Origin: a virus
Strand: one strand, 5' to 3'
IMG/VR virus record: IMGVR_UViG_3300013132_000023
Location: 64,001-128,000 of that record
DNA: 64,000 nucleotides
Shown: one piece after another, positions 1 through 64,000 of the stretch
Numbering within the stretch: the stretch's first letter is position 1
Layout: the number at the start of each line of letters is the position of its first letter
Translations under genes and position numbers: made by a program
The notes under the pieces: model-generated
What the model was told of the DNA's origin: nothing
The model's input: only the letters and a program-made list of their open reading frames with translations
The model's database searches: none

Positions 1-22
1 CGGATCGTGTAGAGAGACTTCA

Positions 23-235
23 ATGAATTATGAATATGATTTTGTAGTGTTGCCGTTAAGCAACGAACAGAAGCAAGTCGTGCAAATGGGGCTTGCAGAC
101 GTTGATCAAATACACGCTATGTTGCGTACCTTAATTAACGAACGTACTGCTGATGGATGGGAGCCTTTGTATCCGTTTTCAGTGCCAGCGGTTTGGTTTC
201 GTAGACCAAAGAAGAAAACCAGAAAAACTAGTTAA
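23..235 (+). CDS. hypothetical protein
   Basis: 70-aa ORF, co-oriented with downstream operon. Confidence 0.6.
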   Translation: MNYEYDFVVLPLSNEQKQVVQMGLADVDQIHAMLRTLINERTADGWEPLYPFSVPAVWFRRPKKKTRKTS

Positions 236-259
236 CACGATGCTTACTTCAAGTATAAT
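232..259 (+). promoter_or_regulatory. sigma70-like promoter
   Basis: TTAACA-N16-TATAAT, 12 nt before the ATG at 272. Confidence 0.5.
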
Positions 260-271
260 ACATATACACAA

Positions 272-931
272 ATGACTGACAATGAACGAGACATTGAGGA
301 GACTCTGAATACATATGCTCCTCTTGTGCGTCGCATCGCTAGATCCGCGTTTTACTCTTCTTCTGCTATTGATTTAAACGATCTCTGTCAGGTTGGTGAA
401 ATTGCCGTATTGCGTGCTATTAAGGCTTACGATCCATCTTGTGGCACCAACATAAAGTCTTTTGTAACGAGAGTAGTACGTCAAGACATATACAACGAAG
501 CCGCTCGATTTATGGGTGTTTTTACAGTTGATCATCGAGTGACAAATCTTGCAGCTAAAGTTAATCAACTACACGTTACTGGACATACCGACGAACAGAT
601 CTTAGAAACCATTAATCATTCGTCTGGGCGTGCAATAGACCTTGAGCAAGTACGTGATCTACGAATTGCTTACAATAGACGAAATGTAGTCGTGTCTGAC
701 TTTGACAATACCCTTGACGAAGAGCAGATCGAAAAACGAACTATTTATGATCTATTGAACAGTATTGTATCTAACGACATAGAGCGTGTCGTTTTAGAGC
801 GACGCATCATGGGAACGGCTGACGTGACCGCTGTAGCCGAAGCTTGCAATGTTTCGAATCGTAAGATCTATCAGATAGAGGGCGATCTTAAGGCCCGCAT
901 TAAGCATGCAATTGAGGATATGGTCGAATGA
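272..931 (+). CDS. phage sigma70-family sigma factor
   Basis: region-2 motif DLCQVGEIAVLRAIKAYDPS and C-terminal HTH (VAEACNVSNRKIYQIE). Confidence 0.8.
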   Translation: MTDNERDIEETLNTYAPLVRRIARSAFYSSSAIDLNDLCQVGEIAVLRAIKAYDPSCGTNIKSFVTRVVRQDIYNEAARFMGVFTVDHRVTNLAAKVNQLHVTGHTDEQILETINHSSGRAIDLEQVRDLRIAYNRRNVVVSDFDNTLDEEQIEKRTIYDLLNSIVSNDIERVVLERRIMGTADVTAVAEACNVSNRKIYQIEGDLKARIKHAIEDMVE

Positions 932-2733
932 AAAAGCGTATTTTGTTTGTTGGCGAAGCTAGTTTTTTGAACACTGGCTTCTCTACGTATTACCGCGAGC
1001 TTTTACCTCGTCTTGCTGCAACTGGCAAGTACGAGATTGCCGAGTTAGGATCTTACGCACATCAGAACGATCCTCGTGTCCAAGGGTTTATCAAAGGACG
1101 CTGGAAGTTCTATGCTGTAATGCCTTCTACTCAAGAAGAAGCTCAAATCTTTAATCAGCCTTGTCCACATCCGCGAACTCGCGGCCAGAACACTAACCAG
1201 TTTGGCGAGTACAAGTTTAATCATGTTGTTGCTGATTTCAAGCCCGATGTTGTAATTGATATTCGTGACTGGTGGATGCTTGAATTCCAAGAGCGTAGTG
1301 TTTTCCGTCCTTGGTATAAGTGGATTGTAATGCCAACAGTGGATGCTGAACCTCAGGCAGAAGAATGGATTCAGACGTACGAAAACGCCAATATGGTGTT
1401 GGCTTACTCTGATTATGGCGTACATACGTTACGTCGTCAGAGTCATTTGCAGCCTAATGGTCGCCGTAAGATGCGTGTGTTCCCAAACGCTATGCGTCCT
1501 GGGGTAGATTTGGATACTTTTAAGCCAATGAACAAGGAGGAAGTGCGTTCTTGGTGGAACCTAAATCGGTCTATGCCGATCATTGGTACGGTCATGCGTA
1601 ATCAGAGTCGTAAGCTCTATCCAGATTTGATCGATGGTTTCTCTCGCATGAAAGAGAAGTATAAGGGGAATGATGCGGTTGATAAGGCGGTTTTGTTGAT
1701 TCATTCGTCTTGGCCGGATAACGCTCACTCATACGATTATCCTCGTCACGTTATGCGTTTGGATTCGTACGAATGGATGGATTATCATAACAAGGGAATT
1801 CGTGGCAGTATTTTACAGACGATGTATTGTCACGCCTGTAAGGAGCCTTCTGTTACATCCGCCATGAATTTGTGGGGTAAGCCAATTACCGAAGGACGCA
1901 TTAAGCTTCCGTGTCCTCATTGCGGTAAGGTTGAAGCGTCGCCGCCGAACACAAACACTGGTTTTACACGCGAAACTTTGGCGAATTTGTACAACCTTAT
2001 GGATTTGTATGTACAGTGTTCTATCTGTGAGGGTGATGGTATGCCTATTCAGGAAGCCAAGGCGTGTGGCGTACCTACTCTGGCAACTGATTACACTGCT
2101 ATGCGTGAAAAGGGACGTTATCCTGACTACTCTCATTTTGAAGAACTAGGCATTACTGCTAAAAACTATACTTGCAATAAGGGCGGTGATGTTATTGATG
2201 TTGGTCGTTATTACTACGAACCAGAAACAAGCTGTAAACGTGCTCATCCGAGTATCGAAGATTTGGCTGACAAGATGTTTGCAATGATTAGTCGTCCAGA
2301 CTACTTGAAACAAATGTCTATCGAAGCACGCGAGTGTGCTGTTGAAAACTACGATTGGAATACTCTTTGGAAGCGATGGGAGTATGTCTTAGACAACGTT
2401 CAGACTTTTGATCGTAACACTACTTGGGATAGTCCGATTTCAGAGTACGAAGAAATTAAACCTATCGATATTCCTGCTGGACTTAATGACGAGCAGTACG
2501 TTGAATGGCTTTACCTTAACGTACTTAAGTATCCTTCGGTTGATCCGCAGGGTGCCAAGACGTGGATACAAAACCTGCAAATGGGTGTGTCGCGTCAACA
2601 GTTGATGCAACAGTTTGTTGCAATTGTAAATCAGCAAAACGATGGATCTAAGTTACGTGACACGATTCGTCGTGAAGTTCATCATTTGACTACTGGTTCT
2701 GTAGTTCGCCGTCATGGTCAGGAGTTTGTATGA
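928..2733 (+). CDS. GT4 (GT-B) glycosyltransferase with Zn-ribbon insert and DUF4214-like C-terminal domain
   Basis: N-terminal NTGFS, RNQSRK, EGDGMPIQEAKACGVP motif; CHAC...CPHC insert; YVEWLYLNVL...DPQG...W...L..GVSR tail. Confidence 0.85.
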   Translation: MKKRILFVGEASFLNTGFSTYYRELLPRLAATGKYEIAELGSYAHQNDPRVQGFIKGRWKFYAVMPSTQEEAQIFNQPCPHPRTRGQNTNQFGEYKFNHVVADFKPDVVIDIRDWWMLEFQERSVFRPWYKWIVMPTVDAEPQAEEWIQTYENANMVLAYSDYGVHTLRRQSHLQPNGRRKMRVFPNAMRPGVDLDTFKPMNKEEVRSWWNLNRSMPIIGTVMRNQSRKLYPDLIDGFSRMKEKYKGNDAVDKAVLLIHSSWPDNAHSYDYPRHVMRLDSYEWMDYHNKGIRGSILQTMYCHACKEPSVTSAMNLWGKPITEGRIKLPCPHCGKVEASPPNTNTGFTRETLANLYNLMDLYVQCSICEGDGMPIQEAKACGVPTLATDYTAMREKGRYPDYSHFEELGITAKNYTCNKGGDVIDVGRYYYEPETSCKRAHPSIEDLADKMFAMISRPDYLKQMSIEARECAVENYDWNTLWKRWEYVLDNVQTFDRNTTWDSPISEYEEIKPIDIPAGLNDEQYVEWLYLNVLKYPSVDPQGAKTWIQNLQMGVSRQQLMQQFVAIVNQQNDGSKLRDTIRREVHHLTTGSVVRRHGQEFV

Positions 2734-3980
2734 GAGTATTGTTTACTGGTCCCTTGCTAGACTTCTCTGGTTTTGCTCATGTGTCGCGTAATTTCTTACG
2801 CATGTTGACTGCGAGCGATAGACTAGATGTTATTGCTCGTCCTCTTAAGTACGACCAGCTTGATACGGGGCAAGATTTTATTGCACCGGAATGGATGGCG
2901 TCATTGCTAACCAAGCCACTTTCTGGAATTGAAATGGTCATTCAAATGACGACATGTAATACCGAGGCCGTACCAGTGCCCGGTGTTGTTAATGGCCTCT
3001 ATACGTTCTTTGAGACCAATCGTTTACAGCCAGCTTGGGCAAGTAAAGCAAACGAGTTTGACTTTTTGATGGTGCCCTCGCGTGCTAACGCGGAAACTTT
3101 GGTAAAATCTGGTGTTCAAAAGCCAGTTCTAGTTGTTGCTCCACCTTGTGACGTGGATGAGTATAATCATTCTTACTCGCCATTCCGTATTGAAAACATT
3201 GGTAATCGTACTGTGTTTTACAACATTTGTCAGCTTAGCACCAAGAAGGGAATTGATACGCTGTTGCGTGCGTATTACGCGGCCTTTGCTGCCGTTCCTG
3301 ACGAAGTGTTACTTGTGTTGAAGACATACGTAAACATGAGTGGTCGTCAGAATGATCTTGATATAGTCAAGCAATACATCAATACCGTAAAAACTCGTTG
3401 TCGTATTCCGACGCAAAATCTTCCTCCGGTACTACCTATCGTGTATACCATGAACGATAATGAAATTCATGGACTACACGAACGTGGTGATGCTTATGTT
3501 TGTGCTAGTCGTGCCGAAGGATGGGGCGTTCCGGTGTTTGATGCTTTAGCACACGGCAAGACGGTTATTTCGCCATTACATGGTGGCTTGGCTGACTTTG
3601 TAAAACGCGAGAATGCATTAGTAGTTGGCAGCATGCCGACGTTTTTCTACGATACACCGCATCCAGATCCGGGACTGTTTACTGGTGTTGAACAATGTTT
3701 TGAAGTTGCTCCCGTTGAATTAGCACTAACAATGCAACATTTCCATTTGTTGAAGCGTGGTGCTGACGCAGGTACTCTTGACGAAAAGAACGCTGGCGAA
3801 TGGCAGTCCGTGTTGCTCAGACGCGAAAACGCTAAGACGATTGGCGTGCGATTGGATTACCGTGTTGTACACGAACCAGTAGTTGATCAGTTATTGGCTG
3901 TTCTTGAATCTTGGAAAACAACTGGCGTCGCACGCTTCTCGCAGCCTAGTGTTAAGCCGTCTCTTGAGGAATCACTATGA
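2730..3980 (+). CDS. GT4 glycosyltransferase
   Basis: KKGIDTLL and SRAEGWGVPVFDALAHG motifs. Confidence 0.85.
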   Translation: MRVLFTGPLLDFSGFAHVSRNFLRMLTASDRLDVIARPLKYDQLDTGQDFIAPEWMASLLTKPLSGIEMVIQMTTCNTEAVPVPGVVNGLYTFFETNRLQPAWASKANEFDFLMVPSRANAETLVKSGVQKPVLVVAPPCDVDEYNHSYSPFRIENIGNRTVFYNICQLSTKKGIDTLLRAYYAAFAAVPDEVLLVLKTYVNMSGRQNDLDIVKQYINTVKTRCRIPTQNLPPVLPIVYTMNDNEIHGLHERGDAYVCASRAEGWGVPVFDALAHGKTVISPLHGGLADFVKRENALVVGSMPTFFYDTPHPDPGLFTGVEQCFEVAPVELALTMQHFHLLKRGADAGTLDEKNAGEWQSVLLRRENAKTIGVRLDYRVVHEPVVDQLLAVLESWKTTGVARFSQPSVKPSLEESL

Positions 3981-4981
3981 ATCAACCTATGATCTATGTA
4001 CCGCAGATGGCTTCTATTGCCGAGCGTGTAAACAGGCCAGTTCGTATTGTTCAGTGTATTCAAATGCACAACGAAGAAGAGTTTGCACCATTAGTGCTTT
4101 CTTCTATTTATGACGAAGTTGATCGAATCATTGTCATTGAGGGTGCCGTTGCCAATCGTCCAAACGCAACTCCGGACGGACATTCAACGGATCGTACGAT
4201 TGAAATTCTTGCAGATTTCAAGAAGAACAAAGATCCCAAGAACAAGCTCGTGATTGTTTCAATCAAGAAGCCCTGGAAGAACCTAGAAGAAATGAAGCAA
4301 ACCTTCTTGGACCTTTCTGTTCCTGGAGACTGGATTTTGATTAATGACGCAGACGAGTTTTATCGTCCGGAAGACATTAGACGTTTGCGTGTTGCCATTG
4401 ATCGTAATCCTCATGCCTGTGAGTTTGTACCAAACTTCCTACATTTTTACAGAGATCTAGATCATATTGCTGTCCCTGGCCCAGAATGGCAGCCTCAGCA
4501 TCAACGGGTCTTTAAGTACATGCGAGGAATGAAGTACAATAGTCATCCAGTTGTTACTGATCCTGCTGGACATTGTACGTATTTTTCTCCGCACTATCAG
4601 CATCGTCGAGTAATGTTAAATGACTTTTTTATTTACCATTACGGTTACGCTCGTCGTAACATGAACGACATTATGCATCAGAAGCAAGCTTACTACAAAA
4701 AGGAACTTGCTCAGCACGGTGGAGCGGATAAGAAGTTTGATCAAAAGATACACGATTGGTTCAATGGTACCGAGCCGGTACTCTTCTACGATGGTGAACA
4801 TCCGGCTATCATTGGACACAAGTCTGTCGTTGCTCAACACTACGACCGTCCAAAGAATTGGCGTGACGATCCTTTCTATAAAAAGGTATTGGCTAACGAA
4901 CCATATGGCAATATTTGGTTATGCATGACTCTTCAATCACAGCCTCACATGCATCATTACCATAATGGTATGGTGGTGTGA
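3977..4981 (+). CDS. GT2-like (GT-A) glycosyltransferase
   Basis: MHNEEEF, STDRT, DADEF (DxD), HYGY motifs. Confidence 0.8.
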   Translation: MNQPMIYVPQMASIAERVNRPVRIVQCIQMHNEEEFAPLVLSSIYDEVDRIIVIEGAVANRPNATPDGHSTDRTIEILADFKKNKDPKNKLVIVSIKKPWKNLEEMKQTFLDLSVPGDWILINDADEFYRPEDIRRLRVAIDRNPHACEFVPNFLHFYRDLDHIAVPGPEWQPQHQRVFKYMRGMKYNSHPVVTDPAGHCTYFSPHYQHRRVMLNDFFIYHYGYARRNMNDIMHQKQAYYKKELAQHGGADKKFDQKIHDWFNGTEPVLFYDGEHPAIIGHKSVVAQHYDRPKNWRDDPFYKKVLANEPYGNIWLCMTLQSQPHMHHYHNGMVV

Positions 4982-5823
4982 TTATGCCCAAGCTTTCTTA
5001 TCTCGTATCAACATATGATTCCGGAGCTTTCTTAGATGCTCATTTTGCCGATCTAATTGAGCGTCAAACAAACCCCGATTTCGAGATTGTAGTAGTTAAT
5101 CCAGATTCTCCTGGTACAGATAACTTTATCGCTCAGAAATGGGCAGCTATTGATCCTCGTGTAAAGTACATCTACTACCATAAGCGTGAACCGTACGGAG
5201 CTTCCTGGCTCCGTGCATGGAAAAATGCTAGCGGTGAATTTGTCATGAATTCTAACACTGACGACTTTCATGAGCCACAGACTACAGAGACGGTCTATAA
5301 GCACATGAAACTAGCGATTGGGGTAATGAATACAGGCAAGAAGATTGGTTTTGGGTACGGCGGCATGACCGTTATCAAGCCAGGGGGACAAATAGTTGGA
5401 CGTGGATTAAAGCCAAAGTTTGATTTCGAGCTTATGTCTCGTGAATGCTGGGCTGGTCCTCAGGTTATTTGGAGAAACGACGACGCTTTCAAAAACGAAC
5501 TCGACTGGTCGCTCATGGAAAAAAGAGCCGCCGAGTACACTTCTGCCTACGATTACTGGCTTTGGCTTTACTTTATGAGCTTAGGATATCATGGGTACGT
5601 CATTCCTGAGTTGCTTACGGTTTATACTCAAAGACCAGACTCAATTGAGAACAGCAACAAGTGGCGAAATAATTGGGAGACTTATGCTGCCATTAGCGAG
5701 TTCTTCGGTCATAACTTTGATGGTCACTTAAAGCACGCTAAGGAGTTTCGAGACTTCTCGTCGTTGCCTCCAAAGGACGAATGGGTAGAACAAATGAAGA
5801 CGGGGAAGCAATGGAAGGCTTGA
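4978..5823 (+). CDS. GT2 glycosyltransferase
   Basis: LSYLVSTYD, FEIVVVN, NTDD, YDYWLWL motifs. Confidence 0.8.
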   Translation: MIMPKLSYLVSTYDSGAFLDAHFADLIERQTNPDFEIVVVNPDSPGTDNFIAQKWAAIDPRVKYIYYHKREPYGASWLRAWKNASGEFVMNSNTDDFHEPQTTETVYKHMKLAIGVMNTGKKIGFGYGGMTVIKPGGQIVGRGLKPKFDFELMSRECWAGPQVIWRNDDAFKNELDWSLMEKRAAEYTSAYDYWLWLYFMSLGYHGYVIPELLTVYTQRPDSIENSNKWRNNWETYAAISEFFGHNFDGHLKHAKEFRDFSSLPPKDEWVEQMKTGKQWKA

Positions 5824-6944
5824 ACACAATTAGAGTTCTTCACTACCTCCCGAACTTGGGACTTGGTGGTACCGAGAAGACCTGTCAGTTGTTTTTTGAA
5901 CACACTGGTAAAGACTTTGAGGTTGCCGTAGCCTATGAGACCAGTGGAGATTTGCGACGTTTGCCTGAATTCGAAAGAGTAGCTCGCGAACGCAAGAAGA
6001 AGTTGTATGCGATTGACTCGTATAGAGACTATTGTCCTGGAGTTAACAAACGCGTACCCGATCCTCTTGATCTTCAACGTCTCATTGATGATTTTAAGCC
6101 AGACATTTTACATGTATACCGTAGTGGCTATTCGGAATTTCCTGAGCCCGCTTTTCATGTATCAGTTCCACATACAGTTGAGACTAACGTCTTTGGTTTT
6201 TTGGATCAGAACTTTGCCATTAAGCGTACGCTATTTATGAGCAAGTGGCTGATGGAATATGCCTTGTCTAGAATTGCTCCTATTAGTCGTGGCTATGTTT
6301 TTAGGTCCAAGCGTTTTGATTTTGTGAACAATCCAGTTGAAGAGCCTTGCACGTTAGCACGTATGCATTTGGACGACAAGGCTATTTGGGTTGGTAGATG
6401 TGGGCGTCCCGACAACGGCATCTACAATGCGGTTAACGTAGAGGCCGTGCGTTTGCTTCGTATGCAGGGATATGACGTGCGATTTTTAGTAGTTGCCCCT
6501 CCAAGCAACATGGTAGCTGATTTGACTAGGTACGACATTCCCTTTAAAGTCATTGAGCCTACGGTTGATCCATTATTGCTTAGTATGTTTTACAACAGTA
6601 TCGACATTTATGCTCACGCTAGAGCAGATGGCGAAACTTTTGGCGTTAATATTGCCGAAGCCATGATGCACGGTAAGCCTGTTGTTACTCATGTTGCGGT
6701 TCCGTCTTTTTCTGGAATGGGAGTGTTTCAGTCGCAGCTTGAATTAGTAGACAATGGTGTAACTGGTTTTACTCGTAACAATGATCCCGTTGATTACATG
6801 AATGCTTTAAAAATACTGATTGACGATAAGGCATTACGAGATTCTATGGGAGTTCGTGGACGCGAAAAGGCACTTCGTGAGTATCATGTTGGTGTTTGTG
6901 TAAAGAAGCTAGAGAACATCTATCGAGAGGTTGTTCATGAATAA
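5811..6944 (+). CDS. GT4 glycosyltransferase
   Basis: LGGTEK, GRPD, GETFGVNIAEAMMHGKPVV; start moved to ATG 5811. Confidence 0.85.
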   Translation: MEGLNTIRVLHYLPNLGLGGTEKTCQLFFEHTGKDFEVAVAYETSGDLRRLPEFERVARERKKKLYAIDSYRDYCPGVNKRVPDPLDLQRLIDDFKPDILHVYRSGYSEFPEPAFHVSVPHTVETNVFGFLDQNFAIKRTLFMSKWLMEYALSRIAPISRGYVFRSKRFDFVNNPVEEPCTLARMHLDDKAIWVGRCGRPDNGIYNAVNVEAVRLLRMQGYDVRFLVVAPPSNMVADLTRYDIPFKVIEPTVDPLLLSMFYNSIDIYAHARADGETFGVNIAEAMMHGKPVVTHVAVPSFSGMGVFQSQLELVDNGVTGFTRNNDPVDYMNALKILIDDKALRDSMGVRGREKALREYHVGVCVKKLENIYREVVHE

Positions 6945-8085
6945 GATTAGAGTCGTACATCATAGTAAGACTGTTGGTTACAGTGGTACTGATCGTACTG
7001 CTCAGCTTTTTTGTAAGTATCTATCGCGTAGCGAGAAGTATGAACCCTTTTTAATTTACAGACTTGACGACGCAGCTAATACTCGTCTAGATATCGCTCG
7101 TCAATGGCTGGGTGAGGATCACGTTATTGACTATAAATGGAATCCGGGAAAGACTGGTCGTCAGTCTCCTTTTATGCCCGAACACGACAACATGTATGAA
7201 GTGCTATCTGAGATCAATCCTCAGATTGTTCATCTGCATCGTAGTGGTTACGCCGAGTGGCCTGGGTTTCGTTATTTAGCTCCTAGAGCAAAGTGGGTTG
7301 AGACGAACATTTTTGGTTATAGAGACAACACTCCAGAGCGACAGATTGATTTGAATATTTACATTTCTGAATACATTCGTCAACGTGCTCTTGATGCCGG
7401 TGGTCACGATGGTCCAGTTCTTTACAATCCGGTTGAGCAGCCAGCTTTTGACATTACGCTTGCTAACAAGGAAGCTGCTCGTGAATCACTCTTGTCGATG
7501 TACAAGATTCCTCATAATGCCGTTTTGCTTGGTCGCGTTGGCCGTCCCGATAACTTTGATCCTATTTCGTTGCGTGCTTTTGCTGTACTTGAAAAGATAT
7601 GTCCTGAGGCGTGGTATGTCGTAATTAACCCTTGTGAGGGTTGGTATCAAGAAGCTAGTAGACTTGGTATTAAGAACATTCGGTTTGGCGGTCCTATTAT
7701 AGATGATCGTCAGTTGTCGGAATTCTATTATGGCCTTGACATTTATGCCCATGCACGTCATGATGGAGAGTGTTGTCCTTGTAACATTCAAGAGGCAATG
7801 ATGCATGGTCTTCCAGTTGTGTCACACGAGAGCGGCATTTACAACGGTCAATCCGAAATCATTGGAGACGCTGGTTTCGTAGTTCCTATTGGAGATCATG
7901 AAGCATATCGTGACGTTCTAGTTAACCTCGTTAACGATCCAGAAATGGCGACCGAAGACGAGAAGGGACGTGTACGGCTACGCGATTACTTTGGACGTGC
8001 CGCTCGTCGTCGTGCTATGCGATATTTTGAAGCTGAAACGATTACTAAGCAATTAGAACAATTCTATGACATGGTATTAAAATGA
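6937..8085 (+). CDS. GT4 glycosyltransferase (paralog of upstream gene)
   Basis: shares H.H/YRSGY.E, VETN.FG, GR.GRPD, DIYAHAR.DGE, EAMMHG with 5811..6944. Confidence 0.85.
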   Translation: MNKIRVVHHSKTVGYSGTDRTAQLFCKYLSRSEKYEPFLIYRLDDAANTRLDIARQWLGEDHVIDYKWNPGKTGRQSPFMPEHDNMYEVLSEINPQIVHLHRSGYAEWPGFRYLAPRAKWVETNIFGYRDNTPERQIDLNIYISEYIRQRALDAGGHDGPVLYNPVEQPAFDITLANKEAARESLLSMYKIPHNAVLLGRVGRPDNFDPISLRAFAVLEKICPEAWYVVINPCEGWYQEASRLGIKNIRFGGPIIDDRQLSEFYYGLDIYAHARHDGECCPCNIQEAMMHGLPVVSHESGIYNGQSEIIGDAGFVVPIGDHEAYRDVLVNLVNDPEMATEDEKGRVRLRDYFGRAARRRAMRYFEAETITKQLEQFYDMVLK

Positions 8086-8330
8086 AACTGAATACTATTG
8101 TATTAAATAACTGGGAAAAGAATATTGACCTTGCTTTAAAAACGGGTAAGGGGCGTTTTGGTGGTTGTACTTTTGTATGTGATATTTTTGCTTATAAGAA
8201 GATTATTGACATGATTAGAAAAGGTCAATATAAGAAAGCTTATAATTTTGCATATGATCTAGATACACATGCCAGAGAACAGATTCCTATGACTATTTGG
8301 TCTTTTTTGGACACCCATGAAGATAATTAG
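8082..8330 (+). CDS. hypothetical protein
   Basis: 82-aa AT-rich ORF overlapping both neighbours. Confidence 0.55.
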   Translation: MKLNTIVLNNWEKNIDLALKTGKGRFGGCTFVCDIFAYKKIIDMIRKGQYKKAYNFAYDLDTHAREQIPMTIWSFLDTHEDN

Positions 8331-9003
8331 TTTTTCGCTTTGGGGAAATGATCCTAAGTATTGCATTGGAGCTTTGCGTAATGCGGAGTTAGCTCAACGT
8401 ATTTATCCAGATTGGATTTGTCGGTTTCATGTTGCTAATACGACAGTAAATTTTCCCTCTGTTGTATTTCAATTATCAGACATGCCAAACGTCGAAATTG
8501 TTAAACTTGACAATTATCGTGCTAATTGGGGTTTGATGTTGGCTCGTTTAGAACCAGCTAGGGATGATAATGTTGAAGTCATGATCAGTAGAGATTGTGA
8601 TTCTCGTTTATCTCAAAGAGAAAAATTAGCCGTGGACGAATGGCTTGCAAGTGATAAGTTATTTCATACTATGCACGATCATCCATTTCATTCTGTACCT
8701 ATTTTAGGCGGCATGTTTGGTTTAAAGTGTCGTAATATTCCTGCTATTGAATTTCCGCATCAAGCCCACGAGTGGTTTATTCAACACGAAGAAAGATGGC
8801 AAGTAGATCAAGATTTTTTAACCCAAAAAGTTTGGTCTATCGTAAAAGATTCTTGCATGAATCATGACGATTTTTATCGTCACATTTGGGGCGGTAAGCC
8901 ATTTCCTAGTCCACGTAACGGACTAGAGTTTGTTGGTCAGGTCTTTGATGAAAACGAAAACACTGTTGCAGAACACCTAACAGCATTAGCAAAAGCATTA
9001 TGA
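8317..9003 (+). CDS. putative GT-A fold glycosyltransferase-like protein
   Basis: IISFSLWG..Y..GA.RN start, SRDCDSR (DxD), ILGGMFG, DQDFL. Confidence 0.6.
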   Translation: MKIISFSLWGNDPKYCIGALRNAELAQRIYPDWICRFHVANTTVNFPSVVFQLSDMPNVEIVKLDNYRANWGLMLARLEPARDDNVEVMISRDCDSRLSQREKLAVDEWLASDKLFHTMHDHPFHSVPILGGMFGLKCRNIPAIEFPHQAHEWFIQHEERWQVDQDFLTQKVWSIVKDSCMNHDDFYRHIWGGKPFPSPRNGLEFVGQVFDENENTVAEHLTALAKAL

Positions 9004-10040
9004 AAGCATTGTCATTTGATGATATCTCACTTGTGCCGCGATACAACAATATCGCGTCCCGTAAGGACGTTGACACTAGTATTCAGTTTGGTCCATCGAA
9101 GTTGCGTATTCCTGTTTTGTCTTCAAACATGGATACTGTGACTGGAGCCGTAATGGCCAAAAAGATGTACGAACTTGGCGGTATTGGTTTTCTTCATAGG
9201 TTTTGTACCATTGAACATAATGTTGAAATGTATCTTGCTAGTACGACACCGTTTGCTTCGGACACGGTTCGTCGTGCTGTAGTGTCTCTTGGTGTTAATG
9301 AGGGTTTGAATCGATTTAAGGCTTTATATAGAGTTGGTGCTCGTTATTTTTGTATCGATATTGCACATGGTCATTCTCAAGCTGTAGGCGATACAATTAA
9401 AGCTATTAAGGAATTTTACGGTGATGCTTATGTAATCGCTGGAAATGTTTGTACAGTTGATGGAGCACTATTTTTGACTGAATGTGGAGCAGATGCTATT
9501 AAGGTTGGCATTGGTCCAGGGAGCGTTTGTACTACTCGTCTTAAGACTGGCTTTGGTGTTCCTCAATTTACTGCTATTAGAGAATGTCGAAATGTCGGTG
9601 CGTTTATTATTGCCGATGGTGGTATTCGTACGCCGGGCGACGCTGTAAAGGCTTTTGTAGCTGGGGCTGATGCTGTTATGTTGGGTGGCATGTTGTCTGG
9701 TACCGACGAAACCCCTGGTGAACTAGTCCAAGATCGTAAGCTAGACGGAACACCCATCGCTAGTTATCATAAGTCATTTCGAGGAATGGCATCAAAAGAA
9801 GCTCAAGAAGATTACATGGGTTTCATGAACGACTGGAAGACAGCCGAAGGTATCGAAATTAAGGTCAAGGCTAAGGGGCCAGTAGAAAATGTATTGGCTG
9901 ACTTAATGGGTGGCATTCGTTCTGGTATGACATATTGTGGTGCAAACAACCTACGTCAACTGCGTGAACGTGCTGATTGGGTTGAAATCACGGCGTTTGG
10001 TCGTGCAGAAGGATTGCCACATGGAGAAGGAAGACTATGA
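9000..10040 (+). CDS. guaB: IMP dehydrogenase/GMP reductase family protein (no CBS domains)
   Basis: SNMDTV, DIAHGH, catalytic [23 protein letters not shown]. Confidence 0.85.
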
Positions 10041-10936
10041 AGATCCTGGTTTCATACAGAGGCATTCCTCAGTCTCCAGGTTGGGCGACTGGCGATATGG
10101 TTGTCAAAGCGTTTCGTGCTTTGGGGCACGAAGCTTATCCGTTTGCCAAGTTCTATCAAGAAAATCGCTGGGTTCCCGAACGTCCTTTATTGGACGAGCA
10201 CGAGTGGGACTTAATTCTTTTTATGGAATGCAACGACGGAGATCCGCAATATACGGAGCTACGTGTAACACGAGCACGTAAGACTGCTTGCTGGCTTTTT
10301 GACACGAGTTATCATCAAGATCGTTATCGTAGACTTGTGGATTACTTCGGTTTCAATCACATTTTTCTAGCTAATCCTCTGACTATTCAAGAATACAAGG
10401 TATGGGGTTATGACAATGTACACTATCTCCCTTATGCATGCAGTCGTGAATTACCTGTACGTTCATTGGAATATCCCAAGTCCCGTGACGTGGTGCTTGT
10501 TGGTTCTATTCGGGACGATAGGATTGCTTTGGCTCGCGGCCTCAGTGGGCATGGTGTCAATCTAGAATTGGTTGGTGGCGTCTTCCGCGAACAATACATT
10601 GATGCCTTGGCGTCCGCTAAGATCGTTGTCAATCATAATCCCGAGGCTGGTCGTGGACTTCTAAATATGCGATTCTTTGAAGCTCCGGCGGCTGGTGCAT
10701 TGTTGTTTACAGAACACGTTGATAACGAATGCAATTTAGAATACGGCCTACAGCCAATCGCGTTTCCCTATGAATCTCTAGCAGAAGCCGGAGCATTCAT
10801 CAAGCAGTTCATCAGTCAACCGGAGCATCTACTAGACATGCGACGTGTTGCACAGGAACGTGTATTCGAATATCATACGTACGACAATCGTTGTCGCACG
10901 CTTCTTGAAACGGTTTTTCCAAATGAAAGAATCTGA
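10037..10936 (+). CDS. CgeB/YkvP-like GT-B glycosyltransferase
   Basis: AKIVVN...LNMRFFEAPAAGALLFTE...HTYDNR. Confidence 0.8.
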   Translation: MKILVSYRGIPQSPGWATGDMVVKAFRALGHEAYPFAKFYQENRWVPERPLLDEHEWDLILFMECNDGDPQYTELRVTRARKTACWLFDTSYHQDRYRRLVDYFGFNHIFLANPLTIQEYKVWGYDNVHYLPYACSRELPVRSLEYPKSRDVVLVGSIRDDRIALARGLSGHGVNLELVGGVFREQYIDALASAKIVVNHNPEAGRGLLNMRFFEAPAAGALLFTEHVDNECNLEYGLQPIAFPYESLAEAGAFIKQFISQPEHLLDMRRVAQERVFEYHTYDNRCRTLLETVFPNERI

Positions 10937-11591
10937 TACTATTAGCGTTTTGGTTTGTGTTCATAGTCGTGATCGTGAACATGATCGTCTTTTACAGCGT
11001 GCCTTAGAGTCGCTTGTAAGACAGACGTATTCCAATTTTGAAACCATATTAGTTCTTGATGAGTGTTGGGAAGATACTAAGGGGCTTGTTGAAAGCTACG
11101 CAGAAGTTCTCAACATGAGAATCTTTGAACGTCCACACAAGCAGGGGTTAGCTATTGCAAAAAACTTTGGTTTAGCACGATGCGGTGGCGATTGGGTTGC
11201 GTATCTCGATGCTGACGATCAATGGCTTGAGTGCAAGCTTGAAATTCAACGTCAGTGCATGATTGATATGCCGGAAGCTACTGATTTTTGTGGTACTGAA
11301 GCATGGGACTTGGACGAGCAAGGAATGCGTCCTAACTGCTTTAAGGTAGGTCAATATCAAACACACGAACAAATTGCAGCACGTTTGTTGCACGAAAATG
11401 TCATGTGTCATGGTAGTATGATGATTCGTAAGTCAGCTATCGATACTTTGAATGGCTATTCTGAAAGTCGTTCTTTGCTCGGTAGAGAAGATTGGGATTT
11501 GTGGCAGCGTGCCGTCCGTGCGGGATTCCGTTTTTACAAAGTTCCCGAACGTCTCTATGTCTATTCGCTCGGAACGAGCGTTCCTCGCTAA
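10923..11591 (+). CDS. GT2 glycosyltransferase
   Basis: ISVLVCVH, QTYSNFE, YLDADD, EDWDLW; start at ATG 10923. Confidence 0.85.
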   Translation: MKESDTISVLVCVHSRDREHDRLLQRALESLVRQTYSNFETILVLDECWEDTKGLVESYAEVLNMRIFERPHKQGLAIAKNFGLARCGGDWVAYLDADDQWLECKLEIQRQCMIDMPEATDFCGTEAWDLDEQGMRPNCFKVGQYQTHEQIAARLLHENVMCHGSMMIRKSAIDTLNGYSESRSLLGREDWDLWQRAVRAGFRFYKVPERLYVYSLGTSVPR

Positions 11592-11592
11592 C

Positions 11593-12549
11593 ATGAAAAA
11601 CGTACTGTACGTAGGATTGATGTACAACTATGGAAAGCCCCAGGAGGGCTATTCGTACGAGTATATGAACATTGAGGCTGGGTTCAAGGATTGTGCTCAG
11701 CGTGGTATGTTTGAAGTGGATTACTGGCATCCGGATAAAGCTCAGGCTGTGCCGATTGTAACCGAATACGATGCCATCTTCCATGTCGCCTTCAATGAAT
11801 CACTCGACCTACCTGAGGGCGTTGCGAAGCTAGCCCTCAGACAAGACATTCCCGTAATTCAATGGGACTGTGATTCGTCATGGAGATTTTCAAGCTGGAT
11901 CTTGCCGCGTAAAGATCGCGTGAGTCATTTCGTAACCACACATTCTGCTACAGTACCGTGGTATCAACAAAATGGCATGAAGGTTATTCGATCACAGTGG
12001 GGTGGTTCTCCTCTGTATAAGAGGGAGTCGCTTAGCAAGATCTATGACCTGAGTTTTGTTGGTCAGAAACATGGCCGAATGCCAGATGGTCGTTTCTTGC
12101 GTTCAGAGATTGTTAATGCACTTATGGCCGCAGGCTTACGTGTTGATCTCTTCGGCAATTATTGGGATGGATATCAAAACTGGCACGGCTATGCTACTCA
12201 TTTCGAGACGATCATTAATGCCTTTAACGAGAGTCGTATCTGTTTAAACTTATCGAATCCTTGGCATCACAATACTATGCCACAAATCAAGGGGCGTCAT
12301 TTTGAGATTCCTCAGGTTGGTGGTTTTCAGTTATGTACGCCCGCTGACGATTTAGAGTCATACTTTGTCGAAGACAAAGAAATTGTGATTGCACGCTCGA
12401 TAGGAGAGCTTGTAGAAAAAGCACGTTACTACCTTGATCATGAGCAAGAACGCGAAATAATTGCTGAGGCCGGTTATCAGCGTATGCTTAAGGAACATCA
12501 GTGGCACCATAGACTTGAAGCATTGTTTAAGGAAGTTGGTGTATTATGA
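11593..12549 (+). CDS. CgeB/YkvP-like GT-B glycosyltransferase
   Basis: SRICLNL, QIKGRHFEIP, HQWHHR; start at ATG 11593. Confidence 0.8.
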   Translation: MKNVLYVGLMYNYGKPQEGYSYEYMNIEAGFKDCAQRGMFEVDYWHPDKAQAVPIVTEYDAIFHVAFNESLDLPEGVAKLALRQDIPVIQWDCDSSWRFSSWILPRKDRVSHFVTTHSATVPWYQQNGMKVIRSQWGGSPLYKRESLSKIYDLSFVGQKHGRMPDGRFLRSEIVNALMAAGLRVDLFGNYWDGYQNWHGYATHFETIINAFNESRICLNLSNPWHHNTMPQIKGRHFEIPQVGGFQLCTPADDLESYFVEDKEIVIARSIGELVEKARYYLDHEQEREIIAEAGYQRMLKEHQWHHRLEALFKEVGVL

Positions 12550-12713
12550 GCGATTGTTTTTGGGAAGGCTTTGACGCTTTTAAGAGTGGTCATGACATTA
12601 ATCAAAATCCGTATCCAGAAGATGCTCCTGAACACGAAGAATGGCGGGATGGTTGGTTAGCTGGAGACATGGATCAAAATCTAAACGAAGAGGACGATAC
12701 AAGGCCGTGGTAA
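12546..12713 (+). CDS. small Rmf/CrpP-fold protein (not in ORF track)
   Basis: 55 aa MSDCFWEGFDAFKSG...NPYP...EWRDGWLAG matches the G..A...G...PY......W..GW pattern; ATGA overlap with upstream gene. Confidence 0.65.
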   Translation: MSDCFWEGFDAFKSGHDINQNPYPEDAPEHEEWRDGWLAGDMDQNLNEEDDTRPW

Positions 12714-13354
12714 AAGGATACAACAAATTTAAGGGTACTCTTGACAATCATGACTTCATGACTCAAGAGCACATTGCGGGTTTTTTACGAAACCATAGAA
12801 CTGGTACTGATAACCTGGGGCGTCAGACGTTGGCTCGTATTGTTGCAACGTACGACAATCCTACCGTTGTAGACGCTGCGTGCGGTACTTGCGTTAATTG
12901 GGAGGTTTTAAAGAACGCTGGAGTTCGGTGTCAATACACGGGCGTTGATCGCACCGAAGGCATGCTTGCCGAGGCGGCTCGACGTTATCCTGAAATCAAA
13001 TTACTCCCAGGATACGTTCAAGAGTTACCATTGCCTGATGGTGCGAGTGATATCGTAATCATGCGACACATCTTGGAACATTTACAAGAGGGGTACGAGA
13101 ACGCTATCCGTGAAGGTTTACGTGTAGCTTCAAAAGAACTTATTGTTGTGTTTTTTCTTGATCCTTCTGATGCAAACGAAGACAAGATAGAAGAGTCTCA
13201 ACCAGATGAAAATGGCTGTACTTACTGGTGGAATACATATAGCTGGTCCAAATTCACCCAATTCATTGCTGAACTTGGGCTCCAAATGAAGGTAGGACAC
13301 GTTATTACTCCAGGAGCCGCACATGCCGACACAATCGTACGTATCATCAAATGA
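12707..13354 (+). CDS. class I SAM-dependent methyltransferase
   Basis: VVDAACGT, GVD...ML, RHILEHL; probable GTG start 12707 after GAGGA. Confidence 0.8.
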   Translation: MVKGYNKFKGTLDNHDFMTQEHIAGFLRNHRTGTDNLGRQTLARIVATYDNPTVVDAACGTCVNWEVLKNAGVRCQYTGVDRTEGMLAEAARRYPEIKLLPGYVQELPLPDGASDIVIMRHILEHLQEGYENAIREGLRVASKELIVVFFLDPSDANEDKIEESQPDENGCTYWWNTYSWSKFTQFIAELGLQMKVGHVITPGAAHADTIVRIIK

Positions 13355-13884
13355 AGCTCAATCTTGCTAGCCACGGGGATGAGATCCCTGGATACATCAG
13401 TGTGGACTTCGATCACCCGACCGCTCAGGTGCGAGCGGACGTGACCGATCTTCCGTTTTCCGCCGAATCCGTTGACGAGATCTTGGCGTTTCATATCCTA
13501 GAGCATTTCCGTGCTGGGGACTATGAGCCACATTTGTCCAATCCACTCAATCCCAAAACGGCTAAGCAAGCTCTTGTGGAATGGCAAAGAGTTTTGAAGC
13601 CGGGTGGCAAACTACAAATCAAAGTACCTGATTTCGAAAAGATTGTTTGGCTCTATTACAATTTTCCACAATGGACAAGGGCTGAGTCTTCGGTTAACGC
13701 ACCATTTGGTAACTATTCTGATTGGATTGTATCTAATGGGCAACATCAGTGTCTTTTTAACAAACAAACCATGAAGAGACTGCTCGAAATGACTGGCTTT
13801 ACGCGTATTGAATTTGTTGACGGCGATCCTCAAGCGGTCGTTAGTCGTACTAATCTTGAAATGCATGTCGTGTGTTACAAATGA
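13351..13884 (+). CDS. Methyltransf_11-like SAM-dependent methyltransferase
   Basis: KLNLAS, LPF..ESVDEI.A.HILEH, RVLKPGG...I.VPD. Confidence 0.8.
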   Translation: MKLNLASHGDEIPGYISVDFDHPTAQVRADVTDLPFSAESVDEILAFHILEHFRAGDYEPHLSNPLNPKTAKQALVEWQRVLKPGGKLQIKVPDFEKIVWLYYNFPQWTRAESSVNAPFGNYSDWIVSNGQHQCLFNKQTMKRLLEMTGFTRIEFVDGDPQAVVSRTNLEMHVVCYK

Positions 13885-14702
13885 AGCTACTCGATTTTCG
13901 TTCAAACTATACTAGTCAATGTGGACAAGATGGTGTCTTGGCCAAGGTGTTTGATGTTCTAGGTATTCGTTCTGGATACTGTGTTGAGTTTGGAGCCTGG
14001 GACGGACTATATCTTTCTAACACAAGACAATGGTTACAGAGTCCGCAATTCTCTGGCTGTCTCATTGAGGGCGACCATGTTCGGTTTCAAGCACTCAAAA
14101 AGCTTTACGGTACACGAACAGACGTGCATACCATTAATACGTTTGTAAGTATTGATGGTGAGAATTCGTTAGATAGTATTTTGCAACGCGTTGGGGCACC
14201 AGTTGACTTTGATTTGTTGTCAATTGATATCGATTGCGACGACTATCATATTTGGAGTTCGCTGCAACATTTTAAGCCTAAGTTAGTTCTTATTGAAACA
14301 AATCCGTACATTCCATTTTACGTTGAGTATGTTCAAAAGAAGAACCTAGGTCGTTATCCAATTGGGGCAAGCGTTGTTAGCATGTACAAGTTGGCCATTG
14401 CTAAAGGGTATCAGCCTATTTGTTACATTGGACACGACTGGTTGTGTTTACGCAAAGATCTACTACCTGCGTTTGATCTTGATACTATGGCTTGTATTCC
14501 AATGTTTTTAGCCGGATCAGATGTTCGCAACAACGATCTCATGGCTCATGGAAACATTATTCCGTTGCCTACTGGTCCAGCAAGTGAGCGGCAAGTCAAT
14601 ATCAACGATATCGTTTATCGTGGTATTGCACCATCCTTTGAAGAGTTCGCACAAGAATTTCGAGTTTTGACTTCACCGAGTGATTTTGCCAGTCTCCTTT
14701 AA
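13881..14702 (+). CDS. FkbM-like methyltransferase
   Basis: SQCGQDG, VEFGAWDG, LLSIDID motifs. Confidence 0.75.
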   Translation: MKLLDFRSNYTSQCGQDGVLAKVFDVLGIRSGYCVEFGAWDGLYLSNTRQWLQSPQFSGCLIEGDHVRFQALKKLYGTRTDVHTINTFVSIDGENSLDSILQRVGAPVDFDLLSIDIDCDDYHIWSSLQHFKPKLVLIETNPYIPFYVEYVQKKNLGRYPIGASVVSMYKLAIAKGYQPICYIGHDWLCLRKDLLPAFDLDTMACIPMFLAGSDVRNNDLMAHGNIIPLPTGPASERQVNINDIVYRGIAPSFEEFAQEFRVLTSPSDFASLL

Positions 14703-14761
14703 AGCATAATAAAAGGCAAAAATTACTCAACACATTACCTATTTGAGGACATAATACAGTT

Positions 14762-15763
14762 ATGCGAGTTTTGGTTACTGGTGGCAATGGGTTTGTAGGT
14801 AAGCACGTCGTGAAAGAGCTTAAGGCTCGTGGTCATGATGTTATTGCCCCCACTAGACAGGAAATGCCTCTTTTGATTCCGAGAACATGGCTTCCGAATA
14901 AAGACAACTCCGATCAAATGTGCTATAGCGGTGCTTATGGTATAGCTATTGATTTTGTACAGCGTAAGATTGACGCTGTAGTACACTTAGCCGCTACGTG
15001 TGGGGGCATTGGAATCAACAAAGACAATCCAGGTCGCTTCATTTATGAGAACCTTCAAATGGGCATTAACGTCCTAGAAGGAGCACATCTTGCCAACGTC
15101 AAGAAGGTTGTCAATCTCGGTACTGTATGTGCTTATCCGAAGTTTACTGAAATTCCATTTCGAGAAGATGACATCTGGAATGGTTATCCCGAAGAAACTA
15201 ATGCTCCATATGGTATCGCCAAGAAGACCGTCATGGAAATGGGTATTGCCTACGCGAAGCAATACGGCATGAATGTGACCAACCTTGTGCCCGTCAACAT
15301 GGCGGGTGAGTTTGACCACTTTGACCTTTACAGCAGTCACGTCATTCCGGCTATCATCAAGAAGTTTGAGGCTCCGTTGGTCGATGAGAAATGTCAGTTT
15401 GATTTCTCTCCTCAGAACTATCCCAAGAAGTATGTAGAGCTTTGGGGAACTGGCCGTGCGTCACGCGAGTTTTTGTATGCTGGCGATTGTGCGAGAGCCA
15501 TCGCCCTCAGTCTTGAGAAGGATACAGGACCGGAGCCTATCAACCTCGGCACCGGCCAAGAGATCACCATTCAAGCACTTGCTGAATTGATTAAACGTAT
15601 TGGTGGATACGACGCCGATATCGTATGGGTATCGTCCAAGCCCGATGGACAGCCGAGGCGTTGTCTCGATACAAGTCGTGCTAAGCAAGTTTTGGGGTGG
15701 GAAGCTATTACTTCGATTGAAGAAATTCTAGAAAAGACAATTAGTTGGTATAGAGCACAATGA
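14762..15763 (+). CDS. fcl: GDP-L-fucose synthase
   Basis: TGGNGFVG, HLAA.CGGIG.N, PYGIAKK, SHVIPA, GTG...REFLY, KPDGQPRR. Confidence 0.9.
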   Translation: MRVLVTGGNGFVGKHVVKELKARGHDVIAPTRQEMPLLIPRTWLPNKDNSDQMCYSGAYGIAIDFVQRKIDAVVHLAATCGGIGINKDNPGRFIYENLQMGINVLEGAHLANVKKVVNLGTVCAYPKFTEIPFREDDIWNGYPEETNAPYGIAKKTVMEMGIAYAKQYGMNVTNLVPVNMAGEFDHFDLYSSHVIPAIIKKFEAPLVDEKCQFDFSPQNYPKKYVELWGTGRASREFLYAGDCARAIALSLEKDTGPEPINLGTGQEITIQALAELIKRIGGYDADIVWVSSKPDGQPRRCLDTSRAKQVLGWEAITSIEEILEKTISWYRAQ

Positions 15764-16779
15764 GTAAGACAGCGATTATTACTGGTGTTACGGGTCAAGA
15801 CGGTTTCTATCTTACACATTACCTGCTTGGGTTAGGATATCGCGTTGTTGGATTACTCCGTCGCACGTCTCTTCCTACCGATGGAAGACTGCGTACTTTG
15901 ATGGGTAGTCCTAATCTACACTTGGTTAATGCTGACATCACTGACATTTCAAGCATTCAACAAGTAGTGCGTCAGTTTAAGCCACATGAATTCTATCACT
16001 TGGCGGCACAAAGTCATGTTGCTATGTCGTGGAAATATCCTTTAGCTACTTCTGAAATCACTGGTCTTGGTGTTCTCAATTGCTTAGAAGCTATTCGTAC
16101 AGAAGCTCCGGAGTGTCGCTTCTATTTTGCTGGAAGTAGTGAACAATTTGGTAATCCCATTTTCGAGGGCAAGACAAAGGCCCTTAATGAGGATTCTCCT
16201 ATGGAACCGGAATCGCCTTACGCGGCTGCAAAGGTCTTTGGTTTCAATATGTCAAGAGTGTACCGTAGGTCGTTCAATATGTTTGCGTCCTGCGGTATTT
16301 TGTTTAACCACGAATCCCCCGTTCGTGGAGAAGAGTTTGTAACACGTAAGATCACGAAAGGTCTTGCTCGTGTAAAATGGGGATTGCAAAGTCATGTTGA
16401 ATTAGGCAACATGAATGCGTGCAGAGATTGGGGATTTGCTGGTGATTATGTGCGTGCTATGCACGCAATGCTACAGTACGACAAGCCTGATGATTTTGTT
16501 ATTGCAACTGGCAAAGCCTATAGTGTCAATATGTTTTTTGATACTTGCTGTTTGTGGTTTGAATTAGATAGAGAAAAGGTCTATCGAAACAATCCGGCAT
16601 TTAATCGTCCGAAGGACGTTGAGGTTTTACTTGGAGACAGTACTAAAGCTACTAACTTGTTAGGTTGGGAGCCTACGTGTGACTTCTATAATCTTGTTGA
16701 CAAGATGTGTAGATACGATTACCACTTGCAGTCGCCAGATAGCTTGCAATCTCGCATGGCAGATGAATATCTTTTCTAG
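15760..16779 (+). CDS. gmd: GDP-mannose 4,6-dehydratase
   Basis: ITGVTGQDG, LAAQSHV, SPYAAAK, LFNHESP.RG..FVTRKIT, RDWG. Confidence 0.95.
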   Translation: MSKTAIITGVTGQDGFYLTHYLLGLGYRVVGLLRRTSLPTDGRLRTLMGSPNLHLVNADITDISSIQQVVRQFKPHEFYHLAAQSHVAMSWKYPLATSEITGLGVLNCLEAIRTEAPECRFYFAGSSEQFGNPIFEGKTKALNEDSPMEPESPYAAAKVFGFNMSRVYRRSFNMFASCGILFNHESPVRGEEFVTRKITKGLARVKWGLQSHVELGNMNACRDWGFAGDYVRAMHAMLQYDKPDDFVIATGKAYSVNMFFDTCCLWFELDREKVYRNNPAFNRPKDVEVLLGDSTKATNLLGWEPTCDFYNLVDKMCRYDYHLQSPDSLQSRMADEYLF

Positions 16780-16788
16780 GAGTTTAGT

Positions 16789-17457
16789 ATGAAGAAACCT
16801 GATAATGAAGAACATAAGATTACGGATCGTGAAAAGCGTGCGTGGCAGACTGGTAAGAAAAGACCTGCTCGTCGAAGACCAAGTTTGACTACTGCTCAGC
16901 GTATTGAATTCTTGGATCTTGTAGCTCGCATGGCTCCCGCTTCCGAGTTTGAGCGTAAGTTGAATTTGACATCGGGAGACGTTGAATTTTACAGTAACGA
17001 ACTGAACGTAAAAAGCCAACAAGAAGCACGTCGCATGCATCGTCAAATGAAGCATGAAAATAAAGAGCTTATTGAGGCTAAGGCCATAGCCGAAAACAAG
17101 AAAGTACGTGAAGCTGAGGCCACCGCTCAGCAGCGTCTTGATGAAATTGCTGCCCGCAGAGAAGCTGTTCGTCCTGTTAAAAAGCCCGATGTGCTGGCTA
17201 TCAAAACAGAAGACGCCGAACGTCAACGTCGTCTAGCTGAACAACAGGCGAAGACAGATGTTCCTGCAAAAGAATGGCAATTGCCTGTCGAAGGAACGGA
17301 AGCTCAGCGTCACGAACAAATTGATCGTTTTCGTCGCGAACTCTTGTATCATGGCTTTTCTTTTGTTCGCAAGAAGTACAACGCTACTAATGCACAAATC
17401 AAGTTTGAAGCCCAACGTCTTGGTCTAAAGATTAATTGGGAAGTTGTGCGTAGATGA
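16789..17457 (+). CDS. hypothetical protein (charged, coiled-coil)
   Basis: 222-aa ORF with AGGAG ribosome-binding site. Confidence 0.65.
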   Translation: MKKPDNEEHKITDREKRAWQTGKKRPARRRPSLTTAQRIEFLDLVARMAPASEFERKLNLTSGDVEFYSNELNVKSQQEARRMHRQMKHENKELIEAKAIAENKKVREAEATAQQRLDEIAARREAVRPVKKPDVLAIKTEDAERQRRLAEQQAKTDVPAKEWQLPVEGTEAQRHEQIDRFRRELLYHGFSFVRKKYNATNAQIKFEAQRLGLKINWEVVRR

Positions 17458-18176
17458 AGTTTACCAAAGATGCATTAGAAGAGCTTTACGACTCTATGTC
17501 CATTGATGAAATGGCAGAGCATCTTGGTATGGCGAAATCTACTCTGTATTACCACATGCGTAAACTAGGCGTGCAGCGTCGATCTAAGAGTGACGCACAA
17601 GCGAGACACCTTGAGCATTCGCCACATCAGCGTGTTGGCAAGTCTCATTCTGATAAAACAAAAGAACGGATTGCTAATGGTACACGCGAGTTTTGGGAAT
17701 CAGAACGTGGTCAAGAGCAAAAGAAAGCGTTGGGAGACTTACGTCGTAACGAGTGGAAAGATCGTTCGCCCAAACAGCGTCTAACTGTTCTTGATAGACT
17801 ACAATCGGCAGCAAGGCCGGTACCAGGAAGCTTGTCTAAGTTTGGTCTTAAATTGGCTGACTTTTTGCAGAAGTTCGAGACTGTTCAAACCGGAATCAGG
17901 TTGACGCCGAGTCATGTCTCTGATATCATTCTTGAAGATCGCAAGGTGGTCGTAGAGCTACTTTTGCCAATCAGTGTTTATGGTGAAGAACAAGAACACA
18001 AGATTGGGAATCGTTATGATCGTCTTGTTTCTGAACTTGGTGACGCTGGTTACAGGGTCGTGATTGTGGAAGACCGTTCCAATTCTTTGTCAAGGGCTCG
18101 GTGTCAACGAGTCTATGACGAGCTTGTTTCTTTTTTCGAACAGAAGACTTTACAACACACGAGAATCGTGTCATAA
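17454..18176 (+). CDS. HTH + NUMOD3-like + Vsr/DUF559-like protein (homing-endonuclease-derived)
   Basis: N-terminal HTH, GKSHSDKTKERI, C-terminal DIILEDRKVVVE...RYD.....GYRVVIV. Confidence 0.55.
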   Translation: MKFTKDALEELYDSMSIDEMAEHLGMAKSTLYYHMRKLGVQRRSKSDAQARHLEHSPHQRVGKSHSDKTKERIANGTREFWESERGQEQKKALGDLRRNEWKDRSPKQRLTVLDRLQSAARPVPGSLSKFGLKLADFLQKFETVQTGIRLTPSHVSDIILEDRKVVVELLLPISVYGEEQEHKIGNRYDRLVSELGDAGYRVVIVEDRSNSLSRARCQRVYDELVSFFEQKTLQHTRIVS

Positions 18177-18177
18177 T
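18149..18177 (+). promoter_or_regulatory. sigma70-like promoter, near-leaderless
   Basis: TTTACA-N17-CATAAT, ATG 6 nt downstream (18184). Confidence 0.55.
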
Positions 18178-18183
18178 TTGAAC

Positions 18184-18861
18184 ATGACTGAGAACAAATC
18201 AAGACGTGGGACTAATTGGGAACAACAGCTACGCGATAATGAGAAGGCTCTTCGTCGCGAAGAAAACGAGGAAATTTCTGTTGTGCTCTTGGCTGGTTTA
18301 CAGCGATTAGCGGAAGAAGCTGGTATTGTATCGTCTGATTGCGATATTCGAACGCCGTCTGACTCAATGGTACAAGCTATTTACCGTGTGACTTTTACGG
18401 ACGGTACAACCTGGGTTGGTACAGCAGATTGCAACGCTAAAAACACCAAGGGGCGTTACTTGCATTATCCAACCGCTGTTGCCGAATCGCGAGCAGAAGC
18501 ACGTTGTCTTCGTAAGGCTCTAGGTATTCGTATGTTGTCTGCCGAAGAGCTTGGACTACGCGAGGGCTTTGGTTCAATTGAAGCTTCGCCATCCGGTAAG
18601 GCTGACTCACAAATGATTGCAGCTATTACGAAGCTGTGTGAAACTCGTGGCGTTGTTGCTGCTGCCGTTCTAGAAGAAGTGATTGAAGATCAAGAACGTG
18701 CTTCATCGATTTTTGAATTGTCCGAACTAACCACGTTAGAGGCACAACGTGCCCTTGCGTGGCTTAATGAACAAGTAACAAAGAAGACTGGTCAACAGTC
18801 GGCTAAATCTTCTCGTGATGCTCGTAAGGCTGAATTGACTGCAAGATTGGAGAACCAATGA
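18184..18861 (+). CDS. putative Rad52/Sak-like ssDNA-annealing protein
   Basis: G.AD....N.......AVAESRAEARCLRKALGI motif and C-terminal ELT..EA helix. Confidence 0.5.
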   Translation: MTENKSRRGTNWEQQLRDNEKALRREENEEISVVLLAGLQRLAEEAGIVSSDCDIRTPSDSMVQAIYRVTFTDGTTWVGTADCNAKNTKGRYLHYPTAVAESRAEARCLRKALGIRMLSAEELGLREGFGSIEASPSGKADSQMIAAITKLCETRGVVAAAVLEEVIEDQERASSIFELSELTTLEAQRALAWLNEQVTKKTGQQSAKSSRDARKAELTARLENQ

Positions 18862-19202
18862 AAGTACGATATACGTCAGGTGATGGTCGTTTGAGTGTTG
18901 AGGTCGAGGGCGAAAACCAAAAGAGCGTGTTCGGTGAAATCGCACGCTTTCAAGAAGTTTTTGAACATACTATTTGTGGTAAGTGTAATGGTCAAGATCT
19001 TCGCTTCGTTGTTCGTAACGTTAGTGACAATGACTTCTATGAAATCCACTGCGTAAATCCCAAGTGTCGTGCTCGTCTTGCATTTGGTCAACACAAGGGC
19101 AAGGAAGGTACTCTATTCCCGCGTCGTAAGGATGATAGCGGTGGATGGCTACCGAACGGTGGTTGGGTAAAGTTCAATCCGCAAACTGGAAAGGAAGAAT
19201 AA
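18858..19202 (+). CDS. hypothetical protein with Cys4 Zn-ribbon
   Basis: CGKC...C....C; aromatic C-terminus. Confidence 0.65.
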   Translation: MKVRYTSGDGRLSVEVEGENQKSVFGEIARFQEVFEHTICGKCNGQDLRFVVRNVSDNDFYEIHCVNPKCRARLAFGQHKGKEGTLFPRRKDDSGGWLPNGGWVKFNPQTGKEE

Positions 19203-19792
19203 TGACGCTTTCTTTTGACGAATATCAATTACAGGCAGCAAAAACTGCTGTTTATCCTAGACAGTTTGTTTTGACGCATGGTCAAGAAACCACACCGGGG
19301 GCATCTTGTATTTATCCTGTCTTTGGTTTGTGTGGTGAAATTGGTGAAGTTTGTCAAGTTCTTACGGATAGACTTGGGTTGTCTGTAGATCTTGAAAAAG
19401 AATGCGGCGACGTGCTATGGTACATTGCTGCAATTTGTTCTGATCTATCTATCAAAATGAGTCAAGTTGCTGAATGTGATACGTTTGAGGCTTTCGCACA
19501 CGGTGCATGGGTTGTTAGTCCGTTATCTACAGCCGGTATTTTACAAGAGCTTTTTATTGCCGCAGGTACCATTGCCGAAGCAACTAAAAAGACTATACGC
19601 GATTCAGGTGGTATAGTTACGCCAGAACGTTTAAAAGTAATTGTTGCCGCACTAAGACGCGTTTTGGTAGCTCTTCGTTCAATTTGTATTCACAAGAGCT
19701 TGAATATTGCAAGTGCTGCTAATGGCAACCTTGCTAAATTAGCTGCTCGTGCTGCAAAGGGTACGATTCAAGGAAGTGGCGATAACCGATGA
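19202..19792 (+). CDS. MazG-like NTP pyrophosphohydrolase
   Basis: EYQ..A..TA.YP, GLCGEIGEV, KECGDVLWY, GTIQGSGDNR end. Confidence 0.8.
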   Translation: MTLSFDEYQLQAAKTAVYPRQFVLTHGQETTPGASCIYPVFGLCGEIGEVCQVLTDRLGLSVDLEKECGDVLWYIAAICSDLSIKMSQVAECDTFEAFAHGAWVVSPLSTAGILQELFIAAGTIAEATKKTIRDSGGIVTPERLKVIVAALRRVLVALRSICIHKSLNIASAANGNLAKLAARAAKGTIQGSGDNR

Positions 19793-20076
19793 GACGTGTC
19801 GGCGGCAAAACTGCGGACATGCGGATGTTTAAATGTCCGCAGTGCAATAAACTACGCATGGTGCGTCCTTTTGATCACGTAGTTAGTACGGAGACTCGCG
19901 AGTACAAATCGCGTGACGGTAATACTGTAACTCTATTGATTGATGTTTGTGATCACTGTAGGGCGAGTAATTACAGAAAGCATTTCGAGCATTCGCAAGC
20001 TGACGTAAGACGTATCATGAAAGCGATCAAAGATCAAAAACAACTTGAAGGCGAATCCTTAGAAGATCTTTTGTAA
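19789..20076 (+). CDS. hypothetical Zn-finger protein
   Basis: CPQC...CDHC. Confidence 0.6.
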   Translation: MRRVGGKTADMRMFKCPQCNKLRMVRPFDHVVSTETREYKSRDGNTVTLLIDVCDHCRASNYRKHFEHSQADVRRIMKAIKDQKQLEGESLEDLL

Positions 20077-21305
20077 TGGCTCAACATAGCAACTATTGGT
20101 TCGGTACGTGTCCAACGAGACATCTAGTTACCGCAGGGCTGGTTCGTAACGTTGATGTTTTAATCATAGGTGGTGGTATAGCTGGCGTAAGCGTACTCTA
20201 TCAACTATTACAAGCTGGCATTACTAACGCATATCTTGTAGAAGATTCGACCATTGCCTTTCATGCGTCTGGTCGTAGCAGTGGTCAGCTAATGATGCGT
20301 GGAGCTAAGCTGTTCTCGCAAATGCTTAAGGAAGAAGGACTTGAGTACTTGCAGTTCATGCTAGACAACAATAAACGCTTTCTTAGTGGTTTGCGTAACG
20401 TATCTTTTGATACCGATCTTCGTGATACTGGTGGTTTGCGTTTAGCTGTGTCTGAAAAGGAATTCGACCTTTTAAAAGAAGAGGCCGATTTTTTGAACAC
20501 GCACGCCAACATTAGTTGTCCTGTACTTACGTCAGATCAAATACAGGGTTTATTACCTAACACGAATTGTATCGGTGGTATCTATGTACCTATAGAAGCA
20601 ACCTTTAATCCGTACAAGGTTGTAAACGGGATGCGTGAGTTTATTGAACGCAAAGGACCGAGAGTCCTTACAGATTGCCAAGTTACGAACGTCGTTCGAA
20701 CTGACGATGATAGTTTCAGTGTTTCAATTCGACACAAAGGAACTATCAAGGCCAAGAAGATAGTGTATTGTACGAACGCATATACACCAGAACTTGTACC
20801 AGAACTATCTCGGACCATGATTGGTTTTCGTGGACAGATGGTTGCAACAGATTTCATTCCCGAAGAATTGTTGCAAGCACTTCCTCAGTCTAGTGTCTCT
20901 TGTAATGACTGTAATGAGTATTGGCGTCTTCATAGCGGACGCTTACTTGTTGGCGGCATGAGACACGCTGTTCGCGGTAATCAGTTTAACATTCTAGAAG
21001 ATGGCGAGGTCAGTCCTGCTGTTTATGACAGGTTGCGTGATTTTGTAAATCGCACGCTGCCTATTGTCAAAGACGTAAAGTTTACGCACACTTGGTCTGG
21101 TATCATGTGTGCTACGCCAGATCAAATGCCGCTTATTGGTGTGTTGCCAAATCGACCAGATGAATACATTTTTGGTGGTTTTAATGGATACGGTTTTGGG
21201 CACGCATTACAGGGCAGCGTCATTATCAAAGACTTTATCACCCAAGGTGAGTCTTCGTGTGCTGGCGTAAGTTTGTTTAATCCTGCTCGATTCACGGAGA
21301 ATTAA
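20076..21305 (+). CDS. FAD-dependent oxidoreductase (DAO/PuuB/ThiO family)
   Basis: DVLIIGGGIAG, ASGRSSG, WSGIM..TPD..P.IG, GFNGYGF. Confidence 0.85.
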   Translation: MAQHSNYWFGTCPTRHLVTAGLVRNVDVLIIGGGIAGVSVLYQLLQAGITNAYLVEDSTIAFHASGRSSGQLMMRGAKLFSQMLKEEGLEYLQFMLDNNKRFLSGLRNVSFDTDLRDTGGLRLAVSEKEFDLLKEEADFLNTHANISCPVLTSDQIQGLLPNTNCIGGIYVPIEATFNPYKVVNGMREFIERKGPRVLTDCQVTNVVRTDDDSFSVSIRHKGTIKAKKIVYCTNAYTPELVPELSRTMIGFRGQMVATDFIPEELLQALPQSSVSCNDCNEYWRLHSGRLLVGGMRHAVRGNQFNILEDGEVSPAVYDRLRDFVNRTLPIVKDVKFTHTWSGIMCATPDQMPLIGVLPNRPDEYIFGGFNGYGFGHALQGSVIIKDFITQGESSCAGVSLFNPARFTEN

Positions 21306-21310
21306 TAGAT

Positions 21311-23263
21311 ATGTTTGAAATTGCAACACCTTCGTTTCATTTGCCTGAGTCTTTCATTACTGCGTACAAGGGAAAGCAACCTGATTGGGGGCCTCTTGGT
21401 TACTTTACTTTTAAGCGTACTTACGCTAGAGTAATAGAGCATGAAAATAGAACGGAAGAATATTGGGAAACGGTACGTCGCGTTGTAGAGGGTACTTTTT
21501 CTATTCAGAAGAATCATTGTAAGCGTAATCATTTGCCTTGGGATGAACGCAAGGCTCAGCGTACAGCTAAGCGTATGTTTGAATTGATGTGGGACTTCCG
21601 GTTCCTTCCGCCTGGACGTGGTTTGTGGGCGATGGGAACTAAGTATGTACAAGAACGTGGTGGAGCTTGTCTCAATAACTGTGCTTTCGTTAGTACGATT
21701 GATATTGATAAGAATGCCGCCAAGCCTTTCTTGTTCTTGATGGACATGAGTATGGTTGGTGTTGGGGTAGGCTTCGACACAGCGGGTGCTAATAAGTGCG
21801 AAGTTTTGACACCTAATGGTACTGTTGAAGTAGTAGTTGAAGATAGTCGCGAAGGATGGGTTGATGCTCTTCGTGTATTACTAGAAGCATTTACTAAGGG
21901 CGGTCCATTGCCGTCTTATGACACGAGCCTCGTGCGTAAAGCAGGAAAACCTATTGCTGGTTTTGGTGGAACCGCTAGTGGTCCTGAGCCATTGATTGAA
22001 ATGCTCAATGACATTCGAGCAATTCTTGAGGCTAGAATTGGCGAGTTCTTAAACTCTGCTGATATCGTAGACATTGGCAATTTGATTGGTCGTTGTGTTG
22101 TTGCCGGTAATGTAAGACGCTCTGCTGAAATTGTTTTCGGCGACCCCAATGACGAAGTGTTTTCGCTTTTGAAGCAAGACAAAGAAAAGCTCATGCATCA
22201 TCGCTGGGCTTCAAACAACAGTATTTTTGCACAAGTTGGCATGGATTACGAATGGCACGCTCAGCAAACTGCTGTCAATGGCGAGCCGGGTTACATGTGG
22301 CTTGACAATGCTCGTGCCTTTGGTCGTATGAAAGATCCTGCTGACTGGAAAGACAAGGATGCCGTTGGTGGAAACCCATGTTTAGAACAGACATTACATA
22401 ACTATGAATTGTGTACATTGGTTGAAACCTTCCCTTCTAGACACGCTAATCTTGATGAGTATCTTGAAACTCTAAAGATCGCTTATTTGTATGCGAAGAC
22501 CGTAACTCTTGTGCCCACTCACTGGTCAGAAACAAACTCAGTGATGGCACGCAATCGCCGCATTGGCTTGAGTCAGTCTGGCATCATTAAGGCTTTCGGT
22601 CGCCACGGTCGTCGTGAGATTTTGCATTGGTGTGATCGTGGTTACGAATTCATCAATGGTCTTGATGTTCAGTATTCAAATTGGATGGGTATTCCTCGTT
22701 CAATCAAGAAGACTTCCGTGAAGCCGAGCGGTACTATTAGCTTGTTGCCGGGTGAGCCTCCGGGTATTCATTATCCGCACTCTGAATACTACATTCGTCG
22801 TATTCGCGTAGGCGTGCATTCTGTTTTGTGGCGTCTTGCCGAACAGGCTGGGTATCATGTTGAACCAGCCGTTGGTCAAGAAGATAGTACGATGGTTGTA
22901 TCCTTCCCTATTAAAGAAGAATTCTTCGTACGTTCTAAAGACGACGTTTCAATTTGGGAGCAAGTTGCTAATGCTGTTGCTTATCAGCGTTTTTGGGCCG
23001 ACAATCAAGTATCGATTACGGTTACATTCTCGCCGTCTGAAAAAGCAGACATCAAGCACACGTTAGAGCTTTACGAAGACGCTCTCAAGGGCATTTCTTT
23101 CTTGCCGATTGAAGAGCATGGATATGTTCAAGCACCGTACGAAACGATTACGGCTGAACAGTATCTAGATATGACAAGAAACCTTAAACCGATTGATATG
23201 AACGCTTCGCTAGAAAAGGCGGCGGCTCCTAAGGGTTGCGACGGAGAAACTTGCGTAATTTGA
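21311..23263 (+). CDS. nrdJ: class II (B12-dependent) ribonucleoside-triphosphate reductase
   Basis: PPGRGLW, LNNC, GNVRRSA, GNPCLE, VKPSGT, C-terminal GCDGETC; no intein. Confidence 0.92.
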   Translation: MFEIATPSFHLPESFITAYKGKQPDWGPLGYFTFKRTYARVIEHENRTEEYWETVRRVVEGTFSIQKNHCKRNHLPWDERKAQRTAKRMFELMWDFRFLPPGRGLWAMGTKYVQERGGACLNNCAFVSTIDIDKNAAKPFLFLMDMSMVGVGVGFDTAGANKCEVLTPNGTVEVVVEDSREGWVDALRVLLEAFTKGGPLPSYDTSLVRKAGKPIAGFGGTASGPEPLIEMLNDIRAILEARIGEFLNSADIVDIGNLIGRCVVAGNVRRSAEIVFGDPNDEVFSLLKQDKEKLMHHRWASNNSIFAQVGMDYEWHAQQTAVNGEPGYMWLDNARAFGRMKDPADWKDKDAVGGNPCLEQTLHNYELCTLVETFPSRHANLDEYLETLKIAYLYAKTVTLVPTHWSETNSVMARNRRIGLSQSGIIKAFGRHGRREILHWCDRGYEFINGLDVQYSNWMGIPRSIKKTSVKPSGTISLLPGEPPGIHYPHSEYYIRRIRVGVHSVLWRLAEQAGYHVEPAVGQEDSTMVVSFPIKEEFFVRSKDDVSIWEQVANAVAYQRFWADNQVSITVTFSPSEKADIKHTLELYEDALKGISFLPIEEHGYVQAPYETITAEQYLDMTRNLKPIDMNASLEKAAAPKGCDGETCVI

Positions 23264-23292
23264 TTGACAGTTGTATACCAACTGCGTATAAT
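23264..23292 (+). promoter_or_regulatory. sigma70 consensus promoter
   Basis: TTGACA-N17-TATAAT, 9 nt before ATG 23302. Confidence 0.8.
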
Positions 23293-23301
23293 TAAGCTAC
23301 T

Positions 23302-23625
23302 ATGAGTCAACCTACGCCTCGTGAGAAGTTTGTACTTACCTTTCCCCATGATGAGAAGGGTCAAGAAATTCAATTCCGTTTCATGCTAACTCTTAGCAAG
23401 AAACTTAGTGTCAAGATTGGTGAAGAAACCATTCAGGAACGTCTTGTTAGAGCCCTTGGTACCTTGGATGGTATTGATGGCATGGCTTTTGGTGCCGGTC
23501 GATATACTGTTGAAGTAACCGTTGCTCGTACCTTTGACGCACAAGAAGTCTTGACGGAGTTAAAGGCTCGTCTTGAAAATGATGTTTTAAGTGAAATTAT
23601 TCGTCCACCCGTCTTAATGTCTTGA
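23302..23625 (+). CDS. hypothetical protein
   Basis: 107-aa ORF after consensus promoter. Confidence 0.65.
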   Translation: MSQPTPREKFVLTFPHDEKGQEIQFRFMLTLSKKLSVKIGEETIQERLVRALGTLDGIDGMAFGAGRYTVEVTVARTFDAQEVLTELKARLENDVLSEIIRPPVLMS

Positions 23626-23646
23626 TTGTTCTTCTAGGAATACAAC

Positions 23647-25188
23647 ATGTTTTTAGCACTGCTTCTTTGTTTAACGCAAAATTGGTATGATCCGGGGACT
23701 CCCGCTACTGATGCTCGTACTATCTACGTAAGCTCTAGCACTGGTAATGATAGTAATACCGGGTTAGATTCTCAAAATCCACGTCGTACGATTCAGTCTG
23801 CCAAGGGGCTGATGCGTCACACGTTTCCAGACCGAATGCTATTGAAGCGTGGTGATACGTTCAACGAATCATTTGGACAGTGGAAGACTAGTGGTCGTTC
23901 TAGTACAGAACGTCAGATAATTGGTGCATACGGTCAGGGGGCAAGACCTAGACTTCTTACTGGAAACGTCACTGGCATTTTTACATTAAATGCAGGCGAT
24001 ACGCCTCCTTCTGTTGATAATGTTGCGATTCTTGATTTAGAATTCTATCCTCAGACTTATACTGGCAATGAAGCTATTGCTGGTGTTAGCTTTTTGTGGA
24101 AATCAGAGAATTGGCTCATTGAAGGATGTTTTATCAGTGGGTATCAAGTTGGTGTTGTGGTTGAAAGCTTTGGTGGACCAAAGAAGAATATTGCTATTCG
24201 AAACAATGTCATTGTTGATTGTTATTCTTTAGTTGGCAGTGTTGGTCATGGTATTTATGCCAGTGGTGGAGATAACCTTTTAATCGAAGGTAACATCATT
24301 GACAAAAATGGATGGAATGAAAGCGTGCCAGGAGCGGTGCCTACTGTTTTTAGGCACGGTGCGTATCTACATCCAGACATGCCACGCAACGCTATTGTGC
24401 GTGGCAATATCATTTCGCGTTCTTCTTCCCACGGGTTAACTCTTCGTGCTGGCGGTACTGTATCTGACAATTTGTTTATTCAAAACTCTATAAACGTCTT
24501 GTTGGGTGGAGGAAGTCCTCAATATGCGGTTGGCGGTATTGAGTTTCGTTTTACTAACAATGTTGTCTTTGATGCAAAAAACATTGACGTTAATAACCCT
24601 CGTGGTTGGGCGATAGATGTAAACAATACAAGGTCTGGTTTGATCAAGGGGAACATATTCTGCCATAACAGAAATGGCACTTTCCCATCGTCATTTGGAT
24701 TTGATGGAGCACTTGGTGTTGGTATACGTAATGTACGTATTCATGATAATATCTGGTACAATTGGAATGGTAGAGGTTCTTTTACTGGCGTAGGTTCACA
24801 ATTACGCAATATCAGTTTCGTGCGTAACGTGATTCATATGTCTATTGATGCTCCGGTATTTAGTCAGGCTAATTTGGCTGCCATAGCTTATGAACGTAAT
24901 ACGTTCTATTCACAGAATCCACAGAATTTCATTACTGTTCCAAACATTGGTACACTTAGTTTTACACAGTGGCAGCAAGTCTGTGGTGACACGGAATCAG
25001 TCTTTGAAGTTTATCCATTTGTCGATCCCACTAGAGACATTCAGCGATATGATATCGTGAATGGTGGGATTGGGACTCTCGATAGCTTTTTCCAGACCGC
25101 TAGAACCCAAAGCAAAGAACTGTGGAATCCTGCCTATACAGCACTAGCAGCTAACGCCTGGATGCGTCAAGGATTTATGCAAAAGTAA
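23647..25188 (+). CDS. right-handed beta-helix (pectate-lyase-like) protein with short hydrophobic N-terminus
   Basis: IYVSSSTGND.N.G, LLKRGDTF, GAYGQGARP, repeated I..N.I beta-helix turns, HGIY/HGAY. Confidence 0.75.
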   Translation: MFLALLLCLTQNWYDPGTPATDARTIYVSSSTGNDSNTGLDSQNPRRTIQSAKGLMRHTFPDRMLLKRGDTFNESFGQWKTSGRSSTERQIIGAYGQGARPRLLTGNVTGIFTLNAGDTPPSVDNVAILDLEFYPQTYTGNEAIAGVSFLWKSENWLIEGCFISGYQVGVVVESFGGPKKNIAIRNNVIVDCYSLVGSVGHGIYASGGDNLLIEGNIIDKNGWNESVPGAVPTVFRHGAYLHPDMPRNAIVRGNIISRSSSHGLTLRAGGTVSDNLFIQNSINVLLGGGSPQYAVGGIEFRFTNNVVFDAKNIDVNNPRGWAIDVNNTRSGLIKGNIFCHNRNGTFPSSFGFDGALGVGIRNVRIHDNIWYNWNGRGSFTGVGSQLRNISFVRNVIHMSIDAPVFSQANLAAIAYERNTFYSQNPQNFITVPNIGTLSFTQWQQVCGDTESVFEVYPFVDPTRDIQRYDIVNGGIGTLDSFFQTARTQSKELWNPAYTALAANAWMRQGFMQK

Positions 25189-25189
25189 C

Positions 25190-25879
25190 ATGGAAAAAGG
25201 ACACACAATTCCGATCCTTGGTCAAGGGTACGTTCGGTACATTGACCATCTTGGCAACGACCAACGGATCGTTGAGACGGCCCGCATTTCATACGGGAGT
25301 TCGTCTAAAGGAGCAGAAGCCGACAAGAAACTCTTGTTCTACCTTTTCAAGCACAGACACACTAGTCCGTTTGAAGCGTGCAATATTACATTCAATATCA
25401 AGATGCCTATCTTTTGCATGAGACAGTTTGTGCGTCACCGCACCTTCCGTCTCAATGAATGGAGCGGACGATATAGTGAACTAGGGGATGAATTCTACAT
25501 GCCCGAAGCGTGGAGAATACAAGACACGAAGAACAAGCAAGGTTCGTTGTCTTTTGATGATCCTGTGTGGCATGCGGGTAACGAACTATTGGCTCGTGAA
25601 GCTTTTGAGTCCACATATAGAATCTACCAAGAACTGCTTAAACGTGGAGTTGCTAAGGAACTAGCCCGTATCGTGTTGCCGGTTTCGCTCTTTACGGAGA
25701 TCTATATTAATACGGACGTTCACAACCTGATTCACTTCTTGAATCTACGCCAAGATCCGCACGCTCAGCTTGAAATGCGTGAGATTGCTAATGCTATGGC
25801 AGTGGTTGGCGAGCAGTTGTTCCCGTGGACATTTGAAGCCCGTCAACGCTTTAAGTTTCGTGTAGAAGAGCAGTCGTAA
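25190..25879 (+). CDS. thyX: flavin-dependent thymidylate synthase
   Basis: HTSPFE, RQFVRHR....NEWSGRY, HAQLEMR. Confidence 0.95.
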   Translation: MEKGHTIPILGQGYVRYIDHLGNDQRIVETARISYGSSSKGAEADKKLLFYLFKHRHTSPFEACNITFNIKMPIFCMRQFVRHRTFRLNEWSGRYSELGDEFYMPEAWRIQDTKNKQGSLSFDDPVWHAGNELLAREAFESTYRIYQELLKRGVAKELARIVLPVSLFTEIYINTDVHNLIHFLNLRQDPHAQLEMREIANAMAVVGEQLFPWTFEARQRFKFRVEEQS

Positions 25880-25901
25880 AGACAGGCTATTGCACACAAA
25901 T

Positions 25902-25938
25902 CACTAGGAGGGCATCCCTTGAGGGTGCCCTCCTAGTG
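25902..25938 (+). terminator. intrinsic terminator-like hairpin
   Basis: 16-bp stem CACTAGGAGGGCATCC/GGGTGCCCTCCTAGTG followed by TATTATT. Confidence 0.75.
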
Positions 25939-26001
25939 TATTATTGAGACGTAGGGGCGTTGCCCTTGTTATGTTTTAAGTCTCTATTTGGAGGTAAGGC
26001 T

Positions 26002-26448
26002 ATGGCTGGAGTTTTGGTTGCATCGCAGGTAGGGTCGGGTACTATACCGTTTACGTACGGCATTTTGTCGTCTGGTCAACGTGGTAATGAGCCTCTTGGT
26101 GGAGGTATTCGTACCGGCAATCAGGTTATGATTGGCAACCCAGAAGACATGGTTGCTGTCGATGCTTTTGCTGCATCTGGTATCGTGATTGGTACTAACC
26201 CGGTAGAAATTCTTGGTCCTCAAAACAATCCGTTGCCGCGTTCTCGCATGGTTCTGATCGAGAACACTGGTACTGTTGACGCTTACATTAGTCATAGACT
26301 TAACTTTACAACCCTTGATGCCTTTGAACTTTCACCAGAAGGCACGGCGGGACGTGATAGCCGCATTCAACTGCCGCTTTTACGCAATGTATCTGTTTAC
26401 GCTAAGACGGCCAGTGGCAGTACAACGATTCGTCTATTGATTGTTTAA
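26002..26448 (+). CDS. putative virion structural protein
   Basis: GGAGG RBS; beta-rich C-terminal domain paralogous to 26676..27113. Confidence 0.55.
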   Translation: MAGVLVASQVGSGTIPFTYGILSSGQRGNEPLGGGIRTGNQVMIGNPEDMVAVDAFAASGIVIGTNPVEILGPQNNPLPRSRMVLIENTGTVDAYISHRLNFTTLDAFELSPEGTAGRDSRIQLPLLRNVSVYAKTASGSTTIRLLIV

Positions 26449-26476
26449 TCGCGGGTCTCCGTGAGGATGGCTCGCC

Positions 26477-26683
26477 ATGCAATACAATACCAAAACATGC
26501 CAGCGTTGTCAGGTTGTCTTTGAGCCAAATAGCGGCTTTCAGAAGTTCTGTCACGAATGCAAGATCGGAAACCACAAAGAGTGGTTTCAAAAACGGGATC
26601 GTGAACGTTTTTTGAACAACTGTAACTGTGGTCGTGCTATGAATGGTGGTATCTGTCCTCATAAGGAGACCATCAGTGAATAA
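26477..26683 (+). CDS. small Cys-rich Zn-finger protein
   Basis: CQRC...FCHEC...CNCG...CPH; GAGGA RBS. Confidence 0.55.
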   Translation: MQYNTKTCQRCQVVFEPNSGFQKFCHECKIGNHKEWFQKRDRERFLNNCNCGRAMNGGICPHKETISE

Positions 26684-27113
26684 GCAGTATTTTACAACCA
26701 TTGGTTCGGGTTGTACACCACACCTTGCTCACGGGCCAGCACACGCCTTACCGCAGGGGGCGTATCCCGGTGCCCACAGTAAGAGCGAGTTACGTACTCG
26801 TCCTGGTGATGGCGTTGTTATGCTCAATCCGGAGGATTTTTCTATTTCCATCGGATTGCGTTCTTCTGCCGTTATAGTTGGAACATCCCCTACACCATTA
26901 CCAAGTAATCCGCTAGAATATCGTCGTGCTCTTGTTGTACACAACAATGGCGTTAGCACGATCTTTATAGGTGATAGCTCCGTAAGCACTGCTACTGGTC
27001 TTCCATTAGCCGCAGGCGAAAAGATTGCATTCGATATTCAGAACAATCCAAACGTTGTGGTCTATGGTGTGGCCGGTACTAATACCGATGTTCGCATCAT
27101 GGAGCTAGCATGA
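26676..27113 (+). CDS. putative virion structural protein
   Basis: V.VGT.P..LP.NPL..RR.L.V.N.G...IFIG domain shared with 26002..26448; GTG start assumed. Confidence 0.55.
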   Translation: MNKQYFTTIGSGCTPHLAHGPAHALPQGAYPGAHSKSELRTRPGDGVVMLNPEDFSISIGLRSSAVIVGTSPTPLPSNPLEYRRALVVHNNGVSTIFIGDSSVSTATGLPLAAGEKIAFDIQNNPNVVVYGVAGTNTDVRIMELA

Positions 27114-28210
27114 GTCTCGGTATTGGTGGCATTGTATCTCTTGGTGGTGGGACTGGTGGCAGTGGAGGCGGATCTGGCTCTGGTATTCAGTCTGTAAACA
27201 GTCAGATTGGACCCGCGATTGCCATTACTGGCGTAAACGGCATTAACGTTACCGCTAGTGCAAACGTAATCACGATTGATGGTGCTGGTGCTTCTGGTAC
27301 GGTTGGATCTGCTTCGTCACAATCTGGCGTTATTGGCGTTAATGGAATTACTGTTGATCAGATTGGCGGTAATTTTGTTGTCAATGGTGCCGCATTATCT
27401 GGTTTGATTAGTGGTGGGGTTGTCAGTCTTGTTGCATCTTATTCTGCTACGTTTACAAACGTTACAAGCGGCATCTTCGATCACAATCTTGGAACCCACG
27501 AAACGATTGTACAAGTATATGACGATTCGCTGCCGCCAAGAGTAATTTTTCCAGATGAAGTCATCTCTGAAAACCTAAATCAGATTGGCGTCATCTTTAA
27601 CAGACCACAAACTGGTCGCGTAGTCATTCATGCTCCATCTGGCATATCTCTATCGTCGGGCGGCGGTTCTTCTGTTTCATTAGTTGGTGTTAGTGGTGTC
27701 CGTGTCATTCCTAGTGGTGCTAATTCTTTCATCATTAGTGGCGAAAACATTTCGGTAACTTCGTCGTCGTCTCCATCGAACACCAACTGCTATTCGCAAG
27801 ATTTTACTAACGTTTCAAGCGTTACTGGAATTCACAATTTTGGTACGCTTAATGTACTGACACAAGTTTTTGACACCAATGGACGCGTATTGCTACCAGA
27901 CAGTATTCACGTTTCTGATATTAATACTGTTGTCGTTAGCTTTAATACAAGTCGTAGTGGAAAGGTTGTTGTACACGGCTGTTCGGCACCGTCCTCTTCT
28001 GGAGTCAGCAAGTTCTCGCAATCGTTTACAAGCGTTTCAAGTATAAACGTTTCGCACTTCATGAGTACTCAAGATGTAATTGTACAGGTTAGAGATAACA
28101 ATTCGCCTCCTGGCGTGATTTTGCCAGATTCTATCCTTGTATTAGACATAAATACAGTGAACGTGCGATTCAACTCAATTCGCAGTGGTCGTATAACTAT
28201 CATGGGTTAG
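27110..28210 (+). CDS. Gly/Ser-rich fibre/decoration-like protein with three repeats of a ~60-aa beta domain
   Basis: three copies of HN.GT....VQV.D....I.PD.I.....N.V.V.FN...SG.V.I. Confidence 0.65.
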   Translation: MSLGIGGIVSLGGGTGGSGGGSGSGIQSVNSQIGPAIAITGVNGINVTASANVITIDGAGASGTVGSASSQSGVIGVNGITVDQIGGNFVVNGAALSGLISGGVVSLVASYSATFTNVTSGIFDHNLGTHETIVQVYDDSLPPRVIFPDEVISENLNQIGVIFNRPQTGRVVIHAPSGISLSSGGGSSVSLVGVSGVRVIPSGANSFIISGENISVTSSSSPSNTNCYSQDFTNVSSVTGIHNFGTLNVLTQVFDTNGRVLLPDSIHVSDINTVVVSFNTSRSGKVVVHGCSAPSSSGVSKFSQSFTSVSSINVSHFMSTQDVIVQVRDNNSPPGVILPDSILVLDINTVNVRFNSIRSGRITIMG

Positions 28211-28254
28211 TTAGTGTACTTAACTATAACCCCTAGCTTTACAGGAGTTGCACA

Positions 28255-29013
28255 ATGTTTATTGACGGAGATTTAATCCCTTCTACGTCTGGTCAGGCTC
28301 ATCTTGGTGTTGACGGCACTGGTGCGTCTGCCTTTAGTGCTTCAAGTATTAGTCCTTTTGGACGCGTTCACATGCTCAGTGGCGTGTGGCACGATCCGCT
28401 GTATGGACAATCTGGTGTTATGAGATTCAGTCAACAGGCTGGTGCTTTCCAGGTGTCTGTTGACGGCGGCCTAACGTTTGCTAACATTTCTGCTGGTGGC
28501 GGTGTTTCGTCTATTGGTCAGCTTGGTGGAGCTAATCTTACTGGTAACGTTGATCTTGCTTCAAATGCAAGTGGCTTTATTGCCATTACCGATACAGGTG
28601 GATCGTCTCCTATCTTGTTTGCAGTCGATCATCTTGGGCTTTCAGGTCTTTGGAGATTCCCGGCACAAGGATTCAATAATAGTATTGTCAACGCCATCTC
28701 TGACTTCAATGGCACACAATCGCAGGGCGTGATCAGTATTGTTGGTGCTTCGGGTATCGTCGCCGACTTGATTGGTAACACGCTTACCATTACTCCTGGT
28801 AACACGCTTGGTCGTGCTGTCACGCAAACCTTTTCTAGCGTGAATACGGTAACCGTTGTTCATAACTTTTCAACTGAAAACACAATTGTGCAGGTAAGAG
28901 ACGGAAATGAACGCGTGATTATTCCAGATTCAATTGATGCTTCTAACACAAACCAAGTTGTTGTTAACTTTAATACAACTAGAAGCGGAAGAGTAACTGT
29001 AATAGGATTCTAA
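28255..29013 (+). CDS. putative fibre/decoration protein (paralog family)
   Basis: AGGAG RBS; N-terminal GDL.P..SG..HLGV module; C-terminal HN..T domain. Confidence 0.65.
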   Translation: MFIDGDLIPSTSGQAHLGVDGTGASAFSASSISPFGRVHMLSGVWHDPLYGQSGVMRFSQQAGAFQVSVDGGLTFANISAGGGVSSIGQLGGANLTGNVDLASNASGFIAITDTGGSSPILFAVDHLGLSGLWRFPAQGFNNSIVNAISDFNGTQSQGVISIVGASGIVADLIGNTLTITPGNTLGRAVTQTFSSVNTVTVVHNFSTENTIVQVRDGNERVIIPDSIDASNTNQVVVNFNTTRSGRVTVIGF

Positions 29014-29014
29014 T

Positions 29015-30196
29015 ATGGGATTAATTGATGGCGATATCGTTCCGTCAGCAAGCGGAACGTCTCATCTTGGTGTTGAAGCCAGAGGGGCATCAAACTTTAG
29101 TATTGATAGTTTGGCCCCTTTTGGCCACATTCATCAATTGAGTGGTGTGTTCCATAATGAGAATGGAACATCTGGCGTTATTCGTTTTGGCATTTCTGCG
29201 TTTGAATTTTCTACAGACGGCGGCATAACGTTTTCTTCGCCTGCCGCCGTAGGCGGCGACAACCGTGACGTGTTATTCAATAACAATGGAGCTATTGCTG
29301 GCGATTCTCTCGGGCTTACGTTTGACGCAACACCCAATATATTGGGCGTTAGTGGAGCAATTCAAGTTGCTAAAACTGATCTAGTTAGAGAAAACTTTAC
29401 TTCCCCCGGTTCTGGTATTGTAGAACTTCGAGCTATTAACCTAGCCGAACGTCCCATGTTCGGTGCTAGTACGTCTGGTCAACAACTCCCATACTTTTTC
29501 CAGCCGTCTTTGTTTAGTAGATTTATATTTATGGCGTACACTTCTAATTCCACGACCATTTCTTCATATGGTAATTCTCTTACTAGCAACGGAACCGTTT
29601 CTCATCCTGCCGCAACTTCTGCTTCTGGTTTTATGGTAAATATTGTTTCTGCCGCGACCGCTAACTCGACTGCTTCTACAGGTAGCAACACTACGCAATT
29701 TGTTCGTGGTGCTTCTTCTGGAATGAATACTGGATTCTTCTATGCAACACGTATAACTCTACCTGATGCCAATCTTGATGCAGGTAGAGTTTTTGTTGGA
29801 TTAGTGAATGGTACTATGGTCTCTTCTGTTGCAGCAGATGACCCAGGTAACAATCACTGTGGATTTAGTTTTTCTACAATTCAAGCAAATCCAAAAAATT
29901 GGTTCTTTTCTACTAGAGATACTACAGCTAGATCAACCCAGGACACTGGTATTTCGTGCTCTGGCAATAGAATTTGGGACATGTATTTGTACTGCCCACC
30001 GGCACCAAACAACGAAGTAATTTACTGGACTCTTCGTGATGTTTCATGGAACAGATTGTCAAATGGGTATGCTATTAATAGACTACCTAATAAAGGATCT
30101 CTAATGAGAGCCGGAGTTGCTTTAAACAACATTACGGCAAGTGCTCGTAACATACGTTTCACGCACATTTATTGTGAATCCATTCCTTCATTTTAA
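29015..30196 (+). CDS. putative fibre/receptor-binding protein (paralog family)
   Basis: same N-terminal module; GG.N..V.FNNNG linker; distinct beta-rich C-terminal domain. Confidence 0.6.
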   Translation: MGLIDGDIVPSASGTSHLGVEARGASNFSIDSLAPFGHIHQLSGVFHNENGTSGVIRFGISAFEFSTDGGITFSSPAAVGGDNRDVLFNNNGAIAGDSLGLTFDATPNILGVSGAIQVAKTDLVRENFTSPGSGIVELRAINLAERPMFGASTSGQQLPYFFQPSLFSRFIFMAYTSNSTTISSYGNSLTSNGTVSHPAATSASGFMVNIVSAATANSTASTGSNTTQFVRGASSGMNTGFFYATRITLPDANLDAGRVFVGLVNGTMVSSVAADDPGNNHCGFSFSTIQANPKNWFFSTRDTTARSTQDTGISCSGNRIWDMYLYCPPAPNNEVIYWTLRDVSWNRLSNGYAINRLPNKGSLMRAGVALNNITASARNIRFTHIYCESIPSF

Positions 30197-30199
30197 TAC

Positions 30200-30982
30200 A
30201 TGGCACGAATAAACGGTGATCTTGTTCCCATTGGTAGCGGTCAAGCACACTTAGGTGTGAATGGCGGCCTTGGCGATGCTTTTGATATCACTACAGTATT
30301 GCCATTTGGTCACGTTCACATGAACTCTGGTGTCTGGCATGACCCCGTAACTGGTCAGTCGGGTGTTCTCAGATACAGTCAGGCCGCTAGTGCGTTTCAG
30401 GTTTCTATTGACGGCGGCAGAACATTTACTAATTTAGCCACGGGTGCCGGTGGGGTTTCGTCGGTTGGCGTTTTGGGTGGGGCAAACCTCACTGGCGACA
30501 TTGATCTTGCCTCGCAATCAAGTGGATTCATTGCAATTACCGACAACGGTGGTGCAAGTCCAGTCTTTTTTGCCGTTGATCATCTTGGTCTTTCTGGTCT
30601 TTGGAAATTTCCGGCCCAGGGATTCAACGGAAGTGTTGTTAATTCATTGACTGACTTCAACGGCACAACGTCTCAGGGTGCTATTAGTGTTGTTGGTGGT
30701 TCTGGCATTATTGCAGACATTGTTGGTCAGACATTGACGATTGCTTCAAACGTAAACTTAGCTTCGGTAGCACGCTGTTATTCTGAAATCATCTCTGTTG
30801 CGGTTACAGAGTGGGTTATTACACACAATCTTAATACTACAGCGGTAAGCATTTCTGTGTACGACAACAGTACTCCTCGTCAAGCGGTTTTTCCTGACAA
30901 AATCGAAACAACCAATGCCAATACTGTTACCATTTCTTTCAACGCTAGTCAAGCTGGATTCATTGTTATCATGGGGTGCTAA
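30200..30982 (+). CDS. putative fibre/decoration protein (paralog family)
   Basis: paralog of 28255..29013; C-terminal ITHNLNT domain. Confidence 0.65.
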   Translation: MARINGDLVPIGSGQAHLGVNGGLGDAFDITTVLPFGHVHMNSGVWHDPVTGQSGVLRYSQAASAFQVSIDGGRTFTNLATGAGGVSSVGVLGGANLTGDIDLASQSSGFIAITDNGGASPVFFAVDHLGLSGLWKFPAQGFNGSVVNSLTDFNGTTSQGAISVVGGSGIIADIVGQTLTIASNVNLASVARCYSEIISVAVTEWVITHNLNTTAVSISVYDNSTPRQAVFPDKIETTNANTVTISFNASQAGFIVIMGC

Positions 30983-32761
30983 ATGGCAACACGCGTAGGT
31001 GATCTATATCCTTTTTCTAGTGGTACTTCTAGTTTAGGGGTTGAAATGACGAACGGTAGTCCTACTAGGGACATCGTTCCGTTTAATGCTATACACGTCA
31101 ATAGCGGCATTTTTCACAACGTTAACGGTGGTTCTGGTGTTCTTCGTTATGGGGCCGTAAACAAGGTCATTGAATATTCAAATGACGGTGGTATTACGTT
31201 TTCGCCGCTTTCAATTAGCATGCAGGCCGCCTACGATGGTGGTAATGAAATCAGTTCTGATAAAATCGGTGGTATTAGTCGTGGGGTTGTCTTTAAAGAC
31301 AGAAGCAGATCATTGTTGTATCCAACATGGTTTGATCTTAGCAATAAAGACTTTGCTATCGCCGTTAGTGGTTTTGCGTTAGATCAAAACGATCCTAATC
31401 GAGCACACTTACTAAGAATTGCGTCAAATGGTATACTTGTACGAGGATCTGGTGTAGATATTTCACAACAAACACCATCAGAATTGTTCATGGGATATCT
31501 TAATGATGGTCCTGGCGGTATCAATTCTCAAAACAGTGTGCCTATTATTCTAGGTAGTGGTGCTCTTGGTTTATACGTTATTGCAGTAAATGGACTATCT
31601 ATGGCAGTGCCTGATGGTCCTTCTGTAATGAATTTTGGTGGTGGTGTAGCGATTGGTGTTGAAGGCAACGTTACGCTTGATAACGGTGGAGGAGATTTTG
31701 TAATTGATATTTCTGCTGGTCAAACACTTACATTAGATTGTGATACTGGTGATGTTACAAGTAGACCATTTCAAAATTTTCAGTTTGATGCTTTTAATGG
31801 TAGTGGTCGTTTAACTTATCGTTTTGGTCCACACGAAGGATGGGCCTGGAAGCCTAGTTACGCAAGTACCGGAGGTACCGCTAATGATGGCTTTTTCCCG
31901 ATTCCTCACTCGGGACAAATCCAGTCGATGATCAAGCTACAGACTGCATACGAAAACGACAATGCTGTTTTGACAACTACGGCTCAAGGTGGTCCACTGT
32001 CTATTAATGGCAGTGGTACGGCGGCATTGTTCTTATCTGTAAGTCCTAGCGGTGGTGTACATCTGTCACTTTCTGGCGTACCGAATTCGCCATCTAGTTT
32101 TTCAAATGTCGGCGATTTGTTCCTTGCAAACCACAGTTACAATCTTGGCGACCCGTTCCTCGTCAGTGTAACTCCTGGTGCGTTGCAAGCGTCTTCACCT
32201 GGATTGCCAACACTTTGGCTACATGCCGGTTCTTCTGGTATTGTATCGATCCGAACAGGATCGGGCATTATGCAGTGTTTTAATACCGTTGCATCACCAA
32301 GCGTTTCCGGTGCTGGTTTTTTTGTGAGTATTCCCGTAATTGGTCAAACGAATCCAGATAGATACTACAGACCAGTTCCAAACAGTAGTGGTATTCGTAT
32401 TGATGTTGAAGGTTTATATCGTATTACCTATACTGTTAGTCTTTTGAAGACAATTGGTACGAGTGGTCAACAGTGTAATACTGAACTTCGTTTGTTTGAC
32501 TTGGTACGTGATCAATATCGCATTCTTGGTAGTCAGTCATACGCTCAAGTGTTTGATGCTGACTCTTTAAATCGCAATACAGCAAACGGTCAGGCTGTTC
32601 TTGATCTTAATGCAAATGAAATTGTTGGATTGTTTGTTCAAGCATCTGTTGACCCAACTCCTAACGATGCATTTATTATTCCATCTAGAGCTGCTAATAT
32701 AATTTTTGAATACCTTGGTCCTATGCGTGGTAACACATCTACGAGAGACTTAATCACATGA
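30983..32761 (+). CDS. putative fibre protein with C1q/BclA-like C-terminal head
   Basis: shared N-terminal module; C-terminal I...GLYRITYTV...LDLNANEIVGL pattern. Confidence 0.6.
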   Translation: MATRVGDLYPFSSGTSSLGVEMTNGSPTRDIVPFNAIHVNSGIFHNVNGGSGVLRYGAVNKVIEYSNDGGITFSPLSISMQAAYDGGNEISSDKIGGISRGVVFKDRSRSLLYPTWFDLSNKDFAIAVSGFALDQNDPNRAHLLRIASNGILVRGSGVDISQQTPSELFMGYLNDGPGGINSQNSVPIILGSGALGLYVIAVNGLSMAVPDGPSVMNFGGGVAIGVEGNVTLDNGGGDFVIDISAGQTLTLDCDTGDVTSRPFQNFQFDAFNGSGRLTYRFGPHEGWAWKPSYASTGGTANDGFFPIPHSGQIQSMIKLQTAYENDNAVLTTTAQGGPLSINGSGTAALFLSVSPSGGVHLSLSGVPNSPSSFSNVGDLFLANHSYNLGDPFLVSVTPGALQASSPGLPTLWLHAGSSGIVSIRTGSGIMQCFNTVASPSVSGAGFFVSIPVIGQTNPDRYYRPVPNSSGIRIDVEGLYRITYTVSLLKTIGTSGQQCNTELRLFDLVRDQYRILGSQSYAQVFDADSLNRNTANGQAVLDLNANEIVGLFVQASVDPTPNDAFIIPSRAANIIFEYLGPMRGNTSTRDLIT

Positions 32762-33087
32762 TGTTAATACTCCAAGCTGTTTCTGAAACCGCAACTCAGA
32801 ACTTCGTGCAGCAGCTTTTTGAGCAGTACGGAGTTATGGGGCTCGTGTTTGGTGTTCTGTTATTCTTGATCATGCGTCAAAATAAGTCTTCGCAAAAGAG
32901 AATTGAAGACTTAGAAAACGCCCAACAGAGCCAGCACATGGCCCATATTGAAACGCAAAAGCAAATGATTGCTGATTACGTAGAGCTAGTAAGAAACAAA
33001 ACGCGAGTCCTGGCGGATCTCACGAATTGCTTGAATGCAATCAAAGATACTCTAGAACGTCTAGAGCGTAAGCATGAAAAAGACTAA
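32758..33087 (+). CDS. putative holin-like membrane protein
   Basis: single TM (YGVMGLVFGVLLFLIM) followed by coiled coil; last gene of the + block. Confidence 0.5.
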   Translation: MMLILQAVSETATQNFVQQLFEQYGVMGLVFGVLLFLIMRQNKSSQKRIEDLENAQQSQHMAHIETQKQMIADYVELVRNKTRVLADLTNCLNAIKDTLERLERKHEKD

Positions 33088-33332
33088 ATGATCTCTGGCG
33101 TGGGACCACCACGCTGAGTCTGCTTTGTTTTGCGGGCTTGATCTGCTGCCATAGACGCAGCGGGCGTCATGATCGCTGCACCAAACGGCTTTCTTTCAGG
33201 ACGTTGAAAAAAGGCCAAGAGTTCTGCTCGAATCTCTGAACGAACCTCGGACGGTACATTGTACTGTTCAAGACGTTCACGCAGGATGCGGTCAACGGTG
33301 GTCGAAATGTCGGTGCTCTTATCTGTTGCCAT
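33084..33332 (-). CDS. hypothetical protein
   Basis: GGAG RBS before ATG 33332. Confidence 0.6.
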   Translation of the reverse strand: MATDKSTDISTTVDRILRERLEQYNVPSEVRSEIRAELLAFFQRPERKPFGAAIMTPAASMAADQARKTKQTQRGGPTPEII

Positions 33333-33837
33333 TGTTGTCTCCAAACCAGTGGTCGCGGAATCTTTGTAGACGGCTCTTTTTGGCGACCACTTGAGCCGTC
33401 TGCCTTTGTTCTGCTTGTCGTTCTATGATTTGTTCTAGCGTACGATGATCAATTGATCGCAACATACTGCCATGTGTTTCTTGCAAGGCTTGACGTACGT
33501 CCGTGGCTGATTTTTTGCGGAAGAAAATTACAGCCTTAATACGCGGAATGATGTTTCGTTTTAAGATCTCAAGCCACTTAGCGTTGATTTCGTCTAACGG
33601 CGAAATGTTGCCGTTGATTTCGTCAATGATTCGAGTTGCACCATATACCATTACTTCTTCTTGAATGTTTGCCTCTATGATTTCCTCAAGAGCCAAATAG
33701 AGTATTTTGTACTCGTGGTGCAAAGGCAAGAAAACGCGATTTCCACTAACATTTAGAGCCGGGAAGCAGCTTCGAGATATCTCGATACCCTCCCCGGCTA
33801 CATAATAACCGTCTTCCGAGAAGAAGACCCTAATCAT
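33319..33837 (-). CDS. degenerate RNase H-like protein
   Basis: EY..L..AL.......V.VYG(A)T.II..ING pattern with catalytic Asp replaced. Confidence 0.45.
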   Translation of the reverse strand: MIRVFFSEDGYYVAGEGIEISRSCFPALNVSGNRVFLPLHHEYKILYLALEEIIEANIQEEVMVYGATRIIDEINGNISPLDEINAKWLEILKRNIIPRIKAVIFFRKKSATDVRQALQETHGSMLRSIDHRTLEQIIERQAEQRQTAQVVAKKSRLQRFRDHWFGDNNGNR

Positions 33838-34376
33838 AGAAGCTTGCCGTTGTATTGAGCTTCTAGTCGCTGAGCTTCTTCGACCTCTTCAACAGTAACA
33901 ACTGCTGTCGAGCGTAGTGCTTGTGCTACAATGGTTAGAATGTCCTTGGTACGTGGCGACCATGCAACAAGTCCGGTTGTGGGATCAAGCCAGTCTAAAG
34001 CACCACGACTAATGAGTTCTTGCTCAACGATCACAAGCAGAAGTTCAATTTCGTCATTGGTAAGACCAGACTTTTCAAGAGCGTCTTTGATAAAAGACTT
34101 GCCGCCTGGAACTACACTTTGATCACGTAGTGTTTCGAGAACAGTTGCCGTTAATTCAACTTCCTCTGCCGACACGGCTCCTTCGTCAATCAGTCTATTG
34201 GCTCCGATCTTAACGCCAAGCTGGAGGTACAACTTCCACTTGTTAAAATCAAGATCTGACATTTGCTCTATCGCTTGAATGCCATTACCACCACCAGTAC
34301 TTACGCATCCAACGAGCGAGGCACTGCCTAGTGCAACAATTAAAACCAACGGTGCAATTAATTTGTTAACAAACAT
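33834..34376 (-). CDS. putative lipoprotein
   Basis: hydrophobic signal ending in lipobox-like LVGC. Confidence 0.6.
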   Translation of the reverse strand: MFVNKLIAPLVLIVALGSASLVGCVSTGGGNGIQAIEQMSDLDFNKWKLYLQLGVKIGANRLIDEGAVSAEEVELTATVLETLRDQSVVPGGKSFIKDALEKSGLTNDEIELLLVIVEQELISRGALDWLDPTTGLVAWSPRTKDILTIVAQALRSTAVVTVEEVEEAQRLEAQYNGKLL

Positions 34377-34386
34377 TTCATGTCTC

Positions 34387-34950
34387 CTATTGAGTTATTT
34401 CCCGAACACGCACGTCGGGATCTGCTATCTTACCTGCCATAAATGATTTTCTTTCTTCTGCCGTCATTTCTGGAACGCGTGTTCGGCAATCATTACACAG
34501 TCTGTAAATCGAACGCTTACCTCCCTTGAGTGTCGTTTGAATGCGGCCTTTGTTTAGGTGCCGACATCCATTAGTACTCTTGGGTGCTCCTAATGGCTCT
34601 GCCAATATTTCTTCTTCTGGCTCTTGTCTTTGTTCGTCACTTATGACGCCAGCTTCTTTTAGTTCGGCTCGCTTGTCAGCAACGAATGACGCGTCATCTG
34701 CTTCTAGGTCTCCAAGTGTTCGAGGCTTATTGCTTTCTACTTCTCTTGAAAACGTAGTAGTACCAAATGACCAATCAGCCGATAGTTTTGGACCGCCAAC
34801 AAGTTGTTGTTCAAGTTTGTTGGCGGCATCAGCCGATAGTTCGTAGGTGCGGCCCTTTTTGCCATTGCGTGTAATAGTAATCTTGACGGTTTCGTCAGGA
34901 TCATATTCAAGCTTAGTTAGGTCACACTCTTGAATTACTCTCTTGCCCAT
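34387..34950 (-). CDS. hypothetical protein with Lsr2-like N-terminus and C-terminal Zn motif
   Basis: MGKRVIQECDL...DETV...TYELS...A.KL; C.H...C..C. Confidence 0.5.
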   Translation of the reverse strand: MGKRVIQECDLTKLEYDPDETVKITITRNGKKGRTYELSADAANKLEQQLVGGPKLSADWSFGTTTFSREVESNKPRTLGDLEADDASFVADKRAELKEAGVISDEQRQEPEEEILAEPLGAPKSTNGCRHLNKGRIQTTLKGGKRSIYRLCNDCRTRVPEMTAEERKSFMAGKIADPDVRVREITQ

Positions 34951-35615
34951 TTGTCGTATTCCTTATACGCTTGAATTACGTCTCGCACGAATTGACTTCT
35001 TTGAATGGTTTCAACGTTGTTCATTTCAATGATACCAACGTTGGGAACGTTAGTTAATACGTTCATGGCTTGTACTAAAGCACTGTCTCTTGGGTCAATG
35101 TCACATTGATCCATGTCGCCAGCAATTACCATTTTACAGCATTTGCCAACACGAGTTAGAATCATCTTCATTGCATCGCCATCTAGAGGAACGTTTTGAG
35201 CTTCTTCTACAATGACGAAACAATTGTTGAACGATCTACCACGGCACATGCTTAAAACTGTGAACTCAATACTTTGATCGATGATCTGTTGAATGTCTTG
35301 TTCGTTCAAACCAAGTTCACGCAGATTATCAACGATTGATAAAACGTATGGTGCAACTTTTTCACTCAGTGACCCAGGCAAAAAGCCAAGTTTTTCTCCT
35401 GTATTTGATTGCATATATGGTCGAATAATGACAATTCGCTGAATGCCACCACGCTTAGGAGAGCGTCTAAGCATATCAACTGCTTCTCCAAGAGCCAGAA
35501 ATGTCTTACCTGTACCAGCTAGACCGGCACATATTGTAACAACATTCTGTCTAATTGACGCTACGTATTCTTCTTGTCCGGGTTTAACTTGAGGTTGAAT
35601 GAAGTTTGTAATCAC
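34935..35615 (-). CDS. phoH: PhoH family ATPase
   Basis: GLAGTGKT, LGFLPG, RGRSF, EEAQN, GD..Q.D, QRS; probable GTG start after GGGAG. Confidence 0.9.
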   Translation of the reverse strand: MITNFIQPQVKPGQEEYVASIRQNVVTICAGLAGTGKTFLALGEAVDMLRRSPKRGGIQRIVIIRPYMQSNTGEKLGFLPGSLSEKVAPYVLSIVDNLRELGLNEQDIQQIIDQSIEFTVLSMCRGRSFNNCFVIVEEAQNVPLDGDAMKMILTRVGKCCKMVIAGDMDQCDIDPRDSALVQAMNVLTNVPNVGIIEMNNVETIQRSQFVRDVIQAYKEYDKWARE

Positions 35616-35616
35616 G

Positions 35617-36258
35617 TTACTCCCTATTTGCTCGTCTTGCAGCCCGAGCACGCTTGTTTTTTGCACGTCTATGTGCAATAACCTTCTGACGATGGGGGGT
35701 GATCTTCATGCCAAACGAAGTGCGACTAGGCTGTTTGGCAGCTCTCTCTTCCATGTGTTCTGTGATTAGCTTACCATTTAGGTGATCCATTTCGTGCATA
35801 ACCGCACGAGCCCAGAATCCCGTAAAGATTTCGCGTTGCAAATCGCCATTGATATCCATGTATTCAAGCAACAGCTTTTTTGGACGTTCAAATTGACCTA
35901 CAAAATGAGGCAACGATAAACACGCTTCTGCGTCAAGCTTGGTCTCTTTACTGCGAGACACTACTACCGGATTGATGTACGCAGTATTAAACGCTTCGCC
36001 GTTTTCATTTTTGCCATTACGAAGCAAGAAAATACGACGTGGATAGCCAACCTGGATTGCCGCTAAACCGGCAGCTTGATCGTTCAAATGATCAAGTATG
36101 GCATCCATTAAAGCAATCGCCTGTTCGTCTTCTGCCGACAGTGGCAACGAACACGGCTGAGACGGCATTTCAAGTAGTGGCCAACGCTCCGGGTCTCCCG
36201 GTGTAATGATAGGATTCTGTACTGCCTGCGTTTCGGACTTCACTTCTTCGTTTGTCAT
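35617..36258 (-). CDS. def: peptide deformylase
   Basis: GLAAIQ, EACLS, HEMDHLNG; basic C-terminal tail. Confidence 0.92.
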   Translation of the reverse strand: MTNEEVKSETQAVQNPIITPGDPERWPLLEMPSQPCSLPLSAEDEQAIALMDAILDHLNDQAAGLAAIQVGYPRRIFLLRNGKNENGEAFNTAYINPVVVSRSKETKLDAEACLSLPHFVGQFERPKKLLLEYMDINGDLQREIFTGFWARAVMHEMDHLNGKLITEHMEERAAKQPSRTSFGMKITPHRQKVIAHRRAKNKRARAARRANRE

Positions 36259-37025
36259 GATAGTAGTTCGTATCCAGTTTTGGTCACAAGAAGACATCTT
36301 TCTGTGTGGGCCGCCAAAAGACCATCGCTTTTACGCACAGTCCACGAGTCTTCGTCAAGAATTATATCACTTGATCCATAAGTTGTCACTGGTTCAATGC
36401 AAATTGTTTGCCCTTCTTTTAAGCACAAACGAGCATACTTCTTACGTTCTAATGCCTGCTTGATTTGGCTTTGATTTCTATTAATGCCGCTTGGAATAAA
36501 AGGATCAATGTGAATGCGTTCGCCAATTCTGTGTCCACCCCATTGACTCATGATGGTTATACCATATTGATCAGCCACCTTTTCAGATACTTCGACCAAC
36601 TCTAGGAAAGTACACTCATCTTTGATTACAGATAGCTGAGCATTCAATATTGCGTCTGTGGCTTCTATTAGATACTCTGCCTTTTGGTTTGTTCCAATAA
36701 CACGCGACCGGGCTGAATCTACGAACCACCCATTATATTCAGTTCCAGTGTCAATAGTTAATAGGTCACCGTCCTTTATGATGTAATCCCCTGGAACGCC
36801 ATGAACAACTACATCGTTGGGACTAATACAGGCCGCTGCTGGAAACGGCTTCTCTGAACCCAGAGGTTGATAGTTTTTAAACGCTGGACGACAACGATTT
36901 TCTACAATGAAACGCTCAATTGCTTCATTGACGGCACGTAAGGTTGCACCAGGAACAGCAGCTTTAAAACCATGTTCAATAGCTCCACGGTTTACGAACC
37001 CCGCATAACGCATGTTCTCTATCAT
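36255..37025 (-). CDS. map: methionine aminopeptidase (type I)
   Basis: CISPN..VVHGVP, ID.G...DSA, GH.IG..IH, IEP, HTE metal ligands. Confidence 0.9.
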   Translation of the reverse strand: MIENMRYAGFVNRGAIEHGFKAAVPGATLRAVNEAIERFIVENRCRPAFKNYQPLGSEKPFPAAACISPNDVVVHGVPGDYIIKDGDLLTIDTGTEYNGWFVDSARSRVIGTNQKAEYLIEATDAILNAQLSVIKDECTFLELVEVSEKVADQYGITIMSQWGGHRIGERIHIDPFIPSGINRNQSQIKQALERKKYARLCLKEGQTICIEPVTTYGSSDIILDEDSWTVRKSDGLLAAHTERCLLVTKTGYELLS

Positions 37026-37624
37026 ATTGTAACTCTACGATTCTTTTCAAGCCAATCTTTAACCAAATTCCAATGCGGTAATGTAGTGTGATATGCACGC
37101 TCTGGAGAACGTAAGTGATAGCTCGGATGATAGGTCACTAGTACTTTTGCAACGTGTCCATGAAAGCCATAGTTCAACCATTCGCCTTTTATGTTTTCTG
37201 GAAAGTACTTACTAAGGGCTCCCTTGATAGGTTCTCCCATGAACTGATGCATGGCGACGCGACCCAAGACAATAATGAGTTGTGGCTTTAACAGACTGAT
37301 CTGTAAATCGAGTCGCCACTTGCATGCATTGAGTTCTTCGCCACGAGGATCTCGATTGTTTGGAGTACGACACAATACGGCATTTGTAATGTACACGTCT
37401 TCTCTGGTGACACCGACGTACTTGAGAATCTTGTCAAGCTTTTCCCCAGCTTTGCTGACAAAAGGAACGCCCTGGGCGTCTTCTTCGTCAGTTGGGGCTT
37501 CGCCAATGATCATGATTTGAGGCTGGGTGCTTCCGGATCCAAATACTATCTGTGTACGAGTGTGACACAAGTCACACGAGCCACAGTTTTTCATTTGTTC
37601 GCGTAAAACGTCAAGCTGTTCCAT
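37022..37624 (-). CDS. uracil-DNA glycosylase family 4
   Basis: C..C.LC, IGEAP..EED, TNAVLCR.P.NR.P, TYHPS. Confidence 0.9.
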   Translation of the reverse strand: MEQLDVLREQMKNCGSCDLCHTRTQIVFGSGSTQPQIMIIGEAPTDEEDAQGVPFVSKAGEKLDKILKYVGVTREDVYITNAVLCRTPNNRDPRGEELNACKWRLDLQISLLKPQLIIVLGRVAMHQFMGEPIKGALSKYFPENIKGEWLNYGFHGHVAKVLVTYHPSYHLRSPERAYHTTLPHWNLVKDWLEKNRRVTI

Positions 37625-37626
37625 GT

Positions 37627-38568
37627 TTACAGGTGTCCAATAAACAGTTCACTTGTCCAATTTCCTCTTTGCTTTCGTTGTAGCGACGCACCGCAAAGAT
37701 CTAGGGTATTGGCCATGTCGTCAGCGTACGATACAATTTTACCCTCTAGAGTATGGATTTTCTCCAGGGGATTGCACATATTCTCTAGTGCTTGGCGTTT
37801 AGCCAATGGAATGGTTATTTGTAGATCTTTTTCGCATTCAATCATCAAACGATCTATGTACTTGACGCTTGCACCCTGAATGCCGGTCATGAGATACACG
37901 TCACGAGTACGCAACTCGTTGTCACGAAATTCGGTAGCTTCTACCCAGCCAACGTTACGTAGCAAGCATCCAGCAATAACTAATGATGACGAAAAGGGAA
38001 CCTCAAGTTCCGTAGCTTGCTTGTTGGCAATCTTGCAGAACCGCAACGCATGAACAACGTGTACTAGTAGTCCCCCGTGGTAAGTCATTGGACCAACCAA
38101 ACCATACGGAGAACTCTTTAAAGCACTTAGTAGATTTAGTTTATGTATAGCACTACATACAACATCGCGATATACCGGATCTTCAATGTCTAGTACTGAT
38201 TCTTCTGCTTCGCTGGCGTAATGAACCAATAGACTTTCACTGACGCCTTTAATGTAATCGTGCTTATTGATTGGCGTTTCGTTAAGCGGTCTAATGTCGT
38301 ACGCCTGGGCGTGAAACTCCATGTTTCCTCGATACAGCTTTGTGTCGAGACGAATAATTGCATACTGTCCTTCGGACAAGTTGTCGGCGTAGCCCCAAAT
38401 TACGCCTTGAATGTCACCAGTTACGTCACGAAGCGTAACAAGGGCGAACGTCTTGCCGTTTCCTGTCTTCATGCGATCATTGTGATTGATCGCTGCAATC
38501 AAAAACGTTTGCTCGTACGTTTGACCAGCTTCTAACGTTTTAATCGGCGTGTATGTTTCAACGGTCAT
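37627..38568 (-). CDS. YhaM-like OB-fold + degenerate HD-domain protein
   Basis: L.D.TG.I....W OB fold; GGLLVH; LLRNVG where LLHDIG is expected; EG.IV..AD. Confidence 0.7.
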   Translation of the reverse strand: MTVETYTPIKTLEAGQTYEQTFLIAAINHNDRMKTGNGKTFALVTLRDVTGDIQGVIWGYADNLSEGQYAIIRLDTKLYRGNMEFHAQAYDIRPLNETPINKHDYIKGVSESLLVHYASEAEESVLDIEDPVYRDVVCSAIHKLNLLSALKSSPYGLVGPMTYHGGLLVHVVHALRFCKIANKQATELEVPFSSSLVIAGCLLRNVGWVEATEFRDNELRTRDVYLMTGIQGASVKYIDRLMIECEKDLQITIPLAKRQALENMCNPLEKIHTLEGKIVSYADDMANTLDLCGASLQRKQRGNWTSELFIGHL

Positions 38569-38770
38569 AACGCTTTCTTTGTCCACCTGTAGTACGATTC
38601 TCTTGTTGTTTGCACGAAGTGCAAGATGCTACCTTACGAACAACAATAGTAACTTCGTCTGGCAACTCATGTTCGTCTCCTGGAAGAAGAGTTACTCTTT
38701 GGCTTCCGCCAAAATAACTTCCGCCGCAACGACGACATTCAATCAACACGACTGTCTTAGGCGTTTTCAT
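38558..38770 (-). CDS. small Zn-finger protein
   Basis: CRRC...CTSC. Confidence 0.55.
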   Translation of the reverse strand: MKTPKTVVLIECRRCGGSYFGGSQRVTLLPGDEHELPDEVTIVVRKVASCTSCKQQENRTTGGQRKRYDR

Positions 38771-39269
38771 GATTCAAACGAAGAGTCAACAAGTTTAGTA
38801 GCTTTTTTATTCTGATAGCAACAGTGCCGTGTGATATTTTTTGTTCACTAGCAATCTGCCTCAAAGACTTGCCACGTACAAAGTGTTCGACCAACAAGTG
38901 AGCGTGCTTTTGATCAGACGTATGTTTCATAATGACTTCCATTATGTCTCGATCTTCGCCCGTGTCGCCTTTATAGCAGATATCTAAAAGCTTTGATTCG
39001 TCTTCTAATTGACTTAGACTTCTCTTGGTACGTCTAGCAATGTAACGCATCAAGTGTCCACGAATGTAATGATATGCAAAAGTAACAATCGAAGCCTTAC
39101 TTGGATCGTATCTTTCGCATGCGAGCAATAAAGCAATCCAGGCTTCTTGCTGCAAATCCTGTGGAGCAATGAGGGCGTCTTTTCTGCAAAACTTGTACAT
39201 TGGCTTGAGGATGCTAATGATCAGTGCATCCCACTCGTTTTTTTTCAAACTATCAATCGGTTTGTTCAT
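38757..39269 (-). CDS. ECF-sized sigma70-family factor
   Basis: QDLQQEAWIALL.ACERYDPSK...TFA...IRG; SLRQIA....SHGTV HTH. Confidence 0.8.
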   Translation of the reverse strand: MNKPIDSLKKNEWDALIISILKPMYKFCRKDALIAPQDLQQEAWIALLLACERYDPSKASIVTFAYHYIRGHLMRYIARRTKRSLSQLEDESKLLDICYKGDTGEDRDIMEVIMKHTSDQKHAHLLVEHFVRGKSLRQIASEQKISHGTVAIRIKKLLNLLTLRLNHENA

Positions 39270-39645
39270 GTGCTTTGATTTGTGCAATTAGCATTTCAAT
39301 GTAAAGATTCTTCTCGTCGGCATTTAGAGCACCCCAATTTAGGACAATACTAGAATGCCCACCATCTGGAATTTCATCGCCGCCACTAGTGCGTTGCTTA
39401 TGACGATACAGTACGCGTCCTTCTTTGTCTTGTACTATTAGCGTAGTGACATGTAGTTTCTTGTCTTCCGCAAGAGACCAGAAGAATGTCATGAAGTCTT
39501 TAAACTTGACGACTGCCTTTTTGGCTTTGCCGCTTGTCAGAATAAGCACAAATATGATGTCTGTTTGTTCGCTAATACCACTATGCTGAACAAGATCTTG
39601 ATATGCGACACGGAGTTTTTCCCAATCTACATTTAAGGACATCAC
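39253..39645 (-). CDS. hypothetical protein
   Basis: AGGAGG RBS, 130 aa. Confidence 0.6.
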   Translation of the reverse strand: MMSLNVDWEKLRVAYQDLVQHSGISEQTDIIFVLILTSGKAKKAVVKFKDFMTFFWSLAEDKKLHVTTLIVQDKEGRVLYRHKQRTSGGDEIPDGGHSSIVLNWGALNADEKNLYIEMLIAQIKAHEQTD

Positions 39646-39670
39646 GGTAACCTCCTGCTTGGGAATTACA

Positions 39671-40909
39671 CTAAGCTACAGTACCGTCGTGGATATAGAC
39701 TCCAATTCTATCTTGATCGTTGCGTGAAGCGTATTCAATCCACACCTGGAAGTCTTTTTCGCCTGCCATTTCGCGAACGATTTGCATACTACTGTCGTCA
39801 AGCAGTGAACCATCTGCGATACGAATTACGCGTAACGTTGGGTTAGCTGCCATTGCAATACCAAGTGATACACGAAGTCTTTGTGCGGCAGATGCTTGAC
39901 AGAACGGAACGAATTGATCGTTATCTGACAAAACTTGAATGCCCGTCTCGTTAACGCGTAATCCCTTAACTGGTAACGGTGAACTTTCTAGTGCTTCTGC
40001 TTTTTCAATTTCAACTAGTTCCATCGTGTCGTTCAATTTTTGAATGTCAGCGTCAACGCCAACCAAAGCCGAGCGAACCTTGTTCCATTCCTTTACTTCT
40101 CGTGCTCTACGATTGGAGTCTTCAATGTTTCTAAGTTGTCCCTGTAAGTATTCAATGTCTGGTATTTCCGGAACGCCTTCTAGTTCTTTCACAACAACCA
40201 CATGTTCGTTGCGTGCTGTCGCTAAATCCTGTTCCATACTTAGGATCTTGTCACGTAAGGCTCTTTCTTTTTCATTCAAGCTTTGAATTTTTGCCTTGGT
40301 AGACACTGCACTTGAAATAGAGTTTGTAAGGTCAGCTACCAAAATTTCTTCGGTAGGATCCGAATCTGTTGGTGGACGTATTGATGTCAACAACGTTGCA
40401 AGACGCTTCTTTTCGCGATTAGCGTCTGATCGTTTTTCAAATGCCTCTTTGTGTTTAATCTCAAAGGCAGCTAAGTCAACCTTGCCTCCCGTGATAGTGA
40501 ATAGTACATCGGCGAGCATTTGTCTCTGGTCAGCATCGTTCTTTCGAGCGAATTCCCAAGGATCAAAGCTCAGATCACCAATCATACCATCTAGAAGCTT
40601 TTGAGGCGAAGCGATTTTGCTTCCGTCTGGAGTTTTTACCTCAAGAGTTGTACCAGCTTGAGTGAACTTTCGCGTTACGATGTAATCGCCAAGATCAACG
40701 GTAACGTTTCCCTTGTCTTCCCCTGCTCGTAGCGGACTAGGATTGTTCTTGCTTGCCGCACGATATTGTAGTGCGAGCCAAATAGAATCAAGAACGGAAG
40801 TCTTCCCTTCCCCGTTCATGCCGCTCAAGACGATTACAGAATCTTGAGGGGTGATATCTACTGCCTTGATTCGCTTGATGTTTTCAGAGTGTAGTTGAAT
40901 GATTTTCAT
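39671..40909 (-). CDS. SMC/Rad50-like ATPase
   Basis: ENIKRIK, Walker A GMNGEGKTS, coiled coil, ASAAQR signature, IRIADG. Confidence 0.8.
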   Translation of the reverse strand: MKIIQLHSENIKRIKAVDITPQDSVIVLSGMNGEGKTSVLDSIWLALQYRAASKNNPSPLRAGEDKGNVTVDLGDYIVTRKFTQAGTTLEVKTPDGSKIASPQKLLDGMIGDLSFDPWEFARKNDADQRQMLADVLFTITGGKVDLAAFEIKHKEAFEKRSDANREKKRLATLLTSIRPPTDSDPTEEILVADLTNSISSAVSTKAKIQSLNEKERALRDKILSMEQDLATARNEHVVVVKELEGVPEIPDIEYLQGQLRNIEDSNRRAREVKEWNKVRSALVGVDADIQKLNDTMELVEIEKAEALESSPLPVKGLRVNETGIQVLSDNDQFVPFCQASAAQRLRVSLGIAMAANPTLRVIRIADGSLLDDSSMQIVREMAGEKDFQVWIEYASRNDQDRIGVYIHDGTVA

Positions 40910-40910
40910 A

Positions 40911-41513
40911 TTACCTACGATAGTGAAAGGTGACTTCGTTACTTTCTACAGCTTTGCCGCCAGCGGCTAACATTTCTTTCCAGAGTAGGTGATCGTGATT
41001 GTCGCACGGCTGCCAGCCTTGTGTTTTGTTAAAAATACCACGGGTATGAGCCATTCCGACCGTCAAAATGTCGGTCGAGTTCACGGCTCCCATTTTCCGA
41101 ACAAGCTTACTCGATCGCGGTGATCGATGCTTCATCATAAACGATTGTCCAGCAGTGCGTACCATATCGACACCGGGATTGTCTTCAATAAGTCTAGCTA
41201 GCGTTGACAGATGATGCGGTAGCCACTCGTCGTCATCATCGATGTATGTAATCCAGGAGGCATTTCCCAAACGCAATCCTTCATTTCGAGCCCATGCACC
41301 TGAATCTTCGTGTCTTTGAAATGGCGATCCAATAATCTGACCGTTTAATGGCGTGATGGCTGCATGAATATTATTTGGTCCAATGAGTTGTTTGATACCA
41401 TCGCAGATAACCCATAATGTCCAATACGGATAGTCTTGTTTGTTAACAGAATCAATTGCTTCAAAAACAGACGCTAATCCAATCGTGGGGAGAATTACAT
41501 CAAACTGAATCAT
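40911..41513 (-). CDS. GT2 glycosyltransferase
   Basis: VILPTI, ARNEG, YIDDDD motifs. Confidence 0.8.
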   Translation of the reverse strand: MIQFDVILPTIGLASVFEAIDSVNKQDYPYWTLWVICDGIKQLIGPNNIHAAITPLNGQIIGSPFQRHEDSGAWARNEGLRLGNASWITYIDDDDEWLPHHLSTLARLIEDNPGVDMVRTAGQSFMMKHRSPRSSKLVRKMGAVNSTDILTVGMAHTRGIFNKTQGWQPCDNHDHLLWKEMLAAGGKAVESNEVTFHYRR

Positions 41514-42031
41514 TTGAGTGGCCTCCACAAAAACTGCTTGACCGGAACGCGATAAGCTGGCTTATGACCAAAGCCTTGCCAGTTAACAATCTCACACTCG
41601 TCAGTTATTCTCTTTAAAGCCTCTGGCTTAAGCATAGTAAACTGTGGTATGAGTTCATCTGTACCGTTAACCATGAGGATAGTAACTTCACGTTTCAAGT
41701 ATTGCTTGACTTGACTAGTCTTTAGATGAAAGTATCTAGTTAGTTTTGGCTTACTGAACTTTACTTCTACGTGACCAAATCCTTCGACTTCAAAGTCCGG
41801 TGCAGTTGATACGTCACTGTCCTCTAAAAATTCTCCATTCTTACCGCAGCCAGTGTCCTTGAACTTAGGACGAACTTTGGTATCGCGTTCAATTAAATCG
41901 AGCCACAAAAGGAAGAGCGAACGCTCTTCCATTGTGCGACTATGAATGTCTTTCTTGAACTCTTCTTCGGAGCGACCGTCGAATCTGTAGTTGTTCATGG
42001 CGATACTGCTTTCAAAGGGATAGCCCCTCAT
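41510..42031 (-). CDS. PD-(D/E)xK nuclease-like protein
   Basis: APDF....VEVK. Confidence 0.55.
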   Translation of the reverse strand: MRGYPFESSIAMNNYRFDGRSEEEFKKDIHSRTMEERSLFLLWLDLIERDTKVRPKFKDTGCGKNGEFLEDSDVSTAPDFEVEGFGHVEVKFSKPKLTRYFHLKTSQVKQYLKREVTILMVNGTDELIPQFTMLKPEALKRITDECEIVNWQGFGHKPAYRVPVKQFLWRPLK

Positions 42032-42033
42032 CT

Positions 42034-42231
42034 TTACGCAGTAACGCGTTCGCCACGAATAGCTAGTTCTACAGCCTTTTCACGAGAGTATGCACGTTTT
42101 CGTGCTGGATGAATCCACTTCCATTGGAAAGAGCCATTGTCTTTGAGAGCGGGTACTGCCTTCCAGCGGTTACGTCTCAAAATACGACGTTCTTCTTCGC
42201 GGTTTCTTTTGTTGAGATCTTCGTATGTCAT
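42034..42231 (-). CDS. hypothetical basic protein
   Basis: 65-aa ORF in operon. Confidence 0.55.
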   Translation of the reverse strand: MTYEDLNKRNREEERRILRRNRWKAVPALKDNGSFQWKWIHPARKRAYSREKAVELAIRGERVTA

Positions 42232-42232
42232 A

Positions 42233-42832
42233 CTATTCCTTTAATCTTTCAATTACGTCGGGTTGCGTTAGAACCTTGCGGAACTTATGCATCAATTTGA
42301 ATGCACAGATACTATCAAACAGAGCAGCGTGGAACTTGTTCTTTCCGAACTCGCTCATGTCAATGTTCAATAGCTTTACTGCTTGAGTAAGCGTAGCCCC
42401 AGAGGCAACCTTATCGTTACCTGCAAATAGACGCATCATTGGCAACGTGTCTAGCTTGCGATATGTAAAGTTGGCTTCAAAGTTTGACGGTTCGATGCCA
42501 TAGATTTGGTGTGCCATCATGCGTACGTCGAACTCTACATTGTGTCCACCAATGACGGCGGCACCATGATTTTGCCACAGATCCATGAACTTTTCTCTGA
42601 TGGCTTCTGTAGTTAAGCCATCAGAGAAGGCTTGCTGCGGTGTGATACCATGAATCTCTACAGCTTTTGAAGTAAACGAATAATCGTCTACTGACGGCAA
42701 GCGATGTAGTGCTTCAAACATATCGACGATCTTGCCTGTATCAATATCGCCAACAAGAGCACCAACCGAAAATACGGTATGCTTCTTTGGATCGAGACCG
42801 CCTGTCTCGGTGTCAAATACTAGTACTCTCAT
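42233..42832 (-). CDS. DEDDh 3'-5' exonuclease
   Basis: FDTETGG, GHNVEFD, HAALFD. Confidence 0.9.
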   Translation of the reverse strand: MRVLVFDTETGGLDPKKHTVFSVGALVGDIDTGKIVDMFEALHRLPSVDDYSFTSKAVEIHGITPQQAFSDGLTTEAIREKFMDLWQNHGAAVIGGHNVEFDVRMMAHQIYGIEPSNFEANFTYRKLDTLPMMRLFAGNDKVASGATLTQAVKLLNIDMSEFGKNKFHAALFDSICAFKLMHKFRKVLTQPDVIERLKE

Positions 42833-43317
42833 TAGACTTTGTTCATTTCACACATGATGTCGGCGACAACTTCGTTGATCATCGTAGCCGTCTTTTCAAA
42901 GATAGTCGCGGCGAACATACGATATCTAACCTGAACACCGTTAGACACTTCAATGTCCGAGAAGGTAAGGTCGCCTTCTTGAGCGTCTGGCTTAAAAACA
43001 GGACGCAATCGTGCGATAAATCTCCGTGCTTCAGGGCCGTTTTCGAATACAAACGTCATAGGCACTTGTTCATCATCGCGGGCGACTACGCGGACGAAGG
43101 CAAGTTCGTGTGCGGCTGCGGCCCTTTCGATGCGACCAGTGAGAATCTGACGAGCCGTAGTACGCGAGAAGCTGTCACGACGTTCTGGCCACATGACGCC
43201 ATTAAGACTCGTACCATCGTTCACGAGTGCAATAGCGACAAACAGACGCGAACCTCGGTTCGTTGCTGCAACACTAACCCCTGCGGCTGGACGGTGAGAA
43301 AAGATGATTTCGCTCAT
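42832..43317 (-). CDS. hypothetical protein
   Basis: 161-aa ORF; D.FSR...R.I..GR motif typical of small phage proteins. Confidence 0.6.
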   Translation of the reverse strand: MSEIIFSHRPAAGVSVAATNRGSRLFVAIALVNDGTSLNGVMWPERRDSFSRTTARQILTGRIERAAAAHELAFVRVVARDDEQVPMTFVFENGPEARRFIARLRPVFKPDAQEGDLTFSDIEVSNGVQVRYRMFAATIFEKTATMINEVVADIMCEMNKV

Positions 43318-43324
43318 AGGTTTT

Positions 43325-43489
43325 TTAGGCTGGCTTTTGTACAGCAGGCTGTACGTTGCTAATGTTTAGAAGTTGCATGTAAATCCGCAATACCTGCCCA
43401 GCGGGCAAGGAAGCGGTGCTTGTCATGAGGGCGGCCATAAGCATACGAGCTTCGTCGCCCGTCAAATTGAAGTTGTTTTCAGTTGCCAT
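43325..43489 (-). CDS. small hypothetical protein (not in ORF track)
   Basis: 54 aa MATENNFNLTGDEARMLMAAL... fills the gap between co-oriented genes. Confidence 0.55.
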   Translation of the reverse strand: MATENNFNLTGDEARMLMAALMTSTASLPAGQVLRIYMQLLNISNVQPAVQKPA

Positions 43490-44246
43490 TGATTAGATTG
43501 AGTTGCTTGAGAGTATGTCTTAAAAACGTTTCGAGGTCTTCTAGACTCCCGTCATTGTGATACGAAAAACGTGGATCAAATGACGCATCATCTAGGGCAG
43601 TTTCACTTGGATGCATATCCTTAAAGCCAGTTTGACGCTCTAATCTAATTATGACCCCATTGTGGTATTCTGTCACGTCCTTTTCGTTGGGAAAGCGACA
43701 ATCTGTCAAGATTACTACGTCAAAGTCGCTCCAGCATTCACGATTGAATATCGCACGAGCCCAAACATCGTTGTCAATTGCACGAAAAATGTCCGTACCC
43801 ATGACTTGTAGTACCTCTCGAACAGTCATTGGGCCGTTACGCGGTACCTTTTCTACCACACAGGTTAGCAATTCCCACTCGCCTTGTGGCTCGGTAAACT
43901 CATTCGAGTATTTCAAGCGAACATGCATAGGGAATCCATCCCACATTACATGAGACAACGTTTCTTTGTCTTCGTTGGTGCCGTATACAAGTTCTCGATT
44001 GAGACCTAGAATGTCTATGCACATAGACTTTAGTGGCTCAGCAAAAGCTGTAACAGCTACACGTTTGCCATTTGATTCTAAGATGCTACGTAGGATCTTT
44101 GTGGCTGTATCTTTACCTACTTGTTTCTTGCCAGACAAGGCAATAAAAACAGTACCGGGGGGTGCTTTTGATCCTTCCATGCTTAGTCTAGCATACTCCA
44201 ACTTGGAAACTCCGTCAAGCAACCTGTCTTTGAAATATTCGTTCAT
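43479..44246 (-). CDS. deoxynucleoside monophosphate kinase
   Basis: SGKKQVGKDT, FAEPLK, RE.LQ..GTD, DCRFPNE, HPSE. Confidence 0.9.
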   Translation of the reverse strand: MNEYFKDRLLDGVSKLEYARLSMEGSKAPPGTVFIALSGKKQVGKDTATKILRSILESNGKRVAVTAFAEPLKSMCIDILGLNRELVYGTNEDKETLSHVMWDGFPMHVRLKYSNEFTEPQGEWELLTCVVEKVPRNGPMTVREVLQVMGTDIFRAIDNDVWARAIFNRECWSDFDVVILTDCRFPNEKDVTEYHNGVIIRLERQTGFKDMHPSETALDDASFDPRFSYHNDGSLEDLETFLRHTLKQLNLINGN

Positions 44247-44404
44247 GCCTGCTTCCTCAAAAATCCCAGAAGTATCCGGATATTCCTATTAATAACCACC
44301 CAATATAGCTCTTACGATCTCGATCCCCTCAGAAATGTGGGGAGTGCGAAACGCACAAGATTCGCGTACAAACGCATGTTCATGGCAATTACCTTCATCT
44401 TCCA

Positions 44405-44701
44405 TTACCAACACAATTTTTTTCTCTTTAACCATTGACAGTATTCTTGGCTATACGGAAATGCCGGATAACCAGTTTCGCGTTCGTACTGACGTTGCAA
44501 AAAACGAGCCATCATAGACGCCCATTCTTCTGTTCCTACATTTGGGTCTCTAGCTGCATTTACGATTCTGGCTTCAAGTTCTTCGTCAGAATCTCCTGGA
44601 TTTGGAAGCAAACGTACGGCGGTACAACGCTTGCACCGTAAGCGTAATTCAGATCCAACTATGATTGTCACGAATTCGTGTTCGTGTTCTTGTACTACCA
44701 T
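44405..44701 (-). CDS. hypothetical protein
   Basis: 98-aa ORF, HEHE and CKRC. Confidence 0.55.
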   Translation of the reverse strand: MVVQEHEHEFVTIIVGSELRLRCKRCTAVRLLPNPGDSDEELEARIVNAARDPNVGTEEWASMMARFLQRQYERETGYPAFPYSQEYCQWLKRKKLCW

Positions 44702-44702
44702 G

Positions 44703-45803
44703 TTATTCCTCTACTAGAACCTTTCCGTGTTCCTCTTTAACTTGTTCTAAAACAGATTTCCAAAGCTTGTCTTCAATGTCCTTGCCGTCTAAGAGAGCAA
44801 AGACATATCCAATTTCGGAATTCAAAGCATTAGCCTGTAGCCACAGAGCATAGTCCTTTCGAGGACGGTTCTCGCCTACCTCGGTAATCATACGACTCAA
44901 GCAGTCGCTTGCTCGCGTATACAGACCGTCTCGTAACCCTTGGACGTATGCACGAATGTCGTCGAAGTCACAAGCAATAGCCGCAGGCAACTGCTTAACC
45001 GTTACTCCGTACTCTCGACCACGAATCAGGTCAATGACTCCCTTGGGAGACAGATAGTTCAATAGACGATGGATACGTAGATACGTAGGGCTCTTGATCT
45101 TCACGCGAAGCCCATTTTCAAAGCGAGCAACATATCCTTCGGAGTTTTCTTCAAAAGGAATTTCGCTACGCAGGTCAATATTGTATCGCTTAGGGCGACG
45201 GAAGCCGCACATAGATGCGATTTGGTCTACGCGACGAGGATGCCACTCAACCCCATTGTGCTCGAACATTGCAAGCAAAACGAGTTCGCGTACACCGTTA
45301 TAATCTACGACGATGCGATTTTCGGGATAGATAATCTCAAACACGGGCGTACAGTCTACAGGTAAATGGTTTAACCAATATCTAGGACGCATGGTTTCTT
45401 CGTTACCAAACCATTCGTTCATAATCTTGGTACCATTAAGAGCTTGTTCCGATTCCATGCTACCCGGCGTGGCTAGTTTCCACTGGTTGTCACGCACGTA
45501 GCCAATGCCGCAGCTTCCGTCTGCCTTTTCATAGACTTCGACGGATTCCTTCCACGGTAGGTTAGCGATAGTAGTTTCAGGGCATTCTCCCAAGTTGAAA
45601 AACTTAGGAAACGGACGAGCTACGACAGTGCCGTCTGTTCGAAAGATGATACCACGAGCCTGACGATTAACTTCGTTCCACAGACCACTAATGTGAGTAT
45701 CTTGGGTGTACTTGAAGATAGTCAGGTCGCCACTTGACGAAGCCGATACTCGACCAGCTTCGACTTCTTTCCAAAGCTTGTTAAGTAGAATAGGGTCTTT
45801 CAT
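44703..45803 (-). CDS. T4 Rnl1-like RNA ligase
   Basis: ARG.IF, RPFPKFFN, motif I EKADGS, FEII.P.NRIVV.Y, EGYV, VKIKS..Y. Confidence 0.9.
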   Translation of the reverse strand: MKDPILLNKLWKEVEAGRVSASSSGDLTIFKYTQDTHISGLWNEVNRQARGIIFRTDGTVVARPFPKFFNLGECPETTIANLPWKESVEVYEKADGSCGIGYVRDNQWKLATPGSMESEQALNGTKIMNEWFGNEETMRPRYWLNHLPVDCTPVFEIIYPENRIVVDYNGVRELVLLAMFEHNGVEWHPRRVDQIASMCGFRRPKRYNIDLRSEIPFEENSEGYVARFENGLRVKIKSPTYLRIHRLLNYLSPKGVIDLIRGREYGVTVKQLPAAIACDFDDIRAYVQGLRDGLYTRASDCLSRMITEVGENRPRKDYALWLQANALNSEIGYVFALLDGKDIEDKLWKSVLEQVKEEHGKVLVEE

Positions 45804-46057
45804 GATAACTCTTCAATTTGCCAGTCGCTCTCTGCGTGTGGAATAAGTACGTCGCGTCCAGGTACTAAATGCGAATAGATACTACTTCCTAACCACTTTA
45901 GAGACGGTTTTTGTGCGTATATCTTCCCTTTTTTAGAAAGGTTAGACTTTGTGTATACACAGTCCTCAACGCGTACGTGACGCGAAGGACAATAGTACAA
46001 TCCTGTTGGAATGTGTTTAATACGATACGTTTTCAAGTTTGTTGATCTTCGCCACAA
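45800..46057 (-). CDS. hypothetical protein
   Basis: YRIKH..TGLYY phage-type ORF. Confidence 0.55.
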   Translation of the reverse strand: MWRRSTNLKTYRIKHIPTGLYYCPSRHVRVEDCVYTKSNLSKKGKIYAQKPSLKWLGSSIYSHLVPGRDVLIPHAESDWQIEELS

Positions 46058-46275
46058 TCATCACAGATGGTGTCGTCAGCGGCTACGTGCCCACCACACT
46101 TATTACAAACATAACACAGTGGCAACCTCATGAGTGCAAAATCAGTATCTTCACAAATGTAGCAGCCTTTTTTGTAAACGATAACCTTGCTTCGCCAGTC
46201 AAATTTATTGGGAGTCGTTTGAGCCTCTTGTTTGCCTTTTTCAAGCATCCAATATGCCGGATCATTATACTTCAT
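46033..46275 (-). CDS. Cys-rich hypothetical protein
   Basis: CYIC, C..C..C, CDDC. Confidence 0.55.
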   Translation of the reverse strand: MKYNDPAYWMLEKGKQEAQTTPNKFDWRSKVIVYKKGCYICEDTDFALMRLPLCYVCNKCGGHVAADDTICDDCGEDQQT

Positions 46276-46514
46276 GGCCACAGACAAATGACTTTTGTAA
46301 ATGTTTCGCGTTCACCGGCTTCTAGACAACATTCATCGTCTGTGTGTGAATTGCTATAATAGCTGTCTATATGATATTCACGTAAATTTTTCACCGTACC
46401 AGCGTCTACGTTAGATACTTTGCAATAACCATTACCTTCTGAATCTTGACTCATGATGATTTCCGTTTCCGGATCAAGCCTAGACAGAATTTTCTGTAGT
46501 TCTTTTACTTTCAT
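46272..46514 (-). CDS. hypothetical protein
   Basis: MKVKEL...L...DPE...QDSEGNGY...LWP, common phage family pattern. Confidence 0.6.
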   Translation of the reverse strand: MKVKELQKILSRLDPETEIIMSQDSEGNGYCKVSNVDAGTVKNLREYHIDSYYSNSHTDDECCLEAGERETFTKVICLWP

Positions 46515-46516
46515 AT

Positions 46517-46747
46517 TTAAGTTCCAAATCCAATAAAAGCTCTGCCATCGTGGCAGAGTTCGTCAATGGATCCCATAGTGTCCGTGTAGTATACTCGCAC
46601 TCCGTGCGAAATCAAGTTCTTTTTTAGCAAATCTTGAATGACCTCTTCTGCTGCGTTCGTGATAGACATACCACCAATCGCAGGACTGAGATCTTCAATC
46701 CAAATTGCGTTTTTTTCTTGACGTACTACGTCGTAAGCAAATCTCAT
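46517..46747 (-). CDS. hypothetical protein
   Basis: I.DL...SITNAAE.V....YTDT.G..DE pattern. Confidence 0.6.
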   Translation of the reverse strand: MRFAYDVVRQEKNAIWIEDLSPAIGGMSITNAAEEVIQDLLKKNLISHGVRVYYTDTMGSIDELCHDGRAFIGFGT

Positions 46748-46916
46748 TTAGTTCCTCACGCCACTTGTTAGCTATTTTGTTCGCTTCTTTAAGCGAATTA
46801 CAGGTTGCTCTATACAATACCCAATTGTTATCCAGTATATGTACGACCCTTACTTCGCAATCATAAACTTCTATTCTTAGTACGCTAGCAAGATTTTTTA
46901 TCATCCTATTTTTCAT
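46695..46916 (-). CDS. hypothetical protein
   Basis: 73-aa ORF, ATGA overlap with upstream gene. Confidence 0.5.
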   Translation of the reverse strand: MKNRMIKNLASVLRIEVYDCEVRVVHILDNNWVLYRATCNSLKEANKIANKWREELNEICLRRSTSRKKRNLD

Positions 46917-48160
46917 TGACTCCCCTTAAGGGCATGAACGCGAGCTTGCTCCATTTTCTGAGCGATCTTTTCACCGTTCTTTAAATGAGCAAACTGGTGT
47001 CCTTTGACTTGTCTAATGACTGCGGCGGCTTCAAGCAAACGATCCCCTTGTGGGTACGGATTGTTTGCGTGCAGCGGACCCCGGCCTCGTGCGTCAGCCT
47101 TTGCGGCCATGACTACGCGACGAGCTACCAAATCACCCTGTAAGGTTCCAAGTCGCCCTAGCAAGCGAACTTTTGTCGTTGCCTTTAGCTCTTCGAACTT
47201 GTGGATATTCAGATGTTCTCGCGACGCAAGGACGCCAATCTTACGATGCAGACTAGGAGTCCGCAAGCGATCACACATAGCATTAACCAAAGGTACTCCA
47301 AGAGCTTCATGATTGTAGTGGTGTGGGAGATTATGGTCGTCCGTAACTGCCTTTCCAAGGTCATGCACGAGAGCAGCAAACATCGTTTCGTCGTCTGCAC
47401 CCATGTCGCGAGCACGATCAATGACTTGCAACGTATGCACGTAAGCGTCACCTTCCGGATGATGCTTTTCTGGTTGAATGCGACCCTTTAGGGCGGCGAT
47501 TTCTGGGAACGTAATTTCTAAAGCACCCAGCCTATCGAGTGCTTCAAAGAAACAAGACGGTCGTTGCGTACGAAGGGCCTTTTCAAGCTCGCCCCATACG
47601 CGTTCGCCCGGTTCATTAGCTAATTCAGCCAATGCTGGCCGAGCAGCTTCAATCAATTCATCACTGATTGACATGTCTAATTGAGCAGCGAAACGAGCGG
47701 CACGCAAGATACGCACCGGATCTTCTCCGAAGTGGTTGCCAACTGGACGCAGCACCTTGTTTTGAAGATCTCTAATTCCGCCGTAAAGGTCAATGATTTC
47801 TTCGGTGAATGGATCTAAAGCCATTGCGTTAATCGTGAGGTCACGACGACGCAAATCTTCATCAAGTCCTACGTTATTCGTATCGCATTCGAAAGCATGG
47901 TAGCCCCCGCCAATCTTGCGTTCTTTTCTAGCAAGAGCGACTTCAATCCCGTTCACCAAGAATACAGGGAACTTTGCACCAACGACGCTATCGAAACCAG
48001 CCGCATGGAACTGGTTTTCCGATACGCCAATTACTACGATATCCACGTCCTTAGGATTACGCCCTAGGAGTAGGTCTCGTACGTAACCCCCGACAATATA
48101 GGGGCAACCCCCCATCGCTTTGATGCGATGGCAGAGTTCTAGATGCTTACGATGCTTCAT
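46913..48160 (-). CDS. cca: tRNA nucleotidyltransferase (CCA-adding) with HD domain
   Basis: VGGYVRD, DVD, EDL.RRDLTINAMA, EDPVRILR, VHDLGK. Confidence 0.92.
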   Translation of the reverse strand: MKHRKHLELCHRIKAMGGCPYIVGGYVRDLLLGRNPKDVDIVVIGVSENQFHAAGFDSVVGAKFPVFLVNGIEVALARKERKIGGGYHAFECDTNNVGLDEDLRRRDLTINAMALDPFTEEIIDLYGGIRDLQNKVLRPVGNHFGEDPVRILRAARFAAQLDMSISDELIEAARPALAELANEPGERVWGELEKALRTQRPSCFFEALDRLGALEITFPEIAALKGRIQPEKHHPEGDAYVHTLQVIDRARDMGADDETMFAALVHDLGKAVTDDHNLPHHYNHEALGVPLVNAMCDRLRTPSLHRKIGVLASREHLNIHKFEELKATTKVRLLGRLGTLQGDLVARRVVMAAKADARGRGPLHANNPYPQGDRLLEAAAVIRQVKGHQFAHLKNGEKIAQKMEQARVHALKGSQ

Positions 48161-48174
48161 ACCGACAGTATACC

Positions 48175-48507
48175 CTATCGCAGGTCTTTTGTGTGCTTAA
48201 AACGGCTGCATTTTGTAACAAAAGCTACCAGGATCGGCACGTTTGAGGCAAAATCTTCCGGTTGCCAGAAACACATAGCCTTAACATGTTCTTGTTCTAG
48301 AATATGTTCTACAATTCCCGGCTGTTGACCTTGGTCTTCATGTTCGTCGTCTACGTGACTAGCAAATGGATCATCTGTACCTTGTAAATCCAAAATGTTT
48401 GGCATTACGGGGTGGACAATCTTTTCACTGGCCTTTTCTTGCACGCAAATACCGTATTGGCACTTCCAACACAGACTTTCTTCTGCCTTCGGCATTTCGC
48501 TATTCAT
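48175..48507 (-). CDS. hypothetical protein
   Basis: CWKC...C; acidic insert; start at ATG 48507 assumed. Confidence 0.55.
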   Translation of the reverse strand: MNSEMPKAEESLCWKCQYGICVQEKASEKIVHPVMPNILDLQGTDDPFASHVDDEHEDQGQQPGIVEHILEQEHVKAMCFWQPEDFASNVPILVAFVTKCSRFKHTKDLR

Positions 48508-48955
48508 TTGGGAAGATACTCGTGTTCGTCCACTCGTGTTCGTCCAAGTGTGGTTGGTAGTCGCTAATGTGACGTTCGATAACACTCAAGGGGACGTTAT
48601 GCTTGTTGCGACCAAGCAAGACATTAGCGTTCCAAGGACGTGGAGTGCAAATCATTTCGGTCTTGTAACCCAATTCACCAGCAAGCTTAAAATAGGGCTC
48701 CATTTCCCAATGCTTGATGAAAGTATTTGACACAATCACAAGCGGTACGCCATTTTCCATTTGCGTACGAACTTGCTCCTGATTCCAGGCGTGTGCCCTA
48801 GGGAGTTTCTTGGGATCAAACGAGTAGCCGTCTTGAGTCATGAAATACTGATCCGTTTCATGAACACTAGAACGAACACCGTCTCTTTGTCCCAGGTGAC
48901 GTGCAATCGTACTCTTACCGGAACCGCTTGGGCCTCTCAAAAGAATCAGTTTCAT
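48500..48955 (-). CDS. AAA_33 P-loop kinase (polynucleotide-kinase-like)
   Basis: LRGPSGSGKST, E.DQYF, AH.W.Q, VSNTF...WE, HNVP. Confidence 0.8.
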   Translation of the reverse strand: MKLILLRGPSGSGKSTIARHLGQRDGVRSSVHETDQYFMTQDGYSFDPKKLPRAHAWNQEQVRTQMENGVPLVIVSNTFIKHWEMEPYFKLAGELGYKTEMICTPRPWNANVLLGRNKHNVPLSVIERHISDYQPHLDEHEWTNTSIFPNE

Positions 48956-48963
48956 CTGTTGCT

Positions 48964-48991
48964 AGTATAGCACGATCCACAAGCCGGTCAA
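48964..48991 (-). promoter_or_regulatory. sigma70-like promoter, near-leaderless
   Basis: TTGACC-N16-TATACT, 8 nt before ATG 48955. Confidence 0.65.
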
Positions 48992-48993
48992 GC

Positions 48994-49100
48994 AAAAACT
49001 CGTCTCTCCGAGAAGTCACGCCTAAATCTTATTTGGGAGTACGGCTACTCCTGATAGGCTCGTTAGCCTTCTACACCCTGGCGTTCGGATAGAACTCGCG
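48994..49100 (-). ncRNA. candidate ~105-nt multibranch structured RNA / complex terminator
   Basis: nested TCCGA/TCGGA and ACGCC/GGCGT enclosing AGGCT/AGCCT and GGAGTA/TACTCC hairpins, then TTTTT. Confidence 0.45.
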
Positions 49101-49101
49101 A

Positions 49102-49527
49102 CTAGAAAAGCTTTCCGTCGTCTGAATCAGCGGTTCTAGGCTTGCTGCCCTTACTGCCAGCCTTCGTCATTTTTTCTTCTTGACCAGATTCTTCGGCACG
49201 TCCGTTGCCGCCACTAACGAACGAGAAGCCATCGAAAGTATTAAGGCGAACTTCCAGCTTCGAACGCTTTTCGCCAGTCTTCTTGTCTTCCCAGCGGTTC
49301 TGGGTCAATTGACCATTGACGATGATTTGCTTACCTTTCTTGAAATGTGCAGCGATGGTAGTAACTTGCTTACCAAACGCAACACAGTCTACAAAGGTCG
49401 TTGTTTCTTTGTCGCCAAACCCGTTGTTAATCGCAATGGTAAAACGAGCGACGTTATTTTCTTCTCCCATAATCTTGGGATCGTCAACGAGATTGCCCTG
49501 TAAGGCTACAACATTCAAATTACTCAT
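49102..49527 (-). CDS. ssb: single-stranded DNA-binding protein
   Basis: N.V.L.GNL..DP, F.IA.N, F.DCVAFG, KG....V.G.L.Q..W, acidic tail DSDDGKLF. Confidence 0.92.
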   Translation of the reverse strand: MSNLNVVALQGNLVDDPKIMGEENNVARFTIAINNGFGDKETTTFVDCVAFGKQVTTIAAHFKKGKQIIVNGQLTQNRWEDKKTGEKRSKLEVRLNTFDGFSFVSGGNGRAEESGQEEKMTKAGSKGSKPRTADSDDGKLF

Positions 49528-49555
49528 AGTATTTCCTTTTGTTTCGTTACTTGGT

Positions 49556-49921
49556 TCAAACGCCAGCAATGGCTCGTTTTTCAAAAATGACTTCTTGTAG
49601 AGCACTTTCACGAGTTAGGGTGCCTGCATCAATACGTTCCTTTTGTTCTTGGGAAACGCGGAAACGACGAGCTACGCCAACGGCAGCAGCCACGCGTTCT
49701 TCAAAATTCTCAAGCGTCAGGCCGTCTTCAAGATACACCGAGTCAGGAATTTCGGGACGACTACGCTTTTGAAGTTCTGCAAGTCCTCCGCGTTCCAAGA
49801 ACTCCTGGAAAGCTTGTTCGCGAGTTAGTGTTCCAGCGTCCATACGAGCCTTCTGCTCTTTTGAAATGCGGAATCGGAAGCCAGTACGTTCGGTGAAGTT
49901 GTTGAGTGTGAGATCGTTCAT
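49556..49921 (-). CDS. hypothetical protein with duplicated ~38-aa domain
   Basis: two copies of LTL.NF.ER...RFR.S.EQK.R.DAGTLTRE.A.QE. Confidence 0.7.
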   Translation of the reverse strand: MNDLTLNNFTERTGFRFRISKEQKARMDAGTLTREQAFQEFLERGGLAELQKRSRPEIPDSVYLEDGLTLENFEERVAAAVGVARRFRVSQEQKERIDAGTLTRESALQEVIFEKRAIAGV

Positions 49922-50063
49922 GATGCTTATGTTATGACGGGTTAGGTTTGTTATGTAAGGTGTTTTTTCTGAATTTCTGGTTGTCGTAAATTGTTGTTTT
50001 GTCCTAATTTAGAATCAGGGAAGGTATGCGTTCTGGACTTGACCTACACAGAACATTGGATGT

Positions 50064-50273
50064 TTATAGAGTTTCATTTGGATCGATTGTGAAAATCGCC
50101 TCCGGGCACTTTAGCGATTCGCTATCGTCACCCTCGTAGTAACAAACGCCATAATCAAGGCTGTAACTAATGGTGGCATTTGGGTGCTTTTTAACGATCT
50201 TTTGAAGACGTTCTATCAGATTTGATATCTTGCCTTCAAAGTCATAGGCAGTGTATGTTTCTAAACGTCCCAT
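50064..50273 (-). CDS. hypothetical protein
   Basis: 69-aa ORF coupled to upstream ligase. Confidence 0.55.
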   Translation of the reverse strand: MGRLETYTAYDFEGKISNLIERLQKIVKKHPNATISYSLDYGVCYYEGDDSESLKCPEAIFTIDPNETL

Positions 50274-51388
50274 TAGTGATACTCCGTTCCGTCCTTGCGA
50301 GTTAGATAGTCGGGCGAAATGATCTTGAAAACCATACGCTTAGGGTGCGGGTCTAGTTCTCCCTTGCTCCACGTCAATTCGTCGTACATAGGACGAACGA
50401 CAATCCCTTCTCGAATGTGTCCATCTTCAAGGGTGGTGTTTCCTTGTGCCATTTCTAGCAGTGTTTCGTATGACAACATGCCACCACTCAAGAACGGCAC
50501 AAGCGGCAATCTTACCTTATTGCAAATGTGAGTTAGTGCATGATGATTGAGGTATTCACCATTGATAGCAATGTCGAATACACGATATCCCTTCTTGTTC
50601 TTGGCCCCGTAGTGCAGGTCTTGGACACCAGCACCATAGATTTCGCCAAAAACGATTAGTGAGTTCAGTGGACAACCAGTTCCGCCCTCTGGATTTTCAA
50701 TTGCATCGATAGCCCACTCAAGTAGCTTATCAAGTGCTTCGGCGTGTAGCTCGAAAGGAAGACCGTAGACTCCACAGTCGTTAGGGTCACGTTGCGTACG
50801 ATGTGTACCTACAACCTTTTCAAGGTAATCACTCATGCCTCCGTTTTCAGGATCAGGAGTACGTACCCAGCCAACACGGCTATTTGTACCGTGGAGCTTT
50901 TCAGTGACAACCAACGGTATGCTGTAATTAAGAGCTTCTGGGAAGTTACGAAGATTCTGCATATCCGTGTAATGATGGAACAACGGATGCTCTCTTCGCA
51001 TTTGACCAGCAGACATACCTAAGGGCGGCGGGGGCGGTTCGTACTTTTCGATACCGTAGTGAGCAGCTAGGCTCGCACCCGGTTCGGCTCCGCTGTCGTT
51101 AGGAACGAGGAAACCAAAGCTTGCAATACTACGCAAACGAGCGGCCCGGACGCGTCCCATGTCACTGTCCTTCTTAAAGGACAGGTATTGAGTCACGCCC
51201 CACTTATCGGCCCAATCGCGGGGAACCATAACTTCCGGAGGAATGTGTACTACAATGTCTCCAACCTTGTAGTTACCTTTTCCAGACACAATGTCCCAGC
51301 CGCTTACGCGGCAGATTTCAAGACGATCAGCATTGGGATGCGGATTGATAGCGGTCACAACGACCGGAGTGATGATTAGTTCGCTCAT
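50273..51388 (-). CDS. RNA ligase, DRB0094/Rnl5-like family
   Basis: N-terminal HPNADRLE OB domain, TEKLHGTN, FGEIYG, FDI, REGIVVRP, FKIISPDYL. Confidence 0.88.
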   Translation of the reverse strand: MSELIITPVVVTAINPHPNADRLEICRVSGWDIVSGKGNYKVGDIVVHIPPEVMVPRDWADKWGVTQYLSFKKDSDMGRVRAARLRSIASFGFLVPNDSGAEPGASLAAHYGIEKYEPPPPPLGMSAGQMRREHPLFHHYTDMQNLRNFPEALNYSIPLVVTEKLHGTNSRVGWVRTPDPENGGMSDYLEKVVGTHRTQRDPNDCGVYGLPFELHAEALDKLLEWAIDAIENPEGGTGCPLNSLIVFGEIYGAGVQDLHYGAKNKKGYRVFDIAINGEYLNHHALTHICNKVRLPLVPFLSGGMLSYETLLEMAQGNTTLEDGHIREGIVVRPMYDELTWSKGELDPHPKRMVFKIISPDYLTRKDGTEYH

Positions 51389-51906
51389 AGCTTTACAATT
51401 CTGCGTTCGTGGAGTCTAAGTCCTTCAACGTATTTATTTACAAAGTCGCGTTGTTCTGGCGTACACGGTGACCCCCGAGGGTCGTTGTGAGTAGTCATGA
51501 TTGATCGATAACGTCTCTTAACGAACAACGGAATCTTGCGGTCTAGTCGCATCGTTGATCTGCGGTATGAACGTCTATCTTCTCGTGGTCGTCTTTTCCA
51601 GAAGTGCTTAGCTACTTCAATTGAAGAATAAAAGTCGCCATATGCACTTGAATCCATTGTTTCGCTGTGACCGATGGGAATATCACAATCGTAGAAAATG
51701 ATTCCCCTCTCGTATCCAGTTTCATCTTGAGGGGCGTCGTAGAACACCCACTTAGATTCGTGTATATCAGTTTCAGGACTTCTTCGATAAATGACGTACG
51801 AGTAGCCAGTAATCTTGGTTTCGATCAATACGCCACCAAGAACCATATGCCAAATCGGAGTCTCTAAAGGACAGATTTCTTGGCTTGTGTTGTACTTGGT
51901 CTGCAT
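51385..51906 (-). CDS. hypothetical protein
   Basis: 173-aa ORF after consensus promoter. Confidence 0.6.
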   Translation of the reverse strand: MQTKYNTSQEICPLETPIWHMVLGGVLIETKITGYSYVIYRRSPETDIHESKWVFYDAPQDETGYERGIIFYDCDIPIGHSETMDSSAYGDFYSSIEVAKHFWKRRPREDRRSYRRSTMRLDRKIPLFVKRRYRSIMTTHNDPRGSPCTPEQRDFVNKYVEGLRLHERRIVKL

Positions 51907-51914
51907 GTCTCTCT

Positions 51915-51943
51915 ATAATAACACAAGAAGCCGCTCTTGTCAA
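51915..51943 (-). promoter_or_regulatory. sigma70-like promoter
   Basis: TTGACA-N17-TATTAT, 8 nt before ATG 51906. Confidence 0.7.
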
Positions 51944-51991
51944 GATCACCAACAGAGAATTTGCGTTTTACGTTCATTGTTTTGTTTGTAT

Positions 51992-52068
51992 TGGTGCCCA
52001 GGGCGGGAGTCGAACCCGCAAAATCTACATTCTAAGCGTAGCACGTTTGCCAGTTACGTCACCTGGGC
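51992..52068 (-). tRNA. tRNA-Leu(TAG), short variable loop
   Basis: GCCCAGG/CCTGGGC acceptor, loop CTTAGAA, GGTTCGACTCC, encoded CCA. Confidence 0.9.
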
Positions 52069-52077
52069 ATAGTATGT

Positions 52078-52106
52078 ATTGTATCACATTGCATCAAGAC
52101 TGTCAA
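52078..52106 (-). promoter_or_regulatory. sigma70-like promoter
   Basis: TTGACA-N17-TACAAT just upstream of tRNA-Leu(TAG). Confidence 0.75.
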
Positions 52107-52426
52107 GTCAAGGTCTCGGCAAGTTTGTTTGCGGCTAGCCAGCCGCGAGTAGTTGGCTCAAAGCGAGCAAAAGGACTGAACATGTACTTGTTTTCTGCAA
52201 AATGAGGATCAATTGACACTTGTCTCTTTAATGCAGCCATTGTTACGTTACGGTACAATAGGATTTTCCTGCCTTCGTAAGTTGTACAGTTTGGATACCG
52301 TATTTCTACAACCAAATTACCATAAATTTCAACAAATCGTATGATTTCGTAATGGTATGGATGTGGTTGAGAATTAGAAGACTGTCGAGAATCGTATGAA
52401 CTCGACGACATTTTGAACATTCCCAT
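52103..52426 (-). CDS. hypothetical protein
   Basis: YP.C..YEG.KIL...DPHF....SP.ARF.PT..GW phage family pattern. Confidence 0.65.
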   Translation of the reverse strand: MGMFKMSSSSYDSRQSSNSQPHPYHYEIIRFVEIYGNLVVEIRYPNCTTYEGRKILLYRNVTMAALKRQVSIDPHFAENKYMFSPFARFEPTTRGWLAANKLAETLT

Positions 52427-52435
52427 GTTTTTATT

Positions 52436-52521
52436 TGGTAGCTTCGGTGGGAGTCGAACCCACACGCTGATTAGGCACCTGATTTTGAGTCAAGCGGGTC
52501 TGCCAATTCCCCCACGAAGCC
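52436..52521 (-). tRNA. tRNA-Leu(CAA)
   Basis: GGCTTCG/CGAAGCT, loop CTCAAAA, long variable arm, CCA. Confidence 0.92.
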
Positions 52522-52740
52522 ATTCTGTTCAAGCAATTCTTCGGTCCCATCAGGATGCTCCAAATAGGCAAACCAAATTTTGCATCCCATCCTATTGAAG
52601 TGTTCTCTATTCCTGCGATGTGCTTCACGAGCTTCTGCTTCTGTTTTGCGAATCATCGGGTCTCCAGTATCGCGAGACGTGAACGTGTTACGGTGAATAC
52701 CCCACTTTACAGTCCATACTTTGTTCGGATCAACCTTCAA
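52471..52740 (-). CDS. hypothetical protein, C-terminus runs into tRNA-Leu(CAA)
   Basis: TTG start after GAGGT; stop codon inside tRNA. Confidence 0.5.
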   Translation of the reverse strand: MKVDPNKVWTVKWGIHRNTFTSRDTGDPMIRKTEAEAREAHRRNREHFNRMGCKIWFAYLEHPDGTEELLEQNGFVGELADPLDSKSGA

Positions 52741-52768
52741 TCATACCTCGCACATTAGGGTTTGTCAA
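52740..52768 (-). promoter_or_regulatory. sigma70-like promoter
   Basis: TTGACA-N17-TATGAT. Confidence 0.65.
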
Positions 52769-53238
52769 CTCTTGGGCTCGTATTTACAGATGATTGCATC
52801 TGGAAAATACGTCTCTATGATCTTGGAATAAATATCCCAATTGCCGCCACCCAGACCACAGCCCATTTTGTATGGAAAGTAGAATTGTCCATTCCAATAC
52901 TTGGATTCTGGATTTCTCCTTCGTGAATTTACAATTCGTTCAAATGCAGTCACGGTCGCGTCGTAGCTCGTCATGCGTTTCGTCCTTGAAACGTCGCCCT
53001 GGCCAAAAACGTTGGCAATTCTGATGGTTGGCGAAGCATTGAACATCCATACCCTGCCAATCAATTGCTCTTGACTAGTATCATATATTTGACAGTATTC
53101 ACGGTACTTGATTTCAAGTTCGGGCCATTTAAGAGCGAAGCTCCTAGCGATGCCGCCCCCCATGATGCCTCGACAATTGACTTGATGAAATAGAATGCCC
53201 TCTTCGAGGGCGAGCATGTCTTGTTCAATAATCTTCAT
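52765..53238 (-). CDS. macro domain (ADP-ribose-processing) protein
   Basis: HQVNC.G.MGGGIA, ANVFGQ, FPYKMGCGLGGGNW. Confidence 0.85.
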   Translation of the reverse strand: MKIIEQDMLALEEGILFHQVNCRGIMGGGIARSFALKWPELEIKYREYCQIYDTSQEQLIGRVWMFNASPTIRIANVFGQGDVSRTKRMTSYDATVTAFERIVNSRRRNPESKYWNGQFYFPYKMGCGLGGGNWDIYSKIIETYFPDAIICKYEPKS

Positions 53239-53245
53239 TGTATTG

Positions 53246-53334
53246 TGGTCCGCTCGGCAGGATTCGAACCTGCGATGGTGATTACTCACTCCAGATTAAA
53301 AGTCTGGCCCCTTCGGCCTCTCGGACACGAGCGG
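53246..53334 (-). tRNA. tRNA-Lys(TTT) with long variable arm
   Basis: CCGCTCG/CGAGCGG, CCAGA-CTTTTAA-TCTGG, 17-nt variable region, CCA. Confidence 0.85.
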
Positions 53335-53354
53335 CGGTTACTCATTGTACACTA

Positions 53355-53383
53355 AGTATAACACGCCGTAGATGTGCTGTCAA
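53355..53383 (-). promoter_or_regulatory. sigma70-like promoter
   Basis: TTGACA-N17-TATACT. Confidence 0.75.
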
Positions 53384-53384
53384 G

Positions 53385-53460
53385 TGGTACTTCCACCAGG
53401 ATTCGAACCTGGACGATTCGCTTAGAAGGCGAAGATGCTGGTCCGTTACATCATGGAAGC
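53385..53460 (-). tRNA. tRNA-Arg(TCT)
   Basis: TTCGC-CTTCTAA-GCGAA, canonical T arm, CCA. Confidence 0.92.
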
Positions 53461-53554
53461 ATATTATTCATTATCGATTACTCTTTGAGCTTCGTCTGCA
53501 AGAGATTGAAGAAAGGCAATATTATTCTTGGCTTTTTCAAGAGAGACTAGTTGT

Positions 53555-53643
53555 TGGTGCATCCGCCAGGATTCGAACCTGGGTTGGGTTTTCACCGTCC
53601 GATTAAGAGTCGGATGCCTTCGGCCAACTCGGCACACGGATGC
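53555..53643 (-). tRNA. tRNA-Lys(CTT) with long variable arm
   Basis: GCATCCG/CGGATGC, TCCGA-CTCTTAA-TCGGA, 15-nt variable region, CCA. Confidence 0.85.
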
Positions 53644-53648
53644 GTGAA

Positions 53649-53725
53649 TGGTCGGGCGTGTTGGAATTGAACCAACCTAATGTCCTCCTTCCAAGGGAGG
53701 CGACCCTCCTTGAGTCCGACGCCCG
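53649..53725 (-). tRNA. tRNA-Pro(TGG)
   Basis: CGGGCGT/ACGCCCG, CCTCC-CTTGGAA-GGAGG, CCA. Confidence 0.88.
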
Positions 53726-53733
53726 TTTTATGT

Positions 53734-53809
53734 TGGTCCGCAGCGATGGTATCGAACCATCTGTCTCTCGGTTATCAGCCGAGTGCATATACCTTTATGC
53801 TTCCTGCGG
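53734..53809 (-). tRNA. tRNA-Ile(GAT)
   Basis: CTCGG-CTGATAA-CCGAG; G:G mismatch at 7:66; CCA. Confidence 0.85.
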
Positions 53810-53838
53810 AATGTTTTAATAGTTCCAAGATTCTTCTT

Positions 53839-54435
53839 CTAGCTTCTTGGTAACGTTGGCGGTGCAACGTATCGCACAAGAAACCGCTTTGATTTTGCAC
53901 GAGCAATGTACTTCTTGGGTAGCTTAAAATCACCGTTGTTACGAATTACATTAAGCATGATTGCACGCAAACGTTGCTCCGGTTCATCGTACCGACTTCC
54001 CCATTCACCGGCTTGTTGAAGAAGATGATGAATTGATTCATCGTCATTTGGATCCATAACACAACATTCAAACGCCGATTCCATGAGTGTCATGTTGCGT
54101 TCTCCAAAGTACTTCTCAACACGAGGCCATATGTCGTAGTCTTTTGTTACAATTTCATAAACAGAGCACTTGTTCTCGATATTCACGAGAGATACAAAAG
54201 CCGCACCAAGAGCACACACCTGACATGTAGTCTTCTTGTTCTTCTTGAAGAAATCCTTGAACGATCCTGCGATCGTCTCATCATATGCACTCATGTCATT
54301 GCGTAACCATGAGTTTAGTTCAGGAGAATCCACTTGGACATACGTTCCAGGCGTTGCCTTGTAACGATTAAAACGAATCTGAGCCAGAACATCCTGGGCG
54401 ATCTTCACACACATCCGACGATTTCGACGAGTCAT
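53839..54435 (-). CDS. hypothetical protein
   Basis: 198 aa; IA.DVLAQ, CQVCALGA.F, E.AFE, RL.AIM.N.I.N.G.F pattern. Confidence 0.65.
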   Translation of the reverse strand: MTRRNRRMCVKIAQDVLAQIRFNRYKATPGTYVQVDSPELNSWLRNDMSAYDETIAGSFKDFFKKNKKTTCQVCALGAAFVSLVNIENKCSVYEIVTKDYDIWPRVEKYFGERNMTLMESAFECCVMDPNDDESIHHLLQQAGEWGSRYDEPEQRLRAIMLNVIRNNGDFKLPKKYIARAKSKRFLVRYVAPPTLPRS

Positions 54436-54462
54436 ATTTGTTGTTATTGTTGTTGTTATTGT

Positions 54463-54549
54463 TGGCGGAAGGTTAGGGAATCGAACCCTAGAGGCTTTTT
54501 ACACCCAGCCGTTTTCAAGACGGTTTCCTCGACCTACCGGACACCTTCC
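54463..54549 (-). tRNA. tRNA-Ser(TGA)
   Basis: GGAAGGT/ACCTTCC, loop CTTGAAA, long arm, G73, CCA. Confidence 0.9.
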
Positions 54550-55001
54550 AAATTTTTCACATCTGCTGGAAAGAGATACTTAGTGAGAACTTCACCAATC
54601 CCACGATCCAGAATAACCGCGAGCAGCTTGTTATGGTCTCCCTCAAACGGGCCGCTCATGAGTTGATCATACCACTTATACCAGTGTTCGTCAAGAACAA
54701 TCTCGACTGGCTGTCCTGGAACGTGCTCGAAATAGTCGGCATCGGTTTTAGGGGCAGCACGCACCTGAATAGTAATTCCGCTTTTACGAGAAGACTGGTC
54801 TTTTACCGGGACGATCTTGTCAATCGGCGGCAGTATGCCAATCCCAAGTGCGTCGTTAATGCGTTCAAACAAAGCCTCAAGAGGCGTTAACCCCTTTGTC
54901 ATTTCTTCTTTCGTGCGTTTGAATCGCTTGGCTCCAGTTACGGTCTTGTAGCTTTCGAGACAAGTGATTTGCTTTGCTTGTTCTTGCGTAATGTCGTTCA
55001 T
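54534..55001 (-). CDS. hypothetical protein sharing the TG..RF..KE domain of 49556..49921
   Basis: ITCLESYKTVTGAKRFKRTKEEMTKGLTPLEALFE; stop inside tRNA-Ser(TGA). Confidence 0.6.
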   Translation of the reverse strand: MNDITQEQAKQITCLESYKTVTGAKRFKRTKEEMTKGLTPLEALFERINDALGIGILPPIDKIVPVKDQSSRKSGITIQVRAAPKTDADYFEHVPGQPVEIVLDEHWYKWYDQLMSGPFEGDHNKLLAVILDRGIGEVLTKYLFPADVKNLEGVR

Positions 55002-55579
55002 TAAAAACTCCATCCCAAATTGATCATATACATTTCGCAATCCAACTCAGGATTGATGATGAAAATGTCTACGTCTTGATTGAAGAAGTGGCGTCGATAT
55101 TCGACTCCCACAAAGATGTTGTCTGTAAAGAACCAAGACGTACCAAAATTGACATATGGTGCGTAAGCTTGACCACGATCTTGCGGAGTGCCAGCGTAAC
55201 TCAAATCTACCTGAGTTTCAAGTTCAAACGAAGACATACCGCCGCTTGCCGACACTTGCCACGAATCCGTGACCATCCAGTTCTTTCGCAAACCCAAATA
55301 CACTTCTTGAACAGTGGTCTTTGTGCTGTCTACGCGACGATTGATATACACATCGTCATTTGACACGTCCTGGCTTTGCATAAAACCGAACTCAGGTCCG
55401 AAGCCATCTTTTCCAGCTAGGTCAATACTGCCACCCAGCACGTTCGTTTGCTGGTCAGTTGATTCCCAATCGCCAGAATCTTGAAAATCGCGAACGCCAA
55501 CCCCGACCTTCGCGTTAGGGGCCATGCGGCAGCTAGTGACAAGCGTAGCAAAAGTCAGAACAGAGAGTAAGTGCTTCAT
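55001..55579 (-). CDS. outer-membrane beta-barrel protein
   Basis: signal peptide ending LVTSC, amphipathic strands, VGVEYR, terminal INLGWSF beta signal. Confidence 0.75.
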   Translation of the reverse strand: MKHLLSVLTFATLVTSCRMAPNAKVGVGVRDFQDSGDWESTDQQTNVLGGSIDLAGKDGFGPEFGFMQSQDVSNDDVYINRRVDSTKTTVQEVYLGLRKNWMVTDSWQVSASGGMSSFELETQVDLSYAGTPQDRGQAYAPYVNFGTSWFFTDNIFVGVEYRRHFFNQDVDIFIINPELDCEMYMINLGWSF

Positions 55580-55586
55580 ATGATCT

Positions 55587-55614
55587 ATTGTACCACACGT
55601 TTGTTCGTTGTCAA
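55587..55614 (-). promoter_or_regulatory. sigma70-like promoter, near-leaderless
   Basis: TTGACA-N16-TACAAT, 7 nt before ATG 55579. Confidence 0.7.
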
Positions 55615-55623
55615 GAAAAAGTT

Positions 55624-55715
55624 TGGCGGTAGGTGTAGGATTTGAACCTACGGAGGTTTTAAAGCCCCGCTTCTTTAGCAAAGAAGTGCCTTAGGCCAGA
55701 CTCAGCCAACCTACC
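55624..55715 (-). tRNA. tRNA-Ser(GCT)
   Basis: GGTAGGT/ACCTACC, CTTCT-TTGCTAA-AGAAG, long arm, CCA. Confidence 0.92.
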
Positions 55716-55720
55716 AATTA

Positions 55721-55795
55721 TGGAGCCCCGTGAAGGATTCGAACCTGGACAAAGAGATTCAAAATCTCTGGTGCTAGCCGTTACACTATACCGGA
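55721..55795 (-). pseudogene. chimeric tRNA-Gln(TTG) with a foreign 3' end
   Basis: 5' TCCGGTA and T-stem CCAGG do not pair with 3' CCTTC-ACGGGGC-TCCA. Confidence 0.75.
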
Positions 55796-56269
55796 AATAA
55801 TCAATTGTTTCTGTGTAGGCCATACGTATTCCATTGTAGGGTCTTCGATCCAATTAAATTGACCGTAATAGACAGGATCTTTGCGAAGCAAGTTTGCACG
55901 ATGTGAAGCATGAAGCTCAGACAATCCAATCCAAGGCGGCATTTCAATGTTTGAAGAAATTGGTCCTGGTCGCATGGTGTTCTCGTATCCGCGATTAATC
56001 CATTCCGCAATAGCTTCATTCATATACGAACGTAACGCTTCATTATATCCACGCCACATAACTGCTGCCGGGTGATTTAACCATCCTTTTTTCAAAGGAC
56101 TGTTTTTCATAAAACCTTGATCAATACGCCATTGACGTTCAGTCAAAGCCCATTCATCGCCATTTACAATCAACAGTTGAAATGCTTCAACACGTTGTTT
56201 GCCGAGACGACGATAATCTAAACACGAAAGAGACTTAGTAAAGTCTGAAAAAGGAAGAAATGTTTGCAT
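55781..56269 (-). CDS. pyrimidine-dimer glycosylase-like (MSMEG_6728 family) protein
   Basis: MQTFLP, LD..RLGKQRVEA, NHPA..MW.GY, HASHR.NLLRKD, Y.WP. Confidence 0.85.
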   Translation of the reverse strand: MQTFLPFSDFTKSLSCLDYRRLGKQRVEAFQLLIVNGDEWALTERQWRIDQGFMKNSPLKKGWLNHPAAVMWRGYNEALRSYMNEAIAEWINRGYENTMRPGPISSNIEMPPWIGLSELHASHRANLLRKDPVYYGQFNWIEDPTMEYVWPTQKQLIISGIV

Positions 56270-56270
56270 A

Positions 56271-56483
56271 TTACATCTTGGTGATGCAACGATCAACACC
56301 CGTCAAAAACAAGGCAAGAATAATCACTCCTAGAATGATTGCCACAGGAATCCAAAGCGGGGCGAGCACCCACAGCCAAGGCCAGTTAATAATGTTGCCA
56401 AGCTTGAGGCCGATGAAAAGAATGGCCAATAGGCCAGTAAAGCCAACACCGCCCGAGCGAACTTTGATTTTTTGATTAGACAT
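56271..56483 (-). CDS. small membrane protein
   Basis: GGVGFTGLL.ILFI.LKL...I.W.W.WVLAPLW. Confidence 0.75.
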   Translation of the reverse strand: MSNQKIKVRSGGVGFTGLLAILFIGLKLGNIINWPWLWVLAPLWIPVAIILGVIILALFLTGVDRCITKM

Positions 56484-56528
56484 TGGATTGTGTTTAGGTT
56501 GAGGTTCAAGTTTAGTAGTAACAACCAC

Positions 56529-56556
56529 AGTATATCATGTCTCCTGGAGTTGTCAA
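56529..56556 (-). promoter_or_regulatory. sigma70-like promoter
   Basis: TTGACA-N16-TATACT. Confidence 0.7.
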
Positions 56557-56570
56557 GTGAAAATTAACGT

Positions 56571-56645
56571 TGGCGGGCCTACGGGGAATCGAACCCCGAT
56601 CTTCTATTCGACAGACAGATATTCTAGCCTTTGAACTATAGGCCC
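56571..56645 (-). tRNA. tRNA-Asp(GTC)
   Basis: GGGCCTA/TAGGCCC, loop CTGTCGA, G73, CCA. Confidence 0.9.
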
Positions 56646-56652
56646 ATTGTTT

Positions 56653-56727
56653 TGGTGCCTCCCCCAGGTAACGCTCCTGAGCCTCCAGTATTTCAAGCTG
56701 GAATGCAGACTTCTACACCAGGGAGGC
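56653..56727 (-). tRNA. tRNA-Phe(GAA), atypical T loop
   Basis: GCCTCCC/GGGAGGC, loop TTGAAAT, T loop AGCGTTA, CCA. Confidence 0.78.
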
Positions 56728-56801
56728 GGATCTTCTAACAGGATAATGTTTCCGAGTCGCACGTCTCTGTGCTTCTGATGCTTTCGCCATGATTTTGTTT
56801 T

Positions 56802-56877
56802 TGGGGTGCCTAACGAGTATCGATCTCGTACCTGGAGATTCACATTCTCCCGTGCAGGCCACTACACTATAGACACC
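56802..56877 (-). tRNA. tRNA-His(GTG)
   Basis: G-1:C73, GGAGA-ATGTGAA-TCTCC, CCA. Confidence 0.88.
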
Positions 56878-56884
56878 GCTATGA

Positions 56885-56962
56885 TGGTAGCCACAGCGGG
56901 ATTCGAACCCAGCACTTTACAGATTTTAAGTCTGTTGACTCTGCCGATTGGTCTACGTGGCC
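56885..56962 (-). tRNA. tRNA-Leu(TAA), short variable loop
   Basis: GGCCACG/TGTGGCT, ACAGA-CTTAAAA-TCTGT, CCA. Confidence 0.85.
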
Positions 56963-56988
56963 ATAAGTTGTTTGTTTTCAAAGCTGTA

Positions 56989-57006
56989 CGCTATTCGCGA
57001 ATAGCG
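56989..57006. repeat. 18-bp perfect palindrome
   Basis: CGCTATTCGCGAATAGCG in tRNA spacer. Confidence 0.9.
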
Positions 57007-57013
57007 AATGTAT

Positions 57014-57105
57014 TGGTCCGCAGGGTGGGATTCGAACCCACGTATTTCGCATATCAGGCGATGACTGATCATAAATCAGGGGGCTTACCGCTAACCGACC
57101 TGCGG
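57014..57105 (-). tRNA. tRNA-Ile(TAT) with long variable arm
   Basis: CCGCAGG/CCTGCGG, loop TTTATGA, ~22-nt variable region with TCGC/GCGA stem, CCA. Confidence 0.8.
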
Positions 57106-57135
57106 AAAAAGTTTGCCCCCAGGACAAAGGAAGTC

Positions 57136-57270
57136 CTAATTGTACCTGATACGATCTTCACCTTCTTCTTCGAACCATTCTTCGGTCTCGAAGTCCTCGG
57201 CGACGACGCGGTAATCATACACTGCGTCCTCGTCCGTGTCAAGTGTTGTTTCGAAAGATTCTTCTTCCAT
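57136..57270 (-). CDS. 44-aa highly acidic protein
   Basis: MEEESFETTLDTDEDAVYDYRVVAEDFETEEWFEEEGEDRIRYN between two tRNAs. Confidence 0.55.
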   Translation of the reverse strand: MEEESFETTLDTDEDAVYDYRVVAEDFETEEWFEEEGEDRIRYN

Positions 57271-57275
57271 TGTAT

Positions 57276-57368
57276 TGGCTCCGAGAGTAGGACTCGAACC
57301 TACGGTGGGGGAATTTCTCCCCTTCGCATTAACAGTGCGATGCGTGCTACCAACTCCGCAACCTCGGA
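57276..57368 (-). tRNA. tRNA-Asn(GTT) with long variable arm
   Basis: TCCGAGG/TCTCGGA, TCGCA-CTGTTAA-TGCGA, GGGGA/TCCCC extra stem, G73, CCA. Confidence 0.85.
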
Positions 57369-57381
57369 ACGTTGTTGTTGC

Positions 57382-57454
57382 TTGCGAGACTAGGATTCGC
57401 ACCTAGGTTTCTCCGGTCAGAGCGGAGCGTACTAGGCTGCTGTACGATCCCGCA
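57382..57454 (-). tRNA. tRNA-Gln(CTG), CCA not encoded
   Basis: TGCGGGA/TCTCGCA, CTCCG-CTCTGAC-CGGAG, T loop TGCGAAT. Confidence 0.82.
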
Positions 57455-57461
57455 GTAAAGC

Positions 57462-57761
57462 TTATTCGTATACCGTGATAGTCTTTTGCCGAGCAATCAC
57501 TTCGCGGTAACCATTGAATTCGGCACCATGATACGACTGATACCAGCCGTCAACGCGAATCAGGACTTCTGTGTCGCCATTCTTGAAACGCCACACGGTC
57601 CAGTAATCAGACCCTTGGTCTTGGCCTCCGTAATGAGCAACACACTTTTCATCAAAACTCCATCCTTCCGGAATGGGCGAATCAAAATCATCGTCCAAAT
57701 AATTGGACAAAAGCTTCTCAGCATTTTTATCTAACCAATCACGTAGTTCTGCACTGATCAT
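57462..57761 (-). CDS. hypothetical protein
   Basis: YGG.DQG..YW.V..F......GWY.SY.G phage family pattern. Confidence 0.65.
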   Translation of the reverse strand: MISAELRDWLDKNAEKLLSNYLDDDFDSPIPEGWSFDEKCVAHYGGQDQGSDYWTVWRFKNGDTEVLIRVDGWYQSYHGAEFNGYREVIARQKTITVYE

Positions 57762-58609
57762 AGTTTTTTCCAGATATCGGATTCAAAAAACCGCTCGAAA
57801 ACCACATTGTCAAACTGCTTGACTATGTTCCAGTTGTCGATAGCGTACTCCCTAAGCGGACCATCGTCAAGAGTCGTACAGACTTTTTCGAGGGCACGCA
57901 TGTATGCAATACGATATGAGAATCGTGTTCCCTTAATGCGATTTGGAATGATAAATCTTTCCAACGCAATGACGTACGTTTCTTCACGAACGCATGCTTG
58001 TTTTAGTTCATCAGAAGCAGCGTACCATAGATCTATGTCGTACGCTGCCTTGGACATGTCTTTCTTTAGCTGAAAGTACGACGGCGTACCACCAACAATG
58101 ATCTTGTGAATGTCTTCGTGATTAAACACGCGGACAACTGCATCTTTGATAAATTCCTCATTTGTCATGTCTCCAAATGGATTTCTATGAGGAAAGTACT
58201 TTCTGGTTTCCGCCATGCGGCGACTAATGAATTCGCGATCTTCATCCGTGAAATCATGATCCAGAATTTGGTACTGAATCATGTGTTTCGTGAAATTAAA
58301 GTCACGATACATATGCGAACGTTTGATTGCAGCAAGGCCACGAGAACTACATACTTTGACTAAAAGTCTACCATCAGCTAGAGCAGTCTTGTCTGTTCCA
58401 TACTTCGATTCGATTTCATGATTAAGGAAGAAAGCATCGTTATGTAATTCGATGTTTCCAAACTTCCATGAAAAGACCTTGCGATCACATGTCTTTTGAA
58501 GCAAATTTTCAGCTTCAAAGTGAGACACGATCACATCCCAATCCTTAGGATTCTTGGGACGGTGTTCTGGATGCCAGATAGAAGTAGCTCGTGAACCAAT
58601 TAGCAGCAT
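57758..58609 (-). CDS. phage protein with nucleotidyltransferase-like N-terminus
   Basis: LIGSRA...DWD, IKRSH, HEDIH, EE.YV.ALER, KVCTT. Confidence 0.65.
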   Translation of the reverse strand: MLLIGSRATSIWHPEHRPKNPKDWDVIVSHFEAENLLQKTCDRKVFSWKFGNIELHNDAFFLNHEIESKYGTDKTALADGRLLVKVCSSRGLAAIKRSHMYRDFNFTKHMIQYQILDHDFTDEDREFISRRMAETRKYFPHRNPFGDMTNEEFIKDAVVRVFNHEDIHKIIVGGTPSYFQLKKDMSKAAYDIDLWYAASDELKQACVREETYVIALERFIIPNRIKGTRFSYRIAYMRALEKVCTTLDDGPLREYAIDNWNIVKQFDNVVFERFFESDIWKKL

Positions 58610-58617
58610 ATTGTTTG

Positions 58618-58688
58618 CAGGGGCATAAGGAATCGAACCCTAGTCTATCGCTTTGGAGGCGAGTATATTACCACTATACTATACCCCT
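58618..58688 (-). tRNA. tRNA-Trp(CCA), CCA tail not encoded
   Basis: AGGGGTA/TGCCCCT, loop CTCCAAA, G73. Confidence 0.85.
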
Positions 58689-58694
58689 ATGTTT

Positions 58695-58768
58695 TGGTAC
58701 CCATTGAGGGAATCGAACCCACGCAGCTACCTTGTAGGGATAGTGTTCTGCCATTAAACTAAACGGGT
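58695..58768 (-). tRNA. tRNA-Val(TAC), C at position 33
   Basis: ACCCGTT/AATGGGT, CTATC-CCTACAA-GGTAG, CCA. Confidence 0.8.
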
Positions 58769-58771
58769 ATA

Positions 58772-59011
58772 TTATTCGATTTCAAGAACTTCGCCACGCT
58801 TACCAGCTTCATGAGCTTCCTTCAAAAGCTCAACGATACCGTAACAATCGTTAAAATTCCTGCATAAATTATTGTCTTCTATTTCTCCGTTGTTTATGAT
58901 GGAGAAATACAAGACAATATCATAAACAACAAATACCCGTTTGTCGTTGATGTAGATTTCGATACAAGAAGTTCCATCTTCGCGATCTGTAATCTTTTCT
59001 TTGATTTTCAT
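58772..59011 (-). CDS. hypothetical protein
   Basis: 79-aa ORF in three-gene operon. Confidence 0.55.
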   Translation of the reverse strand: MKIKEKITDREDGTSCIEIYINDKRVFVVYDIVLYFSIINNGEIEDNNLCRNFNDCYGIVELLKEAHEAGKRGEVLEIE

Positions 59012-59274
59012 AGTTCAATTCCTGAGTTCTTGCAAAATTCCAGATACTCTTGACTTGGAGCACCAAGTTCATACACAGATCCAGAGTACGTTCGTGCCGT
59101 TCTGTTCTTCACGTCAATTTCCATCAAGGAAGATGATGTAATCCTATGACCCGCTGGGTAACGTGGGTGTCCGTAAACTTGACCAGTGAGCGACTTGAAT
59201 CGTCTTTCTGGAGCAGTGTATTCATTTACACCTGGAGAGTCTACGATACCCCAATCTTCAATTGCTATTTTCAT
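59008..59274 (-). CDS. hypothetical protein
   Basis: L.G.VYGHP....G..I.SS...T.SG..Y.LG.P pattern. Confidence 0.65.
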   Translation of the reverse strand: MKIAIEDWGIVDSPGVNEYTAPERRFKSLTGQVYGHPRYPAGHRITSSSLMEIDVKNRTARTYSGSVYELGAPSQEYLEFCKNSGIEL

Positions 59275-59465
59275 GATCTTTTCAAGATTTCATCTAGCTT
59301 GTCGAATGAAGGCACGCTTGAATTATGCCAACGATAACACAATGGACAGTAGTACGGATATCTATCGCAGTCCGCTTTTTGTGCGACTTGAAAAGAAGCG
59401 TATGCTCTTTTACTAAGACACATCCTGTGCTTCCTGAGTTTCTTGCGTTGACGATTCGAAAGCAT
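59271..59465 (-). CDS. small basic Zn-finger protein
   Basis: C..KR.Y...Y.CP.C..WH. Confidence 0.6.
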   Translation of the reverse strand: MLSNRQRKKLRKHRMCLSKRAYASFQVAQKADCDRYPYYCPLCYRWHNSSVPSFDKLDEILKRS

Positions 59466-59471
59466 GTTGTT

Positions 59472-59500
59472 AGTATATCCCTTGATGTCTAAGTTGTCAA
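59472..59500 (-). promoter_or_regulatory. sigma70-like promoter, leaderless
   Basis: TTGACA-N17-TATACT, 6 nt before ATG 59465. Confidence 0.75.
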
Positions 59501-59507
59501 GGAAAAA

Positions 59508-59583
59508 TGGAGCCGCCGATGGGACTCGAACCCATAACCCCCTGATTACAAATCAGGAGCACCACCAATTGTGCTACAGCGGC
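59508..59583 (-). tRNA. tRNA-Thr(TGT)
   Basis: GCCGCTG/CGGCGGC, CCTGA-TTTGTAA-TCAGG, CCA. Confidence 0.93.
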
Positions 59584-59586
59584 CTA

Positions 59587-59661
59587 TGGTCCTGGGTACG
59601 GGTATCGATCCCGTTTCTAGTCCTTGAAAGGGACTTATCCTAGCCACTAGACGAACCCAGG
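59587..59661 (-). tRNA. tRNA-Glu(TTC)
   Basis: CCTGGGT/ACCCAGG, AGTCC-CTTTCAA-GGACT, CCA. Confidence 0.88.
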
Positions 59662-59666
59662 TTGAA

Positions 59667-59987
59667 TGGTGGACACGGAGCGGTTTTTGTCATTGTGTTA
59701 AAATCCTAGATCGTCTGGACCTTCAAGCTTTGCCTTACCACAGCAAGATGCTTGAAGACTATGAGGGGAAACCCCGCAAAATCATTAATATTTTGCGAGC
59801 ACTCAAATTGTCCGTAATCACTTCCAGATACGTTCATCATCCCACTAGGTTACCCGGCTAATTACTTCCGAGTGTTTTGGTAGCTTAAAAGAGGGTGTAC
59901 TGTAGCCTATACATGCATGTTGTACACCATGGCGAGCAGTATCAAGCACGGAATTGTACTGCATAATCCGCTCTAAGCCTCTCCGTG
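59667..59987 (-). ncRNA. unassigned ~320-nt structured RNA ending in GUCC-ACCA
   Basis: terminal CACGGAG/CTCCGTG and GAGCGG/CCGCTC pairings plus at least five internal helices; no ORF of 60 aa or more. Confidence 0.65.
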
Positions 59988-60020
59988 AAGCGTTGTTCAT
60001 TCTTCTCTTTCAAGCTATTC

Positions 60021-60096
60021 TGGTGGAGAGCATGGGAATTGAACCCACCCCACGGACCTTGCAAAGGTCTGTCGCCACCTTGGTACATGGCCCCCC
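60021..60096 (-). tRNA. tRNA-Ala(TGC)
   Basis: GGGGGGC/GCTCTCC with G3:U70, loop TTTGCAA, CCA. Confidence 0.85.
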
Positions 60097-60098
60097 AT

Positions 60099-60177
60099 AA
60101 CAGCGATCACTTTAAGATTAACCCCTACAACTCACGCCCAGCATTACCTGATAGTAGGGATCTCAAAAATCGCTGTT
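60099..60177 (-). ncRNA. candidate ~80-nt rod-like RNA
   Basis: AACAGCGAT/ATCGCTGTT, TTTTGAGAT/ATCTTAAAG, CCCTAC/GTAGGG stacked stems. Confidence 0.45.
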
Positions 60178-60183
60178 GTTTTA

Positions 60184-60297
60184 TGGCCAGTCGTGTGGCA
60201 GACTGGTAAGCCTCGTTGTCTTTCTCTTTACAACGCAAGAGAGCCGAACTGCCCATGTGGCCAATCCCCTATCTCGTCGGCAGAAGCGTAGGGATAC
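60184..60297 (-). ncRNA. candidate 114-nt pseudoknotted RNA ending in GCCA
   Basis: begins right after the CCA of tRNA-Gly; ATCCCTA/TAGGGGAT, TCTCTT/AAGAGA with loop CGTTGT pairing to ACAACG, CCAGTC/GACTGG. Confidence 0.5.
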
Positions 60298-60375
60298 TGG
60301 AGTCTCTTGTGGGAGTTGCACCCACACCTTACGGCTTGGAAGGCCGATGTGCTATCTATTAAACACCAAAGAGAC
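60298..60375 (-). tRNA. tRNA-Gly(TCC)
   Basis: GTCTCTT/AAGAGAC, loop CTTCCAA, U73, CCA. Confidence 0.85.
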
Positions 60376-60380
60376 GTATA

Positions 60381-60466
60381 TGGTGCCAGCAGCAGGATTC
60401 GAACCTGCGACGCCTTTTGAGTCACGGTTTACAGCCGCGTGCCATCGACCACTCGACCATACTGGC
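60381..60466 (-). tRNA. tRNA-Tyr(GTA)
   Basis: GCCAGTA/TGCTGGC, loop CTGTAAA, long arm, CCA. Confidence 0.92.
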
Positions 60467-60477
60467 AATTGTACTGA

Positions 60478-60548
60478 CTCCCTTGGTGAGTGTTTCACTC
60501 ACGTCTCCATCTAACGCGGATGGTGTCTTACGCCTAAACGACAAGGAA
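60478..60548 (-). tRNA. tRNA-like gene with atypical anticodon loop CGCGTTA (nominal CGT)
   Basis: full cloverleaf: TTCCTTG/CAAGGGA, CCATC/GATGG, GTGAG/CTCAC; T loop TGAAACA; no CCA. Confidence 0.65.
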
Positions 60549-60551
60549 TTA

Positions 60552-60843
60552 AGTGTGCTGGGAATAGGTATATTCACCCAACTATGTCTTTTTCCAGACT
60601 GCTTACTTAAAAATAAGTAGCCCTATGACTTTCGATCTCCACTTGTGGTCTCGCTTTGATCGCTTTTCTTTAAAGTCAAGAAAACGTACGTCCACTGAAC
60701 GACACTTGACTTACATCTTAACCGATTTTTCAATTAGCCACTAATGTAGCTAGGTCGTTTTCATTTGTTAGGCTCACCGACTTACACGGCTATCCCTTTC
60801 GGGGTTTGGTTGCACCACCTACGCTTGCCGACCACAAGCTCGT
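60552..60843 (-). ncRNA. unassigned ~290-nt structured RNA at the head of the tRNA operon
   Basis: 10-bp long-range helix 60830-60839/60641-60650, CCC-GAAA-GGG, TAGCTAC/GTGGCTA, TTTTCTT/AAGAAAA and other stems; follows a promoter. Confidence 0.55.
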
Positions 60844-60849
60844 ACCACT

Positions 60850-60877
60850 ATTATACACCACTTTCGGTGTTCTGCAA
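60850..60877 (-). promoter_or_regulatory. sigma70-like promoter of the ncRNA/tRNA operon
   Basis: TTGCAG-N16-TATAAT with TG upstream of the -10. Confidence 0.65.
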
Positions 60878-60894
60878 CCAAAAATCTGGAAAAA

Positions 60895-61917
60895 CTACGA
60901 TTTCTTCGGTCGCTTGCAGTTTTTAGCGTGCTTCTTGCCACCCTTAGCCCCGCAGTACGTGCAGGCCGCACGCTTCGGAGTCTTAACAGCAACCTTCGGA
61001 GCATCAGCCACGTCGTCGTATTCATCCAGGGGACAGTCGCCGAAATCCAGGCCCATGTCTTCATCCAACTCAGGCACGTCGTCCTGGTACTCTTCGGGCT
61101 GGACGTTCACGGCAACGTACAGAGGTTCCTCCATGATTCGTTCGCAAATATCCACGACCTCGTAACGACACACGCGAAGCTTCTCGCAAGAATGGTCGCG
61201 AGGAACCGATACCGCATCACGAGGATTAACCTTAACAAGAACAAGCTTGCCATCGGAGCTAGCAAAGTCACTGGCGTACTTGTGCGTGCCAACGTGGAAA
61301 CCAGTTGAACAAGCTGCGTTCGTGTCGGGATCGACTTGTTCACGCGGCATTTCGTTCACAGAACCAATGCTGTTATCGAACGTTTGAGTATGACGATCCT
61401 TGAAGTCGCTCGTCAAGCCCTTGTACGCCATAAAACACCCATCGTGCGTGATAGGGAAGTTGCCGTGCTTGAGGAAGTCGTACAATTCGTTTCGCGAACG
61501 CTCATTCGGGTTCTCCATCAAGTTAGCAAGGAAACGAGCCAGCGGCTTATAAGGAAGCTGTTGTCGCACGAAACTGCTAATCGTGTCAGCAATCACGCTA
61601 TGCACTTGTTCGCCATTGTAGAACACTTCGCCATATTGGTTAACCGTCACGCCCTCAATTCGCTTTTCAAGCGAAGCCGGAATGTCGAGCAATGGATCAA
61701 GACGATCAGATTCATTATTAGTGAGACACGCTACAATTGCATTGTAGTTAGGATGCGTCTTGCCAATAGAATGCGTTCTGCCATTCCAGGCGATTGTGAT
61801 GTTTCCATCGTTCGTCATGATGAACTTAGGAGTCGGCTTTTCAGGCAGACCTACATCAATAAGAACTTCTTCTTGATTGATGCCAGTCAGTCGTTTGATA
61901 ATGTCGAAGATACTCAT
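60895..61917 (-). CDS. rIIB: rIIB-like protein
   Basis: HPNY, F..NL..NP, ELY.FL, IT.DG.F.AYK, V..D....CS.G.HV, VKVNP.D.VSVP.D, K.RVCRY. Confidence 0.9.
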   Translation of the reverse strand: MSIFDIIKRLTGINQEEVLIDVGLPEKPTPKFIMTNDGNITIAWNGRTHSIGKTHPNYNAIVACLTNNESDRLDPLLDIPASLEKRIEGVTVNQYGEVFYNGEQVHSVIADTISSFVRQQLPYKPLARFLANLMENPNERSRNELYDFLKHGNFPITHDGCFMAYKGLTSDFKDRHTQTFDNSIGSVNEMPREQVDPDTNAACSTGFHVGTHKYASDFASSDGKLVLVKVNPRDAVSVPRDHSCEKLRVCRYEVVDICERIMEEPLYVAVNVQPEEYQDDVPELDEDMGLDFGDCPLDEYDDVADAPKVAVKTPKRAACTYCGAKGGKKHAKNCKRPKKS

Positions 61918-63839
61918 TGTTGGCCTTTCAGTTTGATGTATTCAACAACGTCTTCCTTGTGGACGTGTTGCAGATTGACGTGAGACAGGAGTGGATAGGT
62001 AGCGTCGAAAACGTCCTTGAAGTTAGGAGCTTCTGCCACCTTGATACCAAACATAGTGATCATACCACGAGTAGTGTTACCAAGGTCGGTAGATTTTGAG
62101 AATTTTGCGAGATCATCACAGACGGGCGACAGACCAACGATCCATTCCACGAAAGAATTGGGGGTCGAGTAGCTGTCGAAGCCGTGATGATATCTAGCCA
62201 ATTGGTAAATATCGAGAGCGTCAACTGCATCTTGAGCATATTGACGAGCTTCTTCTTCCAGATCGGGCAGACCAAGCTCGGTGCGAATGCGGTCATAGTA
62301 TGCCTCGGCGATACCGTAGACTCGCTCGTAGCCCATTTGTCTGGCAATCGTGATGGCAACTTCGCCATCGTATTCTTTGCCACCGATCTTACACATAAGA
62401 CCTTTGCGAGGAACCGCAATGGCATCTTTTACGTCAATTTCAGCTTCCGCAATGGACCGCCAGCAGTCAGAACGAAAGTTGCCGCGTCGAGCGGACTTAA
62501 TGTAAGAACGCTCGCCTGCGGAGACTCGTCGAGCAGCCCTCGGGGGCTCGGGCAGACTAGACAACGTAGCAGTAACACCACCGAATGTCTCTTCGAACTT
62601 TGCACGATCTTTGATCGTAGCAAGATAGAAGACGCCACGTTGACTGTTCAAGAAGTGACGAAGCTTATTCTTGTCAGATTGCTTAAGTTCACCCTCCACG
62701 TCACACTCAACAATCACGTAGTGAGTGTCGGCATTAGGATTAAGTTCCGTCTGCCAGCGATCATGACCAATGAAAATCTTGTTCTTTCGAAGATCGACAC
62801 GCTTAAGCGAGTAGTCGGCAGTTTCCGTCTTAATGGTACTCGTTGCGTGCTGGAAGGAAATCACGCTGCGATAGAAACGAAGAGCCTTAATCTTTTGAAC
62901 CAAACAAATATGCTTGCCAAGATCATCTTCCACGGTTTTAGTGACTTCACTTGATGCCGCGTCAATAAGGCGTTGAATATTAGCCTTCGTGTCTTCGCTG
63001 TAGTGAAGTTCTTCGCGACTAGCGGCAAATTCAACTTGGCCGATATCCACAAAGAGAACCATCGCGGCATTATCGCCCAAAATGTGCCTGAAGTGTTGCA
63101 TGGCAACCGGGTAACAAATATTACCCATAACCACGTTGACACGACTCGTCAAAAAAGCACCGTGCATTCCGCAATCGTAGAGTTCGTAACCCTTTCCCTT
63201 GAAACGGGGCTCGACTGACGGAAATTCAACCTTGGCACCAACAATCTTCGGACGCGTCGGGAAGAAACGATAGACGCGTTGAGCCGCAGCCTGAAACTGG
63301 TAGGCGTCACCTTCTTGGATATTGATGCGAATTTCAACACCATTAGGCTCACTAGATTCTTGAGTGGAAAGCAAAGCAATGCTCGGCTCTCCTTGTTCAT
63401 TCTTGAAAGCAGAATAGGTGTACATGTTACCGTTCCAGTACGACGTAATCGTAAACTGATCGGTATACGCGAAAGGCGACTTGCTTCCCAGGCCGAGAGC
63501 ACCAACGAACTCGTTAGATTCCGAACGAGAACTAGCGAAGTAAGTCGTGTAGATGTGTTCGACCTGATCGGGAGAAAGACCCGTTCCAAAGTCACGAATC
63601 GAGAAAAACGGAGCAAAGCTGTTCGGCAGATGGACCTCGAAAGGACGGTCTTGCGTACCAGCTTCGACTTGAGCGTCCCATGCGTTCGTGGAAAGCTCAC
63701 GAACGATAGCCAAGCGAGTGTCTGTGTAAAGCTTGCTTGACAGAATGTGAAACGCCTTGGCGTTTGCAGCGATCTTGAACTTCGCTTCCGGGAAGCCCCC
63801 GGAGCGAGTAACAGCGTTGGTGGTTTGTTGGAGTTGCAT
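61914..63839 (-). CDS. rIIA: rIIA-like protein (GHKL ATPase N-terminus)
   Basis: KAF.ILS..LY, VREL..NA.DA, IRDFGTGL, G.LGLGSKSPFAY, SREEL.Y; adjacent to rIIB. Confidence 0.92.
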   Translation of the reverse strand: MQLQQTTNAVTRSGGFPEAKFKIAANAKAFHILSSKLYTDTRLAIVRELSTNAWDAQVEAGTQDRPFEVHLPNSFAPFFSIRDFGTGLSPDQVEHIYTTYFASSRSESNEFVGALGLGSKSPFAYTDQFTITSYWNGNMYTYSAFKNEQGEPSIALLSTQESSEPNGVEIRINIQEGDAYQFQAAAQRVYRFFPTRPKIVGAKVEFPSVEPRFKGKGYELYDCGMHGAFLTSRVNVVMGNICYPVAMQHFRHILGDNAAMVLFVDIGQVEFAASREELHYSEDTKANIQRLIDAASSEVTKTVEDDLGKHICLVQKIKALRFYRSVISFQHATSTIKTETADYSLKRVDLRKNKIFIGHDRWQTELNPNADTHYVIVECDVEGELKQSDKNKLRHFLNSQRGVFYLATIKDRAKFEETFGGVTATLSSLPEPPRAARRVSAGERSYIKSARRGNFRSDCWRSIAEAEIDVKDAIAVPRKGLMCKIGGKEYDGEVAITIARQMGYERVYGIAEAYYDRIRTELGLPDLEEEARQYAQDAVDALDIYQLARYHHGFDSYSTPNSFVEWIVGLSPVCDDLAKFSKSTDLGNTTRGMITMFGIKVAEAPNFKDVFDATYPLLSHVNLQHVHKEDVVEYIKLKGQQ

Positions 63840-63847
63840 ACGGGTCT

Positions 63848-63875
63848 ATTATAGCCTGCTTAGATGCTAAGTCAA
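63848..63875 (-). promoter_or_regulatory. sigma70-like promoter, near-leaderless
   Basis: TTGACT-N16-TATAAT, 8 nt before rIIA ATG. Confidence 0.75.
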
Positions 63876-63886
63876 GAAAAATCCGT

Positions 63887-64000
63887 TCACGAATCAAGGA
63901 AAACTTCGTCGCCAGTCCAGATTACATACTTGAAATAGTCGATAACCGGACAACAGAACCATCTTGTTGAATCTACCAAGCCTGTATCTTCTTCATGGTG
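63887..64000 (-). CDS. 3' end of a hypothetical gene (truncated by window edge)
   Basis: open frame ...DSTRWFCCPVIDYFKYVIWTGDEVFLDS-TGA. Confidence 0.4.
   Translation of the reverse strand, partial: HHEEDTGLVDSTRWFCCPVIDYFKYVIWTGDEVFLDS

What the first reader, a model, noticed from the sequence alone, without database searches (positions are those of the whole stretch)
59667..59987. ~320-nt ornate RNA with a tRNA-Ala/tmRNA-like 3' end but no T loop
Seen: 3' end CCGCTC-CGTGTCC-ACCA (U70, A73). Its T-stem-like strand pairs with GAGCGG about 290 nt upstream (59968-73/59678-83), with alternative CACGGAG/CTCCGTG pairing (59981-87/59674-80). Internal helices lie at 59936-41/59957-62, 59894-900/59922-28, 59775-82/59790-97 and 59721-28/59750-57, plus nested CACTCGG/TTGAGTG, GTAATTA/TGATTAC, CCGGGTA/TATCTGG. 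It lacks the GGGG 5' end, TTCRA loop and an obvious tag ORF of tmRNA. Inference: a new CCA-terminated RNA, a highly derived tmRNA piece, or an intron-like insert in a T loop.
Basis: partly seen in the sequence, partly recalled or inferred. Interest (0 to 1): 0.8.

Follow-up and report, generated by a model that had tools for sequence, protein, structure and literature searches.

The report
Leftover tRNA-Ala end after unique spacer
The tRNA-like CCA end is the leftover 3' tip of a broken alanine tRNA gene, sitting at the end of a one-off non-coding spacer in a lake phage's tRNA cluster, so it looks like a recombination scar and not a new tmRNA-like RNA.

Summary
The window is part of a 137-kb lake-water phage record (rIIA, rIIB, RNA ligase). 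It carries 24 tRNA genes, all on the minus strand. The finding lies on that strand, between tRNA-Ala (60096-60021) and tRNA-Glu (59661-59587).

The 3' end, however, is not the end of a new RNA class. Window 59682-59662 matches 19 of 21 bases of the 3' end of an intact tRNA-Ala in a relative, L002, and the match includes the 5-base trailer after CCA. A second relative, L010, shows the same.

- **No matching 5' half, T loop or tag frame** exists.
- **The ~340-nt interior has no relative anywhere I could search**.
- **It scores as non-coding**.
- **It folds only moderately better than shuffles**, z = -2.6.

My best reading is a recombination scar plus a lineage-specific operon spacer. I cannot exclude a stable RNA like T4 RNAC/RNAD that reuses the leftover end. 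Interest is low.

The parts
60021..60096 (-). Intact but atypical tRNA-Ala(UGC), which I label 'type 1'. The acceptor is GGGGGGC/GCUCUCC with G3:U70, CCA is encoded and the trailer is GAAUAG.
   Evidence: ARAGORN. 86.8% identical over 76 nt to the tRNA-Ala of relative L006. The middle 41 nt are 40/41 identical to L002. Below Rfam's tRNA gathering score; the tmRNA model gives 15.7 bits.
59881..60017 (-). Spacer domain A. A 13-bp helix (60017-60005 / 59893-59881) encloses three hairpins and starts 3 nt after the CCA of tRNA-Ala.
   Evidence: Pair probabilities 0.86-0.99. z = -4.16 with 0 of 200 shuffles as good; plus strand -1.52. No relative found.
59814..59874 (-). Spacer domain B. A long hairpin of stacked 7-bp helices (GUAAUUA/UGAUUAC, CCGGGUA/UAUCUGG, optionally CACUCGG/UUGAGUG).
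   Evidence: On its own z = -0.23, no better than shuffles. The extended form costs 4.2 kcal/mol and then leaves the leftover end unpaired.
59683..59813 (-). Spacer domain C interior. In the MFE, GGACA and GAGUG pair with the leftover end. Inside lie hairpins at 59797-59775, 59757-59721 and 59720-59703.
   Evidence: P = 0.88-0.99. Domain C with the leftover end: z = -2.85, 1 of 200 shuffles as good. A comparable terminal stem with a free ACCA arises in 5.3% of 150 shuffled upstream sequences.
59662..59682 (-). Leftover end of a 'type 2' tRNA-Ala gene: T-stem 3' strand CGCUC, acceptor 3' strand CGUGUCC (U70), A73, CCA and the conserved trailer UUCAA.
   Evidence: 19/21 identical to the L002 tRNA-Ala 3' end plus trailer. 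Aligned with L002 and L010 in A3. It is the only site in the 64-kb window within 3 mismatches, and 0 of 100 shuffles give any.
59587..59661 (-). tRNA-Glu(UUC), which begins 6 nt after the leftover CCA. RNase P cutting at its 5' end would define the 3' side of the spacer RNA.
   Evidence: ARAGORN and Rfam. The processing step is inferred, not shown.

Best explanation
The stretch is a lineage-specific, non-coding spacer of about 340 nt in the phage's Tyr-Gly-Ala-Glu-Thr tRNA operon. Its last 21 nt are what remains of a second (or ancestral) tRNA-Ala gene.

A rearrangement with its breakpoint at the T loop removed or replaced the first ~60 nt of that gene. It left the T-stem 3' strand, the acceptor 3' strand (U70), A73, CCA and the trailer UUCAA in front of tRNA-Glu. 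An intact tRNA-Ala with a different acceptor stem and T arm now sits ~340 nt upstream.

The spacer is transcribed with the tRNAs. It is cut free when RNase P matures tRNA-Glu and when the 3' end of tRNA-Ala is trimmed. Most likely it is a processing by-product. Its hairpins, including the 13-bp helix, are ordinary spacer structure or nuclease sites.

Shown: the homology of the leftover end, the absence of a 5' partner, and the lack of tmRNA or tRNA features, of relatives and of coding signal. Inferred: the history of the rearrangement, co-transcription, processing and turnover.
For: 1. Window 59682-59662 matches the L002 tRNA-Ala 3' end plus trailer at 19/21. It is the only such site in the window, with 0 of 100 shuffles giving any. 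L010 has the same acceptor 3' strand, ACCA and UUCAA.

2. In L002 and L010 this 3' end belongs to a full cloverleaf. The two differ by compensatory changes in the anticodon and T stems.

3. The window's intact tRNA-Ala has another acceptor and T arm, shared with L006, and another trailer. The leftover end keeps the trailer seen in L002 and L010, and nearly that of L006.

4. No 5' partner exists. The only other match of the L002 tRNA-Ala in the window is the intact gene.

5. The same array holds a tRNA-Gln(UUG) whose T-stem strands, CCAGG and CCUUC, cannot pair. I read this as a chimera joined in the T loop (sequence printed).

6. The interior has no relative. 21 of 50,697 phage records matched the query, all only under the flanking tRNAs. 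Also searched without success: 86 loci by blastn and nhmmer, 5 whole relative records, and single-sequence covariance models over 81 loci, where nothing but the self hit scored below E = 1.

7. Spacers of this array are in general not alignable with relatives.

8. No promoter-like or terminator-like site lies on the minus strand inside 59667-60020.

9. The two minus-strand ORFs score -0.05 and +0.02 per codon. In-frame coding chunks score 0.28 +/- 0.13 and wrong-frame ORFs -0.14 +/- 0.14. Neither ORF is in the protein collection.
Against: - The leftover end is as well kept as the functional copies are between L002 and L010 (2 differences in 21), while all neighbouring spacer sequence has diverged beyond alignment. 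So either the break is recent or the end is under selection.
- In the MFE it pairs as 5 + 5 bp with a free ACCA (P = 0.95). One of its two changes against L002, G68 to U68, makes one of those pairs.
- Domain A folds at z = -4.16 and the fold is strand-specific.
- The order of events cannot be rebuilt. The 5' acceptor strand of the intact gene also differs from type 2 at four positions, so a simple insertion does not explain everything.
- Only three relatives carry this tRNA-Ala family.
Confidence: 0.6

Rival explanations
1. It is a functional, stable small RNA of the tRNA operon, either the whole ~350 nt or the 147-nt 3' domain. This would be comparable in position to T4 RNAC and RNAD. It would have taken over the dead tRNA-Ala end as a tRNA-like minihelix (GGACA/UGUCC plus GAGUG/CGCUC plus ACCA), so that RNase P, 3' trimming and CCA repair give it defined, protected ends.
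For: - Terminal 5 + 5 bp stem with a free ACCA at P = 0.95.
- Good preservation of the leftover end and its trailer.
- Strand-specific stability: domain A z = -4.16 and domain C z = -2.85.
- No coding signal.
- T4 makes two small RNAs of unknown role from its tRNA region (PMC3014915, passage seen; PMC9697503, passages seen).
Against: - No relative by sequence or by structure model.
- A comparable terminal stem arises in 5.3% of 150 shuffles, and the mean pairing of the leftover end (0.83) is reached by 17% of them.
- An alternative fold within 4.2 kcal/mol leaves the end unpaired.
- 12% of background windows reach z <= -3.
- Pair 3:70 would be A-U, not G-U.
Confidence: 0.2
2. The interval encodes one or two very small proteins on the minus strand (59845-60000, 51 aa; 59706-59840, 44 aa). 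Other gaps of this array hold small genes in the same way.
For: Both frames are open with ATG starts. Nearby gaps hold small ORFs, of which the 79- and 88-aa ones are gene-called in public collections and score as coding (0.33 and 0.19).
Against: - Codon scores of -0.05 and +0.02 lie below the 5th percentile of in-frame chunks (0.053).
- Neither sequence is in the 15-billion protein collection.
- By my reading, the Shine-Dalgarno-like sequences are weak.
- No start/stop overlap of the kind seen in the 59465-58772 gene string.
Confidence: 0.07
3. It is a derived or two-piece tmRNA, or a tRNA whose T loop carries a ~286-nt intron. These are the first reader's ideas.
For: - U70, A73 and CCA.
- GAGCG at 59973-59969 could pair with CGCUC and lies about 47 nt after the CCA of tRNA-Ala.
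- A weak tmRNA_permuted hit (11.7 bits, E = 5.7) spans 59978-60048.
Against: - ARAGORN finds no tmRNA.
- The Rfam hits rest on the intact tRNA-Ala and are far below the 47-bit cut-off.
- No peptide frame ends in a tag-like Ala-rich tail.
- No local T arm and no SmpB in the record.
- The 47 nt before GAGCG match the relative's tRNA at 13/47, the chance level (my count).
- Forcing the GAGCGG/CCGCUC helix costs 14.1 kcal/mol.
- No group I or other intron family at E <= 10.
Confidence: 0.02

Closest known systems
tRNA gene fragments left by recombination or integration at tRNA genes (for example the displaced 3' ends at the borders of elements that integrate into tRNA genes; recalled general knowledge, no paper read here)
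   Same: An orphan copy of the 3' part of a tRNA gene (T-stem strand, acceptor strand, CCA and trailer) lies a few hundred bases downstream of an intact gene for the same amino acid. The break is in the T-loop region.
   Different: The interval is only ~340 nt and has no integrase, and there is no direct repeat beyond CCACCA. The intact gene's 5' acceptor strand also differs, so this is not a simple attL/attR pair. It lies in a lytic-type phage tRNA array, not a bacterial chromosome.
T4 RNAC and RNAD (small RNAs from the T4 tRNA region, role unknown; PMC3014915 and PMC9697503, passages only)
   Same: A non-tRNA stretch inside a phage tRNA operon, on the tRNA strand, that would be released by the tRNA-processing enzymes.
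   Different: The 'phages' search with this stretch matched only under the flanking tRNAs in 21 records, none a T4-type phage; whether T4 is in that collection I did not check. No expression data exist here, and no conservation even in the closest relative.
tmRNA (Rfam RF00023, and permuted RF04321)
   Same: An alanine-type acceptor 3' strand with U70, A73 and CCA, at a length of a few hundred nt.
   Different: No 5' GGGG acceptor strand, no T arm, no tag frame, no pseudoknot pattern recognised and no model hit.
Theta (minimal HDV-like) ribozymes next to phage tRNAs (PMC10879173; search listing and abstract only)
   Same: A structured element starting right after a phage tRNA 3' end.
   Different: No HDV-like family hit at E <= 10. 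Domain A is 137 nt and is closed by a plain 13-bp helix. I did not check the double-pseudoknot core by hand.

Membership tests
tmRNA | Recognised by ARAGORN or by Rfam RF00023/RF04321 at the curated score | tested here: not met
   none; best hits are 15.7 bits (on tRNA-Ala) and 11.7 bits, against a cut-off of 47.
tmRNA | tRNA-like domain with a paired acceptor stem (G3:U70) and a local T arm | tested here: not met
   No T arm outside called tRNAs. The only predicted partner gives A3-U70 in a 5-bp stem.
tmRNA | Internal tag reading frame ending in an Ala-rich degradation tail | tested here: not met
   Three-frame translation shows none.
tRNA with intron | Complete cloverleaf once the insert is removed | tested here: not met
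   No acceptor 5' strand, D arm or anticodon arm upstream. 13/47 identity of the candidate 5' part to the relative's tRNA (my count).
tRNA with intron | Recognisable self-splicing intron core | tested here: not met
   No intron family at E <= 10 in 59500-60300.
tRNA gene fragment (pseudogene or recombination scar) | Significant homology to part of an intact tRNA gene of relatives, on the same strand and in array context | tested here: met
   19/21 with L002, including the trailer. Unique in the window, 0 of 100 shuffles. Alignment A3.
tRNA gene fragment (pseudogene or recombination scar) | The rest of the gene is missing | tested here: met
Stable operon RNA of the T4 RNAC/RNAD kind | A discrete stable transcript processed from the tRNA precursor | not testable with these tools
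   No RNA run is listed among the 12 holders. The contigs laid are DNA.
Stable operon RNA of the T4 RNAC/RNAD kind | Conservation among related phages | tested here: not met
   Closer relatives known only from proteins P0003-P0005 could not be fetched.

The most novel reading that the evidence does not exclude
The phage has turned the dead 3' end of a tRNA-Ala gene into the handle of a new stable RNA. A 147-nt (or ~350-nt) multi-hairpin RNA would have its acceptor-like stem and ACCA tail matured and protected by the host's tRNA machinery (RNase P, 3' trimming, CCA repair). It would serve the phage as a decoy or regulator, and would be a documented birth of a non-coding RNA from a tRNA gene fragment.
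Probability: 0.12. Interest if true: 0.6.

Novelty: new member of a known kind. Interest (0 to 1): 0.22.

Why it matters
Mostly as a caution. In phage tRNA arrays a CCA-ended, alanine-type 3' end need not mark a tmRNA or a new RNA class, because it can be a piece of a broken tRNA gene. Together with the chimeric tRNA-Gln in the same array, it shows that these arrays are reshuffled by breaks at the conserved T loop. It also points to an unusual tRNA-Ala family with two interchangeable acceptor/T-arm versions. If the spacer RNA turned out to be stable, it would be a rare case in which the origin of a small RNA's tRNA-like end can be traced.

Tried and rejected
**Known RNA families.** Rfam at gathering score over the whole window gave 20 hits, all tRNA. 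At E <= 10 over 59500-60300 there were 6 hits, none inside the interior except the weak tmRNA_permuted hit that leans on tRNA-Ala. Region 55790-56580 gave 0 hits.

**Relatives of the interior.**
- The phage collection gave 21 records, all under the flanking tRNAs.
- The window's own 137-kb record has a single copy.
- blastn and nhmmer over 86 loci found only the leftover-end match to one contig, plus three 17-nt hits (E = 0.07) and one 25-nt hit (E = 0.88). These 86 loci are L002-L087, of which L002, L003, L005 and L008 are one contig.
- 5 whole relative records were searched.
- Single-sequence covariance models of domains C and A over 81 loci: the best non-self hits had E = 1.1 and 5.1.
- Four further pattern scans of viral contigs found either only the L002 contig or nothing.
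- The metagenome scan gave one 2.3-kb contig that ends at rIIB.

**Expression.** No RNA holder is listed. The DNA contigs of runs X2 and X3 carry the stretch without any difference, so they give no variants for covariation.

**Mobile element idea.** The 13-bp inverted repeat of domain A has no other copy in the window or the record. Its motif is not enriched: 13 matches against 8.8 expected.

**Other leftover tRNA ends in the array.** The ends of 60 tRNAs from the window and three relatives were searched against the spacers. This gave only short hits, and one at 56234-56219 proved not to be a tRNA.

**Not done.**
- I did not run protein homology searches on the 51- and 44-aa ORFs. The neighbouring real small genes are singletons, so a blank would have said nothing.
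- I did not check the theta/HDV core by hand.
- I did not see supplements of the papers.
- The literature search for 'species 1 RNA' found nothing.

Full report
**Setting.** The window is bases 64001-128000 of a 137-kb IMG/VR virus record, estimated 87% complete. DNA runs that hold it are lake-water metagenomes. It encodes rIIA, rIIB, an RNA ligase and a phosphatase-family protein. ARAGORN finds 24 tRNA genes, all on the minus strand, between 51992 and 60466. Rfam confirms 20 of them at gathering score and finds nothing else. The finding (59667-59987) therefore has to be read on the minus strand. It fills most of the 359-nt gap between tRNA-Ala(UGC) (60096-60021) and tRNA-Glu (59661-59587).

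**The observation.** The minus strand ends ...CCGCUC CGUGUCC ACCA at 59667, six bases before tRNA-Glu. There is no T arm: 16 T-arm-like hairpins lie in 51900-60900, all inside called tRNAs. No tag-like frame exists and no tmRNA call is made. At E <= 10 Rfam gives nothing inside the stretch. The one exception is an 11.7-bit tmRNA_permuted alignment that rests on the T arm and CCA of the neighbouring tRNA-Ala.

**What the 3' end is.** The closest relative I could fetch is L002 (rIIB 69% identical). It has a 75-nt tRNA-Ala(UGC) that ARAGORN and Rfam both miss but that folds as a cloverleaf.
- Its middle 41 nt are 40/41 identical to the window's tRNA-Ala.
- Its last 21 nt (T-stem 3' strand, acceptor 3' strand, ACCA, trailer TTCAA) match window 59682-59662 at 19/21.
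- In L002 the two matches abut. In the window they are about 350 nt apart.
- The 21-mer has one site in the window within three mismatches, and none in 100 shuffles.
- A second relative, L010 (rIIB 55%), has the same acceptor 3' strand, ACCA and TTCAA. Its T and anticodon stems differ from L002 by compensatory changes.

The window's intact tRNA-Ala carries a different acceptor stem and T arm. It shares these with L006 (86.8% over 76 nt), and it has a different trailer. So the CCA end is the 3' end of a second version of tRNA-Ala, and the rest of that gene is gone. No acceptor 5' strand, D arm or anticodon arm for it exists in the window. The 47 nt in front of the possible T-stem 5' strand GAGCG resemble the relative's tRNA at chance level, 13/47 by my count.

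**A parallel in the same array.** In the sequence printed its T-stem strands are CCAGG and CCUUC, which cannot pair. The 5' strand is the one used by tRNA-Lys(CUU) and tRNA-Arg of the array. This fits a join inside the T loop, the same place where the tRNA-Ala leftover begins.

**The interior.** It has no detectable relative in any of the following:
- the phage collection, where 21 records matched, all under the flanking tRNAs;
- 86 loci around rIIB homologues;
- five whole relative records, four of them 91-100% complete;
- single-sequence covariance models of the two best-folding domains;
- stem-only patterns.

This weighs little on its own, because spacers of this array in general do not align with L008, L010 or L006.

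The two minus-strand ORFs (51 and 44 aa) score -0.05 and +0.02 per codon. In-frame chunks score 0.28 +/- 0.13 and wrong-frame ORFs score -0.14 +/- 0.14. Neither ORF is in the protein collection, unlike 2 of the 4 other small ORFs looked up with them (the 79- and 88-aa ones). No promoter-like or terminator-like site lies inside on the minus strand.

**Structure.**
- The minus strand folds at -104.2 kcal/mol, z = -2.60. The plus strand gives -0.93.
- The ensemble favours three parts. The first is a 137-nt domain closed by a 13-bp helix. The second is a long hairpin. The third is a 147-nt domain in which GGACA and GAGUG pair with the acceptor and T-stem strands of the leftover end, leaving ACCA free.
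- The z-scores are -4.16, -0.23 and -2.85. I chose the domain limits after folding, and 12% of 51 background windows reach -3.
- When the upstream 338 nt are shuffled and the leftover end is kept, 5.3% of 150 shuffles give an equally tRNA-like end, and 17% pair the leftover end as fully.
- A fold only 4.2 kcal/mol above the MFE leaves the end unpaired.

The 'ornate' look is therefore real as base-pairing potential, but it does not clearly exceed what this genome gives elsewhere.

**Reading.**
- Most likely (0.6): a recombination scar at the end of a unique operon spacer that is made and discarded during tRNA processing.
- The main rival (0.2): the spacer, or its 3' domain, is a stable RNA that uses the leftover end as a tRNA-like handle. 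This would be comparable in position to T4 RNAC and RNAD, whose roles are unknown (PMC3014915 and PMC9697503, passages seen).
- In favour of the rival, the leftover end is as well preserved as functional copies are between relatives, and one of its two changes creates a pair in the predicted stem.
- Against the rival stand the lack of any relative and the shuffle controls.
- Small proteins (0.07) and the tmRNA or T-loop-intron ideas (0.02) are poorly supported.

**Limits.**
- Only three relatives carry this tRNA-Ala family.
- No RNA data exist.
- The labels 'type 1' and 'type 2' are mine.
- What I say about RNase P, 3' trimming and integration scars at tRNA genes is recalled textbook knowledge, not tested here.

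Noticed in passing
window 60021-60096 (-); L006 10989-11064; L002 7815-7889; L010 12594-12668: An unusual tRNA-Ala(UGC) family. It has C8-A9, a 3-bp D stem with a long D loop, and an A-C mismatch at the top of the anticodon stem. It comes in two acceptor/T-arm versions that share a nearly identical middle. The window copy is below Rfam's tRNA score and is picked up weakly by the tmRNA model. ARAGORN does not call the L002 and L010 copies.
   Followed up: partly
window 55721-55796 (-): tRNA-Gln(UUG) has T-stem strands CCAGG and CCUUC, which cannot pair, and an acceptor with mismatches. It looks like a chimera of two tRNA genes joined in the T loop. Rfam gives 29.4 bits, at the cut-off.
   Followed up: partly
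L006 11695-11772, 11192-11267 and 11372-11716: Between tRNA-Ala and tRNA-Glu of relative L006 lie three things: a CUA-anticodon (amber suppressor-type) tRNA, a 114-aa ORF, and an uncalled 78-nt tRNA-like element. The element has a 7-bp acceptor stem, a canonical T arm and ACCA, and it overlaps the ORF's 3' end.
   Followed up: partly
L002 7989-8047 and L010 12978-13036: A spacer element upstream of tRNA-Phe is conserved between two relatives (79.7% over 59 nt). Its hairpin stem changes in a compensatory way (GGAUGG/CCAUCU versus GACGG/CCGUC). It has no counterpart in the window.
   Followed up: no
L010 12785-12815 and about 13323-13400: An orphan T arm (GCUGG-UUCGAUU-CCAGC) without a recognisable tRNA around it, and an uncalled tRNA-Glu-like sequence with an odd T region right after tRNA-Phe.
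   Followed up: no
window 59472-59500 (-): A strong promoter-like site (TTGACA, 17 nt, TATACT; 11 of 12) lies directly after tRNA-Thr and in front of the string of small ORFs at 59465-58772. The 3' stem of tRNA-Thr followed by a U run also scores as terminator-like.
   Followed up: no
window 59979-59984 (-) versus 60025-60030 (-): GGAGAG in the spacer is complementary to CUCUCC, the acceptor 3' strand of the intact tRNA-Ala about 40 nt upstream. It could compete with the acceptor stem in the precursor, and it is what the weak tmRNA_permuted hit picks up.
   Followed up: no
window 60485-60498 (-): A 14/14 match to the 3' end of the L010 tRNA-Gln(UUG) lies inside the uncalled cloverleaf-like stretch that another reader noted at 60478-60548. 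That element may be a diverged tRNA-Gln relative.
   Followed up: no
G000:C1:133106-133184 and 133401-133475 (outside the window; L096 1501-1579 and 1796-1870, +): The record has two more tRNAs on the other strand, Met(CAU) and Thr(GGU), separated by a 216-nt spacer. The phage therefore does have a tRNA-Met, although the main array lacks one.
   Followed up: partly
window 50273-51388 (-) and 52765-53289 (-): An RNA ligase (phrog_968) and a phosphatase-family protein (phrog_335) lie at the far end of the tRNA array. By recall, this is the gene pair expected of a T4-like tRNA repair system.
   Followed up: no

Follow-up and report, generated by a model that had tools for sequence, protein, structure and literature searches.

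The window analysed here, a stretch of 64,000 nucleotides, covers bases 64001-128000 of a 137,177-base IMG/VR virus record with an estimated completeness of 87%. Near-identical DNA was present in lake-water metagenome runs. The stretch under study, 60552-60843, lies in a tRNA-operon leader, with rIIA and rIIB upstream of it and an array of 24 tRNA genes downstream, all on the same strand (Table 1). The tRNA genes were called by ARAGORN, and 20 of them reached the Rfam gathering score. After the leader come tRNA-Tyr and tRNA-Gly, then a spacer of 202 nt and an odd alanine tRNA, then a spacer of 359 nt that has CCA at its end, and finally tRNA-Glu and tRNA-Thr. No credible ORF was found in the promoter-proximal 1.33 kb of the array (60843-59508). 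An RNA ligase gene lies at the far end of the array, reminiscent of the tRNA-repair ligases in T4-like phages.

Table 1 Features of the rII-tRNA locus, in window positions. Pair probabilities are given as ranges over the folding contexts; X6 is a diverged natural variant of the locus.
Feature	Position	Strand	Remarks
rIIA	63839-61914	minus	PHROGs match, E 7e-125
rIIB	61917-60895	minus	PHROGs match, E 1.5e-66
Sigma-70-like promoter	60850-60877	minus	TTGCAG (60877-60872), 16-nt spacer, TATAAT (60855-60850); by eye
tRNA-operon leader, untranslated	60467-60843	minus	~377 nt; putative start, end at the 5' end of tRNA-Tyr
Long-range helix, 5' strand	60830-60839	minus	GCUUGUGGUC; outside the part aligned in X6
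GAAA-capped hairpin	60794-60804	minus	CCCCGAAAGGG; 3-4 bp, pair probability 0.27-0.93 by context
Conserved core	60651-60781	minus	131 nt with two hairpins and the mini-frame; ~95% identical in X6
ATG-less mini-frame	60730-60768	minus	TNENDLATLVAN + UGA (ACA..UGA)
Hairpin 1	60735-60752	minus	7 bp; UAGCUAC (60752-60746), AUUA, GUGGCUA (60741-60735)
Hairpin 2	60673-60712	minus	outer stem AAGUCAAG (60712-60705)/CUUGACUU (60680-60673), inner hairpin CGUUC-AGU-GGACG; probability 0.42-0.76
Long-range helix, 3' strand	60641-60650	minus	GACCACAAGU
Pseudo-tRNA, tRNA-shaped	60478-60548	minus	last element of the leader, 71 nt; ARAGORN at 80% threshold only
tRNA-Tyr(GUA)	60381-60466	minus	first tRNA of the operon, 11 nt past the pseudo-tRNA
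tRNA array	60466-51992	minus	24 tRNA genes
tRNA-Gly(UCC)	60298-60375	minus
202-nt non-coding spacer	60096-60297	minus	between tRNA-Gly and the Ala-type tRNA; z = -2.77
Ala-type tRNA	60021-60095	minus	UGC anticodon
359-nt non-coding RNA	59662-60020	minus	between the Ala-type tRNA and tRNA-Glu; z = -3.3
RNA ligase gene	50273-51388	minus	PHROG 968, E 2.4e-42

The promoter is located 18 nt behind the rIIB stop codon. It was absent from the scanner list because its -35 box agrees with the consensus at only three of six positions. The one assembled relative, G001, has TTGACG-17-TATAAT in the same GTGTATAATAG context, preceding its own tRNA array. Given this conservation, the transcript would start near 60843. 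The sequence-only reading had called the stretch a leader RNA of about 290 nt, and this description held: the stretch sits between a sigma-70-like promoter and the first tRNA of the operon, and carries no credible ORF. No ORF longer than 39 aa was present in the leader on either strand. The leader occurs once in the genome and has no repeats above 13 nt there. At E<=10, a comparison with Rfam returned only four matches, all at chance level (E 1.2 to 9.7): a snoRNA, an miRNA, a CRISPR-repeat and the RAGATH-7 model. A likeness to RNase P RNA (GAAAGUC..AUAGGGC) had no Rfam support.

All sequence motifs listed in the sequence-only reading were recovered on the minus strand, at the positions collected in Table 1. 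They did not rise above chance. The two strands of the long-range helix form nine Watson-Crick pairs and one G.U pair. When the 292 nt were shuffled by mononucleotide, 30 of 100 sequences contained an uninterrupted helix scoring at least as high as this 10-bp helix. The predicted pair probability of the long-range helix was ~0.95 only when the RNA was cut at 60552. It was ~0.46 when the RNA was extended by the next 85 nt to the 5' end of tRNA-Tyr, and ~0.01 with tRNA-Tyr included, a pessimistic value because tRNA-Tyr would fold by itself. In the minimum free energy (MFE) structure of 379 nt, the 5' end pairs elsewhere than in the long-range helix. The MFE z-score of the 292 nt was -2.26 (3/200 shuffles), and -2.37 in a separate script. 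Eighteen same-strand coding windows of 292 nt gave a mean z of -1.04 (sd 1.11, minimum -2.41), so that the leader, at about -2.3, falls within the range of the phage's coding windows. Hairpin 1 was the sole robust element: in all four contexts its inner five pairs had probabilities of at least 0.9 and its two outer pairs of 0.72-0.88. The long-range helix and the tag-like reading frame discussed below are most likely incidental. A reading of the 10-bp inverted repeat as a MITE was dropped, the sequence being single-copy and no target duplication being seen by eye.

The 3' strand of hairpin 2 has an alternative partner, AAAGUCA (60632-60626), with a probability of 0.02-0.31. A cis-acting switch or attenuator could be built on this, in which CUUGACUUU pairs with either the upstream AAGUCAAG or the downstream AAAGUCA and so tunes transcription or processing into the tRNAs. 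Both pairings are indeed present, and the alternative one rises from 0.02 to 0.31 as downstream RNA is added. A weak terminator-like hairpin with a U-run lies at 60701-60689; it carries little weight, since the scan returned five such sites against an expectation of 2.6. No convincing terminator comes after either fold, Rfam gave no match to a riboswitch or leader family, and nothing suggests a ligand or effector. We consider a switch quite improbable.

Contigs of four further lake and sediment runs were compared at the locus. Three of the runs had identical sequence, and the fourth, X6, had a diverged relative. The 433-nt X6 contig, a single contig of depth 5.5, aligned over 60651-60781 only, with five substitutions and one gap; its other 303 nt were unalignable at >=80%. 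The aligned core is about as conserved as the tRNAs of X6, with three differences each in tRNA-Thr and tRNA-Glu, in a background that is mostly unalignable. The central 131 nt thus seem to be under constraint, as judged from this one variant, and recent recombination could have mimicked such constraint.

The X6 differences were placed on the predicted folds. On the minus strand, U60748>C turns a U.G pair of hairpin 1 into C-G and leaves the amino acid of the mini-frame unchanged. The loop of the same hairpin has lost one nucleotide, at 60745. Past the stop codon of the mini-frame, A60726>C and G60723>A affect two pairs of a predicted 4-bp helix (AUCG/CGAU), which they would break unless compensated. 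The two remaining substitutions lie near the ends of the aligned piece, and none of the listed differences changes hairpin 2. A covariance model of the core, run against 111,592 bases of related loci, found only itself. As a fallback, the sequence-only reading had offered a novel non-coding RNA; no known RNA family matches, and such an RNA is possible for the central 131 nt.

No reading of the leader as protein-coding was sustained. Its longest ORFs measure 30-39 aa and have no ribosome-binding sites, and none of four candidate ORFs (30-53 aa) matched Pfam or PHROG. Six-frame tblastn against the related loci gave nothing below E=0.67, and there was no likeness to neighbouring ORFs in the relatives. 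The candidates for a small protein would be, for example, a 39-aa ORF on the plus strand (60625-60744) or a four-codon ORF on the minus strand (AUG AAA ACG ACC UAG, 60763-60749), which has a GGUGA 9 nt ahead of its AUG. For the plus-strand ORF, the X6 changes at 60723 and 60726 fall at third codon positions, one synonymous and one Asp>Glu, and the other two listed changes lie outside it; two substitutions prove nothing. This ORF lacks a ribosome-binding site, is antisense to every neighbouring gene and belongs to no family, and its frame, read as 43 aa, had no homologue among 5.8 billion proteins. In a 36-aa ORF on the minus strand the X6 changes are non-synonymous. A small protein encoded here is therefore very improbable.

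The main inference of the sequence-only reading concerned the mini-frame. It was proposed to be the coding half of a two-piece tmRNA-like system adding a tag that ends in LVAN, the acceptor half being one of the CCA-ending RNAs downstream. Such a split tmRNA, with a tag that does not lead to degradation, would be striking, if true. The frame has 12 codons and a stop, its 3' part lies in a hairpin, and it comes from a water phage, which is like tmRNA (RF00023, and the permuted or two-piece RF04321 and lineage models). Downstream there is an alanine-type tRNA-like RNA with G3:U70 and CCA, which scored 15.7 bits on the tmRNA model and was missed by the tRNA model. The likeness of the frame to a tag goes no further than a loose resemblance at the nucleotide level; it has no start codon and ends in ..LVAN before UGA. 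The usual tmRNA tag ends in a hydrophobic ..AA, unlike VAN. Phage precedents exist: two-piece tmRNAs, in which a single precursor yields both pieces and is then split, are described for aquatic phages in PMC9004378, and a tmRNA form having the tRNA-like domain alone is described for mycobacteriophage DS6A in PMC4131195. With such phage tmRNAs on record, the idea merited testing.

The evidence points against it. With the one-piece and permuted tmRNA covariance models of Rfam 15 and lax filters, 60460-60900 gave no tmRNA match at E<=10, and no match in the window reached the gathering thresholds. Near the leader, tmRNA models matched only at the Ala-like gene (60021-60096, 15.7 bits against a gathering score of 47) and at 59978-60048 (11.7 bits, E=4.6). 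ARAGORN reported no tmRNA in the window at its default setting and none in the leader at thresholds of 90% or 80%; at 90% it made one spurious call elsewhere in the genome. At 70% it did print a permuted tmRNA with the tag ENDLATLVAN. This call is uninformative, since at that threshold the 137-kb genome yielded 304 tmRNA calls and each of five shuffles yielded 419-468. The sole cloverleaf of the leader (60548-60478) has neither CCA nor G3:U70.

Pairing of the leader with the downstream CCA-ending RNAs was no better than chance. It was assessed by a longest-helix test, whole-length RNAduplex energies having been dropped for their full-length artificial duplexes. The best helix of the leader was equalled by 79/100 shuffles for the 359-nt RNA, by 88/100 for the Ala-like tRNA and by 63/100 for the 202-nt spacer, and none of the three helices involved the acceptor (CCA-proximal) strand. 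The gene order is also wrong. In a permuted tmRNA gene the coding piece directly follows the acceptor piece, whereas here the candidate acceptor RNAs lie downstream of the leader, with tRNA-Tyr and tRNA-Gly in between. Nor is the frame kept in the X6 variant: the deletion at 60745 cuts it to TNENDLAT, ending in ..LAT and UAG, and LVAN is lost. SmpB (PF01668) had no match in the 137-kb contig and was matched in 10 of 14 control genomes. As SmpB would come from the host, its absence from the phage decides nothing. Without a model match or partner pairing, with the gene order reversed and with a frameshift in the variant, the split-tmRNA interpretation is rejected; the chance that it is right is minute.

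Relatives of the locus were sought by several routes. A protein search of viral contigs with rIIB gave a single useful locus, G001, in which rIIB is 69% identical, and a search based on an rIIB alignment gave three loci, two of them new but distant. A metagenome scan added two loci that had no usable downstream sequence. With tblastn of rIIB, isolates at >=60% identity were not found, and among 50,697 phage records blastn with 59480-60960 found matches to the tRNAs alone. The leader of G001 is 165 nt long and folds into a closed multi-hairpin (z = -2.06). It shares no sequence with the leader of the window past the promoter, and in blastn the locus matched G001 in the Ala-like tRNA only. As the G001 leader is dissimilar and the model of the core finds nothing there, any function of the core would be lineage-specific.

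Exact leader patterns had no matches in viral contigs for three of four patterns. A gapped leader pattern matched the promoter of an unrelated AT-rich phage (L017), which was discarded as chance. In genome contigs the leader patterns had no matches at first and later one 23-nt identity. There, 60749-60771 of the window equals positions 7343-7365 of L019 (CTAACAAATGAAAACGACCTAGC), an intergenic site in a contig of an Akkermansiaceae MAG. This identity is probably due to chance, as the flanks are unrelated and no tRNAs are found there.

The pseudo-tRNA at the 3' end of the leader lacks CCA, which is encoded by 22 of the 24 real tRNAs of the phage, and has an off-consensus T loop (UGAAACA) and a G at position 33. 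ARAGORN is noisy at the 80% threshold, with 86 extra calls in the genome against 44-66 in shuffles, and the element had no match to RF00005 at E<=10. Its best alignment was to the tRNA-Gly(UCC) of the phage, including the unusual T loop, and was equalled by 2/200 shuffles. This likeness makes the element a probable pseudogene, in that 60478-60548 is probably a decayed copy of tRNA-Gly. The tRNA-Gly gene itself has the off-consensus T loop UGCAACU and scored 36.5 bits on the Rfam tRNA model; its counterpart in G001 has a canonical T loop.

A decayed tRNA at this place is what would be expected if the leader were evolutionary filler, a spacer assembled from decayed tRNA genes and insertions, with chance helices, and discarded during tRNA processing. 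This is the main rival to a leader that carries a functional module. The long-range helix and the z-score of the leader are at background level, as filler would have them, and the leader of G001 differs in length and sequence. The long spacers vary as well: tRNA-Gly and the Ala-like tRNA are 14 nt apart in G001 and 202 nt apart here, which marks the 202-nt spacer as a lineage-specific insertion. Against filler stands the 131-nt core, which in X6 is about as conserved as the tRNAs amid a background mostly unalignable at 80%, and in which one X6 change strengthens hairpin 1. The remainder of the leader also lacks the remnants that decayed tRNA genes would leave: a search of 60552-60843 found no tRNA remnant above chance, with 80/100 shuffles scoring equally. 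We regard filler throughout as a rather unlikely explanation, albeit one with real weight.

The reading that we favour, and hold to be reasonably probable, is that of an untranslated tRNA-operon leader which is removed during tRNA maturation and which combines a decayed tRNA copy with a central two-hairpin module that may be functional. In bacteria and phages alike, ordinary 5' leaders and spacers of tRNA operons are promoter-proximal, untranslated and variable among relatives, and are removed by RNase P and RNase E. Transcription would begin near 60843, at the promoter directly behind rIIB. The first ~200 nt of the transcript could form a multi-hairpin domain, to be followed by ~90 nt of weak hairpins, the putative tRNA-Gly copy and tRNA-Tyr. 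Host RNase P and RNase E would then release the tRNAs and presumably cut the leader off, as in the general processing of tRNA operons. As to the core, there is a little less than an even chance that it stabilises the precursor or guides its processing, or is retained as a stable small RNA of the kind of rnaC and rnaD of T4.

More ambitious versions of this are improbable. In one, the core would be a new small RNA of the phage, transcribed and processed together with the tRNAs. A bolder one would make the 377-, 202- and 359-nt spacers, interleaved with tRNA-Tyr, tRNA-Gly, the Ala-like tRNA, tRNA-Glu and tRNA-Thr, the domains of a single new structured RNA system of the tRNA island, of a kind with GOLLD, ROOL or T4 rnaC/rnaD; its target might be the maturation of tRNAs or a tRNA-directed defence of the host.

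By context, the closest analogues are uncharacterised small RNAs of phage tRNA clusters such as rnaC and rnaD of T4, a lytic phage. Also called species 1 and species 2 RNAs, these two stand in the T4 record as small stable RNAs, 139 and 119 nt long, which are neither coding nor tRNAs and belong to the tRNA cluster, on the tRNA strand. Their biological roles are given as unknown in PMC3014915. The leader is likewise co-linear with tRNAs, on the same strand and in a tRNA cluster. It has no sequence similarity to them: the alignment score of the 377-nt leader was 14 with rnaC (198/200 shuffles as good) and 17 with rnaD (90/200). The leader is promoter-proximal and is known here from its sequence alone, whereas the two RNAs of T4 sit at the 3' end of their cluster and are of established stability.

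A second group for comparison is the large ornate RNAs GOLLD and ROOL, which PMC12286853 describes as structured RNAs of phages and prophages that are of unknown function and are often found near tRNA islands. According to the same source, GOLLD was first sighted in lake metagenomes, and its linker sometimes carries tRNAs. The present locus is similar in that the tRNAs of a lake phage alternate here with long non-coding stretches of 377, 202 and 359 nt. It differs in that no Rfam match to either family was found at E<=10 over 51000-61500 or in scans of shorter ranges, in that the leader is much smaller, and in that it shows no above-chance pairing to the other spacers.

Compared with ordinary tRNA-operon leaders, this one is long for its class at ~377 nt, and it has a 131-nt island that is conserved in a diverged relative. 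It is ordinary in kind, with one conserved island of modest interest. With the split tmRNA set aside, what remains is a further example of a long non-coding RNA, conserved in part, from the tRNA island of a phage, which opens no new question alone. The class that includes T4 rnaC and rnaD, GOLLD and ROOL has been without a function for decades, so each example with natural variants provides comparative material.

Other elements of the locus are more unusual, namely the long-variable-arm tRNAs for Lys, Ile and Asn and the conserved Ala-type tRNA without a D stem. The latter has G3:U70 and an encoded CCA. It was missed by the Rfam tRNA model, and its 15.7 bits on the tmRNA model come from the acceptor and T arm. 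Counterparts lie at 5815-5890 of L002 and 5989-6064 of L015. The gene is 91% conserved in G001, and in a third phage, with an rIIB 47% identical, it shows a compensatory change from C-G to G-C in the anticodon stem. With the tRNA-Ala genes of phages of Mycobacterium and Vibrio it shares 80-86% identity.

The 359-nt RNA behind it has the strongest folding z-score of the locus. It ends in ..UCCACCA, 5 nt ahead of the next tRNA, and by eye its ends can be closed by CACGGAGAGG/CCGCUCCGUG. Against Rfam, it gave only the 11.7-bit match to permuted tmRNA at its 5' edge. For part of it (59701-59849) there was an aligning contig in X6, the differences amounting to 8 substitutions and 16 gap letters. 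In the X6 relative, 386 extra letters lie between tRNA-Glu and tRNA-Thr (59584-59587), which are 3 nt apart in the window.

Four tRNAs of the array, at 53246-53334, 53555-53643, 57014-57105 and 57276-57368 on the minus strand, are 89-93 nt long and have stem-loop variable arms like those of class II tRNAs. Their anticodons are those of Lys (UUU), Lys (CUU), Ile (UAU) and Asn (GUU), and the discriminators A, A, A and G fit the cognate amino acids. A literature search for long variable arms together with anticodon nucleases in phages gave no papers. In G001, the genes for Asn, Ile-UAU and Lys-CUU measure 74-76 nt and that for Thr-UGU 93 nt. In L015, a more distant relative (rIIB 47%), T-arm-like minihelices (GGTTCGAnTCC hairpins) lie in a row at 5600-5760, behind the promoter of the tRNA operon, and the tRNA at 6192-6267, whose anticodon is CUA, would be an amber suppressor.
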